Shown here: positions 1-64,000 of the stretch, piece by piece
Position numbering within the stretch: the stretch's first letter is position 1
Layout: every line of letters starts with the position of its first letter
Made by a program: the position numbers and the translations under genes
NCBI GenBank assembly: GCA_041686025.1
Contig: JAWLEP010000013.1
Coordinates: 758 to 64,757, forward strand
Origin: Candidatus Fermentibacteraceae bacterium
GTDB taxonomy: Bacteria > Fermentibacterota > Fermentibacteria > Fermentibacterales > JCC-6
Length of the DNA: 64,000 nucleotides
Direction: 5' to 3'
The notes under the pieces: generated by a model
What the model saw: only the letters and a program-made list of their open reading frames with translations
What the model was told of the DNA's origin: nothing
Database searches by the model: none

Positions 1-779
1 AGGCCTCTATAGTCCTCAGGCATGTAACTGCGGATCACGCCCATATTGAGTGTGAAGGTGACCGGATTGAAGGCGTCGTTCTCTACAAGCCACTTCTGCC
101 AGGAGAAGATGCCGGCGGGTTCGACCTCTTCCATAGTAAGGTATTTGGTCGCCGGGTCCCTGTCCTGGGTGTAGATGTTGGGAATGTAGTCGTCTAGGGA
201 TGATGTATCACTAACAGCAGCCCCCCACTGCTTGTTGTTCGCCTCGTCGTACACCTCGAAGAACCAGAGACAGGGGTGGTTGCTTGTGTTGCTAGCCAGA
301 TCACCCATTACTTTCGACAACGAGTACTCCTCATTGCTGTCGAACATGGTATCGGCCGATGCGTAGTTGATGATGTCTTCAAAATCAATGTCGGACTGCG
401 CGAAGCACTCATCGGACAGAAGGCCTTCGTCGGGGCTGTTGCGGAACCAATAACGATACTCGTCACCACCCCATTCACCTACGTAGCGCATTACATCTCC
501 GGCGCAGATTGAGTAGCGGATATAGACGCTGTCGCACAGTGAGAGGAAGTTATCGAATTTCCCGTCAGTGGACATTGCGCCGAAGTTGGTGGCGTCGAAG
601 TACCTCCATGTGAGAGTGGTCAGGAGGGGAAGCTTCATGTCATCATAGCCGATCTGCGGGCCGCGCATACGTACGACCATGGTGGGCAGTGTGTGGTCAG
701 GGAAGTCGTCGGCGGAGCCGGTTCGGGCTACGAGAGAGAGTGAAAGAAAAAAGGCGACGGCGGCCATTCGGCATCTCAT
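1..779 (-). CDS. Secreted hypothetical protein, partial (C-terminus beyond window edge). It lies in a low-GC (~50%) segment.
   Basis: Long minus-frame ORF runs off the 5' window edge and is therefore missing from the track. The start is the ATG complementary to ~777-779, followed by a hydrophobic signal-like N-terminus (MRCRMAAVAFFLSLSLVARTGSADD). AT-rich promoter-like DNA follows at 780-857. Confidence 0.5.
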   Translation of the reverse strand, partial: MRCRMAAVAFFLSLSLVARTGSADDFPDHTLPTMVVRMRGPQIGYDDMKLPLLTTLTWRYFDATNFGAMSTDGKFDNFLSLCDSVYIRYSICAGDVMRYVGEWGGDEYRYWFRNSPDEGLLSDECFAQSDIDFEDIINYASADTMFDSNEEYSLSKVMGDLASNTSNHPCLWFFEVYDEANNKQWGAAVSDTSSLDDYIPNIYTQDRDPATKYLTMEEVEPAGIFSWQKWLVENDAFNPVTFTLNMGVIRSYMPEDYRG

Positions 780-857
780 CAGGGCTCCGTTCCTGATCAA
801 CATGTATTTTGACTAAATCTACACTATATTCAGCTTAATATCCGCGACATGAAAATG

Positions 858-1238
858 TCAATGGATATCGGTCAATCTGCAGGAATAGGCATCAGTGTGA
901 TGCTGGCTTCTCTTCAGGCCATGAACCCCAGCGTTCTTCAGCTTCCGCAGCTGCCTCTCGGTCACAAGCCTGCGGGTCCAGTGATCGCAAAGGCTCTCAA
1001 TGTCGGCGATCAAATCACTGGGGAGTCCCAGCAGACTCAGCCACTGGCTGATACGCGCCCGTGTTACTCCCATTCTGTTGGCAAGTTCGGTCTGGTTCAG
1101 ACCTTCCGCCTCCAACTCGGCCTTGAGTTCCCTGGCGAAGATGATGGGGTTGCGGGATGTCCTTGCCGGCTCCGGAGGCAGATCTGGGCGTCTGGTCGTG
1201 AGGGTGAATGTCATGGTTGGCGTTGTTCGACTGGCCAC
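858..1238 (-). CDS. Small helix-turn-helix DNA-binding protein (ParB/XRE-like HTH).
   Basis: 126-aa ORF with the HTH-like segment LNQTELANRMGVTRARISQWLSLLGLP. It is co-oriented and nearly abutting the upstream TPR gene (stop 1271, start 1238). The overlapping plus ORF 849..1418 looks like antisense. Confidence 0.5.
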   Translation of the reverse strand: MASRTTPTMTFTLTTRRPDLPPEPARTSRNPIIFARELKAELEAEGLNQTELANRMGVTRARISQWLSLLGLPSDLIADIESLCDHWTRRLVTERQLRKLKNAGVHGLKRSQHHTDAYSCRLTDIH

Positions 1239-1270
1239 AAGGTTGGCGAGCCGACTGTTCGCCGACGAAG

Positions 1271-2290
1271 TCAGTCGATGAGGCCCATCTTCTTGAACTT
1301 TTCGTCGAAGGTCCGCAGCAGCTCGTTGTCGGGGTACCTGGCTATTGCTTCCTTGGTCAGCTTCGCGGCTTCCGGGAAGGAGCTTATCTGTATCTTCTCC
1401 CGGATTTTCTGGACGTAGGTGTCGGCCTCGCCGCCGGACTGAGTCGGTGTCTTCGAGGTCTTCTTCGGGGCCCGCTTGCCTCCTGTGGAACTCTCGATCT
1501 CCTCCAGGAGCTCGTCGAGGCCGGGAGCGTCGGGGTCCAGCTGGAACGCCTTTCTGGCGTAGGCGGTGGCCTTGCGGGGACTGCCATCGGCCAGGCCCTT
1601 CCGCGACAGGGCGATGGCCTTTCTGGCCTTGCGGGAAGACCTGTAGCGCTCGGTGAGCTCCAGGACCCTCTCGTCCTCGGGGGCCATGGCCCGTGCCTGC
1701 TTGAGTGCCTTTACCGCCCGGGAGTCGTCCCCGGATCTCATAGCTTCTGCCGTGGTGTCCAGCAGGGCCTGAAGCTGCTCGGTTGAAGCCATAGGACCTT
1801 CCTTTTCGGTGGTTTCGGCGGATTCGGCCGGCTCCTCCCCGGCCGGGGCCTTCTCCTTCTTCGCGGGGGCGGGTTTCTCCTCCCGGGCCTCGGGTACGGC
1901 CCTCAGACGCCTAGACCTCCTTCGGCCTGGCTTGGGCTTGGCCTTCTTTTCCGGCGGGGAAGGCTTCTTCCCGGCTGCGGTCTCTTCTCGGGGCTTGGAG
2001 GACCTGGAGGCTTTGGTGCTCTTATCTTCGGTGGCCTTGCGCTTCTTTCGGGAAGGGCTCTTCTTCGCTCCGGACTTCTTCTCGGGCTTCGGAGAAGGCT
2101 CGGCCTCTTTCCGCCGGGCGGCGGCTGACTCCCGCTCTATCTGCAGTATGGCCTCCGTGACCGCGTTGCTCTCGGGGTCAATGGCCAGCGCCTTCTGCAG
2201 AAGCTGCAGGGCCTCCCGCCTGTGACCTCCCCTGAGCTCGGCCTTGGCCCGGCGGACCAGGCTCGCGACCTCTCTGTCTCTTCCGACCAA
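1271..2290 (-). CDS. TPR-like repeat protein with a central lysine/alanine/proline-rich (histone H1-like) low-complexity region.
   Basis: 339-aa ORF. It has TPR-like helices (ALQLLQKALAIDPES...; AYARKAFQLDPDAPG) flanking a ~100-aa KKSGAKKSPSRKKRK...KPKPGRRRSRR basic tract. Confidence 0.6.
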   Translation of the reverse strand: MVGRDREVASLVRRAKAELRGGHRREALQLLQKALAIDPESNAVTEAILQIERESAAARRKEAEPSPKPEKKSGAKKSPSRKKRKATEDKSTKASRSSKPREETAAGKKPSPPEKKAKPKPGRRRSRRLRAVPEAREEKPAPAKKEKAPAGEEPAESAETTEKEGPMASTEQLQALLDTTAEAMRSGDDSRAVKALKQARAMAPEDERVLELTERYRSSRKARKAIALSRKGLADGSPRKATAYARKAFQLDPDAPGLDELLEEIESSTGGKRAPKKTSKTPTQSGGEADTYVQKIREKIQISSFPEAAKLTKEAIARYPDNELLRTFDEKFKKMGLID

Positions 2291-2594
2291 TGGGTCTCCC
2301 TGCGATGATTCGGATGGAATCAGAGCCTCTCGCAGCCGAAAGCGAACACGGCTGCGGTGAACATTCCCGCCGAAGCTATCTACTAAAGTCGATTCGGCTC
2401 TCGGTCAAGTCCTCCCGAGGACTCCTGGAGGCCCTTTACCTTGGAATTGACGCAGGATGGGGATGCCAACATCTTAGCCGGACGTGGAGTGATTTGAGGC
2501 GTATTGCAACCACGCGAAAAAAAGTGCTAAAAAGCCAATGCACGCCTCAGGCCGCCGACCGGCGGTTCCCGGAAAACCTGTGAGAGGTGCCCAA

Positions 2595-3755
2595 ATGCGT
2601 ACGTACTTTACCAGCGAATCCGTTTCCGAAGGGCATCCGGACAAGATCTGCGATCAGGTCTCGGATGCAATTCTCGACTCACACCTTGCTCACGACCCGG
2701 AGGCCCATGTAGCCTGCGAGACGCTGGTGACCACGAACTACGTAATACTCGCCGGCGAGGTCAAGAGCCACACCGAGGTGGACTACGAGAAGGTGGCCAG
2801 GCAGACCATCCGGGACATCGGCTACTGCATACCGGACCTGGGATTCCACTACAGCGAGAACACCGTAGACGTACGGATCCATGCCCAGTCGCCCGACATC
2901 GATCACGGGGTCTCGGGCAACCTGGGAGCAGGTGACCAGGGCCTGATGTTCGGTTACGCCTGCAACGAGACCGGAGCGCTGATGCCCTACCCCATACAGC
3001 TGGCCCACAGACTGCTGGAGCGGCTGTCGGGCCAGCGCCGATCGGGGGAGCTGGACTGGGCCAGGCCCGACGCCAAGAGCCAGGTAACGGTGGAGTACGA
3101 CAACGGCAGACCCGCGGGGATCGCCGAGGTGCTGATGTCGGTCCACCACGCTCCCGACGCCGACCAGGAGCAGATGTCCGAAGAGGTGCGAGAGAAGGTG
3201 ATAGAGCCGGTGCTGGAGAACTGCCGGCCTTCGCTGCCCTGGTCGGGCCGTCTGCTCTACAACCCCTCCGGGAGGTTCGCCATAGGCGGGCCCCACGGCG
3301 ACACAGGCCTCACCGGCCGCAAGGTCATCGTGGACACCTACGGGGGCTCGGGCCGGCACGGCGGAGGAGCTTTCTCCGGCAAGGACACCACCAAGGTGGA
3401 CCGCTCGGCGGCCTACATGGCCCGTCACATAGCCAAGAACCTGGTGGCCGCAGGGATCGCGGACCGCTGCGAGATACAGCTGGCGTACGCCATAGGCAAG
3501 CCCGACCCTGTATCCGTGCTGGTGGATACCTTCGGTACCGCCAGGGTGGATGACCTCGCCGAGGTGGAGCTGGCCGTGAGGGACATCTTCCCCCTCAAGC
3601 CCTACGAGATCATCGACTACCTCGGGCTGAGGAAGCCCATATTCAAGAGGACCGCGGCCTTCGGCCACTTCGGACGGGAGCCCGGGGATGACGGCGCATT
3701 CTCCTGGGAGCGGACCCACAGGGTCGAGGACATCCGCAAGAAGGTCCTGGGTTAG
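2595..3755 (+). CDS. metK: S-adenosylmethionine synthetase.
   Basis: Hallmark N-terminus MRTYFTSESVSEGHPDKICDQVSDAILD, plus GGGAFSGKD and DTYGG motifs. The track ORF 2538..3755 probably starts at the internal ATG ~2595. Confidence 0.95.
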   Translation: MRTYFTSESVSEGHPDKICDQVSDAILDSHLAHDPEAHVACETLVTTNYVILAGEVKSHTEVDYEKVARQTIRDIGYCIPDLGFHYSENTVDVRIHAQSPDIDHGVSGNLGAGDQGLMFGYACNETGALMPYPIQLAHRLLERLSGQRRSGELDWARPDAKSQVTVEYDNGRPAGIAEVLMSVHHAPDADQEQMSEEVREKVIEPVLENCRPSLPWSGRLLYNPSGRFAIGGPHGDTGLTGRKVIVDTYGGSGRHGGGAFSGKDTTKVDRSAAYMARHIAKNLVAAGIADRCEIQLAYAIGKPDPVSVLVDTFGTARVDDLAEVELAVRDIFPLKPYEIIDYLGLRKPIFKRTAAFGHFGREPGDDGAFSWERTHRVEDIRKKVLG

Positions 3756-3792
3756 GACGGGGGCGGTAACAGTCGGCCGCCTTTCCCCTCCC

Positions 3793-4917
3793 GTGTTCCT
3801 GCTGGCCCTGCCGCTTCTGGCGGCGGCGGCCGGGGCCAGCGGGCTGGACAGCCTGAACGCAAGGCTGGAGGAGACGCAGGCCAGCATAGAGGAGCTGGAG
3901 GAGAGAGAGGCCGGAGCCCGGGACCTCCTGCTGGCCATCCACGAGCATCTGACCACCGCCAGGGAGTACTACAACAGCCTGGCCGACAGAGAGGCGGGCC
4001 TTTCCGGGCTCCTCTCCCGGGCGGAGGATTCCTGCGCCCGGTACGATTCCCTGAGGTCGGATCTGGTGGAGGCGCTGGGCGGATACCTGCGCTTCCTCTA
4101 CTCCCACCGCCGCTACAGCAGGTCGGCCCTCCTCCTGGCCCCGGATGGCGTGAACAGGATGCTCCGGCGAAGGGCCTACCTGGACTTCCTGGCGCAGCGG
4201 GCCATGGAGAGGGTGGACAGGCTCACGGTGGCGGCGGACTCCCTGCACCGCTACCGCGACTCGCTGGAGGTCCTGCGGTCCAGCGTCCACGACCTGAGGC
4301 TGCAGATGGAGACGGTCCACGAGAGGATCTGCCGGCAGGAGGAGAGGCAGGCCCTCTACCGCCAGGAGCTCTCCGCGGAAATAGCGGCCGCAGAGGCCCG
4401 GGCCAGGGAGATGGAGGAGGAGAGGCGCAGGCGCTCTGCGCTGGTGGCCAGGCTGCAGGAGTCCAGCGAAGAGACGGAGACGGGTCCCATGTTGGAGCCC
4501 ACGGGTGACAGCTACTTCCAGCTCAACCGCGGCGGCATACAGTGGCCGTGCAGGGGAGAGGTGGTGAGGACCTTCGGCGTCAGGGCCGATCCGGTCTACG
4601 GAACCGAGACGGTGTCGGATGGCATACAGGTCTCCACCACACCCGGACAGACCGTCCGGCTTCCCGCGCCGGGGAGGGTGATGTACGCCGATGACTTCCT
4701 CAGCCTGGGCAGGATGGTGGTGGTGGACCACCGGGACGGCTACTACTCCGTATACGGTCACCTTGGCGAGCTGGACATCGAGGTGGACGTCGAGCTGGAG
4801 CAGGGGGGCAGTATCGGGACCTGCGGGACCCTTCCCTCGGGAAGGGCCGGGTACTACTTCGAAATAAGGAGGGGGGGAGACCCGGTGGACCCGCTGAACT
4901 ACCTTTCGGGAGAATGA
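3793..4917 (+). CDS. M23 family metallopeptidase with N-terminal coiled-coil (EnvC-like murein hydrolase activator).
   Basis: Signal-like N-terminus and long coiled-coil region. The C-terminal M23 domain reads MYADDFLSLGRMVVVDHRDGYYSVYGHLGELDIEVD...YYFEIRRGGDPVDP. The first in-frame start after the metK stop is GTG ~3793, so the track ORF start at 3688 is unlikely. Confidence 0.8.
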   Translation: MFLLALPLLAAAAGASGLDSLNARLEETQASIEELEEREAGARDLLLAIHEHLTTAREYYNSLADREAGLSGLLSRAEDSCARYDSLRSDLVEALGGYLRFLYSHRRYSRSALLLAPDGVNRMLRRRAYLDFLAQRAMERVDRLTVAADSLHRYRDSLEVLRSSVHDLRLQMETVHERICRQEERQALYRQELSAEIAAAEARAREMEEERRRRSALVARLQESSEETETGPMLEPTGDSYFQLNRGGIQWPCRGEVVRTFGVRADPVYGTETVSDGIQVSTTPGQTVRLPAPGRVMYADDFLSLGRMVVVDHRDGYYSVYGHLGELDIEVDVELEQGGSIGTCGTLPSGRAGYYFEIRRGGDPVDPLNYLSGE

Positions 4918-5981
4918 CGCTGCTTCGCGGCGTAAGGGGACAGCAGCAGGCCGAGAGGCTTCTGGGCTCTGCGCTGTCGGACGGCAGGCTCGCCCACGCC
5001 TACCTGTTCGCCGGCCCGGAGGGCACCGGAAAGCTCACCTCTGCGCTGGCCCTGGCCTCGGCTGTGATGTGCCGGGAGTCGGAGACCTGGTGCGGGGAAT
5101 GCCGGCACTGCAGACGCATAGCCGCCCTGGACCATCCCGACGTGAGGATCACCCTCCCCACCCTGAGGAGCACCACGCCGGAGGAGGTGGCCGAGCTCAT
5201 GCGGGCCCGGGTCCGGGACGGCATCACACCGCTGAGGGTCCCGGGCAGCTCCTATATCGGCATAGACCACATCCGCGAGCTGGAGGGAAGGCTGGCCAGG
5301 CCGGCCTTCGAATCCGGCTGGAGGGTGGAGATGGTGGTGGACGCCCACCGGATGACCGAGCAGGCGGCCAACGCCCTGCTGAAGAGTCTGGAGGAGCCGC
5401 CCGAAGATACCCTTATTGTCCTGTTGACCAGCGCGATACAGTGGCTGCTGCCCACCATACGGTCCCGGGCGCACCTGGTCCGGTTCGCCCGGGTGGAGCC
5501 TGCGGTGATCACCACGGAGCTCCTGCGGCGCTGCGAGATCGACAGGGAGGCGGCGGAGAGACTGGCGGCGGCATCTGACGGGAGCCCCGGCAGGGCCCTG
5601 GCGATGGCTGCGGAGGGCGAGGCGCCCTCCAGGTACGCCGCGGAGGTGCTGAGGCAGCTCCGGGAGGCGCAGTCGGAGACGGACCTGATCGGTCTGGCGG
5701 GAGCGGTGGCCAAGACCGAGGGCAGCGAGGGCGCCAGGGAGCTGCTTGCCGGGCTGAGGGCGCTTGTGCATGACATGCTGCGGGATGCGGCCGGATCGGA
5801 CCCCCTCTACCACCCGTCCTCCGATCTGCCCGGCTGGAGCATCCCATGCGGGGAGGCCGCCTCGGAGGCGGAGGCGGCGCTGGCCAGGGCGGAGACCAGG
5901 ATGGACCGTCACGTCCCTCCGGCCATGGCCCTGCTGCCCGCCCTGCTGACACTGAGGAAAGCGATGGAAGGGGATGGCTGA
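4914..5981 (+). CDS. holB: DNA polymerase III delta-prime subunit.
   Basis: AAA+ clamp-loader motifs: HAYLFAGPEGTGK (Walker A), ANALLKSLEEPP, TIRSRAH (sensor 2), and a Zn-module-like CGECRHC. The ATGA overlaps the upstream stop. Confidence 0.85.
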   Translation: MTLLRGVRGQQQAERLLGSALSDGRLAHAYLFAGPEGTGKLTSALALASAVMCRESETWCGECRHCRRIAALDHPDVRITLPTLRSTTPEEVAELMRARVRDGITPLRVPGSSYIGIDHIRELEGRLARPAFESGWRVEMVVDAHRMTEQAANALLKSLEEPPEDTLIVLLTSAIQWLLPTIRSRAHLVRFARVEPAVITTELLRRCEIDREAAERLAAASDGSPGRALAMAAEGEAPSRYAAEVLRQLREAQSETDLIGLAGAVAKTEGSEGARELLAGLRALVHDMLRDAAGSDPLYHPSSDLPGWSIPCGEAASEAEAALARAETRMDRHVPPAMALLPALLTLRKAMEGDG

Positions 5982-6864
5982 GATGTCCGGAGGCAGAGCC
6001 CCCTCCAAGGTCCTGGAGTACCTGGTGGTGGCCTTCAAGGCCAGGCGGCTGCAGGTGTTCCGCAACGAGGGACCGGTGCCGGTGAGCCTGGGCAGCGTGG
6101 TGGTGGTATCCGTGGACCGGGGGGTGGACATGGGCAGGGTGCTGGCCAAGCACATCTCCCAGGAGGACGTGCCCCGGGAGCCCGAGGGGAAGCTGCTTCG
6201 GGAGGCCACGGAGGAGGACCTGCAGCGCCACCGCTCCAACACCGAGTTCGAGAGCGAGGTGATGGACTACTGCGCCCAGCGGGTGAAGGCCAGGAACCTC
6301 CAGATGAGGCTCACCGAGTGCGAGATACAGCTGGATCGCAACCGGATCAGGGTCTTCTTCACCGCCGACAGGAGAACCGACTTCCGGGGCCTGGTCCGGG
6401 ACATGGCCGCCCGTTTCAAGGCCCGCATAGAGATGCGCCAGATAGGGGTCCGCGATCACGCCAAGAGGGTGGGCGGCATGGGGGTGTGCGGAAGGAGGCT
6501 CTGCTGCTCCAGCTTCATGAACGGCTTCAGCTCCATCACCCTGAAGTCGGTGAGGGCCCAGAACCTCACCCCCAACCCGGCCAAGGTGTCGGGTCTGTGC
6601 AGCCGCCTGATGTGCTGCCTCGACTACGAGATCGAGTTCTATCGCAAGGCGGCGAAGACCTTTCCCCGCATAGGGGGCAAGGTCACAGTGGACGGAAAGA
6701 GGGCCGTGGTGAAGTCGGTCAGTATATTCTCCGACAAGGTCAAGGTCGGCTTCGAGGACGGCGACGACGAGTACATGGACATCCGGGAGTTCCACAGCCG
6801 CCGGGGAGGCGGCGGGAGCGGCGGAGGCAGGAAGCGCCGCCGAAAGCGAAAACGCAGAAAGTGA
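5974..6864 (+). CDS. ricT: PSP1 C-terminal domain protein (YaaT/RicT-like).
   Basis: PSP1-type sequence with a cysteine cluster (GVCGRRLCCSSF...CSRLMCCLDYE). It sits in the conserved holB-yaaT position and overlaps the holB stop by 8 nt. Confidence 0.75.
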   Translation: MAEMSGGRAPSKVLEYLVVAFKARRLQVFRNEGPVPVSLGSVVVVSVDRGVDMGRVLAKHISQEDVPREPEGKLLREATEEDLQRHRSNTEFESEVMDYCAQRVKARNLQMRLTECEIQLDRNRIRVFFTADRRTDFRGLVRDMAARFKARIEMRQIGVRDHAKRVGGMGVCGRRLCCSSFMNGFSSITLKSVRAQNLTPNPAKVSGLCSRLMCCLDYEIEFYRKAAKTFPRIGGKVTVDGKRAVVKSVSIFSDKVKVGFEDGDDEYMDIREFHSRRGGGGSGGGRKRRRKRKRRK

Positions 6865-6883
6865 AGGACGGGAGACGGACACC

Positions 6884-8917
6884 ATGCCCCGATACCTGGT
6901 AACCAGCGCCCTTCCGTACGCCAACGGACCACTGCACCTGGGTCACCTGGCTGGCGCATACCTGCCGGCGGACATATACGTGAGGTACCTGCGCAGCTGC
7001 GGCGAGGACGTGCTCTACATGTGCGGCACCGACGAGCATGGTGTCCCCATAACCATCACCGCCGAGAAGATGGGGCTGTCCCCCCAGGAGGTGGTGGACC
7101 GCTTTCACGGGGTCATAGAGGAGGACTTCGGCAACTTCGGCATCTCCTTCGACAACTTCTCCCGCACCACGTACTCCGAGCACCACAGGTTCGCGCAGGG
7201 AGTGTTCCTGGACCTCCTGGACAAGGGCCTGATAGTGCCCAGGAGCATGGAGCAGCTGTACTGCGAGAGCTGCGGCCGATTTCTCCCTGACCGTTACATC
7301 GACGGCACCTGCCCCAGGTGCGGGTCGGAGGAGGCCAGGGGCGACCAGTGCGAGAGATGCGGCACCTGGCTGGAGCCGCTGGAGCTCACCGACCCCCGCT
7401 GCAGCGTGTGCGGCGCGGCTCCCGTGGTCCGGGAGACCAGGCACTGGTTCCTGAGGCTGGACAGCTTCCAGGAGTGGCTTCAGCAGTGGCTGGACGGCCG
7501 CCAGGGGTGGCGCGAGGGCGTTCTGAGCTACTGCCGGGGCTGGCTTAGGGACGGCCTCCGCGAGAGGGCCATCACCCGGGACATAGACTGGGGGGTCCCC
7601 GTGCCCCTGGAGGAGGCGGAGGGCAAGGTGCTCTACGTATGGTTCGAGGCGCTGCTGGGCTACATCAGCAGCACCCGGGAGTACTTCCGCCGCCGGGGTG
7701 AGCCGGAGGGCTGGAAGCGGTACTGGAAGGACGACGAGACCAGGCTGGTCCACTTCATCGGCAAGGACAACATCGTCTTCCACGCGGTGATAGAGCCCTC
7801 CGTTCTGCACGGCCTGGGGGACTACGTCCTGCCCTGGAACGTTCCCGCCAACGAGTTTCTGAACATCTCCGGCCGCAAGCAGTCCACCAGTCGCGGTACG
7901 GCGGTGTGGATGAGGAGCTACCTGGAGAGCCTTCCCGCGGACCCCATGCGGTACGCCCTGGCCATCAACGCCCCCGAGCACCGTGACACGGACTTCTCGT
8001 GGGACGAGTTCCTGGCCCGCAACAACGAGCTGGCCGACGTCCTGGGCAACTTCGCCAACCGGACGCTGAAGTTCGCCCAGAGGAGGTTCGACGGAAGGGT
8101 GCCCGACGCGGAGTACGGCCCGGAGGAGCAGGCCCTGCTGGAGGAGGCCAGGGCCGCCGGGGAAGAGATCGGCGGCCTCATCGGCCGCTTCCGGCTCAAG
8201 GAAGCGTGCAGGCAGGCCATGGCTCTGGCCCGGAAGGGCAACGTCTACTTCGACCGGGCCAAGCCCTGGAAGACGGCCAAGTCCGACCCGGAGCGCTGCG
8301 CCGCCTCCATCGGCTGCTGCCTGCAGCTTCTGGACTCTCTGCGGGTGCTGTTCGAGCCCTTCCTTCCGTTCACCGCGGAGAAGCTGGGCGAGATGCTGGA
8401 CAGCCGGGAGCTTGTGTGGAGCAGCATCGGCGGCAGGAACCTCCCCGCGGGCGCTGCGCTGGGCGAGCCGGAGATACTGTTCGAGAAGCTGGAGCCGGGA
8501 TTCGAGGCCGACATAGTGCGGAGAGAGCGCGAAGACGGCAGTGAAGGGGGAAGCGAAGACGTGGAATCCCAGGACAAGGCCGGGGACGGGAACCTGCTGG
8601 ACATAGACACCTTTATGAGCGTGGACCTTCGGGTGGGGCTGGTCCGGGAGGTGGAGGACCATCCCGGGGCGGACCGGCTGTACATCATGAAGGTTGATAC
8701 CGGTGATCGAGTGCGTCAGATTGTCGCGGGACTCAAGCCCTACATGCCCCCCGAGGAGCTGCTGGGCAGCAGGGTTGTGGTAGTCCGCAACCTCCAGCCG
8801 GCCAGGCTCCGCGGCGAGGTGAGCGAAGGAATGATACTTGCTTCCGATGATGGAGAAGGGGGCGTCCGACTGGTGCGGGCCTCCGACAGCGCGTCCCCCG
8901 GCGACAGGGTGCGGTAG
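6884..8917 (+). CDS. metG: Methionine--tRNA ligase with C-terminal tRNA-binding (EMAP/Trbp111-like) domain.
   Basis: Class I HIGH motif (PYANGPLHLGHLAG), KMSKS-like KQSTS, and Zn knuckles CPRCGSEEARGDQCERCG...CSVCG. The C-terminus has an OB-fold tRNA-binding domain (MSVDLRVGLV...VVVVRNLQPARLRG). Confidence 0.95.
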   Translation: MPRYLVTSALPYANGPLHLGHLAGAYLPADIYVRYLRSCGEDVLYMCGTDEHGVPITITAEKMGLSPQEVVDRFHGVIEEDFGNFGISFDNFSRTTYSEHHRFAQGVFLDLLDKGLIVPRSMEQLYCESCGRFLPDRYIDGTCPRCGSEEARGDQCERCGTWLEPLELTDPRCSVCGAAPVVRETRHWFLRLDSFQEWLQQWLDGRQGWREGVLSYCRGWLRDGLRERAITRDIDWGVPVPLEEAEGKVLYVWFEALLGYISSTREYFRRRGEPEGWKRYWKDDETRLVHFIGKDNIVFHAVIEPSVLHGLGDYVLPWNVPANEFLNISGRKQSTSRGTAVWMRSYLESLPADPMRYALAINAPEHRDTDFSWDEFLARNNELADVLGNFANRTLKFAQRRFDGRVPDAEYGPEEQALLEEARAAGEEIGGLIGRFRLKEACRQAMALARKGNVYFDRAKPWKTAKSDPERCAASIGCCLQLLDSLRVLFEPFLPFTAEKLGEMLDSRELVWSSIGGRNLPAGAALGEPEILFEKLEPGFEADIVRREREDGSEGGSEDVESQDKAGDGNLLDIDTFMSVDLRVGLVREVEDHPGADRLYIMKVDTGDRVRQIVAGLKPYMPPEELLGSRVVVVRNLQPARLRGEVSEGMILASDDGEGGVRLVRASDSASPGDRVR

Positions 8918-8955
8918 ACAACGCAGCGGAACGATTCGAAGGGAGTCTGCGGGAG

Positions 8956-9645
8956 TTGATTCACGGCTTCTACATGGGTGATCCGGGATTCCTGCTGGTG
9001 ATAGGCGCCATCCTTCTGGGCCTGGCGGCCCAGGGAATGGTGAGCAGGACCTACGGCAAGTACTCCAGGGTCAGGGCCGCCTCGGGCCTTTCGGGTGCGG
9101 AGGTGGCCCGGCGGATACTGGACGTCAACGGCCTCTCCCACATTCAGGTGACCAGGACCGGGGGGAAGCTGTCCGACCACTACGACCCCCGGGACGGTAC
9201 TCTGTACCTTTCTGAAGGAGTATACAGCGGACGCTCCGTGTCGGCGGCGGGAGTGGCGGCCCACGAGGCCGGCCACGCGGTGCAGCACGCCATGGGATAC
9301 CGTCCCTTCAAGCTGCGGAGCGCGCTGGTTCCGGCGGCCAACCTGGGGAGCCAGGCCCTGTTCCCGCTGATAATAGGCGGCTTTCTCTTCCAGATGACCC
9401 AGCTGTTCTACATCGGCGCCGCCCTCTACGCCGCCGCGCTCCTCTTCCACCTGGTCACCCTGCCGGTGGAGATCGACGCCAGCCGCAGGGCGGTGACGCA
9501 GCTGCAGGCCACCGGGTCCGTGACCACCAGTGACATCTCCGGCGTGAGAAAGGTCCTGGGAGCGGCGGCCATGACCTACGTGGCGGCGGCCCTGGTAGCC
9601 ATAGCCAACATGGCCAGGCTCCTACTTCTGGGGAGGCGCAGCTAG
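8956..9645 (+). CDS. Zinc metallopeptidase, YugP-like family (membrane associated).
   Basis: Contains HEAGHAVQH (HExxH) and membrane helices, with the YugP-like layout (KYSRVRAASGLSGAEVARRILD...). Confidence 0.7.
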   Translation: MIHGFYMGDPGFLLVIGAILLGLAAQGMVSRTYGKYSRVRAASGLSGAEVARRILDVNGLSHIQVTRTGGKLSDHYDPRDGTLYLSEGVYSGRSVSAAGVAAHEAGHAVQHAMGYRPFKLRSALVPAANLGSQALFPLIIGGFLFQMTQLFYIGAALYAAALLFHLVTLPVEIDASRRAVTQLQATGSVTTSDISGVRKVLGAAAMTYVAAALVAIANMARLLLLGRRS

Positions 9646-10274
9646 TGTACCTTCCCATCCTGCTGGTGATCGTGTTCTTCAGCGTGGTGTGCCACGAGAT
9701 ATCCCACGGGCTGGTGGCCTACCGTCTGGGAGACCCCACCGCCTACAGGGCCGGAAGGCTGACCTTCAACCCCCTTCCGCACATCGACATCTTCGGGACC
9801 ATCATACTGCCGCTGTTCCTGGTGCTCTCCGGAAGCAGCTTCATCTTCGCCTGGGCCAAGCCGGTCCCGGTGAACTCCAGCTACTTCCGGAACCCCCGGG
9901 ACGGCATGATGTACGTGGCCATGGCGGGGCCGGGGACCAACCTGGCCCTGGCCCTGGTGCTGGCGCTGGCGGCCCACATGGGCGCGGGTTTCCTGCCCGG
10001 CTGGCTGCTGGGGACGCTGGCCATGGCCTCCCTGATAAACATCATCCTCATGGTCTTCAACCTGCTTCCCATACCCCCCCTGGACGGAAGCCGGATAGTG
10101 GCCCGCTTCCTCAGCGGGAAGACCCTGTGGAACTACATGAAGCTGGAGCGCTACGGCCTGTTCATAGTCTTTGGCCTCCTCTTCCTGGGGGTGATAACCA
10201 GGATACTCTGGCCCGCGGTCACCCTGGCCGCCAGGGTACTCGACCTCGGACCCTTCCTCTACCACATACGCTAG
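9645..10274 (+). CDS. Site-2 protease family (peptidase M50) intramembrane metalloprotease.
   Basis: HEISHGL (HExxH) in the first TM helix, NLLPIPPLDGSRI (LDG motif), multi-TM. The start overlaps the upstream stop. Confidence 0.8.
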   Translation: MYLPILLVIVFFSVVCHEISHGLVAYRLGDPTAYRAGRLTFNPLPHIDIFGTIILPLFLVLSGSSFIFAWAKPVPVNSSYFRNPRDGMMYVAMAGPGTNLALALVLALAAHMGAGFLPGWLLGTLAMASLINIILMVFNLLPIPPLDGSRIVARFLSGKTLWNYMKLERYGLFIVFGLLFLGVITRILWPAVTLAARVLDLGPFLYHIR

Positions 10275-10289
10275 CTCGAAAGGAGCCCC

Positions 10290-11810
10290 ATGCGTGCATG
10301 CAGCCTGGCCCTGCTGCTTCTGACGGCGGCAGCCGGATTCGCCTCCGTATACGACGACGTTCCCATAACCCGGGACCTCTCCGGCTACACCGGCCAGGAC
10401 GCACCGGCGCAGCTGGCCCGGCAGATGCAGCGTACCGAGCCCTTCCGGGCCGAAACGGTGCTGGGCTCCCGCGACAGCGTGGCCTCCATGGTGATACTGA
10501 TGGAGGAGGGGCTCGCCGACAGCCTGGGGGCCGGACTGCTCGGGCAGTGGCTGGACGACATGGAGGCCGAGGAGTACCAGGCCCAGGTTGTCGAGATAAC
10601 CTACGGCACACCCGAGGAGATACGTTCGTTCCTGGACAGCCTGCACGCGGAGGGGATGCAGGGCGTTCTGCTGGTGGGGGACCTGCCCGCCGCCTGGGCC
10701 GCCCTGGACGACTCCAGGAGCAGGGCCAGCGAGATGTTCCCCTCCGACTACTTCTACATGGACCTCGACGGGGAGTGGCAGGACCTCTGGATCGGATATC
10801 CCTCCGCCCAGAACCCGGGACAGGACGGCTTCTACGACACCTGGTCGGGGGAGCTGGGCCCCGAGATCTGGGCCGCCCGCATCCGGGTGGACAACCTCAG
10901 CACCCTGGGAGACCCCGTGGAGATGCTGGGGGCCTACCTGGAGCGAAACCATGACTGGAGGAAGAACGGCGACCCGGAGCCGGTCCGGGCCCTCTGCTAC
11001 GTGGACGACGACTGGTCGATCTGGGGCGGGCAGTACCAGGACGCCATGGAGCTGCTGTACCAGGACGTGGAGCTGTTCAACACCGACTCCCTCACCACCG
11101 GCCCCGACTACGAGGAGAACCGGCTCCCCGACAGCTACGTCTGGATCAGTCCCTACGTCCACTCCGGCCCCTGGGTGCACCAGTGGAGCCCCGGGCCGTC
11201 CACCACCTGGGACGAGATACTCCCCATCGGCCCCACCGCCAGGTTCTACAACCTCTTCGCCTGCTCCAACTGCCGCTTCACGACCCCCCGCAACATGGGC
11301 GCCATATACGCCTTCGCCACCGAGTCCGGCCTGGCCTCCATAGGCAGCACCAAGAGCGGGGCCATGCTGCATTTCGCTCAGTTCTACGGCCCCCTGGGAG
11401 GGGGCGCTACGCTGGGAGAGGCCTACAAGCTGTGGTGGGAGGGCATAGCCGAAGGCGGCCTGACCCCCTCCGAGAAGTACTGGCACCTGGGTATGGTGCT
11501 GCTGGGAGACCCCACTCTGGTCCCCTCGATGTTCCTCACGGGAGTGGAAGGGGGAGGACCGGGTCCGCAGGTGGCTTCCCTGACGGCGGCCCCCAACCCG
11601 GCGGTCTCCTCGGTGACCCTCTTCGCCTCCAGGCCCTCCGCCGGCACGGTGGTCCTCTACGACACCGCCGGCCGCAGGGTGGCCTCGGGGGAGATTCGGG
11701 GCAGCGCCGACCTCGGCGTGGAGGGGCTGGGGGCAGGGGTCTACACCGCCGTGGCGAGATGGGAGGACGGAGGCTTCGCCTCCGCCAGGGTCACCGTACT
11801 GAGCCGCTGA
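10290..11810 (+). CDS. Secreted protein with clan-CD/C25-like His and Ala-Cys motifs and a C-terminal T9SS sorting domain.
   Basis: Signal peptide and a canonical SD (aaaggag) 8 nt upstream. Motifs YVHSGPW (His) and LFACSNC (Ala-Cys). The C-terminal ~80 aa (ASLTAAPNPAVSSVTLF...GVYTAVARWEDG...VTVLSR) resembles a Por_Secre_tail CTD. Confidence 0.6.
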   Translation: MRACSLALLLLTAAAGFASVYDDVPITRDLSGYTGQDAPAQLARQMQRTEPFRAETVLGSRDSVASMVILMEEGLADSLGAGLLGQWLDDMEAEEYQAQVVEITYGTPEEIRSFLDSLHAEGMQGVLLVGDLPAAWAALDDSRSRASEMFPSDYFYMDLDGEWQDLWIGYPSAQNPGQDGFYDTWSGELGPEIWAARIRVDNLSTLGDPVEMLGAYLERNHDWRKNGDPEPVRALCYVDDDWSIWGGQYQDAMELLYQDVELFNTDSLTTGPDYEENRLPDSYVWISPYVHSGPWVHQWSPGPSTTWDEILPIGPTARFYNLFACSNCRFTTPRNMGAIYAFATESGLASIGSTKSGAMLHFAQFYGPLGGGATLGEAYKLWWEGIAEGGLTPSEKYWHLGMVLLGDPTLVPSMFLTGVEGGGPGPQVASLTAAPNPAVSSVTLFASRPSAGTVVLYDTAGRRVASGEIRGSADLGVEGLGAGVYTAVARWEDGGFASARVTVLSR

Positions 11811-11841
11811 TCGGGCAGACGCCTTCGGGAAGCCCTCGCCT

Positions 11842-13422
11842 CTACAGGTCTGTCCAGAGGGCGGGGTCCGGCGGCAGGCGGTCGAGTATGGCGTCGTTGA
11901 TGCGCAGGCCGTAGCGCTGCTCCAGCTCCGTCATCCACTCCTCCAGCCGGCTCTCGGCCTTCTCGGCCCGTATCTGCTCGCGCAGGCTGTCGGAGGCCTC
12001 CTCGAGAGTGGCCTCCCGCGGCGGCAGGATCTCCCTGAGGCGGAAGCCGGCCATGAGCTCCAGCTGGACCACCGGGAAGGGGCCGTGCCACGAGGCGGTA
12101 TCTTCGGGGGAGAGGGCGAAGGCCGTATCCGCCATGGTCTCCGGAAGCTGTCCCCTCTCCAGGGGCACGGTAACGCCGGGTCCCCTGGCGGTGTCTCCGA
12201 ACCAGGGATAGGGATCGAACAGCTCCGCGGGATCGGTGCCCGGGTCGGCAAGCGCCTCGCGCCAGGCCTGCAGCTCGGACTGGGGGAACACCACGATCTG
12301 AAGCCTGCGCAGCTCGGGCATCATGATCGGTTCTGACATCGACCGGTATCGCCGCTCGATCTCCTGCGGGCCCACCGCTGTGCTCTCCGCCACCATCTCG
12401 CTGTATATCAGATCTACGGCGCTTCTCCGACGCTCCAGCTGGCCGGCGCTCAGTACCGGTTCCAGCGCCTCCGGGTCACTCTGCTGCAGCCAGGAGACGA
12501 AGGCGTTCTGCATAATCAGGTTGCGCACCAGGAAGAGAAGCCAGCTTATGCTGGTGGGGTCCACCGGTCTGCTCTGGGAGGCAAATGTCACCTCGGTGAG
12601 GAGCTTGCGCTCCGTCCATCCCTCCACGGGGCCGGACACCACCACATCCGTGGAGTCCGGTCTGAAGTCGCCTTCGGCTATGGAGGATGCCATGGCCTCC
12701 AGAGCGAGGGTGTCTATCTCGGCCTCTTCCAGGGCATGCTGAAGCAGACTGTCACGCATCAGGTCGTATCTGCTCTCAGATAGGCGGTTGCGCGCCAGCG
12801 ACTCAACACGCGAGGTGTCCCTGAGGGTCTCCGCCACCAGCTCGGGGTCTGTGGCGTACAGCGAGTCCAGCCGGACCTCGGTATCTCCGCAGACGGCGGA
12901 CTGCCCGGTGCGTAGAGTGTCCAGGCACAGGGCCAGGTCCTTCGGCACCTCGGGGAGATGGACCGGGCCGTGTGAAGCCGCATGCGGGCTGCGGGGGTTG
13001 GTTGTGTACCAGACCGTCCGCCCCATCAGGCTCCTGTAGAAGTCGATGTCCTCCGGGGAGATGCCACTTGCTATCATGGCTTTCGCGCTGTCCACCGCCG
13101 CCATGTACAGCTGCCGTCGAACCCACGCTCCGGCCAGGCAGATGGCCCGCGGCCTGTCCAGGTAGCCCAGGCGGCCGATCTCCCGCATGACCATCTCCCG
13201 GCGGGCCAGGGTTATCACGTAGGCGGCAACCGGATCGTCGGCGCGCAGGAACTGCCGTCTCTCTCCGGTCTCCAGCCCGTCCCAGAGGCTTCCGGCGTCC
13301 GACACCGTTATGGTGTCGTCGCCCATGGTCATCAGCCAGTCGTCTCCCTCTACGGGCGACCCGCAGCAGGAGCAGGCGACAGTCAGTGCAGCGGCGGTTG
13401 CCAGGAACAGACAGAAGCGCAA
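11842..13422 (-). CDS. Hypothetical periplasmic lipoprotein (526 aa).
   Basis: Lipobox-like N-terminus MRFCLFLATAAALTVACSCCG. Long ORF with protein-like composition. Function not assignable from sequence. Confidence 0.5.
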   Translation of the reverse strand: MRFCLFLATAAALTVACSCCGSPVEGDDWLMTMGDDTITVSDAGSLWDGLETGERRQFLRADDPVAAYVITLARREMVMREIGRLGYLDRPRAICLAGAWVRRQLYMAAVDSAKAMIASGISPEDIDFYRSLMGRTVWYTTNPRSPHAASHGPVHLPEVPKDLALCLDTLRTGQSAVCGDTEVRLDSLYATDPELVAETLRDTSRVESLARNRLSESRYDLMRDSLLQHALEEAEIDTLALEAMASSIAEGDFRPDSTDVVVSGPVEGWTERKLLTEVTFASQSRPVDPTSISWLLFLVRNLIMQNAFVSWLQQSDPEALEPVLSAGQLERRRSAVDLIYSEMVAESTAVGPQEIERRYRSMSEPIMMPELRRLQIVVFPQSELQAWREALADPGTDPAELFDPYPWFGDTARGPGVTVPLERGQLPETMADTAFALSPEDTASWHGPFPVVQLELMAGFRLREILPPREATLEEASDSLREQIRAEKAESRLEEWMTELEQRYGLRINDAILDRLPPDPALWTDL

Positions 13423-13455
13423 GTGACGACCCCCCCCCGAGGCTGGGTAGCAGAA

Positions 13456-13480
13456 GGGGGAAGGGTCAGACCCTTCCCCC
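13456..13480. terminator. GC-rich hairpin (gggggaagggtc-a-gacccttccccc) between two co-oriented minus-strand genes. Possible intrinsic terminator.
   Basis: 12-nt perfect arms. It is flanked by an A-tract on one side and a gttctttatggtt T-rich run on the other. Confidence 0.35.
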
Positions 13481-13501
13481 GTTCTTTATGGTTGTCTGAC
13501 T

Positions 13502-14365
13502 TTAGAACAGAGTCTTTATCTCACCCCATGTGGCGGGAGAGAGAGACTCCGGGTTGACCTCCCAGCAGTAGACCATGTCGGGGTCGTCCTGCGCCAGTAC
13601 CCAGAGCTGGTCCTGGCCCTCGTACGGAGCCATGCAGGCGCCGCCGGAGGTGTCCTGCTCGGGCATGAGGTTGAAGCTGTCTATCAGCGCGCCGTCCATG
13701 CCGATCTGATACAGCATGCCGTCGCTGCTGGCGGTGGATACCCACAGGCAGTCGTTCCACGGGTCGTAGGCGGCTCCGTAGGTGCCGCCGTTGCCCACCG
13801 CGGTGCTCCAGGAGGTGTAGCTGGCGGTGCTGCCGGAGACGCCGTCCCACTCCACCTGGTAGATGGTGTTGGAGAAGCTGCCGGTGTAGAAGTAGTTGCC
13901 GTCCCAGGCCTGGGCACGGTTGGGATTGACCGCGCTGCAGGTGTAGGAGCCCACCTTCTCGTAGGTGGAGGGATCGTAGTAGTCCACGTCGGTGCTCTGG
14001 CTGGCGTACATGTAGTCGCCGTCGCTGCACCAGTCGCGCAGGCCCCATCCGGAGCTGTTGTTCTGCTCCACGTCCGTGATCAGGGTGTAGTCCTCACCAT
14101 CGACGATGTAGATGTAGTTGGCCTCACCGCCGCCCTGCATGTAGCCCTCGGTGATCCAGAAGTTGGTTCCGTCGAAGCCCAGGCCGACGTTGTACACGCC
14201 GTAGCTGAAGTCCTCGACGTTGAATGAGTCCAGCACGGGCAAGTCGCCCTCGCCGGGGTTCACAGGGGCGTCGCTGCTGATGTAGGGGCTCACATCGGCC
14301 GTGGAGCTGGCCAGGGCGAGACCCGCCACAAGAAGAAGAACAAGATATTTCCTCATAGCGCACAT
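13502..14365 (-). CDS. Secreted hypothetical protein rich in D/Y/S/G/W (possible beta-propeller or lectin-like).
   Basis: Signal peptide MRKYLVLLLVAGLALASS. 287 aa with slightly lower GC. The overlapping minus ORF 13521..14048 is an out-of-frame artefact. Confidence 0.5.
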   Translation of the reverse strand: MCAMRKYLVLLLVAGLALASSTADVSPYISSDAPVNPGEGDLPVLDSFNVEDFSYGVYNVGLGFDGTNFWITEGYMQGGGEANYIYIVDGEDYTLITDVEQNNSSGWGLRDWCSDGDYMYASQSTDVDYYDPSTYEKVGSYTCSAVNPNRAQAWDGNYFYTGSFSNTIYQVEWDGVSGSTASYTSWSTAVGNGGTYGAAYDPWNDCLWVSTASSDGMLYQIGMDGALIDSFNLMPEQDTSGGACMAPYEGQDQLWVLAQDDPDMVYCWEVNPESLSPATWGEIKTLF

Positions 14366-14491
14366 CCTCTCTTTGTGAGTCTGACAACCAGTGAAAAATT
14401 ATAGCCTTTGGCGGGGCGGCGTCAATGCCGGAAGGACGGCATATTTCCTATCAGCTTGCCGTCAAATGATGGTACAGAACGTGCGTCCGGG

Positions 14492-16249
14492 TCATGGGCG
14501 GGGGTCGGCCCGGGGTCGGCCCTGCGTTCCCTGTCGTCGGCGAACATCCGCGCAGGTGCGCAGATCCTCGGCTGCCGCCCTGAGCGCCTCCACCTCCTTG
14601 CCTCGGTGTCCGGGCAGAGAGTCGGCCAGCTCTTCCAGGGCCTCGGCCGTCGTCCTGCAGTCCGCGGGGCCGAAGGCGTCCGGTATGCGGAAGTGAGCCA
14701 GGAAGCTCTCCGCCAGCAGGAGCCTCTCCTCCCCGGTGGATGGGATGTGGTGCATTGCCCCCAGGGCCAGCCGGCTCAGGGTTCGCAGGCTGTCCGCCGG
14801 GGCCAGGCGCAGGGCGGAGAGGTAGGTGGCTCCCGCCTCCTCGGTCCTTCCCAGAGAGAGGAGGATTCCCGCCTCCATGTCGTGTCCGCGCCAGTAGCCG
14901 GGGTAGATCCTGTTGAACTCCTCCGCCGCCTCCGCCGCCGCCAGCGGTGCCCCCTGGGCGAACCTGGAGGCCGCCAGGTAGAGGCGGCAGCGCTCCTCGA
15001 ACGGTAGCAGAGAGCGGGACCTTTCCATACTGGATGCCGCCTCGGCGTGCCGCCCGGCCGCCGCCTCCGCCCGTCCCCGGCGCAGCTCGGCGTAGCCCAG
15101 GGTCACGGCCACGCCCCAGGCCAGGGCCGCCGCTCCCAGGGCCCCCGGAAGCCAGCCTGGGATCCTCGTCCTCCCGTTCGCGGGCAGGCCGCAGGCCAGC
15201 ACCGCCGCCAGGGGCAGCGCCCCCAGCGGGGTGGCCAGGGGCAGGTCGGTGGCCAGTATGGGCCACGCGGCCAGGAGCATCGAGCCCCGCGCCCCGCCTC
15301 CGCGGGCCTTCGCCACCCACCACAGCAGCAGGCCCAGCAGGACCAGGCCCAGAAGCCCCTGCTCCACCGGGGGGGTCAGCAGGTCGGAGTGCAGGTGGTC
15401 GATCCTGCGGTCGGCGCCGGCCAGCCGGCGGAGCTCCTCGGGCCCGGTGGAGTGGATGTGGAGCCGGGCCTGTCCGGTTCCGGTGCCCAGGGCGAACCGG
15501 CCTGCCGAGAGCTCGATCCCCTGGCGCCAAATGAGTGTCCTCAGCTTCAGGGAGGGGTGCAGCCGGCCGGCGGCCCCCGGAAGCGCCGTGAGCAGCAGCT
15601 GGCCCGCCAGCAGGAGGGCCACCGGGTGTATGGGTCGAAGGCCTCGGCGCTCGCCGGAGAACAGCCAGAGCAGGCCCAGGGCCGCCCCGATCCAGCCGGT
15701 GTAGAAGCCTGACAGCAGCAGGCCGGCGGCTGCCGGCAGCCCCAGGGCCAGCCTCGTCCAGCGACCCAGACCGGTCTCCCCGGACGCGCATGCAACCACG
15801 GAGACAGCCAGGAGGACTCCCAGCCGGTTGGGGTTGCCGGCCGTTCCATCCGGGCCCAGGAAGATCACGGTGAGCCCCGCCAGGGCGCCGGCGGCGCAGA
15901 CTCCGGCCAGCACCTTCGGCCGGCCCTTCCCAGATGCCAGGCCCGACAGGCCCGCCACCATCATCCCGAAGGAGGCCCAGCGCACCGCCTGGGGGATTCC
16001 CTGCACCGGGATGGGGGCGGCCAGGATCCAGGCCGCCGGGACGGCGGCCAGAAGCAGTCCCGCCCATGCGTGGCGTCTGCCCGGCCGCCGCCGGCCGGCC
16101 CACAGCAGAGCCGCGCCGGCCAGGGGATAGACGGCCAGCCGTCCGGTGAGGGTGGGATCGAACAGGCCCGGCGGCACCCAGAGCAGCACCGCGGTGATCG
16201 CTCCGAATGCCCAGAGGAAGGGGGCGGACAGCCAGGTGTTCCTTCTCAT
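14492..16249 (-). CDS. O-antigen ligase-like polytopic membrane protein with C-terminal TPR-like repeats.
   Basis: At least 10 hydrophobic helices over ~400 aa, then a soluble TPR-like tail (AEAAEEFNRIYPGYWRGHDMEAGILLSLGRTEEAGATYLSALRLAP). Confidence 0.55.
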   Translation of the reverse strand: MRRNTWLSAPFLWAFGAITAVLLWVPPGLFDPTLTGRLAVYPLAGAALLWAGRRRPGRRHAWAGLLLAAVPAAWILAAPIPVQGIPQAVRWASFGMMVAGLSGLASGKGRPKVLAGVCAAGALAGLTVIFLGPDGTAGNPNRLGVLLAVSVVACASGETGLGRWTRLALGLPAAAGLLLSGFYTGWIGAALGLLWLFSGERRGLRPIHPVALLLAGQLLLTALPGAAGRLHPSLKLRTLIWRQGIELSAGRFALGTGTGQARLHIHSTGPEELRRLAGADRRIDHLHSDLLTPPVEQGLLGLVLLGLLLWWVAKARGGGARGSMLLAAWPILATDLPLATPLGALPLAAVLACGLPANGRTRIPGWLPGALGAAALAWGVAVTLGYAELRRGRAEAAAGRHAEAASSMERSRSLLPFEERCRLYLAASRFAQGAPLAAAEAAEEFNRIYPGYWRGHDMEAGILLSLGRTEEAGATYLSALRLAPADSLRTLSRLALGAMHHIPSTGEERLLLAESFLAHFRIPDAFGPADCRTTAEALEELADSLPGHRGKEVEALRAAAEDLRTCADVRRRQGTQGRPRADPRP

Positions 16250-16264
16250 GGCGCCGTCGGCGTC

Positions 16265-17926
16265 CTAGAGCACCGTCTTGGGCTGGTACTCCCCGAACTC
16301 CTCACGGAGCACCCCGCATATCTCCCCCAGGGTGCAGTAGCTGCGGACGCACTCCAGTATCACCGGCATGAGGTTGTCGGTGCCGTTGGCGGCCCCGGCC
16401 AGCCTGCGCAGCGCCGAGGCGGCGGCTTCGCCGTCGCGGGAGGAGCGGACCTCCTCCAGCTTGGCCAGCTGCTGCCTCTCCACCTCCGGGTTCACCTTGA
16501 GGAGGTCGGCGGGGGGACGCTCGTCCACCTGGTACCTGTTGACGCCCACCACGATCCTGTCGCCCTCCTCCACCTCCTTCTGCCAGCGGTAGGCGGCGTC
16601 CTGGATCTGCCGCTGCGGGTAGCCCTGCTCGATGGCCTCCACCATTCCGCCCATGTCGTCTATTCGGGAGATGTACTCCATGGCGTCGGACTCCACCCGG
16701 TCGGTGAGCTCCTCCACGAAGTAGCTTCCGGCCAGGGGATCCACGGTGTTGGTGACGCCGCTCTCGTGGGCCACTATCTGCTGGGTCCGCAGGGCTATGC
16801 GCACGGCGTGCTCGCTGGGCAGGGCCAGGGCCTCGTCCCGGCTGTTGGTGTGCAGGCTCTGGGTCCCGCCCAGTACAGCAGCCAGGGTCTGGATGGTGAC
16901 CCGGACGATGTTGTTGTCCGGCTGCTGGGCGGTAAGGGTGGAGCCTCCGGTCTGCGTGTGGAAGCGGAGCCTGCGGCTCTTGGGATTGTCCGTGCCGAAG
17001 CGCTCCCGCATGATCCGCGACCACAGCCTCCTGGCGGCGCGGAACTTGGCCACCTCCTCCAGCAGGTCGTTGTGGGCGTTGAAGAAGAAGCTCAGCCTGG
17101 GAGCGAAGCTGTCCACCTCGAGGCCCGCGTCCACCGCCGCCTGCACGTAGGCGATGCCGTCGGCCAGGGTGAAAGCCACCTCCTGCGCCGCGGTGCTTCC
17201 CGCCTCGCGGATGTGGTAGCCGGATATGCTGATGGTGTTCCACCGGGGCACGTGCTGGCCGCAGAAGGCGAATATGTCGGTGATGAGCCGCATGGAGTGG
17301 CGCGGCGGAAATATGTAGGTCCCCCGGGCCATGTACTCCTTGAGTATGTCGTTCTGAATGGTGCCCTTCAGCTTCTCCGGGGCCACTCCCTGCTTCTCGG
17401 CCAGTGCGATGTACATGCCCAGCAGCACGGAGGCGGGGGCGTTGATGGTCATGGACGTGGAGACCCCGTCCAGGGGGATGCCGTCGAACAGCACCTCCAT
17501 GTCCGCCAGGCTGTCTATCGCCACCCCCACCTTGCCTATCTCCCCTCCGCTCAGCTGGTGGTCGGAGTCGTAGCCTATCTGGGTGGGAAGGTCGAAGGCC
17601 ACCGAGAGGCCGGTCTGTCCCTGGTCCAGCAGGTAGCGGTAGCGGCGGTTGGACTCCTCGGCGGTGCCGAAGCCCGCGTACTGCCGCATGGTCCACAGCC
17701 TGCCGCGGTACATGGTGGGCTGCACGCCGCGGGTGTAAGGCGGGCTGCCGGGGAAGCCCAGCCTCTCCAGGTACCCCTCGTCGGGGTCGCGGGGAAAGTA
17801 CACCCGGTCCACCGGCTTGGAGGAACCGGTGACGAACTCATCCCTGCGCTCCGGGAACCTCTTGAGGACCGGGTCCAGGACCTTCTCCTCCCAGACCTTC
17901 TTCTTCTCGTCGAATTCCTTCGTCAT
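16265..17926 (-). CDS. Methylmalonyl-CoA mutase family catalytic (large-subunit N-terminal) domain protein. No B12-binding domain.
   Basis: MCM catalytic-barrel motifs ([50 protein letters not shown]). Tyr and Arg are at the MCM-diagnostic positions (TMY..., ARGTYI). The 553-aa length fits the split form. Confidence 0.9.
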
Positions 17927-17952
17927 TGGCTGTGCCTCCGCAATATCCGGTA

Positions 17953-19047
17953 TCAGGTGTTCTCGGTGTCGGGTTGGTACTCCCGGGCCTTCTCGAGGCC
18001 CTGCAGGACCCTCAGGCCGCCCAGGGCCAGGGCCTCCATCTCCATCTCTCCGGGGTAGACCAGGACGTCGGCCAGGAAGCCCACCCGCTCCCTTATCCAG
18101 CCTACGAACCTCCTGTCGTAGGCGATGCCGCCGGTGAGGACGATGGCGTCCACCTCACCTGCGAGAACCGCCGCCAGGGCGCCGATCTCCTTGGATATCT
18201 GGTAGGCCATGGCCTGGTATACCTCCAGGGCCGTTTCGTCACCGTCGGCGGCCCTGTCCTCCACCTCGCGCATGTCGTTGGTCCCCAGGTAGGCCACTAT
18301 GCCTCCGCGGCCCTTTATCATCTTCTTGACCTCGGCCTCGGTCTTCTCGCCGCTGAAGCAGATCTTCGCCAGGTCGCCCACCGGAAGCCCGCCGGACCTC
18401 TCCGGAGTGAACGGCCCCTCGCCGTTGAGGGCGTTGTTCACGTCGATCACCCTGCCCCGGCGGTGGCAGCCTACGGAGATGCCTCCGCCCAGGTGGACGA
18501 CTATCAGGTTCATCTCGCCGTAGTCGCCCCCCAGCTCTCCGGCCGCCTTCCTGGCCACGGCCCGCTGGTTGAGGGCGTGGAAGATTGAGCGTCTGGCGAT
18601 ATCGGGATGGCCGCTGTAGCGGGCCAGGGGCTCCAGCTCGTCCACCACAACGGGGTCGACAATGAACGCCGGGCAGCCGGCCTCGGACGCCAGCTCGTCG
18701 GCTATGAGGGCACCCAGGTTGGAGACGTGCTCCCCCTGGACTCCCCTTCGCAGGTGCTCCTTCAACAGCTCGGTGACTCCGAATGTCCCGCCCTTCACCG
18801 GGTAGAGCAGGCCGCCCCTTCCCACCACGGCGTCCAGGCTGGAGATGGCGTAGCCCGATTGCTCCAGCCTGTCGCGTATGACGCCCTCCCGGAAGGCATA
18901 CTGGTCGATGATCTTCTCGAAGGGCTCAAGCTCTTCCCTGGAATGTGAGAGCTTCTCGCTCCATACCTCGCTGCCGTCCTCGAACAGGGATATCTTGGTG
19001 GAGGTCGATCCGGGGTTGATCGCCAGTATCCTTTTCGTTTCGGTCAT
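17953..19047 (-). CDS. buk: Butyrate kinase.
   Basis: [17 protein letters not shown]-terminus, HLGGGISVG, and acetate/butyrate kinase family C-terminal motifs. 364 aa. Confidence 0.9.
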
Positions 19048-19169
19048 CTTGCCTCCGTTTCAGGCCCCTCGGCCGCCAGAAAAGTGTTGCTGCAGCTGCT
19101 GGGAAGCGGTAATAGTCTAAGGCATGACGGCTGATATGGCCAGCTTGCGGACGAGGGGGGTCCCGAACG

Positions 19170-19697
19170 GTGAGCGGAGACAACCTGGAGACCTCCAGGG
19201 AGATGGAGATTCTGGAGAGGTCGGTGCAGAGGCTGGAGGAGCGCTTCCGACTGGAGAGGGAGGGCGCACTGGAGGACGGAAGCCGTGACGCCCTGCTCCA
19301 CCTGCGTGACCGCAGCAAGCTGTTCTTCTCCCCCGAGATCGAGAGGATGGCCAGGGAGCTGGCCCGTCTGTCCGCCGCCATCGACGGCGGCCAGGCCTAT
19401 GCGGCGGAGGTCAGGAGCGCCGCGGGGAAGGTGGGGAGGCTGATCGTCAGGCTCCGGGCCCGGTTCGTGGGCACGCCGCACAGGCTGCTGCGAAACGCCG
19501 ATCTGGTGCGGCGGGTGCACGACCGGGGCGGCTACTCCGGAGAACAGCGGCCCGAGGCCGCCGAAGACGAGGAGGAGGACGACCTCCAGCCCACCGATCC
19601 CCCGGTGGAGTGCCCCATCTGCGGCGAGATCCTCATGCGGAACGGGGATTTCACCCTCCTGTACTGCCCCGGATGCGGGGCCACCGAAAACCTCTAA
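19170..19697 (+). CDS. Hypothetical coiled-coil protein with C-terminal zinc-ribbon.
   Basis: 175 aa with a charged, helical N-half and a CPICGEILMRNGDFTLLYCPGCG CxxC...CxxC ribbon. It is divergent from buk. Confidence 0.5.
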   Translation: MSGDNLETSREMEILERSVQRLEERFRLEREGALEDGSRDALLHLRDRSKLFFSPEIERMARELARLSAAIDGGQAYAAEVRSAAGKVGRLIVRLRARFVGTPHRLLRNADLVRRVHDRGGYSGEQRPEAAEDEEEDDLQPTDPPVECPICGEILMRNGDFTLLYCPGCGATENL

Positions 19698-19723
19698 CGG
19701 TGCCTGACGTACGTCAGGCACCG
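19698..19723. terminator. Perfect 26-nt palindrome (cggtgcctgacgt|acgtcaggcaccg) starting 1 nt after the stop codon. Possible intrinsic terminator or operator.
   Basis: 13+13 nt perfectly self-complementary and GC-rich, immediately 3' of the taa at 19695-19697. Confidence 0.4.
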
Positions 19724-19730
19724 ATCTAAC

Positions 19731-19813
19731 AGGGTCAGACGTCAACTAGTCAACTATTTTCGTGTGCGGCCGGCCGATTGTCGAAAATAGTTGACTAGTT
19801 GACGTCTGACCCT
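19731..19813. repeat. Perfect 32-bp inverted repeat with AT-rich arms and a 19-nt GC spacer. Candidate operator, structured RNA or MITE-like element.
   Basis: Left arm agggtcagacgtcaactagtcaactattttcg (19731-19762). Right arm 19782-19813 is its exact reverse complement. The spacer tgtgcggccggccgattgt contains the ggccggcc palindrome. Each arm contains the direct repeat gtcaact-a-gtcaact. Confidence 0.75.
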
Positions 19814-19908
19814 GATCGGGGGAACGCCCCGCCGGGGCATTGCCTATATTGCCCGCGCACATACGAGACTGGCTCGAGTCATAGAGAACCCCTTCGGGAG
19901 GAGCCCCG

Positions 19909-21252
19909 ATGAAGCGAATAGATTCTTCCGCCCCCCGGGAGCCCGTATCCGCCGGCGACCTGTCGGCCATGACGGGTGAGACGGTGACCCTGCACGGCAT
20001 GGTGCAGAGGATCCGCAGACTGGGATGGGGGGCGTTCATCGTCCTGCGCCGGCACGACGGAATGGTGCAGTGCGTAATGGGCAGTGAGGGAAACGAGGAG
20101 ATACTGGACAGCCTCTCCGAGGAGCAGGCCGTGCGGGTGACGGGTACGGTGAAGGAGGCCCGTATCAAGGACACCTCCATCCATCCCCGAAACGCGGAGC
20201 TGGGGGTGGAGAGACTGGAGATAATCCACAGGCCGGCGGAGAGGGCGCCGGTGGACCTGACGAAGAAGCTCCTGGACCTGCACATCGACACCAACCTGGA
20301 CCTGCGCCCCCTGTCCCTGCGACATCCGGTGGAGAGAGCGCGCCTGCGGGTGGCCTCCGTCCTGGGGGAGCTCTTCTCCGACTTCCTCCGCCGCTCGGGC
20401 TTCACGGAGATACACACACCGAAGATCTGCTCCGCCGGCGCCGAGGGAGGGGCCAACATCTTCTCGGTGGACTACTTCGGCGAGAGGGCCTTCCTGGCCC
20501 AGTCGCCGCAGTTCTACAAGCAGATGGGCGTGGCGGTCTGGGAGAGGGTGTTCGAGGTGGGCCCGGTCTTCCGGGCGGAGCCCCACCAGACCACGCGGCA
20601 CATAAACGAGTACACCTCCCTGGACCTGGAGATGGGGTTCATAGAGGGACAGGAGGACGTGATGTCCCTGGAGGCCGCCTTCCTCCGCTGGGCCTTCCCC
20701 CGCCTCGAGGAAGTCTGCGCCTACGAGCTGGAGCTGCTGGCGGCGGACGTGCCGGAGATCCCGGATTCCATACCCTGCCTGACCCTGGCGGAGGCCCACG
20801 CGATGGCCGGAGAGGAGCTGGGAAGGGACTTCTCGGGCGAGCCGGACCTGGAGCCTGCCGAGGAGCGCGCCCTCTGCTCACGGCTGGAGGAGGAGACCGG
20901 AAGCGGCTTCGTCTTCGTCACCCACTTTCCCACCGAGAAGCGGCCCTTCTACGCCATGGACGACCCCGACGACCCCGGCCTGACGCTGAGCTTCGACCTG
21001 CTTTTCCGGGGCCTGGAGGTCACCACCGGGGGCCAGAGGATCCACGACTACGCCGCACAGGTGGCGAAGATGGAGCGGTTCGGGCTGGACCCCGCCGACT
21101 TCGCAGGCTACCTGCAGGCCCACAGGTTCGGCCTTCCCCCGCACGGGGGCCTGGCCATCGGGCTGGAGAGGCTTGCGGCCAGGCTGCTGCAGCTGGACAA
21201 CATCCGCCTGACCTCCATGTTCCCCAGGGACGTGAAGCGGCTCACGCCCTAG
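19909..21252 (+). CDS. aspS: Aspartate--tRNA ligase, archaeal/eukaryal-type (class IIb, ~440 aa, likely non-discriminating).
   Basis: OB-fold N-domain, class II motifs (FRAEPHQTTRH..., GGLAIGLERLAARLL motif 3) and the short 447-aa architecture. Confidence 0.9.
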   Translation: MKRIDSSAPREPVSAGDLSAMTGETVTLHGMVQRIRRLGWGAFIVLRRHDGMVQCVMGSEGNEEILDSLSEEQAVRVTGTVKEARIKDTSIHPRNAELGVERLEIIHRPAERAPVDLTKKLLDLHIDTNLDLRPLSLRHPVERARLRVASVLGELFSDFLRRSGFTEIHTPKICSAGAEGGANIFSVDYFGERAFLAQSPQFYKQMGVAVWERVFEVGPVFRAEPHQTTRHINEYTSLDLEMGFIEGQEDVMSLEAAFLRWAFPRLEEVCAYELELLAADVPEIPDSIPCLTLAEAHAMAGEELGRDFSGEPDLEPAEERALCSRLEEETGSGFVFVTHFPTEKRPFYAMDDPDDPGLTLSFDLLFRGLEVTTGGQRIHDYAAQVAKMERFGLDPADFAGYLQAHRFGLPPHGGLAIGLERLAARLLQLDNIRLTSMFPRDVKRLTP

Positions 21253-22190
21253 CGGGACTCAAAGCCGGCCTCCATTCTCAGCCGGATTTCGGGCGCGGCT
21301 GCGGGGCCGACGACGCTCAGCTCGCTGCCGCCGGTATCCAGGAGGTCCCACAGAGGTATCAGGTCGGTGGGGCAGTGGCCTATGCCCCGCAGGGAGTCCT
21401 CCCCCAGAAGCAGGGGGTCCACGGGCATTCCCGAAAGCGGCCCCTCCTCCACCAGGTTCCAGGCGTGGAAGACCAGGCTGTCGCCCCTGCGCACCAGGCC
21501 CCCCACCACTCCCAGCTCCAGCCTGCCGGCCAGCCGGGACCGAAGCTCGCGGGCCATGGACAGGCAGGGGCCGAACCCGTCGCCTCCGTCGGTTCGGGAA
21601 GCCGCAATGGCCTCTTCCAGCAGCCGTTGGAGGGTTACGCCGCCCACGCTGTCGGGCAGGGGCCTGAAGGTTCCAGGGGCCTGCTCCAGGTGCATCAGCA
21701 CCGTCAGCCTGCGGGACTCCCCGGCGGCCAGCGAGTCGATTTCGGCCCTCAGCACGTCTCCGCTGCGGACCATGGAGGCCTGCCCGATCACCAGGCTCTG
21801 GAACGGCCGATGGCTCCGGGGCAGAGGCATCGTCACCTCCAGGTCCCGCACCGGAAGCTCCCCCGCGTTCTCCACCGTGGCTTCCAGCACCAGCACGGTG
21901 TCCAGGGCGGCGGAGCCCCGGGAGCGGTCCCGCAGCCATCCCCGCAGGTCATCGCTGGGGCCGGAGGCCAGCAGCAGCCTGTACTGCCGGAGGGCGTCCT
22001 CGAACTCTCCCGCCAGCTCCAGTAGGCTTCCCAGGCGCACTCCGGCGTCGCCTCCCTCCATCCTGGCAGCGAGCTCGGCGAAGAGGAGGGCCCGCTCCGG
22101 GACCCGGGCCACCGAGACCAGGGAGCGCACTGAGTCCGAGGGAGAGATCACCGGGGCGGCCAGCAGCAGCGCCAGGAGCAGCGTCATCCC
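21249..22190 (-). CDS. Secreted transglutaminase-like (Cys-His-Asp) domain protein.
   Basis: Only the C-terminal ~313 aa of track ORF 21249..23066 are credible (start MTLLLALLLAAPVISPSD). It has a TGc-like core GPCLSMARELRSRLAGRLELGVVGG...LVFHAWNLVEEG. The stop overlaps aspS, and the start overlaps the lolE-like stop. Confidence 0.55.
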   Translation of the reverse strand, partial: GMTLLLALLLAAPVISPSDSVRSLVSVARVPERALLFAELAARMEGGDAGVRLGSLLELAGEFEDALRQYRLLLASGPSDDLRGWLRDRSRGSAALDTVLVLEATVENAGELPVRDLEVTMPLPRSHRPFQSLVIGQASMVRSGDVLRAEIDSLAAGESRRLTVLMHLEQAPGTFRPLPDSVGGVTLQRLLEEAIAASRTDGGDGFGPCLSMARELRSRLAGRLELGVVGGLVRRGDSLVFHAWNLVEEGPLSGMPVDPLLLGEDSLRGIGHCPTDLIPLWDLLDTGGSELSVVGPAAAPEIRLRMEAGFESR

Positions 22191-23407
22191 GAGAGGCCCC
22201 TCACGGGGTCCATCCCGGAGGCCCGCAGGGCCGGGAACGCCGCGGAGGCTGTGCTCAGGCCCACCGCCACAGCCGCCACAGCCGCCACGTTGATGGCGTC
22301 CACCTCCACCGGGATGTGCTGGTGGAACGAGTACACGTCGGGTAGCGTCACCAGCCCCGTGGAGCCCAGGACCCAGCATCCCGCCAGGCCCAGGGCCAGG
22401 CCGATGGCGGCGCCCGTTCCGCCCACCAGCATGCCCTCCCAGAGGAAGACCTTGGCCACCAGGCTCCTGGTGGCGCCCATGGCCTTGAGCATGGCTATGT
22501 CGGACCGCCTCTCGACTGCGGAGCGGGAGATGGTGCCCACGATGTTGAAGGTGGCCACCAGCGTTATCAGGGCTATGGCCAGGAAGGAGCCCAGCCTCTC
22601 CAGCTTCATGGAGGCCAGCAGGTCGGGGTTGCGCTCCCGCCAGCTGCTCAGGACGGCCCCGGGGGGAAGCAGATCCGATACCGCGGCGGCGGCCTGATCG
22701 GTGGTCACCCCCTCCGCCGGCCAGATGGATATGCCGCTGTAGCCCCCCTCGGGGGCCAGCATGCGGGAGGCCTCCTCCAGGGGCAGGTACGCGATCCTCT
22801 GGTCGTTCACCGGCAGCCCCGTCTCCACCGCTCCGGTGAGGACCGCCCGGCCCACAACCATGCCCCGGGGGGAGAAGAAGGCCTCGGGGGGGAAGAAAAG
22901 CAGCGTGTCTCCCGCGCAGTGCCGCAGCCGCTCGGCCAGATACAGCCCTGCTACGGTGCCGGGGAACCCGTCGGAGAGGCGGAGAGCGAGATCCCCGTAG
23001 ACCAGCTTCCCGGCCATTCCGGAGGCCGGAAACTCCGCCCCGGGGTCCACTCCGCGCACCAGGCATCCGGCGTCCAGACCCATTCCCGGGTGCCGGACAA
23101 TGGCCTCGCCCTCCAGGTAGGGAGATGCGGCGCCCACCTCATGCAGGGTTCGAATGCGCTCCACCGTCGGGGGGGGCACCAGGAACCGCGGGCCCTCGGC
23201 GGGGGTTGCGGTGAGAGGTGCATCGACTGTCTGGACGGACTGCCCTATGAAGCTCCCCAGGCCGGCGAGTACGCTGGTCACCACCAGAAGGGCGGCCACG
23301 CCCAGGGCTACGCCGGACACGCTGACCACCGTGGAGAAGGCCAGGCGCCGTCTCTCCGGATGGCGGCGGATGTAGCGCCAGGCCAGGTGCCAGGATAGAG
23401 CGCTCAT
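22184..23407 (-). CDS. ABC transporter permease, FtsX/LolE-MacB family (lipoprotein-release-like).
   Basis: True start is likely the internal MSALSWHLAWRYIRRHPERRRLAFSTVVSVSGVALGVAALLVV, which is the LolE/MacB-type N-terminus. It has a large periplasmic loop and 3 C-terminal TMs. The 80-aa N-terminal extension in the track ORF is probably spurious. Confidence 0.8.
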   Translation of the reverse strand: MSALSWHLAWRYIRRHPERRRLAFSTVVSVSGVALGVAALLVVTSVLAGLGSFIGQSVQTVDAPLTATPAEGPRFLVPPPTVERIRTLHEVGAASPYLEGEAIVRHPGMGLDAGCLVRGVDPGAEFPASGMAGKLVYGDLALRLSDGFPGTVAGLYLAERLRHCAGDTLLFFPPEAFFSPRGMVVGRAVLTGAVETGLPVNDQRIAYLPLEEASRMLAPEGGYSGISIWPAEGVTTDQAAAAVSDLLPPGAVLSSWRERNPDLLASMKLERLGSFLAIALITLVATFNIVGTISRSAVERRSDIAMLKAMGATRSLVAKVFLWEGMLVGGTGAAIGLALGLAGCWVLGSTGLVTLPDVYSFHQHIPVEVDAINVAAVAAVAVGLSTASAAFPALRASGMDPVRGLSG

Positions 23408-23538
23408 GGTCTCCCTTCGTGGAGGTGGTCGGGCTTTGGCGCCGGCCCAGGTGACAAATATGTTCAAAGGAACCTTCTGGAAAGGGAGGCCTTCCGCCCC
23501 CGTATCCAGCCTGCACCGCTCGGAAAGGACCGGGATCA

Positions 23539-26500
23539 ATGCTGCAAGCCATAGCGGTAGCGCTTCTGCTGGCATCGAATCCGGCGGAGCAGATGACCGG
23601 TCCATTCGAACGGGTGCGGACCCCGCGGGCCCCGGCGGTGGAATATACCCCATCGGGGGCCGGGATGTCCCTCAGCTTCCCGGCGCCCCGGGCCAGGGAG
23701 ACGGCCCACGGTCACATCGTCGAGTTTCCCGGCCTCCCCCTGCGGTCGGCAACCGGAGAGCCTCTTCTCCCCTACAGGCGCGTTGTCTTTCCCCTGCCCC
23801 CGCACGGGGAGCCCGAGGTGAGGCTGGAGGGGGCGCGGACCGCTGCCATGGCGCCTCCGGGAAGGCTGGCCATCACTCCCGCCCTCAGGGGGACGGGACT
23901 GGAGACGGTGGAGGACTACTCCATCCCGCTGCGGGAGGGGCCGGACTCCCGCATGGAGTACCGCGTGATGCATCTGGCCGGCTCCAGGGTTGCTGTGGTT
24001 GACGTGTATCCCTACCTCCCCTCGTCTCCGGGCTCGTACCTGACCTCGGCCCGGCTGTCCGTCACCTGGCCGGAGACTCCGGGATGGCGCAGGCTGGAGG
24101 AAGGGCCGCTGGCCGCCGTCTGTCCCCCCGGAGCCCTGTGGTGGCCGGGCCGGGGAGCGAAGGCGGAGAGCCCCTTCTGGGGCAGGCCCTGGGCCAGGAT
24201 GGAGATAGACCAGACCGGCGTCTACTGCCTGACAGGCGCGGAGCTGGAGGCAGCCGGCTGCCAGGTGACTGGGTCGCCGTCGTCCACCCTTCGCATGCTC
24301 ACCGGGGCAGGAGTGGAGTTCGACATCTTCGACAGGACCGAGGAGCAGCCGCCCCAGGAGGTTGCCGTCCGCGTTCTCGACGGCGGCGACGGCACCTTCG
24401 ACACCGCCGACTCGCTGCTGTTCTTCGCCAGGTCCCTGAACCGCTTCCTGCTCTCCGACGGCGGGACGCCCCAGGACGAGATCGCCCACGTGGGCCACGA
24501 GTACGATGACCGCAACGTCTACTGGCTGACCTGGGGAGGGCAGGAGGGCAGGACCATGGAGGAGGTGGGCGCCTCCCCCGACGGCTCCCCCGATTACGGC
24601 GACTCCTCGGTGCACCACCTCTGGATGGAGGAGGACTACGCCTTCAGCAACTACAACGGCTGGACCTGGTACCGCCTCTACCCCCGGCTGGCGCTCTACA
24701 TCTACCTGCAGACACCGGATGCCTCCGGGCCGGGCACCATCGACCTGTCCTTCGCGGTGCCCAGGGGAAACGCGCCCGTGGACGTGATCCTGGACGGCGA
24801 TACCCTGTTCAGCGGGACGATCCCGCCCTTCGGGAACCTCCAGCTGGACTCCGTCGACCTCGGGCCGGCACCCAGGCTGACGGTAAGGCCCGACACCGGC
24901 AGCTGGGAGGAGAACTACCTGGAGCACGTCTACGTACGCTATCCCAGGCAGCTCGCCTCCTGCGGAGGAAGACTGCTCTTCCCCCGGCTGGGCGACTCCG
25001 CCAGGAGGACGCTGGAGCTGGGGATGGCGGACCAGCCGCTACTGCCCCTGGACGTGAGCGACCCCCTCGACCCGCTGGTGCTCGACGGCGGCGCATGGTC
25101 CGACGGACGGCTGACCCTCTCGCACGACCTGGGGCCGGGCAGCGCCCTGTACCTGTGCAGGCCGGACGATCTGCTGAAGCCCGATTCGCTGTTTTCCGCG
25201 CAGCCGGGCCGGATAGTGGGGTCTCTGGAGCCCGTGGATGTGGTCCTCATAGCGGGCGGGGGCCTCCTACAGGCCTCCGAGCCGCTGCGGGCCCTCTACC
25301 AGCAGCGGGGCCGCAGCTGTCACCTGGTGAGCCTGCAGGAGGTTGCCGACGAGTTCGGCGCCGGAGTCATGCACCCGGGAGCCGTCAGGTCTTTCATCCG
25401 CCACATGCTGGACGTCTGGAGCGATCCGGTGGAGGAGGTGGTGTTCGTGGGGGACGGCCACTACGACGTGCTCAACCGAATCACCTCCAGCCCCTGTCCG
25501 TTCCCAGTCTGGTACTTCCACCAGTACTGGAACACGCTGGTCTGCAAGGACGACTTCTTCGCCCTCTGCCATGAGGGCCAGGAGGTCCCCGAGGTTCCGG
25601 TATCCCGGATACCGGCGGACGACCCCGCGCAGCTGGCCGGCATCATCTCCAAGCTGGCCGCCCGGGAGGAGTCGCTGCAGCCGGGCGAGTGGGCCTGCAG
25701 GGACCTGTTGATTGCGGACGATGAATGGGGCCAGTTCGGGGCCAACGAGAGCACGCACACCGAGCAGTGCGACATCATGGCCGACAGCATGCCCCCCAGG
25801 TACCGCAGGGAGAAGTTCTACCTGATCGAGTACCCCTGGCCGCCGGGTACAGACCCCGACCAGGGGGCGCACCCGGACAAGCCCGAGGCAAGGGAGGACC
25901 TGGTGGCCGAGATGAGCCAGGGCTGGCGGACGGCCTGGTACTTCGGCCACGGCTCCTACGGCCAGCTGGCCCAGGAGAAGCTGCTGCTATCCGCGGACGG
26001 CGTCCGGGTGACGGCGGGTCCGGCCTCGCCCGTGCTGCTTACGTTCTGCTGCAACTCCGGCGACTACTTCCTCACCGCCGACGACTGTCTGGCGGAGTAC
26101 TTCGTCCTGGCCCCCGAAGGGGGCTCCATCGCATCGGTGTCGCCCATAGGCGGGACGCTGGGTCCTCCGAACCTCTCGCTGGCCATGGCCATAGCCGAGA
26201 GCATAGAGGAGGGTGCACCGGCCGGTATCGGCTCCGCCCTCTGGGAGGCCAAGGTGGAGCTGTCCAACTCCGGCTCCGGAGGCAGGGCGTCCGACCCCAC
26301 CGGCAACAGCGCCGCCAGCCAGTACCACTGCCTGGGCGACGGGGGCGTCGTGGTTCCCGCGGCCTCCCATATGCCCGGGGGCATGGCCCTGGAGGGGGAT
26401 ACCCTGTTCCGGGGGAGGACCGCCAGGCTGGATCTGGGAGGCGGGGGAGCGTCCTCGCTGTTCGCCAGGCTTACCGAGAGCGGCTCGTACACCCAGTACA

Positions 26501-27363
26501 CGATGCTGGGCGGCACCACAATGACATACCTCCGCAACGGCGGCGCGTTCTACAACGGCAGCCTGGCCGGGGGCCAGGGCCCCATCTCCCTGGACGTGTT
26601 CGTGCCGGTCCAGGCGGACACCGGTCAGCTGGCCCGCTGCGGCGCCCTGGCGGTGGGTGGCCCCGAAGGGCTCTCTGCGGAGGCCCTGGAGTGGGTTTCT
26701 CTTCTGGATCGGGGCGGCTACGAGCCTGACTCCACTCCCCCGGAGGTCGATCTGTGGCTGGAGGGGGCCCGCGGCGAGGAAGAGCCGGCAGTGTGGGGCG
26801 GACAGGTGGTTCGCGCACACCTGGAGGACGAGAGCGGCATATGCGTTCTGGGAGGGGCCGCCGGCAGGTCCCTGCTGCTGAGCGTGGACGGTCAGGGCTT
26901 CGACGTGGGCGACCACTTCAGCTACCGGCAGGGAAGCTCCACCAGCGGCGACCTGGAGTACTCGCTTCCGGCCCTCTCGCTGGGCGAGCACAGGCTGATA
27001 CTGGCCGCCTGGGACGGAATGGCAAACGGCGTCCAGGACACGCTGGACTTCCAGGTGGTGGAGCCCCCCGAGAGACTCATCAGCCAGGTGCTGGTCTATC
27101 CCAATCCCGGGGACGGGGTGCGGGTCTTCAGCTTCCAGGCCACCTCGCCCGGCAGTGTTGAGGCTACTGTCTACACCGCCTCCGGAAGAGCCGTCTGGCA
27201 CGGAACCTCCGACTGCTCCATGGGCTACAACCAGCTGGTGTGGGACGGAAGGGACGATGACGGCGACCGTCTGGCGTGCGGGACCTACATCTACCGGCTT
27301 CGCATGGAGAGCGACCAGGGAGGAGCCGGCGAGAAGGTGGGCCGGCTGGTGGTGATCCGGTGA
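23539..27363 (+). CDS. Giant secreted peptidase C25 (gingipain/PorU-like, clan CD) family protein with T9SS C-terminal sorting domain. Paralog 1.
   Basis: Signal peptide and the clan-CD dyad context WYFGHGSYG (His-Gly) and LLTFCCNSGDYF (hydrophobic block plus Cys). The C-terminus QVLVYPNPGDGVRVFSFQ...GTYIYRL...VVIR is a Por_Secre_tail-like CTD. 1274 aa. Confidence 0.75.
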   Translation: MLQAIAVALLLASNPAEQMTGPFERVRTPRAPAVEYTPSGAGMSLSFPAPRARETAHGHIVEFPGLPLRSATGEPLLPYRRVVFPLPPHGEPEVRLEGARTAAMAPPGRLAITPALRGTGLETVEDYSIPLREGPDSRMEYRVMHLAGSRVAVVDVYPYLPSSPGSYLTSARLSVTWPETPGWRRLEEGPLAAVCPPGALWWPGRGAKAESPFWGRPWARMEIDQTGVYCLTGAELEAAGCQVTGSPSSTLRMLTGAGVEFDIFDRTEEQPPQEVAVRVLDGGDGTFDTADSLLFFARSLNRFLLSDGGTPQDEIAHVGHEYDDRNVYWLTWGGQEGRTMEEVGASPDGSPDYGDSSVHHLWMEEDYAFSNYNGWTWYRLYPRLALYIYLQTPDASGPGTIDLSFAVPRGNAPVDVILDGDTLFSGTIPPFGNLQLDSVDLGPAPRLTVRPDTGSWEENYLEHVYVRYPRQLASCGGRLLFPRLGDSARRTLELGMADQPLLPLDVSDPLDPLVLDGGAWSDGRLTLSHDLGPGSALYLCRPDDLLKPDSLFSAQPGRIVGSLEPVDVVLIAGGGLLQASEPLRALYQQRGRSCHLVSLQEVADEFGAGVMHPGAVRSFIRHMLDVWSDPVEEVVFVGDGHYDVLNRITSSPCPFPVWYFHQYWNTLVCKDDFFALCHEGQEVPEVPVSRIPADDPAQLAGIISKLAAREESLQPGEWACRDLLIADDEWGQFGANESTHTEQCDIMADSMPPRYRREKFYLIEYPWPPGTDPDQGAHPDKPEAREDLVAEMSQGWRTAWYFGHGSYGQLAQEKLLLSADGVRVTAGPASPVLLTFCCNSGDYFLTADDCLAEYFVLAPEGGSIASVSPIGGTLGPPNLSLAMAIAESIEEGAPAGIGSALWEAKVELSNSGSGGRASDPTGNSAASQYHCLGDGGVVVPAASHMPGGMALEGDTLFRGRTARLDLGGGGASSLFARLTESGSYTQYTMLGGTTMTYLRNGGAFYNGSLAGGQGPISLDVFVPVQADTGQLARCGALAVGGPEGLSAEALEWVSLLDRGGYEPDSTPPEVDLWLEGARGEEEPAVWGGQVVRAHLEDESGICVLGGAAGRSLLLSVDGQGFDVGDHFSYRQGSSTSGDLEYSLPALSLGEHRLILAAWDGMANGVQDTLDFQVVEPPERLISQVLVYPNPGDGVRVFSFQATSPGSVEATVYTASGRAVWHGTSDCSMGYNQLVWDGRDDDGDRLACGTYIYRLRMESDQGGAGEKVGRLVVIR

Positions 27364-27374
27364 CGGGGAGCTCC

Positions 27375-28109
27375 ATGGAGAGGGCGGCCGGACTTCTGGC
27401 GGACAGCCGCCGCCCGGTGGCCTTCACCGGCGCGGGCATGTCGAAGGAGAGCGGCATCCGCACCTTCCGGGGAGAGGACGGCTACTGGAGGCGGTACCGG
27501 GCGGAGGACCTGGCCTCGCTGGCGGCTGTACGCAGCGACCCCGAGACGGTGTGGCAGTGGTACGCGGAGAGGCTCCTGCACAACGCCGGGGTGGAGCCCC
27601 ACGCGGGCTACCATGCACTTGTGGAGGCCGAGCGGAGGATCGGATCGCTGCCGGTTGTCACCCAGAACGTGGACGGTCTGCACTCCCGTGCCGGCTCCTC
27701 GGAGGTCATCGAGCTGCACGGCAGCCTCCGGACCGCCTCCTGCCTCGATGAGCCCGGCAGGACCTTCGAGATTACGCCCCGGATGCTGGAGGACCTTCCG
27801 CCCCGGTGTCCCTGCGGCGCGGTGCTGCGGCCGGACGTGGTCCTCTTCGGCGAGGTCCTTCCGCAGGAGGAGATGAGCCGGGCGGCGGAGCTGGCCCGGA
27901 GCTGCGACCTGATGATGGTGGTGGGTACCTCCATGGTGGTCTACCCCGCCGCGGCGGTCCCCTATGCGGCCCTCCGCGCCGGGGCCGGGGTGATAGAGAT
28001 AAACCCCGAGCCCACCGCACTCACCGGAGAGCCGGGGGTGGTCAGCCTGAGGGGCCGCGCCGGAGAGCTGCTGCCCGAGCTGATGGAAACCGCCTGGAGG
28101 GATTCATGA
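27375..28109 (+). CDS. cobB: NAD-dependent protein deacylase, Sir2/CobB family (sirtuin).
   Basis: Motifs VAFTGAGMSKESGIRTFRG, VTQNVDGLHSRAGS, VIELHGSL, and CPCG...PDVVLFGE. The start is likely the internal ATG ~27375 of track ORF 27276..28109. Its stop overlaps the next start (ATGA). Confidence 0.85.
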   Translation: MERAAGLLADSRRPVAFTGAGMSKESGIRTFRGEDGYWRRYRAEDLASLAAVRSDPETVWQWYAERLLHNAGVEPHAGYHALVEAERRIGSLPVVTQNVDGLHSRAGSSEVIELHGSLRTASCLDEPGRTFEITPRMLEDLPPRCPCGAVLRPDVVLFGEVLPQEEMSRAAELARSCDLMMVVGTSMVVYPAAAVPYAALRAGAGVIEINPEPTALTGEPGVVSLRGRAGELLPELMETAWRDS

Positions 28110-31100
28110 GAGCTATGCTTGCAGCGACGGTGCTGGCGATGGCCGCGGTCTCCGCCGGGGCCATGGATGTTACAGTAAGCGTCCCCCTGGGCGCTCCCTC
28201 CACTCTGGAGGGGGAGATGGGCGTCTCCCCCTGGGCCCCGGGCCTGACCCTGGCCGGGGAGCCCGGCGAGGTCCTGCTTCCCGTGCGCCGGGTCTTCGTG
28301 CCGGTGCCCCCCGGCAGCAGCCCCTCAGTCGAGGTCCGTCCCCTGGACGTGGTGCGTACGCGGGTACCGGATGGAGGCTGGGCCAGGGCCCCCATGCTGG
28401 TGGGAAGCGGGCTGGAGACCACCGCCGTTCCGGCGCCCCCCCGCACGTCCTCCAGGGGCCGGGCTGAGCTGGTGGGGGTCAGCCATCTGTTGGGCGTGCC
28501 GGTGGCCGTGGTGGACGTATGCCCGCTCTCTTCGGGGTCCATGGCCTCCTGGGCGAGCCGGGTGGAGCTTACCGTATCCGTGCATGACCGGTTCCCCGCG
28601 CCACGCCAGCTCCCTCCGGCGACCCTGGACGGGGTGCTGGCGGGTGACGGTCCGGTATGGGGCGGCGCCAGCCTGCAATGGCCCGAGAGCCCCTTCTGGG
28701 GCCGGCCGTGGGCCAGGCTGGCCGTGGGTTCCACCGGCGGCTACAGGGTCACCGTCTCCGACCTGGAGGACGCCGGCTGCTCCGTCTCCGGGGCCCCGGT
28801 GGAGACCCTGCGGATGCTCACCGGGCCTGCGGTGATGTTCGGCACGGACCCCTCGGTCCTGCACACCCCCCAGGAGGTGGCCATCGAGGTGGAGGACCTG
28901 GACGGAAACGGGCTGTTCGACGGCTCCGACAACGTGCGCTTCCTGGCGAGGGGGATAGAGCGCTGGATTCCGGAGGCCGACAGCCTGCGCTGGATGCAGC
29001 ACCGCTACGCTACCCACAACGTCTACTGGCTGACGTGGGGGGGCGAGAGCGGGGAGAGGGTGTCCATCGAGGACGCCTCCCCGGACGGCTCGCCCGCCTA
29101 CGGGCTCCCGGTTCCCTCCTGGAGCTTCCGGGAGGAGGAGCTGCAGTACCAGGCGGACTACGAGACCAGAACCGGCTGGGTGTGGGAGGTGCTGGAGGAC
29201 GGGGAGACCTTCCAGGCCACCCTGGAGCTTCCCCGGGCGGGGAGCTGGGACCTGAAGGCGCGCGTCCTCTCGCTGGGCACCGGCACCAGCACCGTGCGGC
29301 TGTCGGTGAACGGCCAGCAGGTGGCCCAGGAGACCTGGACCAACAGGCAGGTCCGGTGGATAGTGGCCCCGGACCAGCCGCTGCAGCAGTCCAACCAGGT
29401 GGAGGTGACCTTCTCCATAGAGGGAGGGGTAGACCCCTACCTGGCGGTGGACCTGTTCAAGGTGCAGTCGGCGCTTCCGGGAGGGGCCACTGACAGGCCG
29501 CTCTTCCCGGGGCTGTCGGCCCAGGGCAGGTACACCTTCTCCATGGACCGGATTCCCCAGGGCGGCCGGGTCTACGACGTCACCGACTTCCTCGGCCCGG
29601 TGAGGCTGGACGGCGTCCAGCCGGCGGGGGAAGGTGTTTCCTTCTCCGCGACCGTGGGCGACAGCACCCGCCTGCTGGCCCTCGCGGAGGATGACTGGCG
29701 GCTTCCCGACTCCATTGGGCCGGCCTCTCCCGGGAGGATCCTGGGCACCCTGGAGGAGGGCGACCGTCTCTTCGTGGCTCCCCCCTCGCTCCTCGACGGC
29801 GTCTGGGGCCTTGCTCAGATCAGCGAGCAGGCCGGGCTCGTTCCGGCGGCTGTGACCACCAGGGAGGTCTACGACGAGTTCAACGCCGGGGTGGCCGACC
29901 CCGGGGCCATCCGCTCCGCCGTGCGCTGGGGCCAGGACGAGCTGTCTCCCGGCGTGGAGGGTCTGGTCCTGGTGGGCAACGGACACTGGGACGTGAGGAT
30001 GAACACCGTCTCCACTCCCAGCCTGGTCCCGCCCTACACCCTTCTGGGCAATCCCTCCTCCGGGGAGGGGGTATGCTCCGACGACTTCTACGTCATGACC
30101 CATTCCGGGGACGTTCTGCCGGAGATGCCGGTGGGCAGGATACCGGCCGAGGACGCCACCGATCTGGCCTCCATCACCGCCAAGAGCCTGGCGTACGCGG
30201 AGGGGGCCTCCGCGGGGGACTGGGTCAACAGAATGATGTTCCTGGCCGACGACGAGTGGGGCAACGGCATGAACCAGAGCGAGACGGTCCACACCATCGA
30301 CTGCGAGAAGCTGGCCGAGGACCACGCACCCCGCTACGTCGACCGGGAGAAGGTGTACCTGATCGAGTACCCGTGGCCCTCCGGGGGTGGTCACCCCGAG
30401 AAGGAGGAGGCCCGGGAGGACTTCATAATGGAGTACAGCCGGGGGAGCGCCTTCATGGCCTTCATCGGCCACGGCTCCCCCAACCAGATCACCAACGAGA
30501 AGGTCCTGCGGGGATCGGACGTACCCTCGCTTACCAACGGCGCCAGGCTGCCCCTCACCTACTGGGGCACCTGCAACGTGGGGCAGTTCGACATACCGGG
30601 GTCCACCTGCATAGGGGGCAGGCTGGTAGCCTCCCCGGAGGGCGGGGGCGTGGCATCGGTGGCCGCCACCAGGGGCACCTTCAGCGGCCCCAACTACTCC
30701 CTGGGGGCGGCCCTCATCGACTCCCTGTACGGCTCGGGCGCCGATTACTCCATGGGAACGGCCACCTGGCTGGCCAAGATAGGCAACGCCTCCTACACGG
30801 GATCGGTACGCTACTACGCCTACCTCGGGCACCCCGACCTGTGGCTGATGATGCCCGATACGGCTCCCCAGCTGTCCCTGGCGGCTCCCCAGCTGCTCAG
30901 CGGCCAGACCAACTCCCTCCAGGGCGACGGCTTCGCCGGGCAGGGGCTGGCGGCCATCGAGGTCCGCGAGTCCTCCGTGGACACCGTATACACCACACTC
31001 GGCGGCAACATCATAAACTGGCGCAAGCCGGGAGGCCCCGCCTACCGCGGCACCGTGGCCCTGGACGCCGGCGGCTTCGGCCTGGAGGCCTTCGTTCCCC

Positions 31101-31864
31101 TGCAGTCCAGGACCGGAGGCCTGGCCAGGGCCGCGGCCACCTATCTGGGCGCCCCCGTCACCTCCGCGGCGGCGCTGGACCCCCAGCCCCTGGCGGAGGG
31201 AGACCCGCCGGAGGACTACAGCGGGCCGGAGATACAGATGTGGGCCCGGGGATACCGGGGGGTGGAGGAACCCAGGGTCAGCGGCGAGGTCACCGTGGAG
31301 GCGGAGCTGTCCGACAGCAGCGGCATCTGCTTCCTGGGCGGTGACGGGCGGTCCATCACCCTGTTCCTGGACGGCCAGGGCATCGACGTCAGCCGGGAGT
31401 TCTCCTACCACCAGGGAAGCTCCACCTCGGGAAGCCTGGAGGCGGAGCTGGAGCAGCTCTCCGACGGATGGCACACCATCATCCTCCGCTGCTACGACGG
31501 CGTGGGAAACATGTCCATGGACACCCTGCGGCTGGAGTCCCTGCAGGGCGAGGACCTGGCCATACAGCAGGAGCTGGTCTATCCCAACCCGGGCAGCGGC
31601 AGGAGGTGCTTCAGCTTTCGGGTCACCGCAGACGCGTTCGTGCGCATATCCATCTATACGGTGGCCGGCAGGCGGATACGCACCCTTTCCTCCGACTGCT
31701 CTCAGGGTTACAATCAGATCGTATGGGACGGGCTGGACGCCGAGGGTGACAGGCCGGCCACCGGCAGCTACGTCTACCGCATCGAGGCGGTGGCCTCCGG
31801 GAGCAGCGTCTTCGACACGGAGGCCGAGGAGATGGGAGTTCTGGCCGTGGTGGAGGGTGGTTAG
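28106..31864 (+). CDS. Giant secreted peptidase C25 family protein with T9SS C-terminal sorting domain. Paralog 2.
   Basis: Start MRAMLAATVLAMAAVSAGA (internal to track ORF 27806..31864). Motifs FIGHGSPNQ and LTYWGTCNVGQFD. It is collinear with paralog 1 (shared blocks ...ESPFWGRPWAR..., ...NVYWLTWGG..., ...KVYLIEYPWP...). CTD is ELVYPNPGSGRRCFSFR...GSYVYRIE. Confidence 0.75.
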   Translation: MRAMLAATVLAMAAVSAGAMDVTVSVPLGAPSTLEGEMGVSPWAPGLTLAGEPGEVLLPVRRVFVPVPPGSSPSVEVRPLDVVRTRVPDGGWARAPMLVGSGLETTAVPAPPRTSSRGRAELVGVSHLLGVPVAVVDVCPLSSGSMASWASRVELTVSVHDRFPAPRQLPPATLDGVLAGDGPVWGGASLQWPESPFWGRPWARLAVGSTGGYRVTVSDLEDAGCSVSGAPVETLRMLTGPAVMFGTDPSVLHTPQEVAIEVEDLDGNGLFDGSDNVRFLARGIERWIPEADSLRWMQHRYATHNVYWLTWGGESGERVSIEDASPDGSPAYGLPVPSWSFREEELQYQADYETRTGWVWEVLEDGETFQATLELPRAGSWDLKARVLSLGTGTSTVRLSVNGQQVAQETWTNRQVRWIVAPDQPLQQSNQVEVTFSIEGGVDPYLAVDLFKVQSALPGGATDRPLFPGLSAQGRYTFSMDRIPQGGRVYDVTDFLGPVRLDGVQPAGEGVSFSATVGDSTRLLALAEDDWRLPDSIGPASPGRILGTLEEGDRLFVAPPSLLDGVWGLAQISEQAGLVPAAVTTREVYDEFNAGVADPGAIRSAVRWGQDELSPGVEGLVLVGNGHWDVRMNTVSTPSLVPPYTLLGNPSSGEGVCSDDFYVMTHSGDVLPEMPVGRIPAEDATDLASITAKSLAYAEGASAGDWVNRMMFLADDEWGNGMNQSETVHTIDCEKLAEDHAPRYVDREKVYLIEYPWPSGGGHPEKEEAREDFIMEYSRGSAFMAFIGHGSPNQITNEKVLRGSDVPSLTNGARLPLTYWGTCNVGQFDIPGSTCIGGRLVASPEGGGVASVAATRGTFSGPNYSLGAALIDSLYGSGADYSMGTATWLAKIGNASYTGSVRYYAYLGHPDLWLMMPDTAPQLSLAAPQLLSGQTNSLQGDGFAGQGLAAIEVRESSVDTVYTTLGGNIINWRKPGGPAYRGTVALDAGGFGLEAFVPLQSRTGGLARAAATYLGAPVTSAAALDPQPLAEGDPPEDYSGPEIQMWARGYRGVEEPRVSGEVTVEAELSDSSGICFLGGDGRSITLFLDGQGIDVSREFSYHQGSSTSGSLEAELEQLSDGWHTIILRCYDGVGNMSMDTLRLESLQGEDLAIQQELVYPNPGSGRRCFSFRVTADAFVRISIYTVAGRRIRTLSSDCSQGYNQIVWDGLDAEGDRPATGSYVYRIEAVASGSSVFDTEAEEMGVLAVVEGG

Positions 31865-33026
31865 CTTGGATCGGGAAGCCGGAGGACCCGCAGCCGCTGA
31901 CGGCAAGGTAGCCTGGCTCTGGAGCCAGGTGGAGGGGGCCCGGGAGAGCGGCGAGGTGGACGTGGCCCGGGAGAGCCTCTCCCGGCTGCTGTCCGACCCC
32001 AGGGTGAGGGGCACGGCCGACGAGGACCTGGCCATGCTGCACCTCTGCCAGCTGGAGCTGGAAGAGGGCCGGGTGGCCGAGGTAGCCAGGCGCATCACCG
32101 ACTTCTCCTGGAACGTCCGTCCCGGTCCGGCGGCGCTCCTGCTGGCGGCGGACGTCTACATGAAGCTGGACTGGTTCGCCCAGTCGCTGGAGTCCCTGGA
32201 CCGATACCTGCGGGAGATCCCCGACGACCTGGACGCCAGGCGCAAGAAGGGCCTGGTGCTGCTGATGCTGGACCGGGACGACGAGGCCGAGCGGGCCCTG
32301 CTCTCCGTGGCCCGCCGGGAGCGTTACCGGGTTCCGGCCACCCTGGCCTACCTGGCCATGCTGGAGGCCAAGAACGACCGGCTGGAGGAGAGCCTTCACC
32401 TGCTGATGCAGGCCAGGGACCTGGCCCCCTTCGACAGCCGCATAGAGCACACCCTTCTCCGGGTGGAGGCGCTGCGGGTGAGGCTTCGGCGCAAGGCCCT
32501 CTCCCACGACGGCCTTCCCCTGGAGGACGTGGTGGGGGGCATGGTCTCGGGGATGATGGAGCTGCACGGATACACCGAGAAGCAGGCCAGGTACGCCCGG
32601 GACGTATGGAACCACTTCTGCGCCCTGGAGACCCCCACCGGCCGCAAGCCCGCCATCTGGGCCGCCGCGCTGGAGTACGCCGTGACCCGCAGCGGCCCGC
32701 ATCTCTCCCAGGAGGAGCTGGCCGAGGAGTACGGCGTATCCTCCTCCCAGCTGCGCGAGCACTACAAGACCCTCACCTCCAAGGTGGACCTCCAGGCCTC
32801 CGGCGACCTGCTGGCCGAGGCCGCCAGCCAGGGCTCGGCCCTGTCCAGCCTGGTGCACCGCGAGGAGCTGGCCGACGTCCTGGCCGGGGCCGTCCGCAGG
32901 CTGTCCGACTTCGAGACCGAGGCCGAAGCGGTGGCCTGGATCTTCGACAGGATGGACCCGGCCGGCGAGGAGGAGCGCCGGGAGGTGGAGGATTTCCTCC
33001 GCTTCATCTGGAACCGCCGCCGCTAA
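31857..33026 (+). CDS. TPR-repeat protein (possible regulatory/HTH C-terminal region).
   Basis: Only the part after the C25 stop is credible, starting at GTG 31857 or TTG 31866. It has TPR-like helices (ADVYMKLDWFAQSLESLDRYL; ATLAYLAMLEAKNDRLEESLHLL) and LSQEELAEEYGVSSSQLREHY. Confidence 0.5.
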   Translation: MVSLDREAGGPAAADGKVAWLWSQVEGARESGEVDVARESLSRLLSDPRVRGTADEDLAMLHLCQLELEEGRVAEVARRITDFSWNVRPGPAALLLAADVYMKLDWFAQSLESLDRYLREIPDDLDARRKKGLVLLMLDRDDEAERALLSVARRERYRVPATLAYLAMLEAKNDRLEESLHLLMQARDLAPFDSRIEHTLLRVEALRVRLRRKALSHDGLPLEDVVGGMVSGMMELHGYTEKQARYARDVWNHFCALETPTGRKPAIWAAALEYAVTRSGPHLSQEELAEEYGVSSSQLREHYKTLTSKVDLQASGDLLAEAASQGSALSSLVHREELADVLAGAVRRLSDFETEAEAVAWIFDRMDPAGEEERREVEDFLRFIWNRRR

Positions 33027-33032
33027 CCAAGC

Positions 33033-33193
33033 GGGGACGGAGATTAAATCCACCAAAAGGAACCTGAAGGGACGGAGTTTAAGTTCATCAAGTACAGTGC
33101 GCCAAAAGCTTGGATTGTCGCAAGCCCTGAACTTGATGAACTTAATCTCCGTCCCCGGTTGACTTAATCTCCGTCCCCGGTTGACGTCCCCGG
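33033..33193. repeat. Cluster of four copies (both orientations) of the motif GGGGACGGAGATTAA / TTAATCTCCGTCCCC. It includes a 25-bp inverted repeat and a 22-bp tandem direct repeat.
   Basis: Copies at ~33033-33047 and 33069-33083 (forward), and 33141-33155 and 33163-33177 (reverse). IR arm 33069-33093 pairs with 33131-33155 (1 mismatch, 37-nt spacer). The unit cttaatctccgtccccggttga is tandemly duplicated at 33141-33162 and 33163-33184. It begins 6 nt after the TPR stop and ends ~145 nt upstream of ppdK. Confidence 0.7.
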
Positions 33194-33336
33194 GGCGTTT
33201 GTTGGCCGCGGCGGGGCAGTTGCATATATTCAATGCTCCCGAGGAGCCTCAGCCGTCCCCGCGGCCGGGGATCAGTCAACAAATCATGCGGTGCCATGGG
33301 GCGCCGGCATCCGTGCGGAGAGTGGTGGTTGAAGAG

Positions 33337-36108
<2,772 letters not shown>

Positions 36109-36119
36109 CGGGGAGACGC

Positions 36120-38537
36120 TTGAACGAGCAAGGGCGCACGGTAGTAGTAGCCGAGAGCGACCCCGATCTGCTGGGGATGATGGAGAAGGCCCTCTGCGAG
36201 GAGGGCCTTTCCGTCCACACCACCATGGACGGCTTCGGGGCGGCGCGAATGGTGTGCGAGAAGGCCCCCGCCCTGGCCATTCTCGGGTACTACCTTCCCA
36301 ATCTCTCGGGCCTGCGGGTCTGCCGCTTCCTCAAGAACCGCGACGAGACCGCGGGCATTCCCCTGGTGCTGATCTGCCCCACCGGTGACACCAGAATACA
36401 GCGCAGGGCCCGATGGGCCGGCGTGGACCGGGTGCTGGCCCTGCCCTTTGGCGTAGACGATCTCACCGGCCTCTGCGGAGGGCTGCTGACGGAATCCGAG
36501 CCCGCCGCCGAGCCGGTTCCCTGCTCCGATCCCGAGTCCATCCGGGACACCCTGTGCGACATGCTCGAGCACAGGGTGGAGCACCTGGAATCAGTGCGGG
36601 AGCTGGCGGGGCGTCTGGACCTCTCCACCTCCGCCCGGGAGGTTTTCATGCGCATCGCCGAGGGCGTGCTCACCGGCCTGGGCATGGACCGGGCGTGGAT
36701 AGCCCGATACCTGCCGGAGAGCGGCCAGCTGCTTACCGAGGCCACCGTGGGAAGGGGACTCTCGGACGAGGCCCGGCCGGTGAGCCTGGAGGAGAGGCCG
36801 GAGCTGCCGGAGGCCATAGCGGTGCGGGAGAAGAGGGTTGTCCGCTCCGCGGAGCTCCCCCTGCCGCCGCAGCGGCTGGCCTGGGGCGGCAGCACCGACT
36901 ACATCGACGTGCCCCTGATCGCCCGGGGACGCGTTCTGGGGCTGCTGCGCTGCGACCACCTGGTGAGCGGAAGGGGATTCACCAGGGAGGAGATCCAGGC
37001 GCTGAAGCAGTACGCGGACCAGGCGGCGCCCACGCTCTTCAACTCCCTGGGCGTGGAGGAGATGAGCGAGGGCCAGGAGCAGATGTCCTCCATTCTGGGC
37101 AGCATGGACTCGGCGGTGGTGGTGGTGGACACCAACAAGACCATCCTGGAGGCCACCTCCCGGGTGAAGGACCTCTTCGGAAAGCAGCCGGCGGAGATCA
37201 GGGGCAGGCCCCTGGGGGAGGTTGTGCCGGTTCTGGGGGATCCCGAGAGGGTCCGGCTGCTGCAGGAGGTTCTCGCGAACGGCTACTCGCGGACGGAGGG
37301 CGGCGTGGAGCTCTCCCGGGCGGGGAAGGGCAGCCTGGTGCTTCAGATACGATACGTGCCTCACCGGCGGAGCGGCAGGATCACCGGGGCGGTCATTGTC
37401 GCCGCCGACGTTACCGAGGAGTACCACCTCAGGGAGAGCCTCAAGCGGCGCAACGAGGAGCTGGAGACCATCTCCAGGATCGGCAGCAAGCTCAACTCCA
37501 CCCTGGACCTGGAGGAGATCTCCACCACCCTGGCCAGGACCATCAGGCAGTTCCACCCCGACGAGGCGGTTTCCATCCTCCTGCCGGCTCGGAGCGAGAA
37601 GGACTCGGAGGGCAGCTCCGAGTACTTCCGGGCTGCGGCCACCTCCGGCTTTCCCCGGGAGTACGACACCCTGGGCAGCAGGCTGCGGGTGTTCGGCTCG
37701 CCGTCGGACTCCGAGGAGGATGACGTATGGGAGCGTCAGAGCATAATCTCGGTGGCTGCCAGGACCGGCCAGCCGGTGAACGTGGACGACGTCACCCAGG
37801 ACAGCAGGTACCTGGAGGTGCTACCGTCCACCCGAAGCGAGATGGTGGTGCCCATGGTGGTAAGGGAGAAGGTGGTGGGCATCATAGACGTGCAGTGCTC
37901 CAGGCCCGGGCACTTCTCGTCGGACAACGTCCGCCGGATCACCACCCTGGCCAACCATGCGGCCACTGCGGTGGAGAACGCCCATCTGCACGCCAAGGTC
38001 TGGGAGATGGCCCAGCGTGACAGGCTCACCGGCCTGCGCAACCTGCGGTTCTTCGAGGACAGGCTGAAGGAGGAGCTGGACAGGGCCGCCAGGTACGATT
38101 CGCCCTTCTCCCTGATCATGATGGACATAGACGACTTCAAGCACTACAACGACTCCTTCGGCCACCCCATGGGCAACGTGCTCCTCAGGACCGTCTCCCG
38201 GGCCATCGGCTCCGCCCTTCGCGAGGTGGACATACTGGTCCGGTACGGAGGCGAGGAGTTCGTCTGCATCCTTCCCATGACGGGTCAGAGGGAGGCGGCG
38301 GAGATAGCCGAGCGCATCCGCCGCAAGGTGCTGGAGGCCAACTCCGAGATACCCCACGCCTCCGAGCAGCCCCGCGGATGCGTGAGCATCAGCCTGGGCG
38401 TATCCAGCTTCCTCACCGACGTCAGGGACCGCGACAGGCTGCTGGAGGTGGCTGACGAGAGGATGTACGCCGCCAAGCGGGCGGGGAAGAACCGGGTGTG
38501 CTCCCCGACCCCGGGCAGCAGCCCTTCGGATTCCTGA
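36120..38537 (+). CDS. Response-regulator receiver / PAS / GAF / GGDEF diguanylate cyclase.
   Basis: An N-terminal REC-like segment (VVVAESDPDLLGMMEKAL...LPNLSGL), PAS and GAF-like middle, and a C-terminal GGDEF domain (RYGGEEFVCILP, DDFKHYNDSFGHPMGN). It lies 12 nt downstream of ppdK. The start is TTG. Confidence 0.85.
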   Translation: MNEQGRTVVVAESDPDLLGMMEKALCEEGLSVHTTMDGFGAARMVCEKAPALAILGYYLPNLSGLRVCRFLKNRDETAGIPLVLICPTGDTRIQRRARWAGVDRVLALPFGVDDLTGLCGGLLTESEPAAEPVPCSDPESIRDTLCDMLEHRVEHLESVRELAGRLDLSTSAREVFMRIAEGVLTGLGMDRAWIARYLPESGQLLTEATVGRGLSDEARPVSLEERPELPEAIAVREKRVVRSAELPLPPQRLAWGGSTDYIDVPLIARGRVLGLLRCDHLVSGRGFTREEIQALKQYADQAAPTLFNSLGVEEMSEGQEQMSSILGSMDSAVVVVDTNKTILEATSRVKDLFGKQPAEIRGRPLGEVVPVLGDPERVRLLQEVLANGYSRTEGGVELSRAGKGSLVLQIRYVPHRRSGRITGAVIVAADVTEEYHLRESLKRRNEELETISRIGSKLNSTLDLEEISTTLARTIRQFHPDEAVSILLPARSEKDSEGSSEYFRAAATSGFPREYDTLGSRLRVFGSPSDSEEDDVWERQSIISVAARTGQPVNVDDVTQDSRYLEVLPSTRSEMVVPMVVREKVVGIIDVQCSRPGHFSSDNVRRITTLANHAATAVENAHLHAKVWEMAQRDRLTGLRNLRFFEDRLKEELDRAARYDSPFSLIMMDIDDFKHYNDSFGHPMGNVLLRTVSRAIGSALREVDILVRYGGEEFVCILPMTGQREAAEIAERIRRKVLEANSEIPHASEQPRGCVSISLGVSSFLTDVRDRDRLLEVADERMYAAKRAGKNRVCSPTPGSSPSDS

Positions 38538-38541
38538 TCCC

Positions 38542-39675
38542 GTGAAGATCATGGACATCACCATGTTCTACAGCGCCACCGGGGGCGGTGTGCGCCGCTA
38601 CCTGGAGACCAAGCGCCGCTGGCTGCGGCGGGAGCTCCCCTCGGTGGAGCACGTGCTGGTGATCCCCGGAGAGGAGCCGGGGATGACGGAGGACGGCCTG
38701 GGCCGGGTCTACTCCGTGGGGGGGATCCCGCTTCCCTTCTCCCCCGGCTACAGGCTTCCCGTGGGCGCGCGCAGAATCTCCAGGATACTGAGCGAGGAGT
38801 CGCCCGACCTGGTGGAGGCGGGCTCGCCCTTCACCATGCGCAGGGCCCTGTCCGGGGCCATCGGCTCCGGGGGACCGCCGGTGTTCGACTACTACCACGC
38901 CTACTTTCCACCCTCCTACGCCGCCGCCCTGGGGCGTCCCCTCACCTTTCTCAAGGCCCCCCTCCTCAGGTACGGATGGCACTGGCTCCGCCGCGCCTAT
39001 GCCGACTCCGCGCGGGTGCTGGTGGCCTCCCCCGTGATCCGTGAGGTGCTCCGCTCCCGCGGCATCGAGAACACCGAGCTGGCTCCTCTGGGAGTGGACG
39101 TGGAGAGGTTCCGGCTGACCCCCGGACCAGCCGGGGACGTCCCCGTGCTGCTCTTCGTGGGCAGGCTCACCGAGGAGAAGGGGATCAGCGTCCTGCTGGA
39201 GACCTACCGGCTGCTGAGGCAGCGGGGCAGGGTGCGGCTGCTCATCGCCGGCGACGGCATAATGCGGGAGAAGGTCGGGTCGCTGGCCGGGGACGACCCG
39301 GACGTCACCTACCTGGGCTACGTGCCCAACCGCAGAATGCCGGAGGTGTACGCCGAAGCCGACCTGCTGGTCTCCGCGGCGCCGACGGAGACGCTGGGGC
39401 TCTACTTCCTGGAGGCCCTGGCCAGCGGGGTGCCGGTGGTGGGCCTCTCCGGAAGCGGGCTGATGGACGTGCTGCCGGACCGGGTGGCCCGGGCGGTACC
39501 CCGCCAGCTCCCCCGGGATCTGGCGGAGGCCTGCCGGGAGCTGCTGGCCCGGCCGCCCTCCAGAGAGCTGTGCCGGAGGGCCGCGCTGGACTACGCCTGG
39601 CCCCGGAGCCTGCGCAGGATAGTCGGCCTCGAGACCTCCATAGCCGGCCTGGAGCTGCCGGGGCTGTCGGCATGA
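38542..39675 (+). CDS. Glycosyltransferase family 4 (GT-B, RfaG-like).
   Basis: VLLFVGRLTEEKGISVLLE...LLIAGDG...ADLLVSAAPTETLGLYFLEALASGVPVV, i.e. the GT4 EX7E-type motif region. Confidence 0.8.
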   Translation: MKIMDITMFYSATGGGVRRYLETKRRWLRRELPSVEHVLVIPGEEPGMTEDGLGRVYSVGGIPLPFSPGYRLPVGARRISRILSEESPDLVEAGSPFTMRRALSGAIGSGGPPVFDYYHAYFPPSYAAALGRPLTFLKAPLLRYGWHWLRRAYADSARVLVASPVIREVLRSRGIENTELAPLGVDVERFRLTPGPAGDVPVLLFVGRLTEEKGISVLLETYRLLRQRGRVRLLIAGDGIMREKVGSLAGDDPDVTYLGYVPNRRMPEVYAEADLLVSAAPTETLGLYFLEALASGVPVVGLSGSGLMDVLPDRVARAVPRQLPRDLAEACRELLARPPSRELCRRAALDYAWPRSLRRIVGLETSIAGLELPGLSA

Positions 39676-40772
39676 GCGCCGTGCAGCGGGTGGCGATACG
39701 GGAGGGTCTTACCTACGACAGGCACAGCCTCTCCGACGCTCTGCGGGACATGGTGGAGGCGGTGGGGGGCTGGCCCGACTCCATGGGGGCCGGCTCCAGG
39801 GTGCTTCTGAAGGTGAACATGCTGGCGGCCAAGCGTCCGGAGAGGGCCATAACCACCCATCCGCAGGTGGTGGCCGCGCTGGCCAGGCTGCTTCTGGACC
39901 GCGGCTGCAGCGTAGCGGTGGGCGACAGCCCCGGAGGCGCGGTGAAGGGCGTGCAGCGGTACTGGGACAGGTGCGGCTTCGCAGCTGTCGCCGAGGAGAT
40001 GGGCCTGGAGCTGGTGAACTTCGAGAGGTCCGGCTCCGAGGAGAGGCGCGTGGACGGTTTCACCTACCACATAGCCAGACCGGTGTTCGACTTCGATGCG
40101 GTTGTGAACATGTGCAAGCTGAAGACCCACATGTACTGCCGCATGACCTGCGCGGTGAAGAACGCCTTCGGCGTGGTGCCGGGGCTGGGAAAGGCCATGA
40201 TGCACGCCCATGCGGTCAGGCCCAGGGACCTGGCCAGGAGGATCGTGGAGATATACACCCAGGTCCGCTTCGACCTGGTGGTGATGGACGCCGTGCTGGC
40301 AATGGACGGCAAGGGCCCCAGCACCGACGGCCATCCCCGCAGCGACGGGGTGATGGCGGTGGCCACAGACAGCGTGGCCATGGATATGATCGCCTCGGAG
40401 ATGGTGGGGATGGAGACCGGCGAGTGGGGCACCACAAGGGCGGCCGTGGAAGCCGGAGTCGCCCCGGAACGGGCGGATATCGAGGTGGACGGCTGGCACG
40501 ACTTCCAGGACTTCCAGGTTCCCTCCAACCGGCTTTACAACATGGTTCCGCCGTTTCTGGGCAGTCTGGTCCGGCCCCTGCTGCGACGGGCGCCCGGAAG
40601 CAACCAGCGGTGCACGGGCTGCGGCTTCTGCGCCCGGAGCTGCCCGGTGGGGGCCATCACCATCAGAGACGGCAGGGCCAGGATGAGCAGCAGGAAGTGC
40701 ATCCTCTGCCTCTGCTGCCACGAGCTCTGCCCCGAGAACGCAGTGGAGGTAAAGACGCCGCTGGGCCGCTGA
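39672..40772 (+). CDS. DUF362 domain protein fused to C-terminal 4Fe-4S ferredoxin domain.
   Basis: DUF362 core (LLKVNMLAAKRPERAITTHPQVV...CKLKTHMYCRMTCAVKNAFGVVPG). The C-terminus has two CxxCxxCxxxCP motifs (CTGCGFCARSCP, CILCLCCHELCP). The ATGA overlaps the GT4 stop. Confidence 0.75.
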   Translation: MSAVQRVAIREGLTYDRHSLSDALRDMVEAVGGWPDSMGAGSRVLLKVNMLAAKRPERAITTHPQVVAALARLLLDRGCSVAVGDSPGGAVKGVQRYWDRCGFAAVAEEMGLELVNFERSGSEERRVDGFTYHIARPVFDFDAVVNMCKLKTHMYCRMTCAVKNAFGVVPGLGKAMMHAHAVRPRDLARRIVEIYTQVRFDLVVMDAVLAMDGKGPSTDGHPRSDGVMAVATDSVAMDMIASEMVGMETGEWGTTRAAVEAGVAPERADIEVDGWHDFQDFQVPSNRLYNMVPPFLGSLVRPLLRRAPGSNQRCTGCGFCARSCPVGAITIRDGRARMSSRKCILCLCCHELCPENAVEVKTPLGR

Positions 40773-40847
40773 GGACGCGTCCGGGAACCTTTCGCGGCGG
40801 GGCGTTTCTTTTTAGAATCCACAGTCTGCCCCGGAAACGGAGGATCG

Positions 40848-41774
40848 ATGGCCAGCAAGAGGTTCAGGCACCGCCTGGAGTACGCGCTGCTGCGGGCAAC
40901 GGTGTGGTTTCTCGGCCTGCTCCCCCTCAGGGCGGCGCTCCGGGCGGGGGCCGTTCTGGGCTGGACCGCCTGGCGGGTCCTGGGGATTCGCCGCCGCATA
41001 AGCATGATCAACCTCCGCCAGGCCTTTCCGGACCGCGACGACGAGGAGCTGGAGCGCATAGGCCTGGGGTCCTACATGAACGCCGGCCGGTTCATGGTGG
41101 AGTTCGCTCGGCAGAACAGGCTGGACGATGATCACATAGCCCGGCACGTGAAGCTGGACGGGGGCAGCCGGGAGATACTGCAGGAAGCCCTCTCGCTGGA
41201 GACCGGCCTCATAGGCCTGAGCTTCCACTTCGGCAACTGGGAGCTGCTGGGAGTGGCCCAGAGCCGCCTGGGCTTCGACGTCTCCTTCCTGGTGGGACAG
41301 CAGCGGAACAGGCTGGTGGACGACTTCATAAACCGGCTGCGCTCCTCCCACGGCCTGGAGATAATCACCCGGGACGCGGCCATGCGCCGAATAGTCAGAA
41401 TCGCCCGCAGCGGCGGCATAGTCTGCTGGCTCTCCGACCAGGATGCCGGCAGGGACGGCCTGGTGGTGGACTTCTTCGGCTACCCGGCCTCCACCCCCCG
41501 GGGCGCGGCGGCCTTCTCGGTGAAGCTGGGCATGCCCATTCTGGTGGGCTTCATGGTCCGCGAGGAGGGTCCGGACCACCGTCTGGTCTTTGGCGGACTG
41601 CTTCGCCCCAGGGAGGACCTGCCCCGGGAGGAGGCCGAGCTGGAGCTCACACAGCGTTACACGGAAGTGCTGGAGGAGATGGTCCGACGGCATCCGGAGC
41701 TCTACTGGTGGCCCCACCGGCGCTGGATGACAACCGGGCTTTACAGAGAGAAGAAGTCGGCGGATACTGAATAG
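40848..41774 (+). CDS. Lipid A biosynthesis (Kdo)2-lipid IVA acyltransferase-like / lysophospholipid acyltransferase (LpxL/HtrB family).
   Basis: N-terminal TM helix and an HX4D-type region (LSFHFGNWELLG). LpxL-family length (308 aa) and block order. Confidence 0.7.
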   Translation: MASKRFRHRLEYALLRATVWFLGLLPLRAALRAGAVLGWTAWRVLGIRRRISMINLRQAFPDRDDEELERIGLGSYMNAGRFMVEFARQNRLDDDHIARHVKLDGGSREILQEALSLETGLIGLSFHFGNWELLGVAQSRLGFDVSFLVGQQRNRLVDDFINRLRSSHGLEIITRDAAMRRIVRIARSGGIVCWLSDQDAGRDGLVVDFFGYPASTPRGAAAFSVKLGMPILVGFMVREEGPDHRLVFGGLLRPREDLPREEAELELTQRYTEVLEEMVRRHPELYWWPHRRWMTTGLYREKKSADTE

Positions 41775-41810
41775 ATGCGCCGTCGATGAGATGCGGGAAC
41801 GGGGTATTCC

Positions 41811-42938
41811 ATGAATAGCAGGGTAGCGGTTCTGAAGACCGGGCCCGACACGGTCCTGGAGGACTACTCCAGGCTGCTGCGGAGCATCGGCTACACGGAC
41901 TTTCTCGACGGGGGCGCCGACGTGCTCCTGAAGATCAACGTATCATGGCATCACTGGTATCCGGCCTGCTCCACCACACCCTGGCAGCTGGACGGCGTCA
42001 TAAGAACCCTCCTGGCGGACGGGTTCCGGCGCGACCAGCTGGTCTCAACGCACAACAGGACGGTGGTGGTCAGCGACAAGAAGGGGGAGAGGGGCAACCA
42101 CCTCAGGGGGGTGGACGAGGACCTGCACGGCATTCGCAAGGTGAGGCTGTACGAGCCCCCCGTGAAGTGGGAGGTCTACCGGCCGAAGAAGCCCTTCCGG
42201 GTCCTGGGGAAGATCTTCCCCGACGGGGTGAAGATCCCCGACTTCCTGGTGGGGAAGAACATAATCCACCTTCCCACCATGAAGACCCACGTCTTCACCA
42301 CCATCACCGGGGCCATGAAGAACGCCTTCGGCGGGCTGCTCAGCGAGCGCCGGCACTGGACCCACGCCGTGATCCACGAGACGCTGGTGGACCTGCTGCG
42401 GATACAGAAGGACATCCATCCCGGCATACTGGCGGTGATGGACGGCACCTTCGCCGGGGAAGGCCCGGGCCCCCGGGCCATGATCCCCCATGTGAAGAAC
42501 TACATACTGGCATCGGCCGACCAGGTGGCCATCGACGCCATCAGCGCCAGGATGCAGGGCTTCGATCCCATGAAGCTGGACTTCATCCGGCTGGCCCACG
42601 AGGAGGGCCTGGGAGTGGGCGACCCGCGGGACATAGAGGTGGTGGGGGAGGACATCTCGGACGTGGACTTCGGCTTCGTCCAGACCGACACCTTCGCCAG
42701 CCGCGGCCAGAAGCTTATCTACCACGGCTTCCTGAAGCCCCTGGAGGGGCTGCTCCTGCGCAGCCCGCTGGTGCCGTGGTCCTACCTGGCCAGCCGGGCC
42801 TACCACGACCTCTTCTGGATCAACGCCGTAGGCAGGAAGCGGATCAAGTGGGCCAGGTCCACGGAGTGGGGAAAGCTCTTCGAGCGGTACGGCTCCGTGG
42901 ACACCATGCCCCCCCTGGAGGGGGAGAATGGCGGCTGA
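41811..42938 (+). CDS. DUF362 domain protein (paralog without ferredoxin domain).
   Basis: Shares DUF362 blocks with 39672..40772 (LLKINVSWHH..., IIHLPTMKTHVFTTITGAMKNAFGG, LAVMDGTFAGEGPGP). Confidence 0.7.
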   Translation: MNSRVAVLKTGPDTVLEDYSRLLRSIGYTDFLDGGADVLLKINVSWHHWYPACSTTPWQLDGVIRTLLADGFRRDQLVSTHNRTVVVSDKKGERGNHLRGVDEDLHGIRKVRLYEPPVKWEVYRPKKPFRVLGKIFPDGVKIPDFLVGKNIIHLPTMKTHVFTTITGAMKNAFGGLLSERRHWTHAVIHETLVDLLRIQKDIHPGILAVMDGTFAGEGPGPRAMIPHVKNYILASADQVAIDAISARMQGFDPMKLDFIRLAHEEGLGVGDPRDIEVVGEDISDVDFGFVQTDTFASRGQKLIYHGFLKPLEGLLLRSPLVPWSYLASRAYHDLFWINAVGRKRIKWARSTEWGKLFERYGSVDTMPPLEGENGG

Positions 42939-43908
42939 GCGGCTCTCGGTTCTGGGCTGCGGCCGCTGGGGCGGGTTCCACCTCTGGTACGGCAGCCGGG
43001 TGGGGCTGGCCACCACCGGCTGGGAGCCGGAGGAATCGGCTCCCCTGGAGGAGCTGGCCAGGAACCGGCGCAACGAGTACCTGGAGCTGCCGAAGGACGT
43101 CCGGCTCACCTCGGACCTGGCCCGGGCCCTGGAGGCCGACCAGATCATCGTCTCCGTTCCTGCCCAGCACTTTCGCACGCTGGCGGCACGGCTGGCGGAG
43201 CACGACCTGCGGCGGGCCGACCTGGTGCTGTGCATGAAGGGCATAGAGCGCCGCACCGGCAGGAGGCTCAGCCAGGTGGCCTCCGAGGAGGGGGTTGGGG
43301 CGCGCAGCCTGTCGGCATGGGTGGGCCCCGGCCATCCCCAGCAGCTGGTCCGCGGCGTTCCCAGCTGCATGATAGTCGCCTCGGAGCTGGCGGAGAGCGC
43401 CGAGAGGATCGCCCGCCGCATGGGGAGCCCGCTCATACGGTTCTACCGCTCCACCGACCTTTCCGGCGTGGAGGTGGGAGCGGCGGCCAAGAACGTGGTG
43501 GGCATCGCCGCCGGCATCCTGGACGGCATGGGGTACTCCGGCCTCAAGGGTTCGCTGATGGCCCGGGCGCCCCAGGAGGTGGCCCGGCTGGTGGCGGCGA
43601 TGGGGGGCGACTGGCGGTCGGTCTACGGCCTCTCCCACCTGGGTGACTACGAGGCCACCCTGTTCTCCCCCTACAGCCGCAACCGGGCCTGCGGCGAGGC
43701 GCTGGCGAAGGGCAGGGAGGCGGCGGGCCTGGCCGAGGGCGTGGAGACCTCCGCCGCCATCTGCCGTCTCGCCGCCGAGTACGGCGTGGATATGCCCATA
43801 ACCAGGACGGTCCGCAGCATACTGGATGGCACGCTCACCCCGGCGGAGGCCATCGAGGAGCTGTTCGGCCGTCCGGAGAAAGAGGAGTTCCCTGATTCTT
43901 TCCGCTAG
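42928..43908 (+). CDS. gpsA: NAD(P)H-dependent glycerol-3-phosphate dehydrogenase.
   Basis: Rossmann N-terminus LSVLGCGRWG and GpsA motifs (VEVGAAAKNVVGIAAGILDGMG, ETSAAICRLAAEYGVDMPIT). 326 aa. It overlaps the previous stop. Confidence 0.85.
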   Translation: MAAERLSVLGCGRWGGFHLWYGSRVGLATTGWEPEESAPLEELARNRRNEYLELPKDVRLTSDLARALEADQIIVSVPAQHFRTLAARLAEHDLRRADLVLCMKGIERRTGRRLSQVASEEGVGARSLSAWVGPGHPQQLVRGVPSCMIVASELAESAERIARRMGSPLIRFYRSTDLSGVEVGAAAKNVVGIAAGILDGMGYSGLKGSLMARAPQEVARLVAAMGGDWRSVYGLSHLGDYEATLFSPYSRNRACGEALAKGREAAGLAEGVETSAAICRLAAEYGVDMPITRTVRSILDGTLTPAEAIEELFGRPEKEEFPDSFR

Positions 43909-43972
43909 CCGAAAAGGCGAGACCGAGATCCTGGCCGACCACCTGCACAGGGCCCCTCCCCTGCCGGGGGTG

Positions 43973-45007
43973 ATGGAGGCCCGGGACAGGGCGGAGAGGA
44001 CCCTGGGGGGGCATCCCCGCAGCTCCGCCTCGGACGGGATCGAGCTTCGCAGGCACCTGGACCGCTGCTCCGAAAAGGCGGCGGAGTTCTTCGGCGCCGC
44101 CTGCTGCGTCTTCTGCCCTCCCGGCACGGGAGCCGGCCTGGTAGTCGGGGAGCTGTGTCGCGGGCTCTCCGGGTCTTCCACCCGCCACGCAGTGCTGGCC
44201 GGGCTCTCCGACCTCACGCTTCTGGAGCCCATGCGCAGACTGCGCACGGCGGGAGGCGAGGTGGAGACCTGCCCGGTGGAGTCGGGGGGCAGGCTGGACC
44301 CGGAGCGCATGGCATCCATGCTGCGTCCCGGTGCTTCCCTGGCCTGCATGTCCTGGGCCTGCCGGACCACCGGCCTGCTCCAGCCGGCCGAAGAGCTGGC
44401 CGAGAGATGCGGGTCCATGGACGTCCCGCTGCTGGTGGAGGCCTCGGTGGTGGCGGGAAGGCTGCCGGTGGACATGGGGTCCATGGGCATTCCCGCGATG
44501 GTTGTGCGCAGCGACGCGCTGGGCGCTCCTCCCGGCCTGGACCTGGTGCTGCTGGACGAAGGGCTGGAGTCCCTCGACCCGGTGCCGGCGTTCTTCGAGC
44601 CGGGCCCGGGGGTTCCCGCCGGAGTGGAGGCCGCTGTGGAGGAGCTCTCCACCGGAGTGCAGCCCCGCGGCAGGATCGTCAGCGAGCTGAGGGATGCCCT
44701 GGTGGAATGGGTGACCACCAGAATCGATGGCTGCCGCTGTCCGGTGGACACGGCCCATCTCGTTCCGGGAGCCTTCATGATACTGGCCGGAGAGGGCGGG
44801 CCGGAGGGCCTGCACGCCAGGATGGAGGCCGCCGGACTGCGGGTGTCCGACCCTGACTCGGCGGAGCGTCTGGCCTTCATGCAGGACTCGGGGATGGACG
44901 ACATCGAACCCGACAGGCTCGTATGCGGCTGCCTCTCCCCGGGAAGCAGCATGGTGGACGTGGAGCTCTTCTGCAGGGGCCTGCGCGAGATCATGGAAGG
45001 GGGATGA
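43973..45007 (+). CDS. Aminotransferase class V-fold (NifS/cysteine-desulfurase-like) protein that apparently lacks the PLP-binding lysine.
   Basis: Block order resembles NifS, but the SGHK(I/L)YGPKG position reads VVRSDALGAPPG. The start is uncertain (ATG ~43973 is the first after the gpsA stop). Confidence 0.45.
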   Translation: MEARDRAERTLGGHPRSSASDGIELRRHLDRCSEKAAEFFGAACCVFCPPGTGAGLVVGELCRGLSGSSTRHAVLAGLSDLTLLEPMRRLRTAGGEVETCPVESGGRLDPERMASMLRPGASLACMSWACRTTGLLQPAEELAERCGSMDVPLLVEASVVAGRLPVDMGSMGIPAMVVRSDALGAPPGLDLVLLDEGLESLDPVPAFFEPGPGVPAGVEAAVEELSTGVQPRGRIVSELRDALVEWVTTRIDGCRCPVDTAHLVPGAFMILAGEGGPEGLHARMEAAGLRVSDPDSAERLAFMQDSGMDDIEPDRLVCGCLSPGSSMVDVELFCRGLREIMEGG

Positions 45008-46170
45008 TGCGCCGCTTTCTGCAGCTCGCCATGGCGCTTCTCATGGCCGCTCCCGCCCTGTCCGCCGGAAGGCGGTACCTTTGGGTGGTGAGAGACGGCC
45101 TCCGCAGCCCGGCGAGCATCGACTCCCTGCTGGAGAGGGCGTCCCTCTCCGGGGCCAACGGGCTGGTGGTGCAGGTGGTGGGAAGGGCCGAGGCCTACTA
45201 CGACTCCGACGTCCTGCCCCCGGCTGACTTCCGCGGCACCGACGATCCCCTGCGCTACCTTATCTCCCGGGCCCGTCCCCTGGGCATGGAGGTGCACGCC
45301 TGGGTGAACGCCTTCCTCGTCTGGTCCGCGCCCTGGTCGCCCGGGGACTCCTCCCACGTGGTCCTGGCCCACCCGGAGTGGATGATGGCCGACCGCCACG
45401 GCCGCTCCACGATGGACTACGGCCCCGAGGAGGCCGAGGCCGCGGGACTGGTGGGAGCCACCCTCTCCCCCGCCGAGCCCCGGGTCAGGGAGATGCTGGG
45501 GGCGGTGGCCGGCGAGCTGGCCTCCGGGTACGCCATAGACGGCATCCACCTGGACTACATCAGATACCCGGGCAGCTCCTTCGGATTCGAGGACCGGGCC
45601 CGGGCCCTGTTCACCTTCGCCGCAGGCGAGGACCCGGTGGGGGGAGGCTATCCCCGGGGGCCGATGTCGGACGACGCCGCGGCGGAGTGGTCGCGGTGGC
45701 GGGGGGCGATGGTCACCGAGGCGGTGGAGACCGTATCCGCCGCCGTCGGGAGGGCCGACCCCTTCCTGGAGCTCTCCGCGGCAGTGATCGCCGACCCCTG
45801 GGCGGCCGAGGGCTCCTTCAGCTGTCCCTGGAGGGACTGGCTGGAGGACGGTCTGCTGGACCTGGCCTTTCCCATGGCCTACGCCACCGACCCGGAGGCG
45901 GCGGAGCGGCTGGCCCGGCTGGACACCGCCATGGATCCGGAGAGGGTGGTATACGGAATAGCGTGCTACAACCAGCCGCTGGAACGGGCCTGGAACGCGG
46001 CGGAGCTGGCTCTGGAGAGGGACGCCGCCGGGGTGTGCGTATTCAGCCTGGGAGCCATGGACGACCGCGACGCCGCCCTCCTGTCGCGGCTCTGGAACGG
46101 GGGAAGTCAGACAGAAGCGCTCCCCCCCGCGGCGTTCCACAGAACCTGGAAGGGAATGCCGAGGCCGTGA
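45004..46170 (+). CDS. Glycoside hydrolase-like family 10 (GHL10/DUF4015-like TIM-barrel) secreted protein.
   Basis: Signal peptide MMRRFLQLAMALLMAAPALSA. Motifs GANGLVVQVVGRAEAYYDS, GMEVHAWVNAF and IDGIHLDYIRYP are typical of family-10-like uncharacterised glycosyl hydrolases. The ATGA overlaps the upstream stop. Confidence 0.6.
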   Translation: MMRRFLQLAMALLMAAPALSAGRRYLWVVRDGLRSPASIDSLLERASLSGANGLVVQVVGRAEAYYDSDVLPPADFRGTDDPLRYLISRARPLGMEVHAWVNAFLVWSAPWSPGDSSHVVLAHPEWMMADRHGRSTMDYGPEEAEAAGLVGATLSPAEPRVREMLGAVAGELASGYAIDGIHLDYIRYPGSSFGFEDRARALFTFAAGEDPVGGGYPRGPMSDDAAAEWSRWRGAMVTEAVETVSAAVGRADPFLELSAAVIADPWAAEGSFSCPWRDWLEDGLLDLAFPMAYATDPEAAERLARLDTAMDPERVVYGIACYNQPLERAWNAAELALERDAAGVCVFSLGAMDDRDAALLSRLWNGGSQTEALPPAAFHRTWKGMPRP

Positions 46171-46928
46171 GGGTGGCGGTGCTGGCCAGCGGGAGCAGGG
46201 GCAACGCCGTGGTGGTGGAGCACGACGGGCTGGTGCTCTACTTCGACTCCGGACTGAGCGGGAAGGAGCATGCCAGAAGGCTCCGCCAGAGCGGCCTGGA
46301 CTGTCCGCCTCCCAGCGCCGTGTTCCTCAGCCACGAGCACTCCGACCACCTCAAGGGGGTGGGAGTACTGGCCAGAAGGTACGGAGCCCCCGTCTACACC
46401 TCGCCGGGCACGGCCCGGGCGGCGGCTCCCAGGCTGGGGAAGCTGCCGGAGCTGGTGAGGATGCCCAACGGCGACACCGTTGACATGGGGCCCCTGCAGG
46501 TGTCCAGCTTCTCCGTTCCACATGACGCGGCCGATCCCAGTGGCTATGTAATCCAGTGGTGTGGAGGAAGGCTGGGCATCGCCACAGACCTGGGCATTGC
46601 CGGGCCCCTGGTGCGGGCACGGCTCTCGGACTGCACGGCACTCCTCCTGGAGTTCAACCACGACCTGGAGATGCTCTGGAACGGAAGCTACCCCTGGCCC
46701 CTGAAGCAGAGGATAGCCTCCTCCACGGGCCACCTCTCCAACGAGTCGGCGGCGGAGCTCCTGGGGTCCGTGGGCCATGGCGGCCTGGGGCTGGTGGTGC
46801 TGGCGCACCTCAGCGCGGAGAACAACAGGCCCGAGCTGGCGGTGTCGGCCGCCAGGGAGGTGCTGGAGGGGCCGGCGGTGTACGCGGGCCTGCAGGACAG
46901 AGCGCTTGTTGCTTTGGACATTGAATAG
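46167..46928 (+). CDS. MBL-fold metallo-hydrolase (YycJ/PhnP-like).
   Basis: HEHSDH (HxHxDH) motif. Likely GTG start ~46167 internal to track ORF 45378..46928. 254 aa. Confidence 0.75.
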   Translation: MRVAVLASGSRGNAVVVEHDGLVLYFDSGLSGKEHARRLRQSGLDCPPPSAVFLSHEHSDHLKGVGVLARRYGAPVYTSPGTARAAAPRLGKLPELVRMPNGDTVDMGPLQVSSFSVPHDAADPSGYVIQWCGGRLGIATDLGIAGPLVRARLSDCTALLLEFNHDLEMLWNGSYPWPLKQRIASSTGHLSNESAAELLGSVGHGGLGLVVLAHLSAENNRPELAVSAAREVLEGPAVYAGLQDRALVALDIE

Positions 46929-46937
46929 GGGGACAGC

Positions 46938-47474
46938 TTGAGAGCAGCCGCTGCAGCCATTCTCATCCTGACAGCCGTCTCCGCGCCCGCCGGAGGGCTG
47001 GACCTGGGCGCGTCCATGGGGCTTTCCTATCCGGTGGGCGCATGGGGCGACAACATCGGAAGCGGGATCAGCGCCGAAGCCGTCGGGCTATGGAAGGCCT
47101 ACGACCGTCTGGGAGTGGGAGCCGGCATGGGGCTTTCGGTCTACGGGGACGACTGGGACGGAGATGCCTCGTTGGTCAGGCTGGCTCCGCAGCTGGTGGC
47201 CAGGGGCGTACTCAGGCCCGGAGCCGCCAGCTTCGAACCCGGACTGGAGGTGGGCCTGGGAATGGCCAGGAGCAGCCTGTCCTCCTCCGGCGGAAGCGAT
47301 CCCGCCAGCTGGGACCCCTTCTGGAGGACCGGCCTCCGCTGGGGCTTCGGCCTGGGCGGCGGCCTGCGGGGGGGCGTGGGCTTCGACTTCTCGGGAGTCC
47401 TGGCGGACGTGGAGACCGCCGAGTCGTTCGAGATCCTCTTCACGGTGGGAAGGGAGGTGGGTTCGCCATGGTAA
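46938..47474 (+). CDS. Small secreted glycine-rich protein (possible outer-membrane beta-barrel).
   Basis: TTG start and signal-like N-terminus (AAAAILILTAVSAPAGG). It has alternating G/hydrophobic patterns. Confidence 0.4.
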   Translation: MRAAAAAILILTAVSAPAGGLDLGASMGLSYPVGAWGDNIGSGISAEAVGLWKAYDRLGVGAGMGLSVYGDDWDGDASLVRLAPQLVARGVLRPGAASFEPGLEVGLGMARSSLSSSGGSDPASWDPFWRTGLRWGFGLGGGLRGGVGFDFSGVLADVETAESFEILFTVGREVGSPW

Positions 47475-48124
47475 GGTACGCAGCGACCGCGGCCTGCCTG
47501 GCAGCGATCCTGCTGGCCGGCTGCAGCAGCAACCCCCTCTACTACAGGCTGGGGAGCGACTACTACCCCGTGTCTCCGGTGGGCACCATGTGGGTCTACT
47601 CCGTGGAGGGGGGAGGCAACGTGGTGGTGACCGTGGTAGACCAGGCGGAGGTGGCGCAGCGGTCGTGCTACCGCCTGCAGCGGGGGGCGGAGTACACCTA
47701 CTTCATCAACGACAAGGGCCGGCTGGAGCACTACGAGGACCACCGCGTGCTCTACAACGGCTACGAGATCGAGCTGTACAGCGGGTGGGTCCCCTACCTG
47801 GACTGGCCCCTGGCCGAGGGCGCGTCATGGACCGACTCCGTATCGGTCTCCACCTCCGAGCAGGGGGTGACCATCAACCACCGCTGGACCAGAACCACCA
47901 CGGTGGAGGGCCTGGAGACCGTCACCGTCCCCGCCGGGACCTGGAGCGACTGCTACCATCTCACCGAGACGGAGACGGAGATCAACTGGATTCAAACCGG
48001 CGGCTTCCAGCCCGAGACCACCACGGTGAGCCGTGAGATCTGGCTGGCCCCCGACGTAGGCATGGTGCGGAAGCAGACGGCCGACAGCACCGTGACCCTG
48101 AGCAGCTTCACTCCCGGGCAGTAG
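47468..48124 (+). CDS. Hypothetical lipoprotein.
   Basis: Lipobox AAILLAGCSS. 218 aa. The true start is the internal ATG ~47468 of track ORF 47042..48124. Confidence 0.5.
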   Translation: MVRYAATAACLAAILLAGCSSNPLYYRLGSDYYPVSPVGTMWVYSVEGGGNVVVTVVDQAEVAQRSCYRLQRGAEYTYFINDKGRLEHYEDHRVLYNGYEIELYSGWVPYLDWPLAEGASWTDSVSVSTSEQGVTINHRWTRTTTVEGLETVTVPAGTWSDCYHLTETETEINWIQTGGFQPETTTVSREIWLAPDVGMVRKQTADSTVTLSSFTPGQ

Positions 48125-48137
48125 GCCGGGCGCCCGC

Positions 48138-49115
48138 ATGGCCCTGTCCCAGGCGGTGCCGTACCTTCTCATGGCCGGGGGTTTCGTCCTCCTGGTAAAG
48201 GGCGCCGACTACCTGGTAAAGGGAGGAAGCCGGCTCTCCACCCTGGTGGGGGTTTCCCCGCTGTTCATCGGCCTGGCGGTGGCGGCCCTGGGCACCAGCG
48301 CCCCGGAGGCCGCGGTCTCCATCAAGGCCGCCCTGTCCGGCTACAGCGACATCTCCATCGGCAACATCCTGGGAAGCAACGTGGCCAACATCGGCCTGGC
48401 CCTGGGGCTGGCCGCCGCGGCGCACAGGCTGCCCTGCTCGCCCAGCACCCTGTGGAAGGAGATCCCCTACAGCCTGCTGGCCGCCCTGGTGCTGCTCCTG
48501 GCGGGGATGAACGCCTTTGCCGGCGGGTCCGACATATCCAGGCCCGAGGGCGCTCTGCTGCTGCTGATGTTCGGCCTCTACCTCTACTACCTGATGAACA
48601 TGGCCAGCAGAGATCGGCGGAAGGCGTTCCTGAATGAGGACGTGATAGACCCCGGCGGCACCAGGGTGGAGGCGGCCAGGGCCTCCCTGATGACCTTGGG
48701 GGGGATAGCGGCGGTGATCTTCGGCGGCCACCTGGCTGTGGACAACGCCGTGGAGATAGCCACCAGATGGGGAGTGAGCCAGACACTGATCAGCGTCACC
48801 ATAGTGGCCCTGGGCACCTCGCTTCCGGAGGTGGTCACCACACTCACCGCCGTCAGCAGGGGGGAGTACGACATCGCCCTGGGCAACGCCGTGGGCAGCA
48901 ACATATTCAACATCCTCTTCGTTCTGGGGGCCACGGCCTTCATCCGGCCCATTGACTTCGCCCCCAGAATGACGGCCGACCTCCTCTTCATTATGGGTAT
49001 AACTGTGCTGGTTTTCCTGTTCCTGCTGCGTCGGAGGAAGCTCCAGCGCTGGCAGGGCGCGGTCCTGGTGGGCTTCTACGCGGTCTACATCGCCTTCGTC
49101 ATAGTCCGCAGATAG
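48138..49115 (+). CDS. Ca2+/cation antiporter (CaCA family, YrbG-like).
   Basis: Two alpha-repeat motifs (GTSAPEAAVSIKAA...GNILGSNVANIGL and GTSLPEVVTTLTAV...GNAVGSNIFNILFVLG). About 10 TMs. Confidence 0.85.
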   Translation: MALSQAVPYLLMAGGFVLLVKGADYLVKGGSRLSTLVGVSPLFIGLAVAALGTSAPEAAVSIKAALSGYSDISIGNILGSNVANIGLALGLAAAAHRLPCSPSTLWKEIPYSLLAALVLLLAGMNAFAGGSDISRPEGALLLLMFGLYLYYLMNMASRDRRKAFLNEDVIDPGGTRVEAARASLMTLGGIAAVIFGGHLAVDNAVEIATRWGVSQTLISVTIVALGTSLPEVVTTLTAVSRGEYDIALGNAVGSNIFNILFVLGATAFIRPIDFAPRMTADLLFIMGITVLVFLFLLRRRKLQRWQGAVLVGFYAVYIAFVIVRR

Positions 49116-49140
49116 GCCGCTTCTCCGGGGGGTGTAAATC

Positions 49141-50199
49141 GTGAGGAGCCTCAGCTTCACATGGCGCACCGGCGGAATCGGCACCTCCGCCATCGTGGCC
49201 TCCCGGCCCGAGCTTACCCTGGAGATGGTGGCCGGCGACGAGGAGACCTGCTTCTGGGTGGTGGACTCCCGGGTGGCCGAGCTCTGGCCCGGTCCCCTGT
49301 CCGATGCTCCGCTCTCCGAGGACCGCAGCATGCTGCTGGAGGCCTCCGAGAAGGCCAAGGACCTCTCCGTCCTCACCGCCATCCTGCAGCGCCTGCACGA
49401 CGCCGGCGCCCACCGGGGCTGGCGCATGGTGGCCGCCGGCGGCGGCGTCACCATGGACATCGCGGCCATGGCCGCCTCCCTGTACAACCGGGGCATGCAC
49501 CTGACTCTGGTGCCCACCACCCTGCTGGGCATGGTGGACGCCTGCCTGGGCGGGAAGACCGGGGTAAACCTCCGGGGAGTGAAGAACCAGCTGGGAACCG
49601 TCTACCCCGCCGAGAGGGTGGCCGTCTTCACCGACTTCGTCTCCACTCTGCCGGACCGGGAGGTCCGCAACGGCCTGGCCGAGGCCCTGAAGACCTCCGT
49701 GATAGCCGACCGCAGGATCGCCGAGCAGCTCTCCGGCGACTTCCACGGCAAGCTCCCCGAGATAGTGGAGCGCTGTCTGCGGGCGAAGGCCTCCGTCATC
49801 GGCGAGGACCTGGCCGACCGGGGCAGGCGGCACCTGCTCAACCTGGGCCATACCCTGGGCCACGCTCTGGAGGCCCACAGCGGCTTCGGCCTCTCCCACG
49901 GCGAGGCCGTGGGCCTGGGGATGCTGGCCGCCGCCTGGATGGGGGCCCGCATGGAGCCCGAGTCGGGGATGCGGCCGCGGCTGGAGGGCCTGATGGAGCA
50001 GCTGGGGCTGCCCACCAGGCTGCCGGACAGGGTGGACGCCGAAGATGTCATGGGCTTCGTCCGCCGGGACAAGAAGACGGTGGCCGGCGGCCGCCGGTGG
50101 GTGATTCCCCTGGACTGGGAGCGCTGCCGCATCGAGAGGCTTGCCCCCGGCGTGGAGCTGGAGATGGTCGAGGGCGCGCTGGGGTCGGTCTCCCCGTGA
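49141..50199 (+). CDS. aroB: 3-dehydroquinate synthase.
   Basis: GGGVTMDIAAMAASLYNRGMHLTLVPTTLLGMVDACLGGKTGVN and NLGHTLGHALE, matching DHQS metal/NAD-binding motifs. Confidence 0.9.
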   Translation: MRSLSFTWRTGGIGTSAIVASRPELTLEMVAGDEETCFWVVDSRVAELWPGPLSDAPLSEDRSMLLEASEKAKDLSVLTAILQRLHDAGAHRGWRMVAAGGGVTMDIAAMAASLYNRGMHLTLVPTTLLGMVDACLGGKTGVNLRGVKNQLGTVYPAERVAVFTDFVSTLPDREVRNGLAEALKTSVIADRRIAEQLSGDFHGKLPEIVERCLRAKASVIGEDLADRGRRHLLNLGHTLGHALEAHSGFGLSHGEAVGLGMLAAAWMGARMEPESGMRPRLEGLMEQLGLPTRLPDRVDAEDVMGFVRRDKKTVAGGRRWVIPLDWERCRIERLAPGVELEMVEGALGSVSP

Positions 50200-50915
50200 A
50201 GGTGATCACCGAGGGCAGCTTCTGGGACCACCTGGAGGAGCTGCGCTGGCGGATACTGAAGTCGCTGGCGGCGCTGATCGCCGCAACCCTGGGCGCCTTC
50301 TTCTTCAGCCGCCGGCTGATGGCGCTTGTTCTGGCCACTGGCCCGGAGACGCTGCAGGCCCTGGCCCCCACCGAGGCCTTCGTGGTCCACCTGAAGGCGG
50401 CCCTGGTGGCAGGCGTGGTGATAGCTTCCCCGGTGGTGTACTACCAGTTCTGGCGTTTCGTGTCCCCCGGCCTCCATGGTCGGGAGAGGAGGCCGGTGAT
50501 CGCCGCTACCGCCCTTTCGGTCCTGCTGTTCGTGGGGGGCGTGGCGTTCGCCTGGGCCCTGATGCTCAGACCCGCCATCGCCCTGTTCCGGAGCTTCGAG
50601 GGGGGAAGGGTAGTGGGAGCCTGGAGCCTGTCCAGCTACGTGGGATTTCTGGGGAGGTTCGTCCTGGCCTTCGGCCTGGCCTTCCAGCTGCCCATAGTGG
50701 TCCTTCTGCTGGCCAGCCTCGGCATCGTGAGCCCTCAGACCATGGGAAGGTACAGGCGCCATCTGATCGTGGGCCTTCTGGTGGCCGCCGCCCTTCTAAC
50801 CCCCCCCGACCCCATGACGCAGCTGGCGCTGTCTGCCCCCCTCTACCTGCTCTTCGAGCTGAGCCTGCTCCTGGCCAGGGTCACCTGTCGCCGCCGGAGG
50901 GCCGCAGGCGCCTGA
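50196..50915 (+). CDS. tatC: Sec-independent (twin-arginine) protein translocase subunit TatC.
   Basis: HLEELRWRILKSLAALI N-terminus, 6 TMs, and LTPPDPMTQLALSAPLYLLFELS C-terminal motif. GTG start overlapping the aroB stop. Confidence 0.85.
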   Translation: MKVITEGSFWDHLEELRWRILKSLAALIAATLGAFFFSRRLMALVLATGPETLQALAPTEAFVVHLKAALVAGVVIASPVVYYQFWRFVSPGLHGRERRPVIAATALSVLLFVGGVAFAWALMLRPAIALFRSFEGGRVVGAWSLSSYVGFLGRFVLAFGLAFQLPIVVLLLASLGIVSPQTMGRYRRHLIVGLLVAAALLTPPDPMTQLALSAPLYLLFELSLLLARVTCRRRRAAGA

Positions 50916-51810
50916 GCCACTCCCTGAGCACATCGCGCAGGGTGACCGACATGGGGGTGGAGGCCTTCCAGCCCAGGGTGCCGGCCGCCAGCGAGGCGTC
51001 CCCCCGCACCGTTCCGATTCCCCCGGATCCGGCCTTCTCCTCCAGCTCCGGGTCTATGGACAGGCTGTGGGTCATGGCCTCCAGTATCTGCCTTCCCGAC
51101 CATGTCCGGCCGCTGGCGACGTTGATCTTCTCCGGCAGGCTTCCGCGGTGGCCCATGGCCAGGACGAAGGCCCGGGCGGCGTCCCGGACGTCCACGTAGT
51201 CCCGGCGGGTGTGCAGCGGGCCCGTCTCCAGCCTGGGGGGAGCCAGCTCCAGCTTGATCCGCGCCAGGTCCCTGGCCAGCCTGGGTATCAGCATCACCGG
51301 CCGCTGTCCGGGTCCGGCCAGATTGAAGAGCCGCAGAGTGCAGAGCTCGGTCCCGTAGAGGCCGGCCATCTCCCTGGCCAGCGCCTCCCTGGCCGCCATG
51401 CTCCTGCCGTACGGGCTGGGAGGGTCCACGTAGGAGAGCTCGTCCAGGGGCTCGTCATCCATGGCCTCTCCGTAGACCGCGCAGGAGCCTGCCACTATCA
51501 CCCTGCCGACGCGATCCTCCAGCCCCATGAGCAGGTTCTTGGTTCCCAGGGCGTTAACCGCCTGGAGCCTGGCGTAGTCGCGGTCCCCCACCAGTCCGGC
51601 GAGATGGACCAGCACATCGTAGCTGCGGCCGCGCAGGACGGAGACCACGGTCTCCTGTTGGCAGAGATCGCAGCGCAGGCGGCGGAGGCCTCCGGGAAGC
51701 TCGGCGCCGGGAAGGTCCAGGAGCGTCAGGTGGATGTCATCGGGCCCGGAGAGCAGCTCCAGCACCCGGCGGCCCAGGAAACCGGCGGCTCCGGTGAGAA
51801 GCACCTTCAT
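50881..51810 (-). CDS. NAD-dependent epimerase/dehydratase family protein.
   Basis: MKVLLTGAAGFLG Rossmann start (internal to track ORF 50881..51897) and a YxxxK-type SDR core. The 3' end overlaps the tatC end convergently. Confidence 0.75.
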   Translation of the reverse strand: MKVLLTGAAGFLGRRVLELLSGPDDIHLTLLDLPGAELPGGLRRLRCDLCQQETVVSVLRGRSYDVLVHLAGLVGDRDYARLQAVNALGTKNLLMGLEDRVGRVIVAGSCAVYGEAMDDEPLDELSYVDPPSPYGRSMAAREALAREMAGLYGTELCTLRLFNLAGPGQRPVMLIPRLARDLARIKLELAPPRLETGPLHTRRDYVDVRDAARAFVLAMGHRGSLPEKINVASGRTWSGRQILEAMTHSLSIDPELEEKAGSGGIGTVRGDASLAAGTLGWKASTPMSVTLRDVLREWLRRLRPSGGDR

Positions 51811-52535
51811 GCCAGCGGGGGCAGGTATCGGTCCGGAGCCTCTTCGAAGAGCCTCTGGGCCTGGGCGTAGTCGTCGGGGTTGCCTATGTCCAGCCACTGG
51901 CAGTCGGGCATGGCGCAGCGCACGCTGCGGCCGGCGGAGACCAGGGCCAGCACCAGATCGGGGAAGTCCATGCGGCTTCCCCGTTCGATCAGGTCCAGGG
52001 CGCTCCGGGAGTAGGCGTACATGCCCATGCTTACGTCGAAGCCGTAGGAGGGCTTCTCCACGTAGTCCACTACCTTCCCGTCATCATGGACCACGACTCC
52101 CAGCTGCAGCCGGACCTCCTTGCGGCGGGCGGCGATGGTCAGCTCCGACCCGGAGGCCGAGTGGCGGTCCAGCAGCCGGGCGAAGTCCGCCGTGGTGAAC
52201 AGGTCGCCGTTGAGCACCAGGAAGCTGTCCGGCAGGTCGTCCATCATGCGCAGGGGGCCGGCGGTTCCCAGGGGCTCCTCCTCGCGGACCCAGGTTATGT
52301 CCACCCCCGTCCGCCTTACGCTGTGGTCGCGGAAGTAGGCCTCCAGCAGGCCGGCCAGATGCCCCACGGAGAAGACCAGCCTGTCGAACCCCTGCGATAC
52401 AAGCTGCCTTACCAGTATCTCCACTATCGGGTAGTTCCCCAGGGGCACCAGGGGCTTGGGCAGGACGGCGGTGTAGGGCGCCAGCCGGGTCCCCCTGCCG
52501 CCGGCCAGAATCACGGCCGTCCTTCCGCTCACAGA
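51807..52535 (-). CDS. Sugar-phosphate nucleotidyltransferase (NDP-sugar pyrophosphorylase).
   Basis: AVILAGGRGTRLAPYTAVLPKPLVPL signature with GxGTRL. The start is probably the internal GTG (VSGRTAVILAGG). Confidence 0.75.
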   Translation of the reverse strand, partial: SVSGRTAVILAGGRGTRLAPYTAVLPKPLVPLGNYPIVEILVRQLVSQGFDRLVFSVGHLAGLLEAYFRDHSVRRTGVDITWVREEEPLGTAGPLRMMDDLPDSFLVLNGDLFTTADFARLLDRHSASGSELTIAARRKEVRLQLGVVVHDDGKVVDYVEKPSYGFDVSMGMYAYSRSALDLIERGSRMDFPDLVLALVSAGRSVRCAMPDCQWLDIGNPDDYAQAQRLFEEAPDRYLPPLA

Positions 52536-53513
52536 ACGTATCCCCGGTGGGTGAGCCGCTCCCCCAGGCTGCGGAACCACTGGGCAGTGGCTTCCAGGCC
52601 CTGGCGAAGAGTGGTCTCGGGCCTCCAGCCCAGAAGCTCCGCCGCCCTCTCGGGAGAGGCGATCAGGCGCATGACCTCGCTCTTAGGCGGCCGCTTGCGC
52701 TCACCGGTGCTGACCACGGGAAGGGAGGTCCCCAGGACCTCCTGCGCCATGGCGGCCAGCTCGCCTATGGAGACGTCCTCTCCGGTGCCCAGCTGTACCA
52801 CCCTGCCCACTGCCGCCCGGGTGCGCATGGCGGCCAGGAAGCCGGCTACGGTGTCGTCCAGGTAGAGGAAGTCGCGCCTCGGCTCCAGAGAGCCGAGCTC
52901 GATGCTGTCCGACCGAAGCGCCTGGGCCATTATCGTGGGGATGACGGCCCTCTGTGACTGGCCGGGGCCGTAAGTGTTGAACGGCCGCAGGATGGTGACC
53001 GGTATTCCGTAGCTGCGGTGGAAGCTCAGGGCCAGCTGGTCGGCGGCGATCTTGGATGCGGCGTAGGGCGACTGCGCCCCCAGGGGATGGTCCTCGGTAA
53101 TGGGCACGGTCCGGGCGGTGCCGTACACCTCGCTGGTGGAGGTCACCACCACGTGGGCGCCGGACTCCCGGGCGGCGTTGAGGACGTTCAGCGTCCCGCC
53201 GGCGTTGACCTCCAGCACCTCCCCGGGGCTCCTGTAGGAGTAGGGTATGCCGATCAGGGCTCCCAGGTGGAGTATGGTGCCGCACCCCTCGGCGGCCTCG
53301 GCAACGGCGGCAGGGTCCCGCAGGTCTCCCAGCACCGCCCGGTAGCCGCCCCGGAGGTCCTTCGGAAGGGTATCCAGCAGGCCGTGGCGGCCGGATGAGG
53401 TGTAGCGGAGCAGGCAGACGGTGTCCACGCCGTCGCTGAGCAGCCTGCGCACCAGCCGGTGGCCGATGAAGCCGCCGGCGCCGGTTACCAGAACCCTCTT
53501 CTCGAAGCCCACG
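52529..53513 (-). CDS. NAD-dependent epimerase/dehydratase (UDP-glucose 4-epimerase / dTDP-glucose 4,6-dehydratase-like).
   Basis: VLVTGAGGFIG..., STSEVYG, and PYAASKIAAD (YxxxK). The start is likely internal to track ORF 52529..53578. Confidence 0.8.
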
Positions 53514-53574
53514 CCCCCCCTCCTGCCGGAATGCGTGCCGTTTCCCCGACGGTACCCCCGGTGACGGGTCGCTG

Positions 53575-54279
53575 TCAACGCCGCAGCAGCCTTCTCCGCA
53601 CGAAGTAGCCGGCCAGCTCCCGCAGTATGCCCAGAATCACGGGAAGGCCGTCCAGCGAGGAGTCGCCACTTGTCCGGGGCTCGTAGTGGAACCCCAGCTC
53701 CCGTATCTCCAGTCCGGCCCTGCGGGCCTCGGCGATCAGCTCTGCGTCGTAGAAGCAGCCGTCCGCGCGGAGCTCCAGCCGGTCCAGCAGCGTCCGCCTG
53801 ATCATCTTCATGGAGAAGTTGACGTCCCGGACGTCAAGGCCGAGCAGCAGCTGGACCAGCCAGTTGTACACCCGGGAGTACACCTTCCGCCTCAGGCTCT
53901 CCCGGGGGCCGATCCGGTAGCCTATGACCATGTCGCACTCCCCCAGCAGGGGAGCGGCCCTGGATATCTCGGAGATGTCGAAGGGCTCGTCTCCGTCCAC
54001 GTAGAGGACGTAGTCGCAGGAGGCGTTGGCGAAGCCCAGGCGGATGGCGCTTCCCAGCCCCTCCCGGTTCTTCTGGTGTATCACCCTCACCTGCGGGTGG
54101 CTGGCGGCCAGATGGTCGGCTATGGCTGCGGTTCCGTCGGTACTCCCGCTCTCCACTATCACGATCTCGAAGTCGGGAAACTGCGAGGAGAGGACGTCCA
54201 TTAGGGACTCTATGGCCCTGGGGGCGTTCTCCTCCTCGTTGTACATGGGCACCACTACGGAGATGGATTCCTTGCTCAT
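53575..54279 (-). CDS. Glycosyltransferase family 2, polyprenol-phosphate sugar synthase-like (DPM1/ArnC-like).
   Basis: ISVVVPMYNEEEN, VIVESGSTDGT, YVDGDEPF (DxD). 234 aa single-domain GT-A. Confidence 0.85.
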   Translation of the reverse strand: MSKESISVVVPMYNEEENAPRAIESLMDVLSSQFPDFEIVIVESGSTDGTAAIADHLAASHPQVRVIHQKNREGLGSAIRLGFANASCDYVLYVDGDEPFDISEISRAAPLLGECDMVIGYRIGPRESLRRKVYSRVYNWLVQLLLGLDVRDVNFSMKMIRRTLLDRLELRADGCFYDAELIAEARRAGLEIRELGFHYEPRTSGDSSLDGLPVILGILRELAGYFVRRRLLRR

Positions 54280-54455
54280 CAGCTCCCTGGATGACGCTTT
54301 GGGGTAGACGGATTACGCCAAAGACTAAGCCTGCGCGCCGGCTTTGGCAAGAGCGGAGGCCCTTTCGTTGACGAGCACCGGGCCCTCCGGCATAAACTGT
54401 GCTCCAGCGCCGGCGGCGGGCCGCGGCCGCCGGCAGCGGGGGAAAGGGGGACCGA

Positions 54456-55853
54456 ATGGACTGCCTGCGGGCTCTGAGATGGCCTGCCGCTCTGCTGGCC
54501 CTGGCGGCGCTGGCCGCCCTGGCACAGCTGCCGGCCCTGGGGTCCTTCTTCGACCCCCAGGATTTCATCACCTTCCTCATCCCCCTGGAGGAGGGACACT
54601 CCTTCCACAGCTACATGGTAGAGGGCTGGTCCTGGGACGTTCAGGGGGAGAGGGTGGGCTTCCTCCGCCCGCTGACCAGCCTTACCTACATGCTGGAGTA
54701 CCCCGTATGGGGGCCGCGGCCGGTGGCGTACAGGGCAGCGGGTCTGCTGCTGCACGCCGTCACCTGCCTGCTTCTGGGGCACCTGCTGGGCCGGGCCCGG
54801 GAAGACGGCCCGCGATGGCCGGCGGCGGTCCTCTTCGCCCTCCATCCCGGAGCGGTGGGTGCCGTCTGGATGGCCAACGCCAGGGGCGACCTCCTGGCGG
54901 CGCTGCTCACTCTGGCGGCGATGGCGGCTGTGGTGCGCCTGCTGAGGAGGGGATTCACCCCCGCCCGGGCCTTGCTGCCCGGGGCGCTGGCCCTCCTGGC
55001 CCTGGCGGCAAAGGAGAGCGGTCTGGCGGCGCTGCTGGTGCTGCCCGCAACCTGGCTCCTCTGGCCGGACGGGCGCAGGGACTGGCGGGGGGGTGCCGTG
55101 CTGGCCGCTTCCCTGGCGGCGGCTGCCGCCGTGTTCCTGGCGGCCCGGCTGATGGTATTCGATCGGGGAATAGGCGGCTACGGCGCCGTAAACCCGCCGG
55201 AGGTGATGCTGGCCCGCGTTCCGGTGCTGGCCTACCAGAGCCTGGGCGCCCTCTTCCCGGCGGGCTGGATGAGGGCCGCGGCCGTCGTCTCCGGCCTTGC
55301 CGCCGCCGTCTGGCTGTTCCTGCGGAATCGACGCACCGCCAGGATAGCCCTGCTGCTGATCCTGTGCTGGGGGGCCATGGGCTTTCAGACCCTGACCGCC
55401 TCCCCCGACATGCGCTACCTCTACGCACCCTCCGCCGCAGTGGCTCTGCTGGCGGCCATCTTCCTCTGCGAGGCGCTGCGCCGCCCGGGCGGCTGGGCCC
55501 TGACGGGGGCCACCCTGCTTCTGGGACTGGCCTGGATGGGGATGTCCCGCCAGGTGGCGCAGGAGCTGCAGCGCAGGAACGCTCCCATGCAGGCGGTGTA
55601 TGCGGAGACCAGGGCGAACCTGGAGCTGCTGGAGGGCCGGCGCAAGGTGGCGGTGGTGGTCTCCCCGGATGAGGTTGACACTCCCGGGGCCTCCATGAAG
55701 GAGATCCGGCTCTACCTGGACTACCTCTCCCGCCAGCCGCTCCCGGAGATCGTTTATGTACCCTCTCCCCGGGCCGCCGGGACCGACTCCGCCGAGGTGG
55801 TGGTCCACTGGGCCGAGGGGGGACTGGTCACCGGCCCGCCGCTTGACAGGTAA
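54456..55853 (+). CDS. Polytopic membrane glycosyltransferase, GT-C fold (ArnT/PMT, GT39/83-like).
   Basis: Start MDCLRALRW internal to track ORF 54399..55853. About 11 hydrophobic helices. It is divergently paired with the GT2 gene. Family assignment is by architecture only. Confidence 0.6.
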   Translation: MDCLRALRWPAALLALAALAALAQLPALGSFFDPQDFITFLIPLEEGHSFHSYMVEGWSWDVQGERVGFLRPLTSLTYMLEYPVWGPRPVAYRAAGLLLHAVTCLLLGHLLGRAREDGPRWPAAVLFALHPGAVGAVWMANARGDLLAALLTLAAMAAVVRLLRRGFTPARALLPGALALLALAAKESGLAALLVLPATWLLWPDGRRDWRGGAVLAASLAAAAAVFLAARLMVFDRGIGGYGAVNPPEVMLARVPVLAYQSLGALFPAGWMRAAAVVSGLAAAVWLFLRNRRTARIALLLILCWGAMGFQTLTASPDMRYLYAPSAAVALLAAIFLCEALRRPGGWALTGATLLLGLAWMGMSRQVAQELQRRNAPMQAVYAETRANLELLEGRRKVAVVVSPDEVDTPGASMKEIRLYLDYLSRQPLPEIVYVPSPRAAGTDSAEVVVHWAEGGLVTGPPLDR

Positions 55854-55891
55854 ACACCGGTTCACCATCATTTCTCCGGTGGTGATGAACA

Positions 55892-56146
55892 TTGGTAAAC
55901 GAGCTGGGAGAGCGGGTGGAGATGGTGGGCCACTTCCGCGGCGGCAGCGTGCGCCCCTGCCGCTTCCGCTGGGGGGGAAGGGTCTACAGGATCGTATCGG
56001 TCTCCTCCAGCTGGGAGAGCCGTCGGGGCGCCAGCAGGCTCTACCACTTCGTGGTCCGCACCCATACCGACGACGTCTTCGAGGTCCATCTCGACACCTC
56101 GGGGATGTGCTGGCAGCTGGACTACGAGTACGACGACGGCGCATGA
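55892..56146 (+). CDS. Small hypothetical protein (84 aa) immediately upstream of dinB.
   Basis: Protein-like composition (RFRWGGRVYRIVSVSSSWESRRGASRLYHFVVRTHTDDVFEVHLD). The stop lies 20 nt before the dinB start on the same strand. Confidence 0.4.
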   Translation: MVNELGERVEMVGHFRGGSVRPCRFRWGGRVYRIVSVSSSWESRRGASRLYHFVVRTHTDDVFEVHLDTSGMCWQLDYEYDDGA

Positions 56147-56165
56147 GCTGCGCCGGGGAGGGTGT

Positions 56166-57320
56166 ATGTCCGACAGGGTGATACTCCACGTGGACATGGA
56201 CGCCTACTTCGCATCGGTGGAGACCCTGGGCCATCCGGAGTGGCGGGGCCGGCCGGTGATAGTGGGGGGGTCCACCCTCCGGTCGGTGGTGTCCGCCTGC
56301 AGCTACGAGGCCAAGGCCCTGGGAGTGCACTCCGCCATGCCCCTGGCCCGGGCCATGGCCCTGGCCCCCGACGCGGTGTTCGTGGAGGGCAACCACCGCT
56401 GCTACACCTCGTACACCAGAAGGATACTGGAGGTACTGGTGTCGCACACACCCATGGTGGAGCCGGTGAGCATCGACGAGGCCTTCATGGACGTCACCGG
56501 CGCCCCGGGCCGCAGGGGTGACGGCCGCCGGCTGGCCCATCGGATCCAGAGCGAGATACTGGAGGAGACGGGTCTCTGGGCCAGCGTGGGGGTCGGACCC
56601 TGCAAGCTGCTGGCCAAGATGGCGTCCAAGAGGGCCAAGCCCCGGGGGGTGGCCCGCCTGGACCCCGCCGGGATGCCCCCGCTGCCGGCCGACTCCATCT
56701 GGGGGGTGGGGGAGAGGACCTCCTCCATGCTGGCCCGCTACGGCATAACCACCATAGGCGATCTCCGAAGGCTCTCCCGGAGCCAGATGAGGTCGCTGAT
56801 GGGAAGCTGCGGGGAGCTGCTCTACTACATGTGCCGGGGCATCGACCCCAGCCCGGTTGTCCCCGGCGACGAGATCCCCCGCCCCAAGTCCATAAGCAAC
56901 GAGCACACCTTCCTCCGCGACGTTCTGCTGCCGGGGCAGTACCTGCCCGCCCTGGCCCTGATGGCTCAGAAGGTCTCCCGGCGGGCCCGGGACAAGGGGC
57001 TGGCCGGCTCCACGGTGGTCTTCAAGTACAGGCTCAGCAACCTCAGACTCCACAGCCGCCGGGTCCGCCTCGCAGCCCCCACCGACCGGCGCCGGCGGAT
57101 ATACGAGGCCGCCAGGGGCCTGGCCGAGGGTGCGGTGAGGTCCCCCATAAGGCTGGTGGGTGTGGGCCTGTCCTCCCTGGCCCCCGCCGGGCAGCGGCAG
57201 ATGGGGCTCTTCGAAGGCGACCACCGGGACGTTGCCCCGGCGGTGGACAGGATCCGCCGCCGCTACGGCGAGCGGGCCATCACCAGCGCCCGCACCATGT
57301 GCGGGGGAAACGCCGTATAG
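56166..57320 (+). CDS. dinB: DNA polymerase IV (Y-family translesion polymerase).
   Basis: ILHVDMDAYFASVE, SIDEAFMDVTG, and little-finger region. 384 aa. Confidence 0.9.
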   Translation: MSDRVILHVDMDAYFASVETLGHPEWRGRPVIVGGSTLRSVVSACSYEAKALGVHSAMPLARAMALAPDAVFVEGNHRCYTSYTRRILEVLVSHTPMVEPVSIDEAFMDVTGAPGRRGDGRRLAHRIQSEILEETGLWASVGVGPCKLLAKMASKRAKPRGVARLDPAGMPPLPADSIWGVGERTSSMLARYGITTIGDLRRLSRSQMRSLMGSCGELLYYMCRGIDPSPVVPGDEIPRPKSISNEHTFLRDVLLPGQYLPALALMAQKVSRRARDKGLAGSTVVFKYRLSNLRLHSRRVRLAAPTDRRRRIYEAARGLAEGAVRSPIRLVGVGLSSLAPAGQRQMGLFEGDHRDVAPAVDRIRRRYGERAITSARTMCGGNAV

Positions 57321-57373
57321 AAAGGGGCGGGGGGCCGAAGCCCCCCGCCCATGCTACGCCCGAAGTGCTGCCG

Positions 57374-59332
57374 CTAGCTCCTGCCCGACATCACCTCGAA
57401 CTCGATCCTGCGGTTCTTCGCCTTGTTGGCGGCGCTGGTGTTGGGAACCGCCGGCCTGCTCTCGCCGTAGCCCACCGTGGAGAGACGGCGTGCGCTTATG
57501 CCGTGCTCTATCAGGTAGGTCTGTACCGACTGGGCCCTCTGCTCGCTGAGGGTCTGGTTGTAGGAGGCGGAGCCGTCGGAGTCGGTGTGCCCGGCGATGC
57601 GCACGTTGACGTTCGGGTTGGCCTTCAGCGTCTCCACCACCTCATCGAGGACTGCGTGGCTCTCGCGCTTTATGCGGGCGCTGGCCACGTCGAAGTAGAT
57701 GTTGTCGAAGCTGAGGACCTGGCCCTCCACCAGCTCGGGACGCAGCTCGATGTCCCTGATGGTGGTCTCGCCGGCCACAACCTCCACCGCCTCGCTGGCG
57801 GCGACGTAGCCCTCGGCCTCGGCGGTCAGCGTCCAGGTGCCCGCCGGAGCGCTCAGCCTGTAGACGCCGTCCTCGCCGGTGGTTACGCTGATCTCGTCGG
57901 AGACGTAGACGGTGGCCGCCAGCGGCTCATCGGTCTCGCCGTCGGTGACCGTGCCGCTGACAGTGCCCGTGGAGACGTTCATGGCGAAGTCGCGGGCCAC
58001 GTCCTCGTCCTCCACCGACAGCGTCTGAACGATGGGTATGTAGCCCTCGTAGTCCACGTTCACCGAGACCGAGCCCACGGGGACCCGGGCCTTGTAGAAG
58101 CCGGTCTCGGCGTCGGCCGTAACCGCTTCCGCGGAGGTTCCCGGGAAGCTGACGGTGGCCGGGAGCGCCTCGCCGGTCTCCGCGTCGGAGACCGTGCCGG
58201 AAAGCCAGACGTGGGTGGGAGGGCCGGCCAGGTCGCTGGCGAAGATCAGGTCTATGCCGAAGCTGTAGTCGGGGTAGTAGCCTCCCGGGAACGGAGCCCT
58301 CGCCTCCCTGAAGCCGTCGCTCGGCGTGCCTCCGGCCTGGTAGGCCGCGTGGCCCAGGTCGGACCACATGGGATCGAAGCCGGTGATGGAATATGACCCG
58401 TGAAGGTTGACGGCGAAGCCCATGTCGGTCTTGAAGCGCAGGCCGGGGGCCACCATGGCCATGTCGTCGTAGTCCTCGCCGTTGCCGTACTCGTAGTCGC
58501 GCTTCATGAAGTGCCGCCATTCGGCCTCCACGAAGAGGTCCACCTTGTCCATGGGGTACTCGATGGCGCCGGCCAGGTGGAACACGGGATCCTCAACCTC
58601 CAGCGAAACCTCGGTACCCTCGGCCTCCTGGTGGCCGGCCGTGTAGCGGTAGTCGGTGTACTCGAACTCCTGCTTGAAGTAGTGGTACCCTCCGTTTACG
58701 TGCAGCTTCACGGGATTCAGGTCGAAGGTGGTGAGCAGGTCGATGCCGGCGCTGAAGGGCCCGGAGTCCATCATGGGCCTCCGCATCCGGAACATCGGGC
58801 GTCCGGTCTCCCAGACACCGTCCCACTCGTCCTCGGCCATCACGTAGCCGGGATCTCCCGCCATGCCGATGCTGACCCAGGGCATGAAGCCCATCCAGTG
58901 CTTCTCCTCGCCGGTGAGGTCGAAGGAGTACTTGGCCGACAGGCCGACCTCGCTGAGCCCGTTGTCGCCCTCCCAGTCACCGGTGTTGTCCAGCCGGATG
59001 CCCACGTCGTCCCTCTTCAGGCCGTTCCAGAGGTAGCCGGCTCTGACCCCCAGCTCCATGGCCTCGCTGACGCCATAGCCTATGGCCAGGTATCCGGTCA
59101 GGTCGTACTCCGTATCGGTGACTGTGGTGGCGCTTCCGCCTATCTGGGCGTTGCGCTCGTCGTTGGAAAGGCCCAGCTCGGAGAAAAGGCCCACTCCCCA
59201 GTGGCCCTGTCCCACCGGCTGGGCGCTCACGACTCTTCGCAGACCATTGAGGCCCCACTGGCCGGGCACCGCTTCGGCGGTTCCTGCGATCAGAAGAGCC
59301 AGTACAAGGGCGGCGGCAATAGATGCCCTCAT
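57374..59332 (-). CDS. OmpA-family outer-membrane protein with N-terminal beta-barrel region and carboxypeptidase-regulatory-like repeats.
   Basis: Signal peptide. The C-terminal OmpA domain reads NIYFDVASARIKRESHAVLDEVVETLKANPNVNVRIAGHTDSDGSASYNQTLSEQRAQSV...NRRIEFEV. Two ~80-aa repeats (GTVSDAETGEALPATV...; GTVTDGETDEPLAATV...) look CarbopepD_reg-like. Confidence 0.8.
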   Translation of the reverse strand: MRASIAAALVLALLIAGTAEAVPGQWGLNGLRRVVSAQPVGQGHWGVGLFSELGLSNDERNAQIGGSATTVTDTEYDLTGYLAIGYGVSEAMELGVRAGYLWNGLKRDDVGIRLDNTGDWEGDNGLSEVGLSAKYSFDLTGEEKHWMGFMPWVSIGMAGDPGYVMAEDEWDGVWETGRPMFRMRRPMMDSGPFSAGIDLLTTFDLNPVKLHVNGGYHYFKQEFEYTDYRYTAGHQEAEGTEVSLEVEDPVFHLAGAIEYPMDKVDLFVEAEWRHFMKRDYEYGNGEDYDDMAMVAPGLRFKTDMGFAVNLHGSYSITGFDPMWSDLGHAAYQAGGTPSDGFREARAPFPGGYYPDYSFGIDLIFASDLAGPPTHVWLSGTVSDAETGEALPATVSFPGTSAEAVTADAETGFYKARVPVGSVSVNVDYEGYIPIVQTLSVEDEDVARDFAMNVSTGTVSGTVTDGETDEPLAATVYVSDEISVTTGEDGVYRLSAPAGTWTLTAEAEGYVAASEAVEVVAGETTIRDIELRPELVEGQVLSFDNIYFDVASARIKRESHAVLDEVVETLKANPNVNVRIAGHTDSDGSASYNQTLSEQRAQSVQTYLIEHGISARRLSTVGYGESRPAVPNTSAANKAKNRRIEFEVMSGRS

Positions 59333-59396
59333 GGTTCTCCTTTCACTACCCGGAGGCAGGTATTGTCATATGCCTCGCGGGATTTGCTGGTTTTTT

Positions 59397-59412
59397 GCCG
59401 GAATTCTCCGGC
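59397..59412. promoter_or_regulatory. 16-bp perfect palindrome gccggaattctccggc in the divergent OmpA/DUF72 intergenic region. Candidate dimeric transcription-factor site.
   Basis: Perfect dyad symmetry. It sits ~65 nt upstream of the OmpA start and ~245 nt upstream of the DUF72 start. Confidence 0.35.
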
Positions 59413-59657
59413 TTCGGCTTCATGATTCCACGTAGACTCAAAGAGGTCCGAATTGGGCGATTCCCCCCCCCTTCGTGCAGATGGCAAGCCAATCTGACAC
59501 AGTTCACTATAGGCAATTCAGCGGATAAAGGCAAACATGTGCAACATGCGTCCCCGTGCCGCTTTGGATCAGCGCTACCGCCACGGTCCCCTACCGTCTA
59601 TTCTTCTTCTATGGGCTCTATGGGCGCGGGAAGACAGGCATGGGCTGGAGGAGGGAC

Positions 59658-60443
59658 ATGAAGCTGCTGGACAGCGAGGTCAGGCTGGGCACGTCGGGCT
59701 ACAGCTTCCGGGACTGGAAGGGGCCCTTCTACCCGCCGGGGATAGCCCAGCGGGACATGCTGCCCTGGTACGCCCGGCAGTTCGACACGGTGGAGCTGAA
59801 CAGTCCCTACTACGGCATAATGCCGGCCTCCACCACCGAGGGCATGGTGGGCCGCACCCCGGAGGGCTTCCTGTTCTCGGTGAAGCTGCACTCCAGCATG
59901 ACCCACGGCCGCGACGCCGGGGAGTCGGAGTGGTCGGCCTACCGCGACATGATAGGCCCCCTGGAGGAGTCGGGCAGGCTGGCCTGCTGCCTGGCGCAGT
60001 TCCCCTACTCCTTCAAGGCCTCCCCCGAAAGCGCGGGCTACGTGCTGGGCCTGCAGGAGAGGCTGGATCCGGTACCCCTGGCGGCCGAGTTCCGGCACGA
60101 CGGCTGGTACCGGCCGGAGGTGCTGGAACGTCTGGCCGAGGGCGGGATAGCACTGGTGTCGGTGGACCTGCCGGCCCTGAGCCACCTTCCGCCCCGGGCG
60201 CCAGTGGGCGGCAGCCCCTTCGGCTACGTCAGGTTCCACGGAAGGAACGCGGGCAAGTGGTGGGACGGGGGTCCTCTTCGTTACGACTGGGCCTACGCCC
60301 GCCGGGAGCTGGCCGGATGGATGCCGGGGCTGCGCTGGCTGGCGAGGCAGTCGGACACCATTTACCTTTTCTTCAACAACTGCCACGCCGGCAAGGCCGT
60401 CGATTCGGCGGGCATAATGCGCGAGCTGCTGGAAGGGAAGTGA
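59658..60443 (+). CDS. DUF72 family protein (YecE-like).
   Basis: MKLLDSEVRLGTSGYSFRDWKGPFYP..., a DUF72 N-terminus. The start is internal to track ORF 59556..60443. Confidence 0.8.
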   Translation: MKLLDSEVRLGTSGYSFRDWKGPFYPPGIAQRDMLPWYARQFDTVELNSPYYGIMPASTTEGMVGRTPEGFLFSVKLHSSMTHGRDAGESEWSAYRDMIGPLEESGRLACCLAQFPYSFKASPESAGYVLGLQERLDPVPLAAEFRHDGWYRPEVLERLAEGGIALVSVDLPALSHLPPRAPVGGSPFGYVRFHGRNAGKWWDGGPLRYDWAYARRELAGWMPGLRWLARQSDTIYLFFNNCHAGKAVDSAGIMRELLEGK

Positions 60444-60450
60444 GGCGGAG

Positions 60451-61389
60451 ATGCTGAGGAAGGCACTGGCTGCGGCTTTCGCAGTCATCGCAGCCGGCGG
60501 CTGCGGGAACGCCGCAGGACCGGGGCAGGGCGGGGCCTACCCGCTTACGCCTGTGGGCAATGTGGACCTGGGGGCCGCGGTCACCGACCTGGACTTCATC
60601 GGGGACGATGTGCTGGCGGCATCCGGGAGCCGCGTCTGCTTCGTAGACGGCGATCTGGCCTACCTGCTGGCGGAGGTGGAAACGGGCTCGAACGGGCTGG
60701 ACGAGGTTGCTGCCACCCCCGATGGCGGATACGCGCTGGCCGCCGCCGACAGCTGCGTCTACAGGGTGAGCAACCAGACCTACCTGCTGCAGGACTCACT
60801 GGAGGTGGACGGGGAGGTCGCCGAGCTGGTAATGCACGACTACGCCGGCGAGGTCTGGGTGCTGCTGGAAGACGGAGACATCCTTACCGTCGACGTGGGC
60901 GAGATGACCGTATCATCCTCGGCCTCCCCCGGCGCCTTCGATACGGAGTGCGCCCTCTACGCCGCCGACCTGCGGTCGCTCTACCGCGGCGGCGACGACG
61001 GAGTGCAGCGCCTCTCGGTTCCGGGGCTGTCACCGGAGTACGAGGCTGACCTGCCCATGGAGGTCATCGATCTGTCGCTGGACCACGTCAACGGGTACCT
61101 GCTTGCGGCCATGGAAAACCGGCTGAGATCACTCAGCTCACTGGGGCTGGCAACGCAGATGGACTACACCCATGGAAACACGGTGGTAGACGTAATCCCC
61201 GGGATGGGAGTGATGCTGGCCGGCGCGTCGCAGGGCATCTGGGTCGTCGACGTGGCCACGGGCGAGGATCTGCAGTTTCTGCAGCAGTACAGCCGGCCCC
61301 GGCTGCTAAGAGTGAACGGAGACGGTTCCCGCTGTGCAGTTGTCTACGATTCGAGTCCCTCGGCTGTTGAGGTCTACGGAACGGACTAG
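60451..61389 (+). CDS. Hypothetical lipoprotein (possible beta-propeller).
   Basis: Lipobox AVIAAGGCGN. 312 aa. Confidence 0.5.
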   Translation: MLRKALAAAFAVIAAGGCGNAAGPGQGGAYPLTPVGNVDLGAAVTDLDFIGDDVLAASGSRVCFVDGDLAYLLAEVETGSNGLDEVAATPDGGYALAAADSCVYRVSNQTYLLQDSLEVDGEVAELVMHDYAGEVWVLLEDGDILTVDVGEMTVSSSASPGAFDTECALYAADLRSLYRGGDDGVQRLSVPGLSPEYEADLPMEVIDLSLDHVNGYLLAAMENRLRSLSSLGLATQMDYTHGNTVVDVIPGMGVMLAGASQGIWVVDVATGEDLQFLQQYSRPRLLRVNGDGSRCAVVYDSSPSAVEVYGTD

Positions 61390-61392
61390 GGC

Positions 61393-61884
61393 TCAGTTCA
61401 CGTCACCCAGGTACACCGGACCGCCGTAGTCTCCGGAGGCCAGCAGGGGAAGAAGCCCGCACAGCACCGACGGATAGATCCTTACCTCCTCCAGCCGGGC
61501 CAGGGGAAGCCAGTCCACGCCCGTCTGCCAGGCGTCCCGCACCGGCATCCAGCCCTCCACCCGCTCCAGCAGTCCGGCTGCGAACATCAGCTCCACCTGG
61601 TGGACGTCTCCGTCCTCCCCGGCGAACTCGTGGTGAGCGCCTATGTAGTCGCGGACCAGCAGCAGCCTCCCCGGGTCCACCAGCCATCCGGTCTCCTCGG
61701 CGGTCTCCCGCCGCACGGCGGCGTGCAGCGTCTCGCCCATGCGCTGGCCGCCTCCCGGCAGCAGGTAGAAGTCGCCCCTGCGGTCGCTGTTTCGGGTAAG
61801 CAGAACGGTGTCCCGGTCGAAGACGACGGCCTTGCAGGAGTTCCGCTTGCGGGGCGGGTCGGGGGAGAAGGCCTCCTCCCTCAT
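61393..61884 (-). CDS. NUDIX hydrolase.
   Basis: Nudix box GGGQRMGETLHAAVRRETAEETG (GX5EX7REUXEEXGU). Only the C-terminal 164 aa of track ORF 61393..62763 (start MREEAFSPD) are credible. Confidence 0.75.
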   Translation of the reverse strand: MREEAFSPDPPRKRNSCKAVVFDRDTVLLTRNSDRRGDFYLLPGGGQRMGETLHAAVRRETAEETGWLVDPGRLLLVRDYIGAHHEFAGEDGDVHQVELMFAAGLLERVEGWMPVRDAWQTGVDWLPLARLEEVRIYPSVLCGLLPLLASGDYGGPVYLGDVN

Positions 61885-62720
61885 GCCAGCGACGCCCCCA
61901 GGGCCATGTAGGCGTCCCATATCTGTCGTCCCCAGAACAGGGCCACCGCGGCCCCCAGGGCCAGGAAGGGGCCGAAGGGCACGGGCACCCTCCTGTCGCG
62001 GCCCCGCAGCAGTATCAGCCCGCCTCCCACCAGGGCGCCGGAGAGGAACCCGATGAACAGGGCTACCAGCGTGGGCACGATACCCAGGAAGGCGCCTATC
62101 ATACCCGCCAGCTTCAGGTCGCCCCAGCCCAGGCCCCCGCTCCAGCTCTCGTCGTCCTCCTCGCCCTCGGGGACCTTCACGTAGCCGGGCCGGCGGCGCA
62201 GCACCACCATGCTCACCGCCCGCACCCCCAGGAAGAGGAGGAAGGCTCCCGCCGCGGCTATGGCCGAGCCCGGCGGCGCCACCCCGCCGGGGAGGAAGGA
62301 GAGGCCGAAGCCTGCCACGGCTCCTCCTATGCTGACCTCGTCCAGGACGATCCAGTGCCGCAGGTCGGTATGAACAGTGAGCACCAGGCCCGACAGCAGC
62401 AGGAAGTCGGGTATCAGCTGCAGTGTGGGCCCGTGGACCAGAACCGCCAGGCCGAACAGCAGGCCCGTGGCCAGCTCGCCGGCGGGGTAGGCGGGGGATA
62501 TGGCCGCCCCGCACTCGCGGCACCTTCCCTTCAGAAGGACGTAGCTGAGCAGGGGGACGTTGTCGTACCAGGCGATTCGGGCGCCGCAGCGGGGACAGGC
62601 GCTTCGGGGACGGACCACGGACCGGCCCTCCGGCAGCCGGAGGGCCACAACGTTCAGAAAGCTGCCCACCGCCAGGCCGAACAGGAAAGCGAACAACGCG
62701 AGAACCAGCTCTGGAACCAT
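61881..62720 (-). CDS. pilD: Prepilin peptidase (A24 family, type IV pilin leader peptidase/N-methyltransferase).
   Basis: N-terminal CPRCGARI...CRECG zinc tetrad, polytopic membrane, and a conserved Asp-containing GWGDLKLAGMIGAFLG motif. The ATGA overlaps with the NUDIX gene. Confidence 0.85.
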   Translation of the reverse strand: MVPELVLALFAFLFGLAVGSFLNVVALRLPEGRSVVRPRSACPRCGARIAWYDNVPLLSYVLLKGRCRECGAAISPAYPAGELATGLLFGLAVLVHGPTLQLIPDFLLLSGLVLTVHTDLRHWIVLDEVSIGGAVAGFGLSFLPGGVAPPGSAIAAAGAFLLFLGVRAVSMVVLRRRPGYVKVPEGEEDDESWSGGLGWGDLKLAGMIGAFLGIVPTLVALFIGFLSGALVGGGLILLRGRDRRVPVPFGPFLALGAAVALFWGRQIWDAYMALGASLA

Positions 62721-62919
62721 ACCGGAATATACTCTTCCCCCCTGCCCGCCGGGTCAAGCGCACCGTCTTAACGGAGCCTTAACCCTCTTCTAACCCCAGA
62801 TTCAACCCGGGGGCTTAGAAAATGCCCGTAGGTCAGCTGCCAGAGCCCCACGCCGCCCGCGGTGGGCGGGAAGGGGTACAGACCGCAAACGGAACGCAAC
62901 GAAAAGACGGAGGGATAGC

Positions 62920-63984
62920 ATGCGTTACGCTGTTGCTGCTCTGCTCGCAATGGTCTTCCTAGCCTTCGCCGGCGGCGAGTTCTCCACCGGTGGCGCGGAG
63001 CTGCTGAAGTTCAAGGGCTATGTGATATCCGACCTGTACATGTACGGCCAGGAGGACGCCGACCCCGACATGGCCTTCGACGTCATCGCCGCCCTGGACT
63101 GGCGCCCCACTCTCAACGAATGGCTGGACGCCAAGATCGCCTTCAAGGCCAAGCCCACCAAGTACAGCTCCGGAGGCGGAGACACCTTCGAGGACCTCAG
63201 CCTTACCACCGAGGACATAGTGGCCAACCTCCACTTCACCGAGAACCTCACCTTCACCATGGGCCAGTTCAAGAGGCCCTTCGGCTACAACTACACCCGC
63301 TCCGGCAGCAGCATGTACTTCCTGGACCGGGCGGTTCTCACCGGCGCCGGCGAGTTCAGCAACTTCGCCAAGCGCGACATCGGCGCCAACCTCAACGCCG
63401 ACTTCGACGTGGTCGAGCTCGACCTCTCCTTCACCAACGGCTCAGGCGACAACGAGCCCGAGGACGACAGCAACAAGAGCTTCACCGCCCGGACCCTGAT
63501 CAGCCCCGTAGACGGCATCACCATCGGCGCGGCCTTCGGCAGCAACGCGGAGGGTGCCGACACCGACACCACCGAGGTGATGAGCGCCACAGGCATGGAC
63601 TTCTACGCCGTGGTGGACTACCCGCTGAGCGAGACCGCCACGCTGAACTTCGCAGGGGAGTACCTGATGCTGGGCGAGTATGCGGACGACGACGCGGACG
63701 ACAACGATGCCAGCGCCTACGCAATCACGCTTGCTCCGGAGTTCGAGCTGGCCGGCCCGGCCATACAGGCCGTGCGTCCCGCCATCCGCTACGAGAGCTA
63801 CAGCCCCAGCTACACGGGTGACGAGGATCCCGAGAACGACTTCGGCGCCATCGACTTCTGCCTCAACCTCGACCTCTACAGCGGCAAGAACACGCTCCAG
63901 ATCGGCGGCCGCAACTGGACCTTCGAGGACGAGGATACCGACGGATACACCGACATGTACCTGGGCTGGAGGATGAAGTTCTAG
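62920..63984 (+). CDS. Outer-membrane porin-like beta-barrel protein (phosphate-selective porin O/P-like).
   Basis: Signal peptide MRYAVAALLAMVFLAFAGG and alternating amphipathic beta-strand pattern. The C-terminal residue is F (...LGWRMKF), typical of OM beta-barrels. Confidence 0.5.
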   Translation: MRYAVAALLAMVFLAFAGGEFSTGGAELLKFKGYVISDLYMYGQEDADPDMAFDVIAALDWRPTLNEWLDAKIAFKAKPTKYSSGGGDTFEDLSLTTEDIVANLHFTENLTFTMGQFKRPFGYNYTRSGSSMYFLDRAVLTGAGEFSNFAKRDIGANLNADFDVVELDLSFTNGSGDNEPEDDSNKSFTARTLISPVDGITIGAAFGSNAEGADTDTTEVMSATGMDFYAVVDYPLSETATLNFAGEYLMLGEYADDDADDNDASAYAITLAPEFELAGPAIQAVRPAIRYESYSPSYTGDEDPENDFGAIDFCLNLDLYSGKNTLQIGGRNWTFEDEDTDGYTDMYLGWRMKF

Positions 63985-64000
63985 CCGGCTGACGGAGTAC

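Follow-up and report, generated by a model that had tools for sequence, protein, structure and literature searches.

What is a perfect inverted repeat, with a perfect palindrome beside it, doing in the short gap between a zinc-ribbon ORF and aspS in a 64,000-nt stretch of Fermentibacterota DNA (the whole stretch that was analysed, hereafter the window)? The earlier note on this DNA had offered three options: an operator, an RNA hairpin such as an attenuator or processing structure, or a MITE-like relic. Our analysis favours the last of these and does not support an aspS-specific operator or attenuator. We consider the 85-bp hairpin to be probably the remnant of a non-autonomous mobile element, that is, a MITE/REPIN-like dimer of terminal inverted repeats (TIRs) arranged head to head around a 19-nt spacer. 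It is a further example of an already known kind of repeat, and in annotation it is to be labelled a repeat or mobile-element remnant, not an aspS regulator.

The gap contains two units. Unit A (19698–19723) is a perfect 26-nt palindrome of 13 + 13 nt, CGGTGCCTGACGT then ACGTCAGGCACCG, which begins one base past the zinc-ribbon ORF's stop codon (directly after TAA, 19695–19697). Unit B is the hairpin: its left arm (19730–19762, forward strand) reads CAGGGTCAGACGTCAACTAGTCAACTATTTTCG; its loop (19763–19781) is the G+C-rich 19-mer TGTGCGGCCGGCCGATTGT, which contains GGCCGGCC; its right arm (19782–19814, forward strand) is, by repeat search, the exact reverse complement (100%) of the left. The perfection of the repeat as first described is upheld by this search and by independent assemblies, but its length is not: each arm has 33 nt, one base more than the 32 nt reported, and the arms make up 33 + 33 of the 85 nt. 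Within the left arm, an outer G-rich part, AGGGTCAG, is followed by two tandem GTCAACTA boxes at 19741–19756, so that the two arms together present four identical 8-bp boxes, two-plus-two and inverted; the sequence of the arm core is GTCAACTAGTCAACTATT. The arms are 57% A+T as against ~65–70% G+C for the window, and neither the inverted repeat nor the palindrome pattern was seen in 100 dinucleotide-preserving shuffles. The palindrome, the G+C-rich spacer, the direct repeat inside each arm, the AT-richness and the improbability by chance were all claimed in the earlier note, and all agree with what we find. The hairpin has a predicted folding energy of −63.3 kcal/mol as RNA and −40.1 as DNA, unit A one of −21.4 kcal/mol as RNA, and a 221-nt region gives a folding z-score of −10.5 on either strand. 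No ORF fits inside the 85-bp element. The window has a single full copy of the hairpin; its sole other repeat of comparable size lies at 33069–33155.

The zinc-ribbon ORF (19170–19697, forward strand) encodes 175 aa with a C-terminal CxxC...CxxC pattern and matched no Pfam family; homologues were found at 40–99% identity, and the one that has a source name is from Candidatus Fermentibacteria. On the other side, aspS (19909–21252, forward strand) encodes a 447-aa class II aspartyl-tRNA synthetase (tRNA-synt_2, E = 1.7e-71) with an OB-fold anticodon-binding domain; its start is 95 nt past the right arm, at the distance noted before. The order butyrate kinase, zinc-ribbon ORF, aspS is kept in relatives: among the nine relative loci that reach past the zinc-ribbon ORF, aspS is directly downstream on the same strand in six (63–89% identity), and further off and on the opposite strand in the remaining three (42% identity). 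Between the element and aspS lie a ribosome-binding site, GGGAGGAG (19896–19903), and a native promoter-like box, TTGCCTATATT (19840–19850, forward strand), that is outside the element, occurs in relatives with and without the hairpin, and may act as a promoter. Two segments are invariant across the aligned aspS upstream regions, CCTATATTG (alignment A1) and GGAGGAG-CCCCGATG, both of them also in the hairpin-free loci L045 and L047. The promoter-like pattern matches exactly at two places in the window, each ~25–40 nt downstream of one of the two AT-rich repeat loci, and with one mismatch at two others.

The element occupies a dispensable stretch between the zinc-ribbon ORF's stop codon and the native promoter-like box of aspS, and it is found only in a sub-clade of at least 86% identity. 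Comparison of the relatives' aspS upstream regions, which had been proposed as a check, gave a divided answer: the hairpin is kept at 86–89% identity, but it is absent at 77% and 63%, where the promoter-like box TTGCCTATATTG and the ribosome-binding site are nevertheless retained. The intergenic gap spans 211 nt in the window; it is 174–175 nt long in L042, L044 and L050, and shorter in the hairpin-free L045 (110 nt) and L047 (99 nt). Relatives at 86–89% have one homologous hairpin, a single unit between CTCTA(G/A) and ATCGGGGG, with the window's 26-nt palindrome as its outer stem; the layout is CGGTGCCTGACGT-TAACTAGTTAACTATTTT-loop-...-ACGTCAGGCACCG, and in L042 and L044 the same site reads CGGTGCCTGACGT, a 56-nt core, then ACGTCAGGCACCG. 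Since the outer stem in the relatives is CGGTGCCTGACGT/ACGTCAGGCACCG, the window's palindrome is that stem minus the AT-rich core. The filled unit B of the window occupies the same flanks as the relatives' hairpin.

The junctions of the two units (19693–19730, forward strand) carry TCTAAC ahead of each (19693–19698 and 19725–19730) and GATC after each, in the layout TC-TAAC(unit A)GA-TC-TAAC(unit B)GA-TC-GGGG; repeat search reports an 18-nt direct repeat across them (78% identity, spacing 32). The stretch ‘TAAC-unit-GATC’ occurs in two tandem copies, the first without an AT-rich core (the palindrome) and the second with a core and a different outer stem. As relatives have a single hairpin and the palindrome is its outer stem, the window contains a tandem duplication in which one unit is without the core and the other has it. 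We infer that the two units arose by tandem duplication across the TC microhomology; unit A is an emptied or unfilled copy of the unit. The TCTAAC/GATC repeats belong to this duplication of the whole unit and are not a target-site duplication. At the ends of the element itself (flanks ...GATCTAA / ATCGGGG) there is no direct repeat, and no target-site duplication was found. Replication slippage between the self-complementary motifs ACGT or GTTAAC was rejected as the origin of the palindrome: it predicts CCTGACGTCAGG or ...GACGTTAACGTC..., and the observed sequence is GACGTACGTC.

The loop is the part that varies most between lineages; those of L042/L044 and of L050 differ by substitutions and indels, the arms still being alignable. 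The arms change in concert: over three lineages, the arm comparison comprises 31 pairs with 97.6% of cells paired. Six pairs are changed on both sides, all of them in the window copy, and G-U pairs occur only at the pair nearest the loop. One arm of L050 has lost 1 nt and contains mismatches, which looks like neutral decay.

The arm core led us to a different phylum. Exact 18-mer scans of two large collections, genome_contigs and metagenome_contigs, returned 31 loci, mostly chance matches or unrelated CAACTA-type tandem motifs; six Omnitrophota loci were informative. No Fermentibacterota copy was among them, and the window's own element was also missed, so the scans are no measure of copy number in this genome. 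At the Omnitrophota loci, a 334-aa ORF is bounded by inverted terminal repeats of GGGGACGGAGTCAACTAGTCAACTATT; the ORF has a Y1_Tnp domain (PF01797, E = 5.7e-12) and a weaker Bac_DnaA_C match (E = 5.7e-4, below the Pfam cut-off). In L002 the repeats lie at ~1563–1588 and ~2612–2637 around the Y1 ORF; L017 is similar and also holds a variant, GTTAACTAATTAAC, that resembles the Fermentibacterota A-type arm. L003 is an internally deleted derivative of ~150 bp, L008 has a head-to-head dimer, and L018 and L020 are solo copies. The Omnitrophota loci agree with published TIRtrons (PMC3733652) and with Y1 subclass 2.1 (PMC6006769). The window's arm-core 18-mer is identical (18/18) to the Omnitrophota repeat and the match beyond it is 6/9 with a gap; because identity over the 18-mer was the search criterion, homology rests on the common architecture and the shared variants, which suggest to us that the element's arms are related to the TIRs of Y1 transposases.

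A second repeat locus in the window (33028–33195) is built from five units of the GGGGACG type (GGGGACGGAGATTAAGT..., GGGGACGTCAAC), of which two point forward and three are reversed, and includes the hairpin at 33069–33155, with 25-nt arms. It sits between a gene's stop codon and the promoter-like box of ppdK. This cluster combines GTCAAC with GGGGACGGAG, which forms the outer portion of the terminal repeat in Omnitrophota, and it probably belongs to the same superfamily as the hairpin upstream of aspS. A further arm is found in another sample (L034): an arm end, TGACTAGTTGgCGTCTGACCCTG, shares the outer stem and gives way to unrelated DNA beside a Zn_ribbon_8 gene. Arms of two types, A (GGTGCCTG) and B (AGGGTCAG), exist. 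The earlier note had named many scattered copies as the sign of a generic MITE; this could be applied in part, with a single full copy in the 64 kb and one further arm at the unrelated locus L034.

The MITE-like option is favoured by four observations: absence of the hairpin from relatives at 77% and 63%, variability of loop and arms between lineages with decay in one of them (L050), the arm at L034, and the match to Omnitrophota TIRs. We propose that the element would have entered the site in the ancestor of the sub-clade of at least 86% identity, its arms being of the TIR kind that flanks genes for Y1 (HUH, IS200-like) tyrosine transposases with a DnaA-like helix-turn-helix (‘TIRtrons’, TIRYT). 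A TIRYT-type enzyme would have spread it, probably via seamless single-strand excision and insertion, and the tandem GTCAACTA boxes are likely protein-binding sites. The element would have no dedicated role in aspS control; at most it would give the upstream transcript a stable hairpin at its 3' end.

Among known systems, the TIRtron/TIRYT repeats (Di Nocera et al. 2013, PMC3733652; Quentin et al. 2018, PMC6006769) offer the following likenesses. They are long, non-REP TIRs; they carry the G-rich motif GGGGWSAS, which is common to some TIRs (PMC3733652) and which the outer part AGGGTCAG resembles here; and they occur as intergenic singles, head-to-head dimers and clusters (PMC3733652), as do the dimer at 19730–19814 and the five-unit cluster at 33028–33195. 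Moreover, the arm core is identical to repeats that flank Omnitrophota genes for Y1_Tnp with a DnaA_C-like helix-turn-helix, a domain type carried by Y1 subclass 2.1 (PMC6006769). The B-type arm (AGGGTCAG), the Omnitrophota repeat and the 33-kb units (GGGGACGG) each fit GGGGWSAS at 7/8 positions, whereas the A-type arm (GGTGCCTG) fits poorly, at 5/8. A second difference is that no TIRYT gene was seen in the Fermentibacterota DNA searched and that copies are few at best in the available DNA: tblastn with an Omnitrophota Y1 query against the window and ~150 kb of Fermentibacterota loci found no homologue, and no additional full hairpin is present in this DNA. Degenerate arm patterns had no match in viral contigs, and a literature search for the motif strings found no paper.

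REPINs (REP doublets mobilised by RAYTs; Bertels and Rainey 2011, PMC3116915) are similar in that two inverted repeats and a short spacer form one hairpin of ~85 nt, non-coding, intergenic and with a presumed Y1 transposase partner. However, they number hundreds of copies per genome as against one full hairpin in 64 kb here, and the window's arm, CAGGGTCAGACGTCAACTAGTCAACTATTTTCG, is not an imperfect palindrome (GACGTC and ACTAGT, of 6 nt, are its only self-complementary sites) and has no GTAG or GTGG tag. Because the arms are not themselves palindromic and are without the GTAG tag, they are not classical REPs. A REP unit is an imperfect palindrome of 20–40 nt, and in its own genome the repeat also flanks a RAYT gene that is usually present once. 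With bacterial MITEs (Correia/NEMIS, RUP, ERIC and others), the element shares a small size (85 bp with 33-bp perfect TIRs, within the ~50–300 bp usual for the class), TIR boundaries, a non-coding and gene-adjacent nature, a strong hairpin and polymorphism between close relatives. It differs from them in being almost all TIR, in showing no detectable target-site duplication, and in that its suspected partner is a tyrosine (HUH) and not a DDE transposase.

A bolder version of the mobile-relic account treats the AT-rich core (~56–59 nt, [C/T]AACTAGT...ACTAGTT[G/A]) as the mobile unit in its own right, which would insert and excise seamlessly at the centre of a host palindrome, GACGT|ACGTC, leaving neither duplication nor footprint; we consider this rather doubtful. 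If it were true, the window's palindrome would show this outer stem in its empty state and L042/L044 would show it filled, a natural filled-versus-empty comparison that would speak for single-strand ‘peel and paste’ as the way in which TIRYT-type Y1 transposases move TIR dimers. It would also extend the system to Fermentibacterota and Omnitrophota with a common DNA motif, and would provide a case of an ISNCY insertion sequence (IS) homing to one nucleotide position of the hairpin. To our knowledge, the TIR repeats of Y1 tyrosine transposases have been little studied, and we know of no system in which their mobility has been demonstrated experimentally.

Might the hairpin have been co-opted as a 3' structure of the zinc-ribbon ORF transcript, a terminator or a barrier to 3'-exonucleases, like REPs and some MITEs? 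Palindrome and hairpin start right behind a stop codon, the end of the L034 arm and the stop codon of the neighbouring gene are 13 nt apart, and the 33-kb cluster also follows a stop codon; REPs and MITEs reportedly lie for the most part downstream of genes and influence mRNA stability (PMC3733652). Against this, the stems are followed by ATCTAAC and ATCGGGGG, with no T-run after either, a terminator scan of 19500–20100 was empty, and relatives manage without the element. We regard such a function as rather unlikely. It is compatible with the mobile-relic explanation and is not an alternative origin.

A different question is raised by an ISNCY-family IS that interrupts the right arm in a strain 99.9% identical to the window (MAG GCA_051748265.1). 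One contig of this MAG, L033, matches the window only from 19792 on, and before that point it contains the 3' end of a transposase gene (ISNCY family, NF033593) and an IS terminus, ...GGATGGACAC; another, L035, reads through the left arm and the loop into the right arm and ends at 19795. The interruption point is TGAC (19792–19795), a putative 4-bp target duplication. The IS end at ...GGATGGACAC was set by homology with L038 and L039, and the left junction was deduced; a left-end search with an N-terminal transposase fragment gave a single distant match, which leaves the target duplication putative. In principle L033 could be a chimeric contig; L034 argues against this. At both known loci, the aspS locus and L034, the IS interrupts the arm at the identical nucleotide, from which we infer that the ISNCY element would use the hairpin as a preferred target. 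No orthologous empty site for the L034 locus was among the loci retrieved. The L038 relative of the IS also sits in an imperfect palindrome.

Could the arms instead be the TIRs of this IS, and the 85-bp element an internally deleted IS copy? The outer 23 nt of the arm do directly adjoin the IS in two independent copies. Nevertheless, the related copies L038 and L039 end in ...GGATGGACAC, with short direct repeats of their own immediately beyond; over the final ~21 nt they are homologous to the stretch of the Fermentibacterota IS that lies just inside the 23-mer; the arm is dissimilar to the IS terminus; and the left arm in L035 has no adjoining IS sequence. The arm was accordingly rejected as a terminal repeat of the L033 IS: by homology with L038/L039 the terminus is ...CGTTTTCGGATGGACAC, and the arm is outside it. 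We judge an IS-derived origin improbable.

The position of the IS has a parallel in IS that target palindromes or stem-loops (IS1182 family, IS1272; PMC5678879), given that an ISNCY-family (IS5-related DDE) element lies within a hairpin arm at two loci; REPs are also IS targets (cited in PMC3733652). The difference from IS1272 is that here the hairpin is retained and split, with the putative 4-bp duplication, and is not replaced. The aspS locus now offers a natural series: absent (L045, L047), filled (L042, L044), decaying (L050), duplicated, emptied and refilled (the window), and IS-interrupted (GCA_051748265.1). For an uncultured phylum, such a series could help to trace how hairpins of this kind originate, how they change and how they come to draw in insertion sequences.

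It is highly improbable that the element controls aspS in cis, be it as an operator whose four GTCAACTA boxes bind a dimeric or tetrameric regulator or as a leader-RNA attenuator. The idea draws on the two-plus-two inverted arrangement of the 8-bp boxes 95 nt upstream of aspS, on the great stability of the hairpin, and on arm complementarity kept across three lineages. Yet relatives at 77% and 63% that are without the element keep promoter-like box, leader and ribosome-binding site; the element is upstream of the conserved TTGCCTATATT box and therefore outside any leader made from that promoter; an arm is present at the unrelated locus L034; an IS interrupts the arm in a sister strain; and the hairpin is decaying in L050. 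The Rfam check suggested earlier (19000–20500, permissive E-values) produced only sub-threshold hairpin matches of microRNA type (best 32 bits against a threshold of 65), with no T-box among the matches listed up to E = 10. With no Rfam family at threshold, no terminator-like site, and the hairpin absent from the 77% and 63% relatives, an aspS-specific operator or attenuator is not supported. A promoter scan placed one weak minus-strand promoter-like site inside the element.

Lastly, perfect inverted repeats are a classic assembly artefact and several contigs terminate within this one, but a fold-back chimera is a negligible prospect, given that the repeat is internal to the 64-kb window with different genes on its two flanks, that independent assemblies reproduce the same sequence (NCBI MAG contig L035 and, from other samples, Logan contigs L036, L037 and L032), and that complete homologous, non-identical hairpins occupy the same site in three relatives assembled by ENA, JGI and Logan. 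The Logan contigs (k = 31) end within the arms at 19757 and 19791; the breaks expected by hand derivation for a 33-nt perfect repeat at k = 31 are ~19759 and ~19785, 2 and 6 nt from those observed, in approximate agreement.

Immediately past the TAA stop of the zinc-ribbon ORF lies a 26-nt perfect palindrome (CGGTGCCTGACGT|ACGTCAGGCACCG, 19698-19723), followed by an 85-nt hairpin (19730-19814): a 33-nt perfect inverted repeat (19730-19762 / 19782-19814) around a 19-nt loop, TGTGCGGCCGGCCGATTGT. Sequence and repeat search thus bear out the earlier note's description of a palindrome abutting the upstream stop and a long perfect inverted repeat ahead of aspS, with one correction: the pairing is perfect, but the arms measure 33 nt, not 32 bp. 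The spacer and internal arm repeat that it described are also there, each arm (CAGGGTCAGACGTCAACTAGTCAACTATTTTCG) carrying two tandem copies of GTCAACTA; so is the AT-richness (57% A+T in the arms, against a window G+C of ~65-70%) and the distance of 95 nt from the right arm's end to the aspS start (19909). Neither motif occurred in shuffled sequences (0 occurrences), in agreement with the claim that chance is an improbable origin. A stable hairpin is also predicted: the region folds much more stably than its shuffles, with z about -10.5 on both strands, and for the 85-nt hairpin by itself the predicted energies are -63 kcal/mol (RNA) and -40 kcal/mol (DNA). The hairpin is not an assembly artefact, because independent assemblies (L035 from an NCBI MAG; L036, L037 and L032 from Logan) reproduce the same sequence. 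The Logan contigs (k=31) end at 19757 and 19791; reasoning from the assembly graph, a 33-nt perfect repeat should cause breaks at ~19759 and 19785, so that the fit, 2 and 6 nt off, is approximate.

An attenuator or known RNA is not supported: strong folding stands, but no Rfam family reached threshold in the aspS upstream region (microRNA-type hairpin matches far below it were the only ones, and the matches listed, with E up to 10, include no T-box), and there is no intrinsic-terminator-like site and no T-run after either stem.

An aspS-specific regulatory element, also proposed earlier, fares little better when the intergenic regions of relatives are aligned from the zinc-ribbon ORF stop to aspS. 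The upstream regions are divided by relatedness (identities are those of the zinc-ribbon ORF to the window). The window's 211 nt hold palindrome plus hairpin; L042 (89%) and L044 (86%) have 174 nt with one nearly perfect hairpin, L050 (88%) has 175 nt with one decaying hairpin, and none is present in L045 and L046 (77%; 110 nt) or L047 and L048 (63%; 99 nt). The layout in L042 and L044 is TAG-CGGTGCCTGACGT-TAACTAGTTAACTATTTT-loop-AAATAGTTAACTAGTTA-ACGTCAGGCACCG-ATCGGGGG; L050 and L051 have the same element, but with a 1-nt deletion and two mismatches in the left arm, and again a different loop. At the same point the hairpin-free relatives read TAGC-GCCCCCGGCCCCGATCGGGGG... All relatives compared, with or without the hairpin, conserve a downstream block, CATTGCCTATATTGCCCGCGCACA, and the ribosome-binding site GGGAGGAG-N5-ATG. 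Because this part is kept while the hairpin varies, the hairpin is, on these alignments, an insertion into a dispensable stretch that separates the stop codon from the native promoter region of aspS; conserved aspS control does not include it. As for host-level effects, we can propose only that it might give the upstream mRNA a stable hairpin at its 3' end.

A candidate for that native promoter is TTGCNTATATT, which probably is a promoter element of this lineage, since it is conserved in hairpin-free relatives. It has two exact matches in 64 kb (19840-19850 and 33220-33230) and two one-mismatch matches elsewhere, where chance predicts 0.15 matches in all. Each exact match, in the wider context GGGGCA(N)TTGCNTATATT, lies ~25-40 nt downstream of an AT-rich repeat locus and ahead of a housekeeping gene (aspS, ppdK). 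The flanking genes are stable: methylmalonyl-CoA mutase, butyrate kinase, zinc-ribbon ORF, aspS, a 312-aa gene and an FtsX-type permease keep this order in the 63-89% relatives, and butyrate kinase adjoins the zinc-ribbon ORF on the opposite strand at every locus showing the upstream side; in a 42% relative, aspS is on the opposite strand, further downstream. The zinc-ribbon ORF (19170-19697, 175 aa) combines an acidic linker with a zinc ribbon, CPICG...CPGCG, at its C-terminus; a Pfam search assigned it no family, and its homologues are 40-99% identical, one of them assigned to Candidatus Fermentibacteria. A protein encoded on a contig nearly identical to the window bears the name Candidatus Fermentibacterota. 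aspS (447 aa, from 19909) encodes tRNA-synt_2 and OB-fold domains.

The relatives also disclose how the two window units are related. Removing the 56-nt AT-rich core from the L042/L044 hairpin leaves an outer stem identical to the window's palindrome; simple slippage between self-complementary motifs was rejected, as it would yield another junction than that observed. The 85-nt hairpin has a core homologous to that of the relatives, with CAAC in place of their TAAC in both arms, and an outer stem, AGGGTCAGACGT vs GGTGCCTGACGT, that is likewise changed on both arms; its outer flanks (TCTAA ... ATCGGGGG) are the same as theirs. TCTAAC precedes and GATC follows both window units, giving TC-TAAC[A]GA-TC-TAAC[B]GA-TC-GGGG, from which we infer a tandem duplication across TC microhomology. 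In a count over four hairpin variants, the stem has 31 pairs and 97.6% of cells are paired; both partners have changed in six pairs, each time in the window copy, and G-U pairs occur only in the pair nearest the loop. Such strict Watson-Crick symmetry, with free loop variation and decay in one lineage, fits DNA-level inverted repeats better than a selected RNA structure; arms of a repeat family would be replaced or homogenised as units.

The right arm is itself subject to strain-level polymorphism: it is interrupted in a strain with 99.9% identity to the window. One contig of this strain's MAG (L033, GCA_051748265.1), located via its identical AspRS protein, matches the window at 99.92% identity from 19792 on; upstream of this match it has the final (3') part of a DDE_Tnp_1 transposase gene, then 175 non-coding nt that end ...CGTTTTCGGATGGACAC. 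The MAG's left contig, L035, comprises ORF, palindrome, left arm, loop and CGAAAATAGTTGAC. Because L035 stops at 19795 and L033 matches from 19792, the two contigs indicate that an IS entered the right arm, putatively duplicating 4 bp, TGAC (19792-19795). A second copy of this IS, in L034 from another sample, ends ...GGATGGGCAC-TGACTAGTTGGCGTCTGACCCTG, then gives way to unrelated DNA beside a Zn_ribbon_8 gene; the two IS copies (L033 1-739; L034 1-1043) have transposases that are 98% identical and belong to the ISNCY family by the NCBIfam model NF033593, which the relatives P0005 and P0039 match above its cut-off. We rejected the 23-mer common to L033 and L034 as the IS terminus: the related IS copies L038 and L039, whose amino-acid identity is 63%, terminate in ...GGATGGACAC, directly followed by their own short direct repeats, and the final ~21 nt of these copies have their homologue in the Fermentibacterota sequence immediately inward of the 23-mer. 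Because the ends align there, the 23-mer is target DNA, that is, hairpin arm. Two IS copies hence occupy the same nucleotide of two arm copies: either the hairpin is a target of the IS, or hairpin and IS travelled together as one composite. Some members of the related IS1182 family are described as targeting palindromes, and its member IS1272 was shown to target stem-loops (PMC5678879). Under either reading, the B-type arm is present at no fewer than two loci. The ISNCY relatives themselves (L038 2261-3939; L039 ~453-3676) end in GTGTCCATCC...GGATGGACAC, with flanking direct repeats of varying length (CTAG or TA in L038, TAGTGA in L039); the L038 copy lies within an imperfect palindrome (TTTTGGCCTAG / CTAGCTAAAA), and the L039 copy is split by a DDE_5 element.

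Exact-match scans with the 18-mer GTCAACTAGTCAACTATT gave mostly chance-like matches, apart from six low-G+C loci with the common context GGGGACGGA-GTCAACTAGTCAACTATT; the two with named genome records, L002 and L003, belong to Omnitrophota MAGs. In L002 (1563-2637) and L017, the repeat and its reverse complement bracket a 334-aa ORF that starts MPRDKRLNIIGGIYH, contains PNHIHL and YLYQNRY, and matches Y1_Tnp (PF01797, E = 5.7e-12), more weakly Bac_DnaA_C (E = 5.7e-4, below Pfam's cut-off) and the NCBIfam REP-associated tyrosine transposase model (66 bits, below the cut-off of 80). These loci also match Y1 subclass 2.1, which has a Bac_DnaA_C or HTH C-terminus (PMC6006769). L003 (2312-2460) is an internally deleted derivative of ~150 bp, L008 (654-692) has the repeat as a head-to-head dimer, and L018 and L020 hold solo copies. 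The Omnitrophota flanking repeats read GGGGACGGAGTCAACTAGTCAACT, with further GGGGACG units outside them at 12-nt spacing. This arrangement is that of TIRtrons (TIRYT), RAYT-like Y1 genes between long terminal repeats, some with GGGGWSAS, whose families include solo copies, dimers and clusters (PMC3733652).

Several features connect these loci with the window. The arm start, AGGGTCAG, fits GGGGWSAS at 7/8 positions, and the second repeat of L017, GTTAACTAATTAAC, has the C-to-T variant of Fermentibacterota A-type arms. The window has just one other long AT-rich hairpin region (33028-33195), a cluster of five GGGGACG-type units, 2 forward and 3 reverse (GGGGACGGAGATTAAGT..., GGGGACGTCAAC). It lies between the pyruvate phosphate dikinase gene and the stop of a TPR/HTH protein (31341-33026) and contains a hairpin whose arms are 25 nt long (33069-33155); its units join the Omnitrophota repeat's outer half (GGGGACGGAG) to GTCAAC, which follows 3 units. 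Similarity between arm and Omnitrophota repeat is modest outside the 18-mer, whose identity is the search criterion itself, and a tblastn search of the window and of the Fermentibacterota loci detected no Y1 gene. Taken together, these matches tilt us towards a family relationship between the arm and Y1/TIRYT repeats. Four other 18-mer matches (L001, L012, L021, L023) were judged unrelated to the hairpin; in these unrelated metagenomic loci, 3-4 tandem (GT)CAACTA-type repeats lie just upstream of genes, possibly operator arrays of some other system.

The insertion is polymorphic, of two tandem window units one is emptied and one filled, the arm recurs at a second locus, and the IS sits at a fixed position. 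We consider it very probable that the feature is a mobile or repeat-derived dispensable insertion; its specific placement with Y1/TIRYT repeats is somewhat favoured. The MITE-like relic of the earlier note is the proposal that survives, and we lean with reasonable confidence to a MITE/REPIN-like TIR dimer in Candidatus Fermentibacterota, TIRYT link included, that is not an aspS regulator. In the hairpin, two copies of a TIRtron-type repeat would stand head to head, and a Y1 (HUH) tyrosine transposase would have spread this dimer in trans; the GTCAACTA boxes are plausible binding sites, perhaps for the helix-turn-helix domain of that enzyme. The element lacks a flanking target duplication; this would fit HUH-type single-strand transposition, as would the exact filled/empty relation at GACGT|ACGTC.

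Elsewhere in the window, an intergenic palindrome (13454-13482, AAGGGGGAAGGGTC-a-GACCCTTCCCCCGT) may be a terminator or protein-binding site; it is conserved in the 63% relative (L047 4291-4319), where it lies between two minus-strand genes and reads AAGGGGGAAGGGCT-c-AGCCCTTCCCCCGT, the central pairs being changed on both sides. At ~23700-31300 (L032 3749-11462), two large paralogous Peptidase_C25 (gingipain-like) genes of ~1250-1274 aa, with shared stretches of ~65-78% nucleotide identity, surround a SIR2-family gene.

Follow-up and report, generated by a model that had tools for sequence, protein, structure and literature searches.

A sirtuin gene lying between two large porU-like genes appears to have been part of the same operon throughout the sampled history of Fermentibacterota (Hyd24-12), an uncultured, fermenting FCB phylum. 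Comparison of related loci at the sequence level showed an ancient, vertically inherited gene block, probably an operon, with the order porU-like A, cobB-type sirtuin, porU-like B and a gene for a TPR/TFIIB-like protein. The reading that we favor, with a probability of roughly 50%, is that translational coupling in this operon leads to co-expression of a general deacylase with two exported PorU-like enzymes and that the deacylase is a passenger rather than their partner.

Gene order and junctions of the locus

The window analyzed here is a stretch of 64,000 nucleotides and the features of the locus within it are listed in Table 1.

Table 1. Features of the A-Sir2-B locus in window coordinates.
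Feature	Position	Strand	Remarks
Conserved hypothetical protein, 312 aa	21249..22187	-	hydrophobic signal-peptide-like N-terminus; translation MTLLLALLLAAPV...
LolCE-like FtsX/MacB-type permease, 407 aa	22184..23407	-	Pfam FtsX and MacB_PCD; start ATG 23407
Divergent intergenic region between LolCE-like gene and A, 131 bp	23408..23538	.	presumed promoter region of both operons, judged by geometry only
PorU-like paralog A, predicted C25-family cysteine peptidase/transpeptidase, 1274 aa	23539..27363	+	PF01364, NF033707 and 6za2 match
Class III sirtuin (CobB/Sir2-Af1-like, NAD-dependent protein deacylase), 249 or 244 aa	27360..28109	+	PF02146, NF001753 and 4twi match
PorU-like paralog B, 1252 aa, Sec signal peptide	28106..31864	+	start overlaps Sir2 stop (ATGA); PF01364, FlgD_ig, NF033707 and 6za2 match
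TPR (N-terminal) and TFIIB-cyclin-like (C-terminal) cytoplasmic protein, 386 aa	31866..33026	+	phylum-restricted

At every junction of the block formed by A, Sir2, B and the TPR/TFIIB-like gene the stop and start codons overlapped or almost touched. The initial annotation had placed an ATGA overlap between Sir2 and B, and reading of the sequence confirmed it, with the Sir2 stop TGA at 28107-28109 overlapping the B start ATG at 28106-28108. This ATG is preceded by a GGAGGG ribosome-binding site and followed by the signal peptide MRAMLAATVLAMAAVSAGA. The length originally given for the first paralog agreed with the ORF in Table 1, while that given for the second paralog (1352 aa) was 100 residues too long. 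The figure of 1352 aa corresponds to the longest mechanical ORF, which begins at GTG 27806 and would share 304 nt with Sir2, read in a different frame. We consider that reading wrong because it contradicts the ATGA coupling, because a signal peptide follows ATG 28106, and because, among 31 distinct related loci, about 26 join Sir2 and B through a 4-nt NTGA overlap.

The A/Sir2 junction was as tight as the Sir2/B junction. The A stop is TGA 27361-27363 and two starts are available for Sir2. GTG 27360 gives a GTGA overlap with the A stop and a protein of 249 aa, the length of the ortholog called in the related locus L001, and ATG 27375 leaves an 11-nt gap after A, has a GGGGAG site and gives 244 aa. 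A 4-nt overlap was found at this junction in about 20 of 31 distinct loci. Translational coupling, as the initial annotation had suggested, is supported by these conserved overlaps and appears likely. Both 4-nt overlaps have been kept across lineages that are 34-45% identical, which is not obviously expected of a neutral passenger. Past B, the TPR/TFIIB-like gene starts with a TTG 2 nt beyond the B stop and probably closes the operon.

Almost all related loci also have the LolCE-like gene upstream of A and in divergent orientation; the product of the window's copy scored 192 bits against the TIGR02212 lolCE model, below the cutoff of 362. The gene for the 312-aa protein lies downstream of it and is coupled to it through an ATGA overlap (junction GGGATGACG). 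This protein had no Pfam, NCBIfam or PADLOC match. Its equivalents beside LolCE in related loci are 301-336 aa long, and one of them (in L074) gave a faint Transglut_core3 match. A sigma-70 consensus scan gave no match within the intergenic region 23408-23538 and two weak matches, at 23671-23642 (-) and 33202-33230 (+).

Relationship of paralogs A and B to PorU

A and B were described at the outset as collinear paralogs carrying His-Gly and Cys motifs and VYPNPG C-termini, and all of these features were recovered. The two proteins share 38% identity across about 1247 residues. The catalytic residues of A are His804 (nt 25948-25950, motif YFGHGS) and Cys838 (nt 26050-26052, FCCNSG), and those of B are His789 (nt 30470-30472, FIGHGS) and Cys823 (nt 30572-30574, GTCNVG). 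This His (GHG)/Cys dyad was invariant in 92/92 paralog sequences (48 A, 41 B and 3 of a third paralog, C). The N-terminus of A is hydrophobic and both C-termini read VYPNPG...Y(I/V)YR(L/I). Peptidase_C25 (PF01364) was matched strongly by A (167.1 bits, E 8.8e-49) and by B (216.7 bits, E 7.9e-64), passing the gathering threshold of 23 bits.

The initial annotation had left undecided whether these proteins were secreted cargo or PorU-type enzymes, and the evidence pointed to the latter. Against the NF033707 PorU model B scored 418.6 bits, 1.4 short of the curated cutoff of 420, with residues 202-1233 aligned to positions 7-1082 of 1095; A scored 341.4 bits and aligned over most of the model, and paralog C (in L071) scored 307.1 bits. 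As all three scored below the cutoff, we call them PorU-like rather than formal equivalogs. The best solved-structure match of both A and B was PorU of P. gingivalis (6za2), which was the sole PDB match for A (E 2.8e-19) and was matched by B in both its catalytic and C-terminal segments. A family profile aligned to 6za2 residues 325-1154, non-catalytic domains included, at E 3.5e-56, whereas its match to the gingipains was confined to the catalytic core at E ~1e-10, about 46 orders of magnitude weaker. Together these comparisons suggest that A and B are full-length PorU relatives and not gingipain-like cargo, "cargo" being the weaker label.

The likeness to PorU (PG0026, the T9SS C-terminal signal peptidase/sortase of P. 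gingivalis) takes in the C25 domain, the aligned GHG His and Cys, and collinearity along the full length, including the C-terminal part. However, local identity is just ~25-30%, A and B come from another phylum, and they are an ancient tandem pair accompanied by a third copy. They also adjoin the LolCE-like permease rather than PorV (neither the window nor any related locus has a PorV gene beside A or B) and have a sirtuin gene between them. With the gingipains RgpB and Kgp they have in common the peptidase family and catalytic dyad and, probably, a C-terminal domain and T9SS dependence, but the likeness stops at the catalytic core, and a Pfam search detected no C25 propeptide, adhesin or haemagglutinin domains in A or B.

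The C-termini had been described as Por_Secre_tail-like. The TIGR04183 model for this tail did not bear this out, as A was sub-threshold (17.9 bits, cutoff 23) and B had no match. A tail was seen mainly through FlgD_ig (PF13860), which B just passed (27.3 bits, cutoff 27) and A fell below (24.5 bits), and through alignment of both C-terminal regions to the corresponding part of PorU in 6za2. Each protein appears to carry a FlgD_ig/T9SS-CTD-like C-terminal domain, and both are probably exported, cell-surface PorU-type C-terminal-domain peptidases/transpeptidases.

In three related MAGs with the A-Sir2-B arrangement, paralog C is followed by a gene of the PorV family (242 bits against a cutoff of 90), in a neighborhood that also holds genes for an inactivated M6-like metalloprotease and for a cargo protein with a CTD. 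Because the third paralog adjoins PorV in related genomes, A and B would be extra PorU-type copies. The window itself also encodes a CTD-bearing protein and a protein that matched PorE over its C-terminal part only (114 bits, cutoff 600). The classical PorV neighborhood of C raises the alternative that C is the true sortase and that A and B are gingipain-like degradative proteases, secreted as T9SS cargo for amino-acid fermentation. Scores below the curated PorU cutoff would fit this alternative, as would the tails, which are CTD-like as on cargo; a CTD is however also present in PorU itself. Reliance on extracellular proteases has in addition been proposed for the phylum (PMC5030696). We nevertheless consider the cargo alternative quite improbable, given that B spans nearly the whole PorU model and outscores the PorV-linked paralog on it, that the family profile favors PorU so strongly over the gingipains, and that the accessory domains looked for were not found.

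The sirtuin and its history at the locus

The gene between the paralogs had been annotated as a canonical Sir2/CobB gene, and the comparisons with family models and solved structures agreed. The protein matched PF02146 (150.2 bits, E 7.8e-44, cutoff 24) and the NAD-dependent protein deacylase model NF001753 (262.9 bits, above the cutoff of 243), and its best PDB match was Sir2-Af1 of A. fulgidus (4twi, E 1.9e-60, ~50% identity). It has no signal peptide. Its catalytic residue is His115 (244-aa numbering, nt 27717-27719), and this His, GAGMSxESG, YxxR and QNVDGL were conserved across orthologs. These matches make it a cytoplasmic deacylase of class III, of the canonical CobB/Sir2-Af1 type. It shares with CobB, Sir2-Af1 and SIRT5 the Sir2 fold, the GAGxSxxSG and QNxD NAD-binding motifs, the catalytic His and the YxxR pair typical of class III. 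It differs from them in that its gene lies among genes for exported C25 enzymes, the stop codons overlapping the next start codons, and in its zinc site. Most orthologs have four Cys at this site; the window protein and its closest relative, that of L001, have three, the second being replaced (SCLDEPG ... CPC).

Sir2 domains are common in anti-phage systems, and a defense-type NADase of the Thoeris ThsA, DSR or SIR2-HerA kind was therefore considered. This candidate was effectively ruled out, as a PADLOC search returned no defense-system match for Sir2, A, B or the flanking genes and the deacylase cutoff of NF001753 was exceeded; the ~50% identity to Sir2-Af1 also argues against it. An assembly or chance artifact is contradicted by dozens of assemblies, independent of one another and drawn from NCBI, ENA, JGI and Logan, that show the same layout. 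We give hardly any credence to either a defense role or an artifact.

The A-Sir2-B arrangement was present at 47 of 54 informative species-level genome loci, a recurrence far beyond chance. The initial annotation had considered that Sir2 might commonly sit at unrelated loci. This was not the case: when Sir2 orthologs were looked up independently, with Sir2 as the seed, 5/5 lay between A and B and nowhere else. Third-position GC of Sir2 (0.85) matches that of its neighbors (0.87-0.88), which argues against a recent insertion. In a tree of the paralogs the A clade and the B clade mirrored one another, and the pairwise identities among A, B and Sir2 were correlated at r = 0.95-0.99. These sequence comparisons showed that the A/B duplication predates the diversification of the sampled phylum and that Sir2 co-diverged with A and B. 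In three separately nested groups of loci Sir2 was absent and A and B were still adjacent, pointing to at least three departures of Sir2 from the locus with A-B adjacency kept. The nearest CobB genes outside Fermentibacterota were examined at 79 loci, and not one of them had a C25 neighbor. The arrangement, called unusual in the initial annotation, is so across bacteria and is the rule within Fermentibacterota. We found no published description of it in the literature. The conserved block also holds clearly unrelated genes, for example pyruvate phosphate dikinase, so that shared function does not follow from synteny alone.

Passenger or partner

According to the passenger reading, the sirtuin gene would have inserted between the tandem copies in an ancestor of the phylum and would since have been co-expressed with A and B through translational coupling. 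The enzyme would act as a general cytoplasmic lysine deacylase (deacetylase/desuccinylase), clearing mostly non-enzymatic acyl marks in a fermenter that has both butyrate kinase and an acyl-CoA metabolism. Genes for butyrate kinase and methylmalonyl-CoA mutase lie within the window, consistent with a fermenter rich in acyl-phosphates and acyl-CoA. A and B may act alongside the third paralog, PorV-neighboring in related genomes, and would not need the sirtuin mechanistically, its dose simply being tied to that of an envelope operon. We favor this reading over a partnership because Sir2 is absent from three nested groups in which A and B remain adjacent, and because its nearest relatives outside the phylum are without C25 neighbors.

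The initial annotation had proposed that the sirtuin might regulate the proteases post-translationally before export. As a dedicated partner, it would deacylate the A and B precursors, or T9SS components or cargo, in the cytoplasm prior to Sec export. Whether the PorU-like pair matures or is active would thereby depend on NAD+/acylation state, and coupling would put the sirtuin beside its nascent substrates. The tight, conserved junctions on both sides, the position of all five orthologs looked up and the restriction of Sir2-C25 adjacency to Fermentibacterota all fit such a role. So does the scarcity of lysines, with just 9 in A and 9 in B. Four of these (K693, K749, K766 and K799, B numbering) were invariant in a 14-sequence A/B alignment, and K799 lies 10 residues past the catalytic His. 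A precedent for control of a C25 enzyme by acetylation exists in P. gingivalis, where lysine acetylation of the zymogen pro-RgpB by VimA/PG1842 was reported to promote gingipain maturation (PMC12119520). Both cases tie lysine acylation to a C25-family enzyme, here as a possible link only; the P. gingivalis factors are however acetyltransferases and not a sirtuin, their target is a gingipain and not PorU, and no operon link is reported in that review. Regulation of the proteases by the sirtuin is made less likely by the departure of Sir2 from the locus at least three times with A and B still adjacent. The domain content of the sirtuin is also unremarkable, its score is that of an ordinary deacylase of the CobB type, and the conserved block includes unrelated genes. 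A dedicated partnership is in our view unlikely.

We regard as quite unlikely the further step by which the sirtuin would be a dedicated cytoplasmic checkpoint of a two-sortase surface-attachment module. Acyl-phosphates or acyl-CoA would here place acyl marks on the small set of lysines conserved in the PorU-like precursors, or on T9SS cargo or its anchor pathway, and NAD+-dependent removal of the marks would be required before export. Display of surface proteins would thereby be coupled to redox and energy state, with the arrangement kept throughout the history of the phylum.

To our knowledge, type IX secretion has been studied almost solely in Bacteroidota. The locus described here adds an uncultured FCB phylum with three ancient PorU-type genes, two of them in a fixed operon with a sirtuin, and PorU-like is a better label for proteins that now appear as "hypothetical" or "C25 family cysteine peptidase". 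If the link between the sirtuin and its neighbors is not functional, the operon would represent a housekeeping gene locked long-term inside an unrelated operon by overlapping codons, and a useful caution against inferring function from synteny. If the link is functional, this would be the first NAD-dependent deacylase wired into a protein-secretion/surface-attachment module, with ties to the as yet unexplained part that acetylation plays in gingipain maturation.

Gene order and junctions at the sirtuin locus

The window (GC ~68%, real genes told apart by third-position GC) carries two tandem paralogs, A and B, with a sirtuin gene, Sir2, between them. The initial annotation had described collinear paralogs of 1274 and 1352 aa. 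The first length was recovered for A, and A and B proved 38% identical over their whole length, but B is 1252 aa, as the 1352-aa version is the longest mechanical ORF, which starts at GTG 27806 and overlaps Sir2 out of frame for 304 nt. The ATG at 28106 was preferred because a signal peptide follows directly, a GGAGGG ribosome-binding site lies 5' of it and a 4-nt NTGA overlap is present at this junction in ~26 of 31 distinct related loci. In the window the Sir2 TGA is overlapped by the B ATG as ATGA, just as had been read from the sequence at the outset. At the other junction the A TGA (27361-27363) and a Sir2 GTG start form a GTGA overlap, and a 4-nt overlap was found here in ~20 of the 31 loci. 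This start gives Sir2 the same length as the ortholog call in the closest relative (L001); the alternative ATG is preceded by a GGGGAG site. A-Sir2-B would be read as one transcript with translational coupling. A promoter and terminator scan of the operon returned two weak promoter-like matches and no terminators, and is uninformative in a non-model phylum of 68% GC.

Features of the window and of related loci
Feature	Position	Strand	Length (aa)	Remark
C25-like protein with T9SS sorting tail	10290-11810	+	506	partial Peptidase_C25, type A tail
Secreted hypothetical protein	21249-22187	-	312	upstream of A, divergent
LolCE-like permease	22184-23407	-		upstream of A, divergent
A	23539-27363	+	1274	
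Sir2	27360 or 27375 to 28109	+	249 from GTG 27360	start GTG 27360 or ATG 27375
B	28106-31864	+	1252	start ATG 28106
TPR	TTG start 2 bases 3' of B stop	+	386	
Envelope/sugar gene run	38542-42938, 50881-53578			3' of operon
ORF	54279-57224	-	981	probable shadow ORF
DNA polymerase IV (DinB)	56166-57320	+		
CarboxypepD_reg and OmpA domain protein	57374-59332	-	652	domains C-terminal
Third paralog, L069	9857-13579			30-32% identity to B
Third paralog, L070	2701-6363			30-32% identity to B
Third paralog, L071	9806-14586			30-32% identity to B

The gene 3' of B (TPR) encodes a protein with N-terminal TPR and C-terminal TFIIB-cyclin-like domains. It has 129 homologs, and those with a source name are all from Fermentibacterota save one Gemmatimonadaceae-labelled bin; its conservation exceeds that of A or B. 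Neither this protein nor Sir2 has a hydrophobic N-terminus, while A and B do, and the two would be cytoplasmic proteins sharing an operon with two exported ones. Upstream of A, the permease and the 312-aa gene are themselves coupled via an ATGA overlap (21249-23407) and lie divergent from A in nearly all related loci, with no ABC ATPase gene adjoining them. A faint transglutaminase-core match was seen in the L074 ortholog of the 312-aa protein. In the envelope/sugar run, a GT4 glycosyltransferase is similar to GlcNAc-phosphatidylglycerol synthase, with a sub-cutoff score of 194 bits, and a lipid A acyltransferase is flanked by two DUF362 Fe-S proteins; the run also has genes for a LegB-like 4,6-dehydratase, for an epimerase and for a nucleotidyltransferase. 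The 981-aa ORF had no family matches, lies opposite DinB and a plus-strand ORF with coding-like GC3, and was rejected as a gene, a shadow ORF due to high GC being the probable explanation.

A and B as PorU-like enzymes

Both paralogs matched Pfam Peptidase_C25 strongly (A, E 9e-49; B, E 8e-64), as the initial annotation had anticipated. That annotation had left a choice between T9SS (type IX secretion) cargo and PorU-type sortases, and the evidence favoured the second. The NCBIfam PorU model was matched by B over positions 7-1082 of 1095 with 418.6 bits and by A with 341 bits; both miss the curated cutoff of 420 and hence are no formal PorU equivalogs. The best solved structure for each was P. 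gingivalis PorU (6za2), and the alignment includes the GHG histidine and the cysteine as well as the C-terminal stretch of PorU. A family profile from an alignment of 14 A/B-family members matched PorU with E 3.5e-56 across 770 positions, whereas gingipains were matched with E ~1e-10 over the catalytic core only. The GHG and Cys did not vary among the sequences compared (48 of A, 41 of B and 3 of the third paralog). Together these results argue that A and B are PorU-like enzymes and not gingipain-like cargo, and they would act at the surface in processing C-terminal domains (CTDs). By sequence A and B are catalytically intact, and Sir2 is likewise intact. The C-terminal sorting domain of A and B gave a weak HMM signal.

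A third PorU-like paralog was found in three MAGs that also have A-Sir2-B. Three genes come 3' of it in L071: one of the PorV family (242 bits, cutoff 90), one for an inactivated M6-like metalloprotease and one for cargo with a T9SS CTD; L069 has ORFs of matching sizes 3'. These neighbors indicate that T9SS parts are present in Fermentibacterota. No Sir2 lies near the third paralog, and the classical porU-porV layout is its own and that of neither A nor B, although the top PorU-model score is that of B. Within the window, the 506-aa protein matched Peptidase_C25 (E 8.5e-9, profile positions 44-160 only) and a T9SS type A sorting tail (24.3 bits, cutoff 23); it is likely T9SS cargo and possibly a substrate of the PorU-like enzymes. 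The 652-aa protein matched the PorE T9SS family over its C-terminal part only (114 bits, cutoff 600).

An ancient, vertically inherited gene string

Homologs of B with a source name belong to Candidatus Fermentibacteria, Aegiribacteria or Sabulitectum, with the exception of one Gemmatimonadaceae-labelled bin, and by these labels the window belongs to Fermentibacterota (Hyd24-12) of the FCB superphylum. A one-genome-per-species scan yielded 66 loci, onto which the window proteins were mapped; all organism-named loci are Fermentibacterota and the remainder are titled 'uncultured bacterium'. The C25-Sir2-C25 synteny that had been proposed as a check was found in 47 of the 66 in the order LolCE (minus strand) then A-Sir2-B-TPR, often followed by pyruvate phosphate dikinase. 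A and B were directly adjacent without Sir2 in 7, a third, more distant paralog was present in 3, and 9 were incomplete and uninformative. Among the matches listed by a metagenome scan with a Sir2 alignment, aimed at relocated copies in Sir2-less lineages, nearly all were generic CobB genes from other phyla. As a control we used 79 metagenome loci with the nearest non-Fermentibacterota CobB genes among the matches listed (43-50% identical; 26 spanning at least 8 kb), and none of these 79 had a C25 neighbor.

Neighbour-joining placed A and B in two clades with mirrored branching and the third paralog outside both, so the A/B duplication is older than the sampled phylum. Across 24 genomes, the pairwise identities for A, for B and for Sir2 correlate with r = 0.95-0.99. 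The third-position GC of Sir2 is the same as that of its neighbors, indicating vertical inheritance in place; this match and the co-divergence with A and B rule out a recent horizontal insertion. The compact string of genes with overlapping codons is ancient and vertically inherited. In the tree, loci without Sir2 occupy three separately nested positions, namely that of Ca. Fermentibacter daniensis and its group, one in a group that is sister to Sabulitectum, and a single Aegiribacteria-type genome. This pattern implies that Sir2 was lost, or moved elsewhere, at least three times with A-B adjacency kept throughout, and that clean excision of the gene happened repeatedly. Such loci come, for example, from the closed chromosome OY970370.1 and from Ca. 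Fermentibacter daniensis LKHB01. A and B are still adjacent in L005, L021-L024, L038, L053 and L054, and the gap was ~48-49 nt in the two such junctions read (L005, L054).

The sirtuin and its relation to A and B

Sir2 matched PF02146 with 150 bits and the NAD-dependent protein deacylase model NF001753 with 262.9 bits (cutoff 243), and its best solved match was A. fulgidus Sir2-Af1 at ~50% identity. The NAD-binding motifs, catalytic His and class III YxxR pair are kept across orthologs. The protein is a plain class III sirtuin. A defence-type Sir2 was ruled out, as PADLOC defence models gave no match. Most orthologs have all four zinc-site cysteines; in the window and L001 the second is replaced (SCLDEPG...CPC; 27375-28109, residues ~123-147). 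An exact look-up of the window Sir2 found no gene with that product on record, although there is a cluster whose reported identity is 100%.

PorU-family C25 enzymes and CobB-type sirtuins are already known kinds. As far as the literature was searched, the phylum, the PorU triplication and the fixed sirtuin-containing operon are new; no literature linking Fermentibacter with type IX secretion, or on PorU2 or PorU paralogs, was found.

There is some support for the sirtuin as a dedicated partner of A and B. The overlaps at both junctions are conserved, and every Sir2 of the orthogroup that was looked up sits between A and B and nowhere else (5 of 5 independent landings seeded with orthologs 54-73% identical). 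There is also a published precedent in the C25 zymogen pro-RgpB, which is acetylated by VimA/PG1842 (PMC12119520). A and B have only 9 lysines each versus 75-80 arginines, and the 14-sequence alignment shows no variation at four of them (K693, K749, K766 and K799, B numbering), K799 lying ten residues after the catalytic His. These four would be candidate acylation sites. However, Sir2 has been lost repeatedly with A-B undisturbed, clearly unrelated genes are part of the same conserved block and the sirtuin shows no specialisation. A passenger role with co-expression is therefore the likelier reading, ahead of a dedicated partnership. The butyrate kinase and methylmalonyl-CoA mutase genes in the window point to a fermenter producing acyl-phosphates and acyl-CoAs, in which the sirtuin would serve as a general deacylase.

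Follow-up and report, generated by a model that had tools for sequence, protein, structure and literature searches.

What is an array of related motifs, present in both orientations, doing in the spacer that precedes the ppdK gene of a Candidatus Fermentibacteraceae bacterium? The question arises from a window of 64,000 nucleotides, by which we mean the whole stretch of DNA that was analysed, and for which the original prediction offered two readings: a multi-site operator array serving the operon downstream, or else a mobile or repeat element of small size. The array is one cluster of a short repeat that is scattered through Fermentibacterota, an ordinary selfish or co-opted repeat, and the family to which it belongs appears to be tied to a single domesticated tyrosine transposase. 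We regard as likely the fuller reading that positions 33028-33196 constitute a REP/REPIN-like "TIR repeat" cluster maintained by a Y1 transposase, sitting passively between the gene for a TPR-repeat protein and the promoter of ppdK.

The gene on the left of the array lies on the forward strand (31866..33026), starting with TTG at 31866, with GGAGGGTGG ahead of it, and encoding a TPR-repeat protein of 386 amino acids by homology with P0121 and P0122, which have the same length; its homologs carry the names of Candidatus Aegiribacteria, Fermentibacteria and Sabulitectum, which places the organism in Fermentibacterota. The TAA stop of this gene ends at 33026, and the GGGG of the first repeat unit follows 6 nt further. 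Around 140 nt beyond the end of the array, ppdK for pyruvate phosphate dikinase (33337..36108, forward strand, outside the element) begins with ATG at 33337, and a gene coding for a REC-PAS-GAF-GGDEF protein starts at 36120, about 11-12 nt after the ppdK stop at 36108. All these distances agree with those first reported. On the 3' side of the cluster, and outside the repeat, there is a promoter-like site for ppdK of the form TTGGCC-17-TATATT (33202..33230, forward strand), with ppdK transcription predicted to begin a little past 33230. A terminator scan of the locus found no terminator-like site, the element being devoid of a T-tract, while neither tRNA nor tmRNA genes were found in the window. 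Searches against Rfam 15 gave no match over the whole window at gathering thresholds, and a permissive scan of the locus returned only sub-threshold matches to hairpins of eukaryotic microRNA type.

A scan of the window with the 15-mer GGGGACGGAGATTAA retrieved three exact copies (33033-33047 on the forward strand, 33142-33156 and 33164-33178 on the reverse strand) and a fourth copy with two mismatches, AGGGACGGAGTTTAA, at 33068-33082 on the forward strand. Hence, four copies in both orientations had been rightly recognised, two for each strand, with only three of them exact. The expectation by chance is 0.07 matches per 64-kb window, and none of 100 dinucleotide-preserving shuffles reached the observed number; the sole other near-match in the window, at 47971 and with two mismatches, looks like chance. 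The true repeating unit is not the 15-mer, being 35-44 nt long. Four copies headed by GGGGACGGAG are contained within 33028-33196, in a layout that combines nested inverted repeats with a tandem stutter of exactly 22 nt. The repeat finder delineates an inner inverted repeat of 32 nt that is 91% complementary (33069-33100 and 33124-33155), the core of which is the previously described 25-bp arm with one mismatch and a 37-nt spacer, together with an outer inverted repeat of 27 nt and 89% complementarity (33028-33054 and 33157-33183); in combination, the two make of the four copies a nested palindrome with the GGGG heads facing outward. The same program recovers the tandem pair of exactly 22 nt (33140-33161 and 33162-33183), precisely as it had been predicted.

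Proceeding along the array, the outer-left unit CAAGCGGGGACGGAGATTAAATCCACCAAAAGGAA (33028..33062, forward strand) is matched by nhmmer, has a diverged tail and pairs with 33157-33183, and the inner-left unit (A)GGGACGGAGTTTAAGTTCATCAAGTACAGTGC (33063..33100, forward strand) provides the 5' arm of the central hairpin within the inner inverted repeat. The loop of this hairpin (33101..33123, without strand assignment) is homologous to the loops found in the related contigs L117, L124 and L145. The inner-right unit (33124..33161, reverse strand) is complete, forms the 3' arm of the hairpin and gives the top match to the consensus (E = 6.6e-10), with a T/T mismatch adjoining the position at which the relatives have a bulged G. 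It is followed by a truncated unit corresponding to the second 22-nt tandem copy, ACTTAATCTCCGTCCCCGGTTG (33162..33183, reverse strand), which is broken after TTAAG and before T, and then by a terminal stutter, the stub ACGTCCCCGGGGC of a further unit head (33184..33196, reverse strand; reverse complement GCCCCGGGGACGT), so that the array extends from 33028 to approximately 33196. The folding energy is about -103 kcal/mol on either strand, with z values of -9 to -10, and the G+C content of the element is 50% versus 67% for the window. The units run in both orientations with irregular spacing, in accord with the earlier statement that the array is not a CRISPR. Within the 64-kb window the unit profile finds this one cluster only; the evidence for multiple copies, as well as for the connection with a transposase, comes from relatives having 93.5% DNA identity and below, and from a contig break at the locus.

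Species-representative genomes scanned with the 16-mer CGGGGACGGAGATTAA yielded at least 115 single matches, nearly all of those listed being due to chance or coding sequence, for example a conserved gene of LTGTEIKSIR type in Streptococcus and other organisms or an orthologous gene of Nostoc. One match in Roseateles lies around 80 nt from a RAYT gene, probably by coincidence, since that gene has its own REPs of the GGGTCAGAGTCA type. Contig L074 is the only true relative among the 16-mer matches listed, with three units whose similarity continues well past the seed. A degenerate 21-mer retrieved 23 metagenome contigs, 13 from a single metagenome, of which L118, L125, L128, L130, L134 and L137 were taken as chance matches, having low GC and no GGGG head. 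In the 326 kb of related Fermentibacterota contigs, the unit profile (nhmmer) identifies 58 units, grouped into 28 clusters. None of them falls inside a long ORF as judged by a crude ORF call, and two overlap the last codons of a gene. Plasmid and phage collections searched with blastn, as well as viral contigs, contained no match to the repeat.

The consensus of the unit, caaccGGGGACGGAGTTTAAGTTCATCAAGTTcag, spans about 35 nt, and many solo copies run approximately 10 bases further (nTTTGGCnGTTTAc) to a total of 44 nt; the tail occurs in two variants, TTTAAGTTCATCAAGTT and TACAACTTGTACAACTTG, the latter defining a subfamily that other genomes (L149, L150) contain as well. A unit may stand alone as a solo, pair with another in an inverted, hairpin-forming doublet or take part in a nested 2+2 cluster. 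The ++-- nested layout of the window recurs in L117, L124, L133 and L145, and variants of the types ++-, +--- and +++- are seen in L126, L127, L146, L129 and L139. Comparison of eight copies of the central hairpin gives 29 pairs, three of them compensatory, and a proportion of paired cells of 97.4%; six of these copies have an additional, bulged G in one arm (GGAGTTGTAAG vs CTTAAACTCC), and the loops vary between subfamilies. Single units tested for a fold of their own gave none that was consistent; the consensus is neither self-complementary nor endowed with GTAG. Truncated unit heads in tandem are frequent at cluster edges: L145 has, on the opposite side, a 23-nt stutter equivalent to the 22-nt duplication of the window, and shorter stutters appear in L119, L121, L126, L127, L129, L133, L146 and L149.

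The history of the TPR-ppdK spacer can be followed among the relatives. Contig L001 (MAG GCA_046483415.1) codes for an identical PpdK and shares 99.98% identity with the window along 12.9 kb, starting at the position equivalent to 33207, that is, directly past the array, which is how assemblies behave at multi-copy repeats; contig L148 ends inside its own cluster. The identity of the repeat accounts for the breaking of this organism's assemblies at the site. L117, with 93.5% identity to the window along 12.6 kb, has the cluster in the same place with complete outer units and an inner hairpin inverted relative to the flanks. Compared with both L117 and L145, it is the inner hairpin of the window that appears flipped, its loop being inverted with respect to the flanks, and the loops of the window and L117 align only with their flanks in opposite orientation. 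In L117, L145, L146 and L148 the cluster comes right after the TPR stop, with a different arrangement of units in each; the identity of the TPR protein is 93% in L145 (which derives from the same genome as L074), 89% in L148 and 86% in L146. L147 retains the same gene order at 70% amino acid identity, and its TPR-ppdK spacer of 125 nt contains no unit. In the comparison of ppdK upstream regions suggested in the original prediction, the cluster is thus present but rearranged in four relatives and missing in a more distant, syntenic one. The shared site, the rearrangements and the absence in L147 indicate a cluster that has long been present in this sub-clade, has an unstable structure and is not required for the organisation of the operon.

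Which enzyme could handle such units? In L074, a unit is found 12 nt past the stop of a gene (6563-7540) that codes for a protein of 325 amino acids recognised by Pfam as Y1_Tnp (E = 5.7e-11), with a weak similarity to Bac_DnaA_C (E = 0.0047); the NCBIfam model REP_Tyr_transpos scores it at 57.6 bits, under the cut-off of 80. The residues H60-F61-H62 of the HUH motif, together with Y119, N123 and P124 (Y---NP), are invariant among 22 homologs. When compared with the PDB, the family profile matches DnaA domain IV (1.7e-5) and, weakly, TnpAREP. An AlphaFold model (pLDDT 85) has its best PDB match in 4er8, the E. coli TnpAREP in complex with a REP hairpin (E = 6e-6), followed by the transposases of ISDra2 and IS608, and the predicted C-terminus superimposes on the DNA-binding domain of DnaA with a TM score of 0.71. 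The Y1 transposases that bear such a DnaA-like tail (RAYT group 1, or Y1 subclass 2.1) have a wide distribution, and the DNA with which they interact is poorly defined.

Orthologs of the Y1 gene are syntenic in six contigs, with identities of 57-100% (including 82, 77, 66 and 57%), in a neighbourhood consisting of the rpsF operon, DUF1846, Y1 and Peptidase_C25; the 64-kb window has no Y1 gene. In every ortholog, the DUF1846 + Y1 pair is bracketed by inverted units with their heads outward, one abutting or overlapping the Y1 stop and the 5' unit lying beyond the passenger gene DUF1846. The spacer between DUF1846 and Y1 contains no unit, only a promoter-like ACTTGAA-N-TACAAT. Solo units match the 3' flank of Y1 for approximately 42 nt, up to its stop codon. 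In L144, which has the most distant ortholog, both bracketing units carry the alternative tail TACAACTTGTACAACTTG, and its presence on both shows replacement in concert rather than independent drift. The adjacency between Y1 and the units could be in part a coincidence, because the units commonly occupy the spacers at gene ends.

Taken together, the dispersion between genes of relatives, the assembly breaks and the linkage with the Y1 gene bear out the idea of a small mobile or repeat element. The mechanism that we infer assigns both catalysis and mobilisation of the units to the Y1 protein. A single-copy, vertically inherited transposase of HUH type would recognise the units, either as the single-stranded DNA hairpin formed by two inverted copies or through contacts of its helix-turn-helix domain with the tail of the duplex unit, or in both ways. 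It would then cut and rejoin single strands without generating target duplications, and by this process copies could spread, nest, flip, stutter and become homogenised, surviving, or being targeted, directly past stop codons. The 22-nt duplication in the window represents a truncated extra unit, of the stutter type seen at the cluster edges of relatives. The cluster itself may be considered an old resident of the TPR-ppdK spacer, still under restructuring and part of the 3' end of the TPR gene; should it act locally, for instance as a hairpin at the 3' end of the RNA or by insulating one gene from the other, this would be a secondary effect.

The position of the units relative to genes deserves separate consideration. 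Distances were measured from the last base of the stop codon to GGGACGG, for ORFs of 200 codons or more. Of 29 outer ends, 11 have their GGGG 2-11 nt past a stop, and 15 have it no more than 34 nt away. The exact arrangement of stop, CG and GGGACGGAG, with GGGG 2 nt past the stop, occurs at no fewer than six independent loci, and that of stop, c(c)GTCAACCG and GGGACGGAG, with distances of 7-11 nt, at many more. The first unit in L148 contains the end of the TPR gene, just as a unit in L142 and L143 contains the stop of the Y1 gene, while in L124, L129 and L133 there are clusters between convergent genes in which both heads adjoin a stop. The genes ahead of units include those for DsbD_2/TauE-like, SNF-family and Peptidase_C25 proteins. 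After the DsbD_2/TauE-like gene, a solo unit resides at the orthologous site in five genomes, where it is 82% conserved; the corresponding values are 49% in the remainder of the spacer and 85% in the coding DNA next to it. A filled/empty pair sought at this locus was not found at high identity, the unit being present in all five relatives.

The placement of heads after stops has three possible origins, namely target choice, survival of harmless insertions or a role at the RNA level, and a host function or homogenisation could equally account for solos being conserved much as coding DNA is. We entertain only tentatively, as a minority view, the stronger proposal that units are placed or kept at gene ends with single-nucleotide precision, and not merely tolerated there. 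Such precision might come from the Y1 enzyme with its DnaA domain inserting beside a short target that overlaps stop codons; it might also come from the G-rich head, which contains GGAG, acting in translation termination or in the fate of the mRNA 3' end. A host role of the head would explain why the solo unit shows coding-like conservation beside a saturated spacer and, with either option, the enzymes of RAYT group 1 or subclass 2.1 would gain a clear cognate repeat and a testable activity.

A related alternative is that the repeat is an RNA element selected by the host, the head or hairpin past the stop protecting the mRNA 3' end, insulating neighbouring genes or modulating termination. Effects of this kind are reported for E. 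coli REPs located within about 15 nt of stop codons. The recurrent 2-nt and 7-11-nt spacings, the conservation of the orthologous solo, the GGAG in the head and the very stable folding of clusters as RNA all speak in its favour. However, both strands fold equally well, so that RNA is not favoured over DNA; the units have no T-tract or terminator-like site, no consistent fold as solos and no Rfam family. Moreover, the clusters are freely rearranged among close relatives, one syntenic relative does without, and the hypothesis accounts for the persistence of copies, not for their spread. As the principal explanation, under which the link with the transposase would be historical or incidental, we judge it unlikely. 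An RNA role for the units is compatible with the transposase-maintained cluster.

Much less survives of the operator reading, according to which the array provides four sites for a transcription factor controlling the ppdK-GGDEF operon. Its attraction lies in several sites of both orientations within 160 bp, some 20 bp upstream of a -35-like hexamer, to which one may add that the DnaA-like domain of the Y1 protein, with its predicted affinity for duplex DNA, might bind the units. Yet the same units and 2+2 clusters follow the 3' ends of unrelated genes and lie between convergent pairs, which have no promoter there, a distribution that fits poorly with an operator of ppdK and is the usual habitat of REP-type sequences. 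The proposed enrichment upstream of central-carbon genes is not seen in the relatives, where units follow other genes. Their number and arrangement vary among close relatives, while L147 keeps the TPR-ppdK-GGDEF order with no unit at all. The promoter-like site downstream of the array is instead conserved, being kept in L117, and the hexamer TATATT is found again in L145, in L146 and also in L147, which has no unit. The operator reading is thus largely refuted, and we would now consider it highly improbable.

Equally improbable is that the cluster is a MITE whose parent was a DDE transposon carrying terminal inverted repeats headed by GGGG (a miniature of the Tn3 family, for instance), moved in trans by a DDE transposase encoded elsewhere. 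Inverted units with GGGG at the outer ends, a size of 150-190 bp and dispersed copies would suit this origin, but direct target-site duplications are absent from all cluster borders and, where the flanks of a cluster match, they do so in inverted rather than direct fashion (CAACC...GGTTG). Solos and head-to-tail runs are common, plasmids and phages provide no match, and the only transposase-like gene noted beside units is Y1, at loci that were not screened for DDE genes. In the inverted repeats of Tn3, TAAG occupies positions 35-38; here it is found at positions 13-16 of the unit. Integron attC sites, with consensus RYYYAAC/GTTRRRY, do not fit the ends GTCAAC/GTTGAC or the housekeeping character of the neighbouring genes, and a bacterial SECIS was set aside, as units are found next to all three stop codons.

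For the annotation of the window, the preferred reading of a transposase-maintained repeat cluster removes the tempting lead of an operator connecting ppdK with c-di-GMP. Beyond the window, the Fermentibacterota clade offers a well-defined unit, hairpin doublets with a bulge and two tail variants that are replaced in concert, and could therefore be used for binding and cleavage assays as well as for addressing the question of the stop codons.

How does this system compare with those already known? It shares with IS200/IS605 elements such as IS608 and ISDra2 the HUH fold of a Y1 enzyme and, probably, the recognition of single-stranded hairpins with no target duplications. Those elements are autonomous and multi-copy, having distinct left and right ends in direct orientation without terminal inverted repeats, whereas in the present family dispersal is confined to the short repeats, the Y1 gene being syntenic and presumably single. 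The resemblance extends further with REP/REPIN-RAYT systems and the BIMEs of E. coli: short extragenic repeats found mostly downstream of genes, inverted doublets forming hairpins, clusters of alternating orientation, two subtypes of unit combined as heterodimers, persistence at orthologous sites, assembly breaks and the association with a vertically inherited and presumably single-copy Y1 transposase. In contrast to REPs and REPINs, the single unit is no palindrome, has no GTAG/CGTC tag and is longer (35-44 nt), while the transposase is extended by a DnaA-like domain and does not reach the NCBIfam cut-off for RAYTs.

The closest parallel is found in TIRYT genes and TIRtrons, described by Di Nocera et al. 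(2013, PMC3733652) as RAYT-like genes flanked by long terminal inverted repeats, not by REPs; according to the same account, many of these TIRs share GGGGWSAS, and some constitute dispersed families of moderate abundance that comprise solos, dimers and clusters. In the classification reported by Quentin et al. (2018, PMC6006769), 20 of 26 TIRYTs fall in Y1 subclass 2.1, with C-termini of Bac_DnaA_C or helix-turn-helix type, and the authors report having seen no REP-like structures in the vicinity of subclass 2.1 genes. This subclass is equivalent to RAYT group 1 of Bertels et al. (2017, PMC5581495). The Fermentibacterota system likewise has a Y1 HUH core homologous to TnpAREP with a C-terminal helix-turn-helix resembling Bac_DnaA_C, and GGGG-headed inverted repeats that bracket Y1 together with DUF1846, are dispersed as solos, dimers and clusters and are not classical stem-loops. 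The unit head GGGGACGG agrees with the TIRYT motif GGGGWSAS at seven of eight positions, with G in place of A at position 7.

Differences are nevertheless present. The bracket holds the extra gene DUF1846, with only the 3' unit abutting Y1; the doublets form long hairpins with a conserved bulge, a departure from what Quentin et al. report for subclass 2.1; and in the sections on TIRYTs drawn upon here, Fermentibacterota do not figure among the taxa named and the tight adjacency to stop codons is not among the reported features. Since the unit is not a tagged palindrome, the classical definition of REP does not apply. It is therefore probable that the cluster upstream of ppdK functions like a REPIN-RAYT system while belonging to the repeats associated with TIRYTs rather than to the classical REPs.

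The units, GGGG-headed repeats that are otherwise intergenic, sometimes overlap the ends of coding sequences, as seen in three of the fetched relatives (L148 11141-11170; L142 10990-11019; L143 4850-4879). The TPR gene of L148, which has the sequence ...aaccgccgGGGACGGAGcTAG, therefore terminates within the unit, with a product of 388 aa versus 386 aa, while in L142 and L143 it is the TGA stop of the Y1 transposase gene that falls within the unit. Upstream of the TPR gene, the window carries two very large paralogous genes of Peptidase_C25 type (about 22000-31900), with internal direct repeats spaced 4483 nt in the repeat search (D3, D4 and D13); in relatives, a SIR2 gene lies between the two paralogs.

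Besides the main subfamily of units there is a second one, sharing its head but having a different tail (GGGGACGGAGTACAACTTGTACAACTTG), and the two are found together in some genomes. Units with this tail occur in L144 (7230-7260 and 9910-9940), where the second subfamily holds both sites bracketing Y1, and on the minus strand in L149 (about 5080-5110) and L150 (about 3385-3415). The Y1 gene itself is preceded by a conserved promoter-like site, ACTTGAA-N-TACAAT, lying 8 nt 5' of its ATG (L074 6481-6562 and the equivalent spacers of L140 and L142), a position suggesting that its transcript may be leaderless or have a very short leader.

Unit clusters are also break points of independent assemblies, at or inside the cluster: contig L001 starts at window 33207, contig L148 ends at 11246, and L126, L127 and L139 have such breaks at their starts. 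These breaks are consistent with a multi-copy repeat.

A separate inverted repeat lies at window 19730-19814, with perfect 33-nt arms (CAGGGTCAGACGTCAACTAGTCAACTATTTTCG and its complement) and a 19-nt spacer. Ahead of it come a gene stop (19697) and, at 19700-19725, a small GC hairpin; after it come a promoter-like CTATATT site and the gene that lies at 19909. The hexamer GTCAAC, which is also found at the borders of many GGGGACGG units, occurs twice within this inverted repeat. In the 148 fetched loci, no copies of the inverted repeat were found.

As to known systems, the 16-mer seed taken from the unit also matches a Roseateles genome (L028 3756-3771), about 80 nt 3' of an ordinary RAYT gene. 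We judge this match to be a coincidence, though an odd one; the RAYT gene has its own REPs, of GGGTCAGAGTCA type.

Follow-up and report, generated by a model that had tools for sequence, protein, structure and literature searches.

Five co-directional genes occupy positions 38542-43908 on the + strand of the 64,000-nucleotide stretch of DNA analysed here (the window), in the order GT4 glycosyltransferase, DUF362 protein with 2x[4Fe-4S] (DUF362-Fd), LpxL-family acyltransferase, second DUF362 protein (DUF362-B) and GpsA (Table 1). This order and these coordinates agree with a preliminary description of the locus, and all five genes have strong family matches. Spacing is tight: the GT4 stop and DUF362-Fd start overlap as ATGA, 75 nt separate DUF362-Fd from the LpxL-like gene, and 36 nt separate the latter from DUF362-B. 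ATGA overlaps had been described at both DUF362 genes, but the DUF362-B stop and gpsA start instead share 11 nt, ATGGCGGCTGA. No terminator-like site was found within 36000-46500, a range that includes the five genes. Synteny of the flanks (33181-38537 and 43826-46928) is kept in Fermentibacteria only. The best homologues are from Fermentibacteria/Aegiribacteria, and the Fermentibacteria phylum has been reported to be diderm with LPS (PMC5030696). The five-gene string is real and probably co-transcribed, in a Candidatus Fermentibacteria (Aegiribacteria-like) genome.

Table 1. Genes, domains and flanking features of the locus (window positions).
Feature	Position	Strand	Evidence
Pyruvate phosphate dikinase (PPDK), upstream flank	33181-36108	+	ORF; PPDK domains in syntenic loci L008, L009
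Response-regulator-PAS-GAF-GGDEF protein, upstream flank	36120-38537	+	ORF and domain matches
GT4 glycosyltransferase	38542-39675	+	Glyco_trans_1_4 1.3e-25, Glyco_transf_4 2.5e-17 (Pfam)
DUF362-Fd	39672-40772	+	PF04015 1.6e-50 and Fer4 domains; C-terminal 2x[4Fe-4S]
DUF362 domain of DUF362-Fd	39801-40397	+	residues 44-242
2x[4Fe-4S] ferredoxin domain of DUF362-Fd	40602-40754	+	residues 311-361; Fer4 families
LpxL/HtrB-family acyltransferase	40848-41774	+	PF03279 3.5e-48
DUF362-B (second DUF362)	41811-42938	+	PF04015 8.2e-22, residues 38-246
GpsA, NAD(P)H-dependent glycerol-3-phosphate dehydrogenase	42928-43908	+	both G3P-dehydrogenase domains (Pfam)
Class-V aminotransferase-like protein, downstream flank	ORF from 43826	+	weak, partial match; start probably near 43973
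GHL10 protein, downstream flank	44923-46170	+	domain match
Metallo-beta-lactamase-fold protein, downstream flank	about 46140-46928	+	domain match

GpsA scores 206.7 bits against NCBIfam NF000940 (cutoff 202) and is an ordinary glycerol-3-phosphate supplier; in 29/30 Fermentibacteria loci its gene comes after LpxL or DUF362-B, a linkage seen in no other phylum. The curated model closest to the GT4 protein is GlcNAc-phosphatidylglycerol synthase NF053787 (194 bits, 3.2e-57, cutoff 480); GT4 lies upstream of DUF362-Fd in 7/38 Fermentibacteria-type loci and 0/37 others and is an accessory insertion in the cluster. The LpxL-like protein has an HX4E motif at residues 127-132 and a hydrophobic N-terminal anchor. 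Its top NCBIfam model is lipid A lauroyl acyltransferase (124 bits vs a cutoff of 248), it also matches the PIM acyltransferase (PatA) model (8.5e-25, 87 bits vs a cutoff of 209), and it falls below every NCBIfam equivalog cutoff.

The ferredoxin domain of DUF362-Fd contains two complete CxxCxxCxxxCP motifs (C314/317/320/324 and C343/346/349/353), all eight cysteines are invariant in an alignment of 15 homologues, and PDB sequence matches of the domain are polyferredoxins and NuoI; the earlier label “redox-dependent” is reasonable for this fused protein. Other invariant residues are K47-x-N49, T61-T62-H63-P64, D85-S86-P87-G88-G89, K151-T152-H153, K163-N164-x-F166-G167, H178 and D206. Orthologues occur in Fermentibacteria, Krumholzibacteria, Eisenbacteria, Zixibacteria and Ignavibacteria. 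DUF362-B, for which that label would be conjecture, lacks an Fe-S domain; its C-terminal extension, about 90 residues long, is helical and conserved. Identity is 63-84% to orthologues in Sumerlaeota, Hydrogenedentota and Anaerolineae and 58-73% across phyla, and only 253 representatives (50%-identity level) reach E <= 1e-30. Its group is separate from that of DUF362-Fd, slowly evolving and much more conserved, with members in many phyla. The two proteins share 29% identity (BLASTP E 3e-12; hhalign 99.5%). Two paralogues are present, as previously noted, but they are ancient members of different subfamilies rather than products of a local duplication.

DUF362 had been called functionally uncharacterised, but it does have a place in Pfam, in clan CL0471 together with the N-terminal domain of LarA (PMC11770544). 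The structure prediction suggested earlier as a check was run, and both AF2 models (DUF362-B, pLDDT 88 and pTM 0.90; DUF362-Fd, pLDDT 85) match LarA, Mar2 and LarA-like nickel-pincer enzymes with a Foldseek probability of 1.0. Every PDB match of the DUF362-B model at E <= 0.001 belongs to the LarA family; the 19 matches of DUF362-Fd at this threshold comprise 18 LarA-family chains and 4NAR, an unannotated T. maritima structural-genomics protein. Bona fide LarA proteins score 25.7-26.1 bits against PF04015 (gathering score 24), and an H-x9-K pattern is common to LarA (His174...Lys184), DUF362-Fd (H153...K163) and DUF362-B (H160...K170). One weak hhalign match (E 0.15) places H153 on LarA His174 and K163 on Lys184, but neither a LarA profile nor a home-made HMM recovered this equivalence, and Lar_N and LarA_C find neither protein with the threshold relaxed to E <= 10. 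Both DUF362 proteins have a predicted LarA fold and show sequence-level kinship to LarA.

DUF362-Fd followed by the LpxL-like gene is the sole part of the five-gene string conserved across phyla. The acyltransferase gene comes directly after DUF362-Fd (within 300 nt downstream; projected gaps of -10 to 99 nt) in 29/34 Fermentibacteria-type loci and 23/38 loci of other phyla. The preliminary description had named a lack of DUF362 enrichment near lipid genes as evidence against its lipid pathway; such a lack was not found, given these pair counts and the 13/80 vs 0/80 loci discussed below for DUF362-B. Operon disruption in relatives, also named there, is partly seen: GT4 is present in only 7/38 loci and DUF362-B, directly after LpxL in 19/30 Fermentibacteria loci, is missing from 9/30 and displaced in 2, but the LpxL pair is kept. 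Co-occurrence of DUF362 with LpxL and GpsA holds across phyla for LpxL with DUF362-Fd, but GpsA is confined to Fermentibacteria. The single lipid pathway envisaged there thus gains from the DUF362-Fd/LpxL pair and from the lipid-linked sugar neighbours of DUF362-B and loses from the fact that the five genes are not conserved together; the region is a set of modules placed side by side, not one pathway.

Together DUF362-Fd and LpxL make up an old gene pair that Fermentibacteria share with a Krumholzibacteria/Eisenbacteria-type clade. The pair survives with short gaps in both clades at an identity of only 40-45% between them, and their flanks differ: PPDK-GGDEF lies upstream in Fermentibacteria and DprA in the other clade. 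The Krumholzibacteria-type string continues after the pair with a PfkB kinase (12 loci) and a cytidylyltransferase-like protein (10 loci), which is the domain pair of HldE; these genes look like a split HldE for LPS heptose, and because the pair adjoins them it is assigned to LPS (lipid A/core) biosynthesis. That this clade keeps a longer string than the pair weakens the case for specific coupling of DUF362-Fd with LpxL.

Outside Fermentibacteria, the commonest partner of DUF362-B is a UbiA-family polyprenyl-phosphate phosphoribosyltransferase (13/80 loci vs 0/80 controls, p = 1.4e-4), directly adjacent in 12 of the 13 loci; a flippase-like gene occurs near DUF362-B in 7/80 loci vs 0/80 controls. 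The five UbiA neighbours scanned all pass the decaprenyl-phosphate phosphoribosyltransferase cutoff (255-315 bits vs 234), and these loci also carry GT-C-like, ArnE/F-like SMR, GT2 and Wzy_C genes. No phosphoribosyltransferase gene occurs in the window or in any Fermentibacteria locus examined; neighbours of DUF362-B in its own clade are LpxL/GpsA, PSD+PssA and MFS-PlsC.

Our tentative reading, favoured at somewhat below even probability, is that both proteins are LarA-fold enzymes that act on envelope glycolipid or LPS precursors within modules lying side by side. We infer substrates, cofactor and chemistry for both as follows. DUF362-Fd would be a ferredoxin-coupled oxidoreductase whose LarA-like active site works on a carbon with a hydroxyl or keto group, either in the acyl donor or in the LPS precursor handled by the acyltransferase, with the 2x[4Fe-4S] domain turning the reaction into net electron transfer instead of racemisation. 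DUF362-B in one large clade occupies the position of the auxiliary enzymes in “three-component” pentofuranose systems (phosphoribosyltransferase, flippase and GT-C), and in the clade of the window it adjoins phospholipid or glycolipid enzymes; it could modify the polar head of a lipid-linked sugar or polyol phosphate, most likely by LarA-style epimerisation via a keto intermediate, with 5-phosphate removal as an alternative. Linking DUF362-Fd to an LPS acyltransferase and DUF362-B to lipid-linked sugar pathways makes their functions testable.

It is unlikely, although worth weighing, that the neighbourhood has no functional meaning, with independent housekeeping genes in a compact genome, a DUF362-Fd/LpxL order inherited within related FCB-type lineages, and DUF362 proteins serving soluble central metabolism (e.g., by racemising, oxidising or reducing 2-hydroxy acids or sugar phosphates). 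The Zixibacteria/Ignavibacteria-type clade lacks the DUF362-Fd/LpxL pair, which could therefore be inherited synteny; DUF362-Fd there lies among housekeeping genes (YbeY, CorC, Obg, DprA and GltX), as it does in many lineages. PPDK opens the string in this genome and has no lipid link, nor has the GGDEF protein. Neighbours of DUF362-B outside Fermentibacteria vary widely (129 Pfam families in 109 neighbours), are mostly unrelated to lipids, and include acyl-CoA dehydrogenase, split transketolase, MazG, phosphoglycerate/2-hydroxyacid dehydrogenase, BshA and DeoC. All characterised members of the LarA superfamily that PMC11770544 describes have soluble 2-hydroxy acids as substrates, and neither DUF362 protein of this genome has a predicted transmembrane segment. 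Against this stand the persistence of the closely spaced pair between divergent clades with different flanks, the significant enrichment of phosphoribosyltransferase and flippase-like genes near DUF362-B against a larger control set, and a C-terminal transmembrane tail on Anaerolineae DUF362-B orthologues.

Still less probable is that DUF362-B works neither as a redox enzyme nor as an epimerase but as a metal-dependent phosphatase that cleaves the terminal phosphate from lipid-linked sugar or polyol phosphates. Its substrates would be polyprenyl-P-ribose-5-P in the pentofuranose systems and, where phospholipid genes surround it as here, phosphatidylglycerol phosphate. Three-component pentofuranose systems have an obligatory 5-phosphatase and optional auxiliary epimerases (PMC11127046). 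The phosphoribosyltransferases next to DUF362-B are 300-321 aa long and so contain no fused phosphatase domain, and no DprE1/DprE2, SDR epimerase or phosphatase turned up in the gene scans of the four best-resolved loci (L101, L105, L117 and L123). Invariant residues of DUF362-B (H81, H160, H182, H185, H189, H203, H263, D211, E190 and C53) exceed what LarA needs and are typical of a metal site, and phospholipid head-group enzymes adjoin DUF362-B in Sumerlaeota and Fermentibacteria. Mycobacterial DPPR phosphatase Rv3807c and E. coli PgpB both belong to the PAP2 family, which provides a precedent for one family serving both reactions. However, the only structural relatives of DUF362-B are hydride-transfer racemases, no Pfam or NCBIfam phosphatase family matches it, and the ferredoxin fusion of its paralogue points to redox chemistry in the family.

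Least probable of all is that the five genes form one dedicated pathway for an acylated glycolipid of a new kind, in the manner of PimA/PatA (GT4 glycosylating a phospholipid, the LpxL-like protein acylating the sugar and the DUF362 proteins providing redox tailoring), which the tight spacing with its ATGA overlap, the phospholipid glycosyltransferase as top curated match of GT4 and the PIM acyltransferase match would favour, but which synteny largely contradicts, with GT4 absent from 31/38 Fermentibacteria loci and all other phyla, DUF362-B and GpsA linkage limited as described above, GT4 and LpxL-like equivalog scores far below cutoff, and the sister-clade pair adjoining putative LPS heptose genes.

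The top NCBIfam match of DUF362-Fd is NF052623, “Npun_F2552 family protein” (152.8 bits, residues 7-290), far below its cutoff of 500; this family has no described function and a literature search found no paper on it. The LpxL-like protein resembles LpxL/HtrB and PatA (PF03279) in its full-length match, HX4E motif and N-terminal anchor, and LpxL/HtrB also in its diderm, LPS-bearing host phylum and the putative heptose genes beside its sister-clade counterpart. It differs in scoring under the cutoffs for both and in its conserved DUF362-ferredoxin partner; we know of no LpxL or PatA with such a partner, and a literature search found none. LarA is the sole family of solved structures matched by both DUF362 models and a member of the same clan, and the H-x9-K of the DUF362 proteins may correspond to its catalytic His174 and cofactor-tethering Lys184. 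Unlike LarA, DUF362-Fd has 2x[4Fe-4S] and DUF362-B a helical extension in place of the C-terminal domain, LarA His108 has no clear equivalent, no larB, larC or larE homologues occur in 1.68 Mb around 173 DUF362 loci, and the context is envelope lipids/glycans, not 2-hydroxy-acid metabolism. Auxiliary enzymes of pentofuranose systems include DprE1/DprE2, the C. youngae ORF13 SDR epimerase, the Rv3807c phosphatase and HAD-type phosphatases (PMC11127046). DUF362-B is unrelated in fold and sequence to FAD-dependent DprE1, SDR-type DprE2/ORF13 and PAP2 or HAD phosphatases, and the window differs from these systems in having no phosphoribosyltransferase. Nevertheless, DUF362-B orthologues occupy the same slot, adjoining a phosphoribosyltransferase together with GT-C and SMR-like genes, and LarA-type chemistry, in which a secondary alcohol is transiently oxidised and then reduced again, would arrive at the net epimerisation that DprE1/E2 bring about.

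The five co-directional genes described for this region lie at the coordinates first reported, on the evidence of an ORF listing, direct reading of 38480-44000 and Pfam/NCBIfam matches for each gene (see table). ATGA overlaps had been reported at both DUF362 genes; one occurs between GT4 and DUF362-Fd (the DUF362 protein with a C-terminal 2x[4Fe-4S] ferredoxin domain), but the overlap between DUF362-B (the copy without an Fe-S domain) and GpsA is 11 nt (ATGGCGGCTGA). The remaining gaps are 75 and 36 nt, and no terminator-like sites were found in 36000-46500. The two DUF362 copies, presented as a duplication, are both PF04015 members but ancient paralogues, because they are 29% identical (hhalign 99.5%). 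Window G+C is ~68%. Both proteins have their closest homologues in Candidatus Fermentibacteria/Aegiribacteria (formerly Hyd24-12); the phylum Candidatus Fermentibacteria is reported to be diderm with LPS (PMC5030696).

Coordinates of the features discussed, in the window and in retrieved loci (L numbers) around DUF362 relatives
Feature	Location	Coordinates	Strand	Match or remark
GT4 glycosyltransferase	window	38542-39675		Pfam/NCBIfam
DUF362-Fd (DUF362 + C-terminal 2x[4Fe-4S] domain)	window	39672-40772		PF04015 1.6e-50
LpxL/HtrB-family acyltransferase (LpxL-like)	window	40848-41774		PF03279 3.5e-48; HX4E motif (HFGNWE), residues 127-132
DUF362-B (second DUF362)	window	41811-42938		PF04015 8.2e-22
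GpsA	window	42928-43908		NF000940 above cutoff
Class-V aminotransferase/cysteine-desulfurase-like ORF	window	43826-45007	+	weak partial match (residues 65-248, E 5e-10)
Peptidase_C25 protein, shorter	window	10290-11810	+	
Methylmalonyl-CoA mutase large subunit	window	16265-17926	-	
Peptidase_C25 (gingipain-like) protein, very large	window	23539-27363	+	1274 aa
Peptidase_C25 (gingipain-like) protein, very large	window	27806-31864	+	1352 aa
OmpA-family protein	window	57374-59332	-	CarboxypepD_reg domains
Hybrid histidine kinase	L007	4626-7025	+	between DUF362-Fd and LpxL-like
DUF3467	L010	10044-10367	-	
DUF3467	L051	8107-8439	-	
DUF3467	L092	9275-9583		after BshA beside DUF362-B orthologue
B12-binding radical SAM protein	L117	4095-5879	+	with a separate B12-binding protein; low-GC metagenome contig
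IscA/HesB-type Fe-S assembly accessory gene	L141	6142-6504	+	directly downstream of DUF362-B orthologue

The LpxL-like protein matches PF03279 at full length (164.7 bits, profile positions 6-294 of 295), and its HX4D/E motif and hydrophobic N-terminus place it in that family; it scores below curated NCBIfam equivalog cutoffs (best NF006270 for LpxL, 124.4 vs 248 bits; PatA model, 87.4 vs 209). GpsA is matched by PF01210 (1.2e-18), PF07479 (1.7e-34) and NF000940 (206.7 bits vs a cutoff of 202). GT4 reaches 194 bits as a GlcNAc-phosphatidylglycerol synthase (NF053787), under the equivalog cutoff of 480, and is assignable by its matches to generic GT4 only. PF04015, which has a gathering threshold of 24 bits, matches residues 44-242 of DUF362-Fd (172.4 bits) and residues 38-246 of DUF362-B (78.7 bits). 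DUF362-Fd also has Fer4 matches and two CxxCxxCxxxCP motifs (C314/C317/C320/C324-P and C343/C346/C349/C353-P) that are invariant in 15 sequences.

The class-V aminotransferase-like ORF is kept in the Fermentibacteria string; its listed start overlaps GpsA by 83 nt, and a start at ~43970-43973 is more likely. Elsewhere, the window encodes the large subunit of methylmalonyl-CoA mutase and also an OmpA-family protein; the latter fits a diderm, propionate-type fermenter. Three Peptidase_C25 proteins, one of which also has a FlgD Ig-like domain, all lie upstream of pyruvate phosphate dikinase (PPDK), and the order Peptidase_C25, TPR, PPDK recurs in two other Fermentibacteria loci (L008, L009).

Synteny was examined in 80 genome loci around DUF362-Fd relatives, in which six-frame ORFs were searched with the window proteins. 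An LpxL-like gene follows DUF362-Fd within 300 nt in 29 of 34 Fermentibacteria-type loci (with insertions in two more) and in 23 of 38 loci from other phyla, where projected gaps are 9-99 nt. GT4 lies upstream of DUF362-Fd in 7/38 Fermentibacteria-type loci and 0/37 from other phyla; DUF362-B comes directly after LpxL in 19/30 of the former (displaced in two, absent in nine) and GpsA downstream in 29/30, with neither arrangement in other phyla. A neighbour-joining tree of these loci has three groups. The LpxL link occurs in the Fermentibacteria and Krumholzibacteria/Eisenbacteria-type clades; it is missing from a Zixibacteria/Ignavibacteria-type clade in which the DUF362-Fd gene sits amid YbeY, CorC, Obg, DprA, GltX and a sigma-54 activator. 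The Krumholzibacteria-type string consists of DprA, DUF362-Fd, LpxL, a reverse-strand DUF3467, a PfkB kinase and a cytidylyltransferase-like protein. A PfkB kinase and a cytidylyltransferase domain are combined in HldE, the ADP-heptose enzyme of the LPS core, and from domain architecture the Krumholzibacteria-type pair is probably of HldE type. Across phyla, therefore, only DUF362-Fd followed by an LpxL-like gene is conserved, and its setting is LPS.

These patterns bear on the preliminary description, which proposed a single redox-dependent (glyco)lipid pathway for all five genes and looked to a conserved association of DUF362 with LpxL and GpsA. LpxL does accompany DUF362-Fd across phyla as a conserved unit, but GpsA does so in Fermentibacteria loci only, and linkage of GT4, DUF362-B and GpsA is patchy or limited to Fermentibacteria. 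In our reading, the region holds two functional modules alongside accessory or housekeeping genes; GT4 would be an accessory insertion and GpsA the normal supplier of glycerol-3-phosphate. The first module would pair DUF362-Fd with the LpxL-like acyltransferase, most likely for a ferredoxin-coupled redox step linked to the acylation of LPS/lipid A in anaerobic diderms. Its main rival is plain synteny, in which the DUF362 proteins would act on soluble metabolites; neighbours from housekeeping and central metabolism in several lineages keep that alternative viable.

Two features of these loci are recorded separately. In the Krumholzibacteria-type clade, a small, convergent DUF3467 gene lies closely downstream of LpxL-like on the opposite strand (20/80 DUF362-Fd loci). 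Some Fermentibacteria (L007, L011, L015) have an insertion, either a hybrid histidine kinase or other DNA, between DUF362-Fd and LpxL-like, so the pair is separable with both genes kept.

Within the large DUF362 family, one window protein has detectable similarity to 4,677 representatives at the 50%-identity level. For DUF362-B, only 253 such representatives reach E <= 1e-30; the protein shares 63-84% identity with its Sumerlaeota, Hydrogenedentota and Anaerolineae orthologues, and its group is remarkably conserved. Its six annotated contexts are all unlike one another: the neighbours are LpxL and GpsA in Fermentibacteria, DeoC, PSD and PssA in Sumerlaeota, MazG in Hydrogenedentota, a 2-hydroxyacid dehydrogenase in Anaerolineae, an MFS-PlsC acyltransferase in L091 and BshA in L092. 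The last gene belongs to bacillithiol synthesis, and a glycolipid role for this GT4 was rejected.

A wider set of 80 metagenome loci (62 clusters at 85% identity) was annotated with an amino-acid log-odds gene caller, which misses some genes and makes the neighbour counts minimum values. The 109 neighbours span 129 Pfam families, a very diverse set in which the standout partner is a UbiA-family gene, present in at least 13/80 loci and directly adjacent in 12, vs 0/80 in the larger set of DUF362-Fd loci (Fisher p = 1.4e-4). All five UbiA neighbours scanned with NCBIfam are classed as decaprenyl-phosphate phosphoribosyltransferases (255-315 bits vs a curated cutoff of 234). A role for DUF362-B as a glycerol-phosphate racemase (G3P to G1P) was dropped because these adjacent UbiA proteins are of phosphoribosyltransferase rather than DGGGP-synthase type. 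UbiA-bearing loci also contain an ArnE/F-like SMR protein, GT2, Wzy_C and GT-C-like proteins (weak AftB/PMT_2/Alg9-like matches), and flippase-like LPG_synthase_TM proteins occur in at least 7/80 DUF362-B loci vs 0/80 (p = 0.014).

Loci of this kind have the architecture of three-component pentofuranose systems, which consist of a phosphoribosyltransferase, a flippase and a GT-C enzyme, with a 5-phosphatase obligatory and epimerases optional (PMC11127046). No DprE1/DprE2, SDR epimerase or phosphatase was found in the four best-resolved UbiA-type loci, and DUF362-B is the conserved extra gene of UbiA/GT-C-type loci. The window itself does not belong to such a system: the polyprenyl-phosphate phosphoribosyltransferase, flippase and GT-C accompany DUF362-B orthologues only in a tree clade other than that of the window protein, and none of the three was found in the window or any Fermentibacteria locus examined. 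The second module would be DUF362-B, a LarA-fold epimerase or phosphatase for the head group of a lipid-linked sugar or polyol phosphate.

Individual DUF362-B loci have further genes of note. In L117, two B12-binding proteins, one of them a radical SAM protein, come after the phosphoribosyltransferase, DUF362-B and GT-C genes. In L141, a split transketolase lies upstream of the DUF362-B orthologue, and the IscA/HesB-type gene, which precedes a flippase-like gene, may hint at a metal or Fe-S requirement. Anaerolineae-type orthologues (P0073, P0080, P0083, P0096, P0097, P0099, P0115 and P0118) finish with a hydrophobic stretch and then basic residues (columns 401-458 of the DUF362-B alignment), an anchor-like tail that suggests membrane attachment in monoderm Chloroflexi.

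Structural comparison links both DUF362 proteins to LarA. AF2 models are confident (pLDDT 88 and pTM 0.90 for DUF362-B; pLDDT 85 for DUF362-Fd), and Foldseek searches of the PDB at E <= 0.001 return LarA-family proteins in 9/9 matches for DUF362-B and 18/19 for DUF362-Fd, the other being 4NAR, an unannotated T. maritima structural-genomics protein. Matches to lactate racemase, malate racemase and other LarA-like nickel-pincer enzymes have probability 1.0 and TM ~0.4, and both proteins have a predicted LarA-like fold. PDB searches by sequence, with both proteins and a DUF362-B profile, returned ferredoxin domains only, or nothing. DUF362 and Lar_N share Pfam clan CL0471 (PMC11770544). Genuine LarA proteins score 25.7-26.1 bits on PF04015 (LarA residues 82-245, profile positions 18-171), so in sequence the two Pfam families overlap; the proteins concerned, P0245-P0247 and P0241, are nickel-dependent lactate racemases that also match Lar_N and LarA_C.

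Other results clearly speak against full LarA membership. Scores of true LarA proteins are 246-253 bits on Lar_N (PF09861) and 234-238 on LarA_C (PF21113), whereas neither DUF362 protein matches either profile even at E <= 10. No larB, larC or larE homologues occur at E <= 1e-3 in the 64-kb window and 172 other loci (1.68 Mb). In LarA (sequence checked against 5HUQ), Lys184 is the covalent cofactor tether, His200 the Ni ligand, and His108 and His174 are catalytic. A (K)TH...x9...K-N-x-F-G signature is invariant in both DUF362 subfamilies, and H153/K163 of DUF362-Fd and H160/K170 of DUF362-B have the H-x9-K spacing of LarA His174/Lys184. A single hhalign alignment (E 0.15) places these residues opposite His174/Lys184 and also matches the PG that comes after, but the pairing was not reproduced: hhalign against LarA alone or a LarA profile, whose homologues were too alike (77-99% identity) to be useful, was not significant and gave inconsistent alignments, and with a home-made DUF362 HMM, LarA gave no more than short collinear fragments. 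H178 (DUF362-Fd) and H182 (DUF362-B) are candidate His200 equivalents, and no clear His108 equivalent was found in either protein. Seven invariant His and one invariant Cys in DUF362-B could form a direct metal site. We therefore regard the fold, on predicted models, and the kinship with LarA as shown, and infer the cofactor and chemistry.

A joint account, to which we give only a slim chance, would make DUF362 a cofactor-divergent LarA-fold branch acting on membrane-anchored substrates. In it, a single protein, DUF362-B, would stand in for DprE1/DprE2 (or for an Rv3807c-type phosphatase) in synthesis of polyprenyl-phosphate pentofuranose donors and be reused on phospholipid/LPS head groups in Fermentibacteria; DUF362-Fd would be a LarA-fold reductase, driven by ferredoxin, for oxygen-free tailoring of the substrate of a lipid A late acyltransferase in anaerobic diderms. 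The literature searched contained no functional study of DUF362 (PF04015, COG2006) or Npun_F2552, and neither the LpxL nor the phosphoribosyltransferase link was found in it. Were these links only positional, the cluster would be no more than a run of ordinary housekeeping genes. If they are functional, LPS in anaerobic diderm phyla could be tailored by DUF362-Fd in a ferredoxin-coupled step that needs no oxygen. The LarA fold, late acylation of LPS and three-component pentofuranose systems are all known kinds; functional links would extend the LarA fold past soluble 2-hydroxy-acid racemases into envelope glycolipid chemistry and would put forward a candidate for the auxiliary step, epimerase or 5-phosphatase, left unassigned in three-component pentofuranose systems, which are widespread and diversify bacterial surface glycans.
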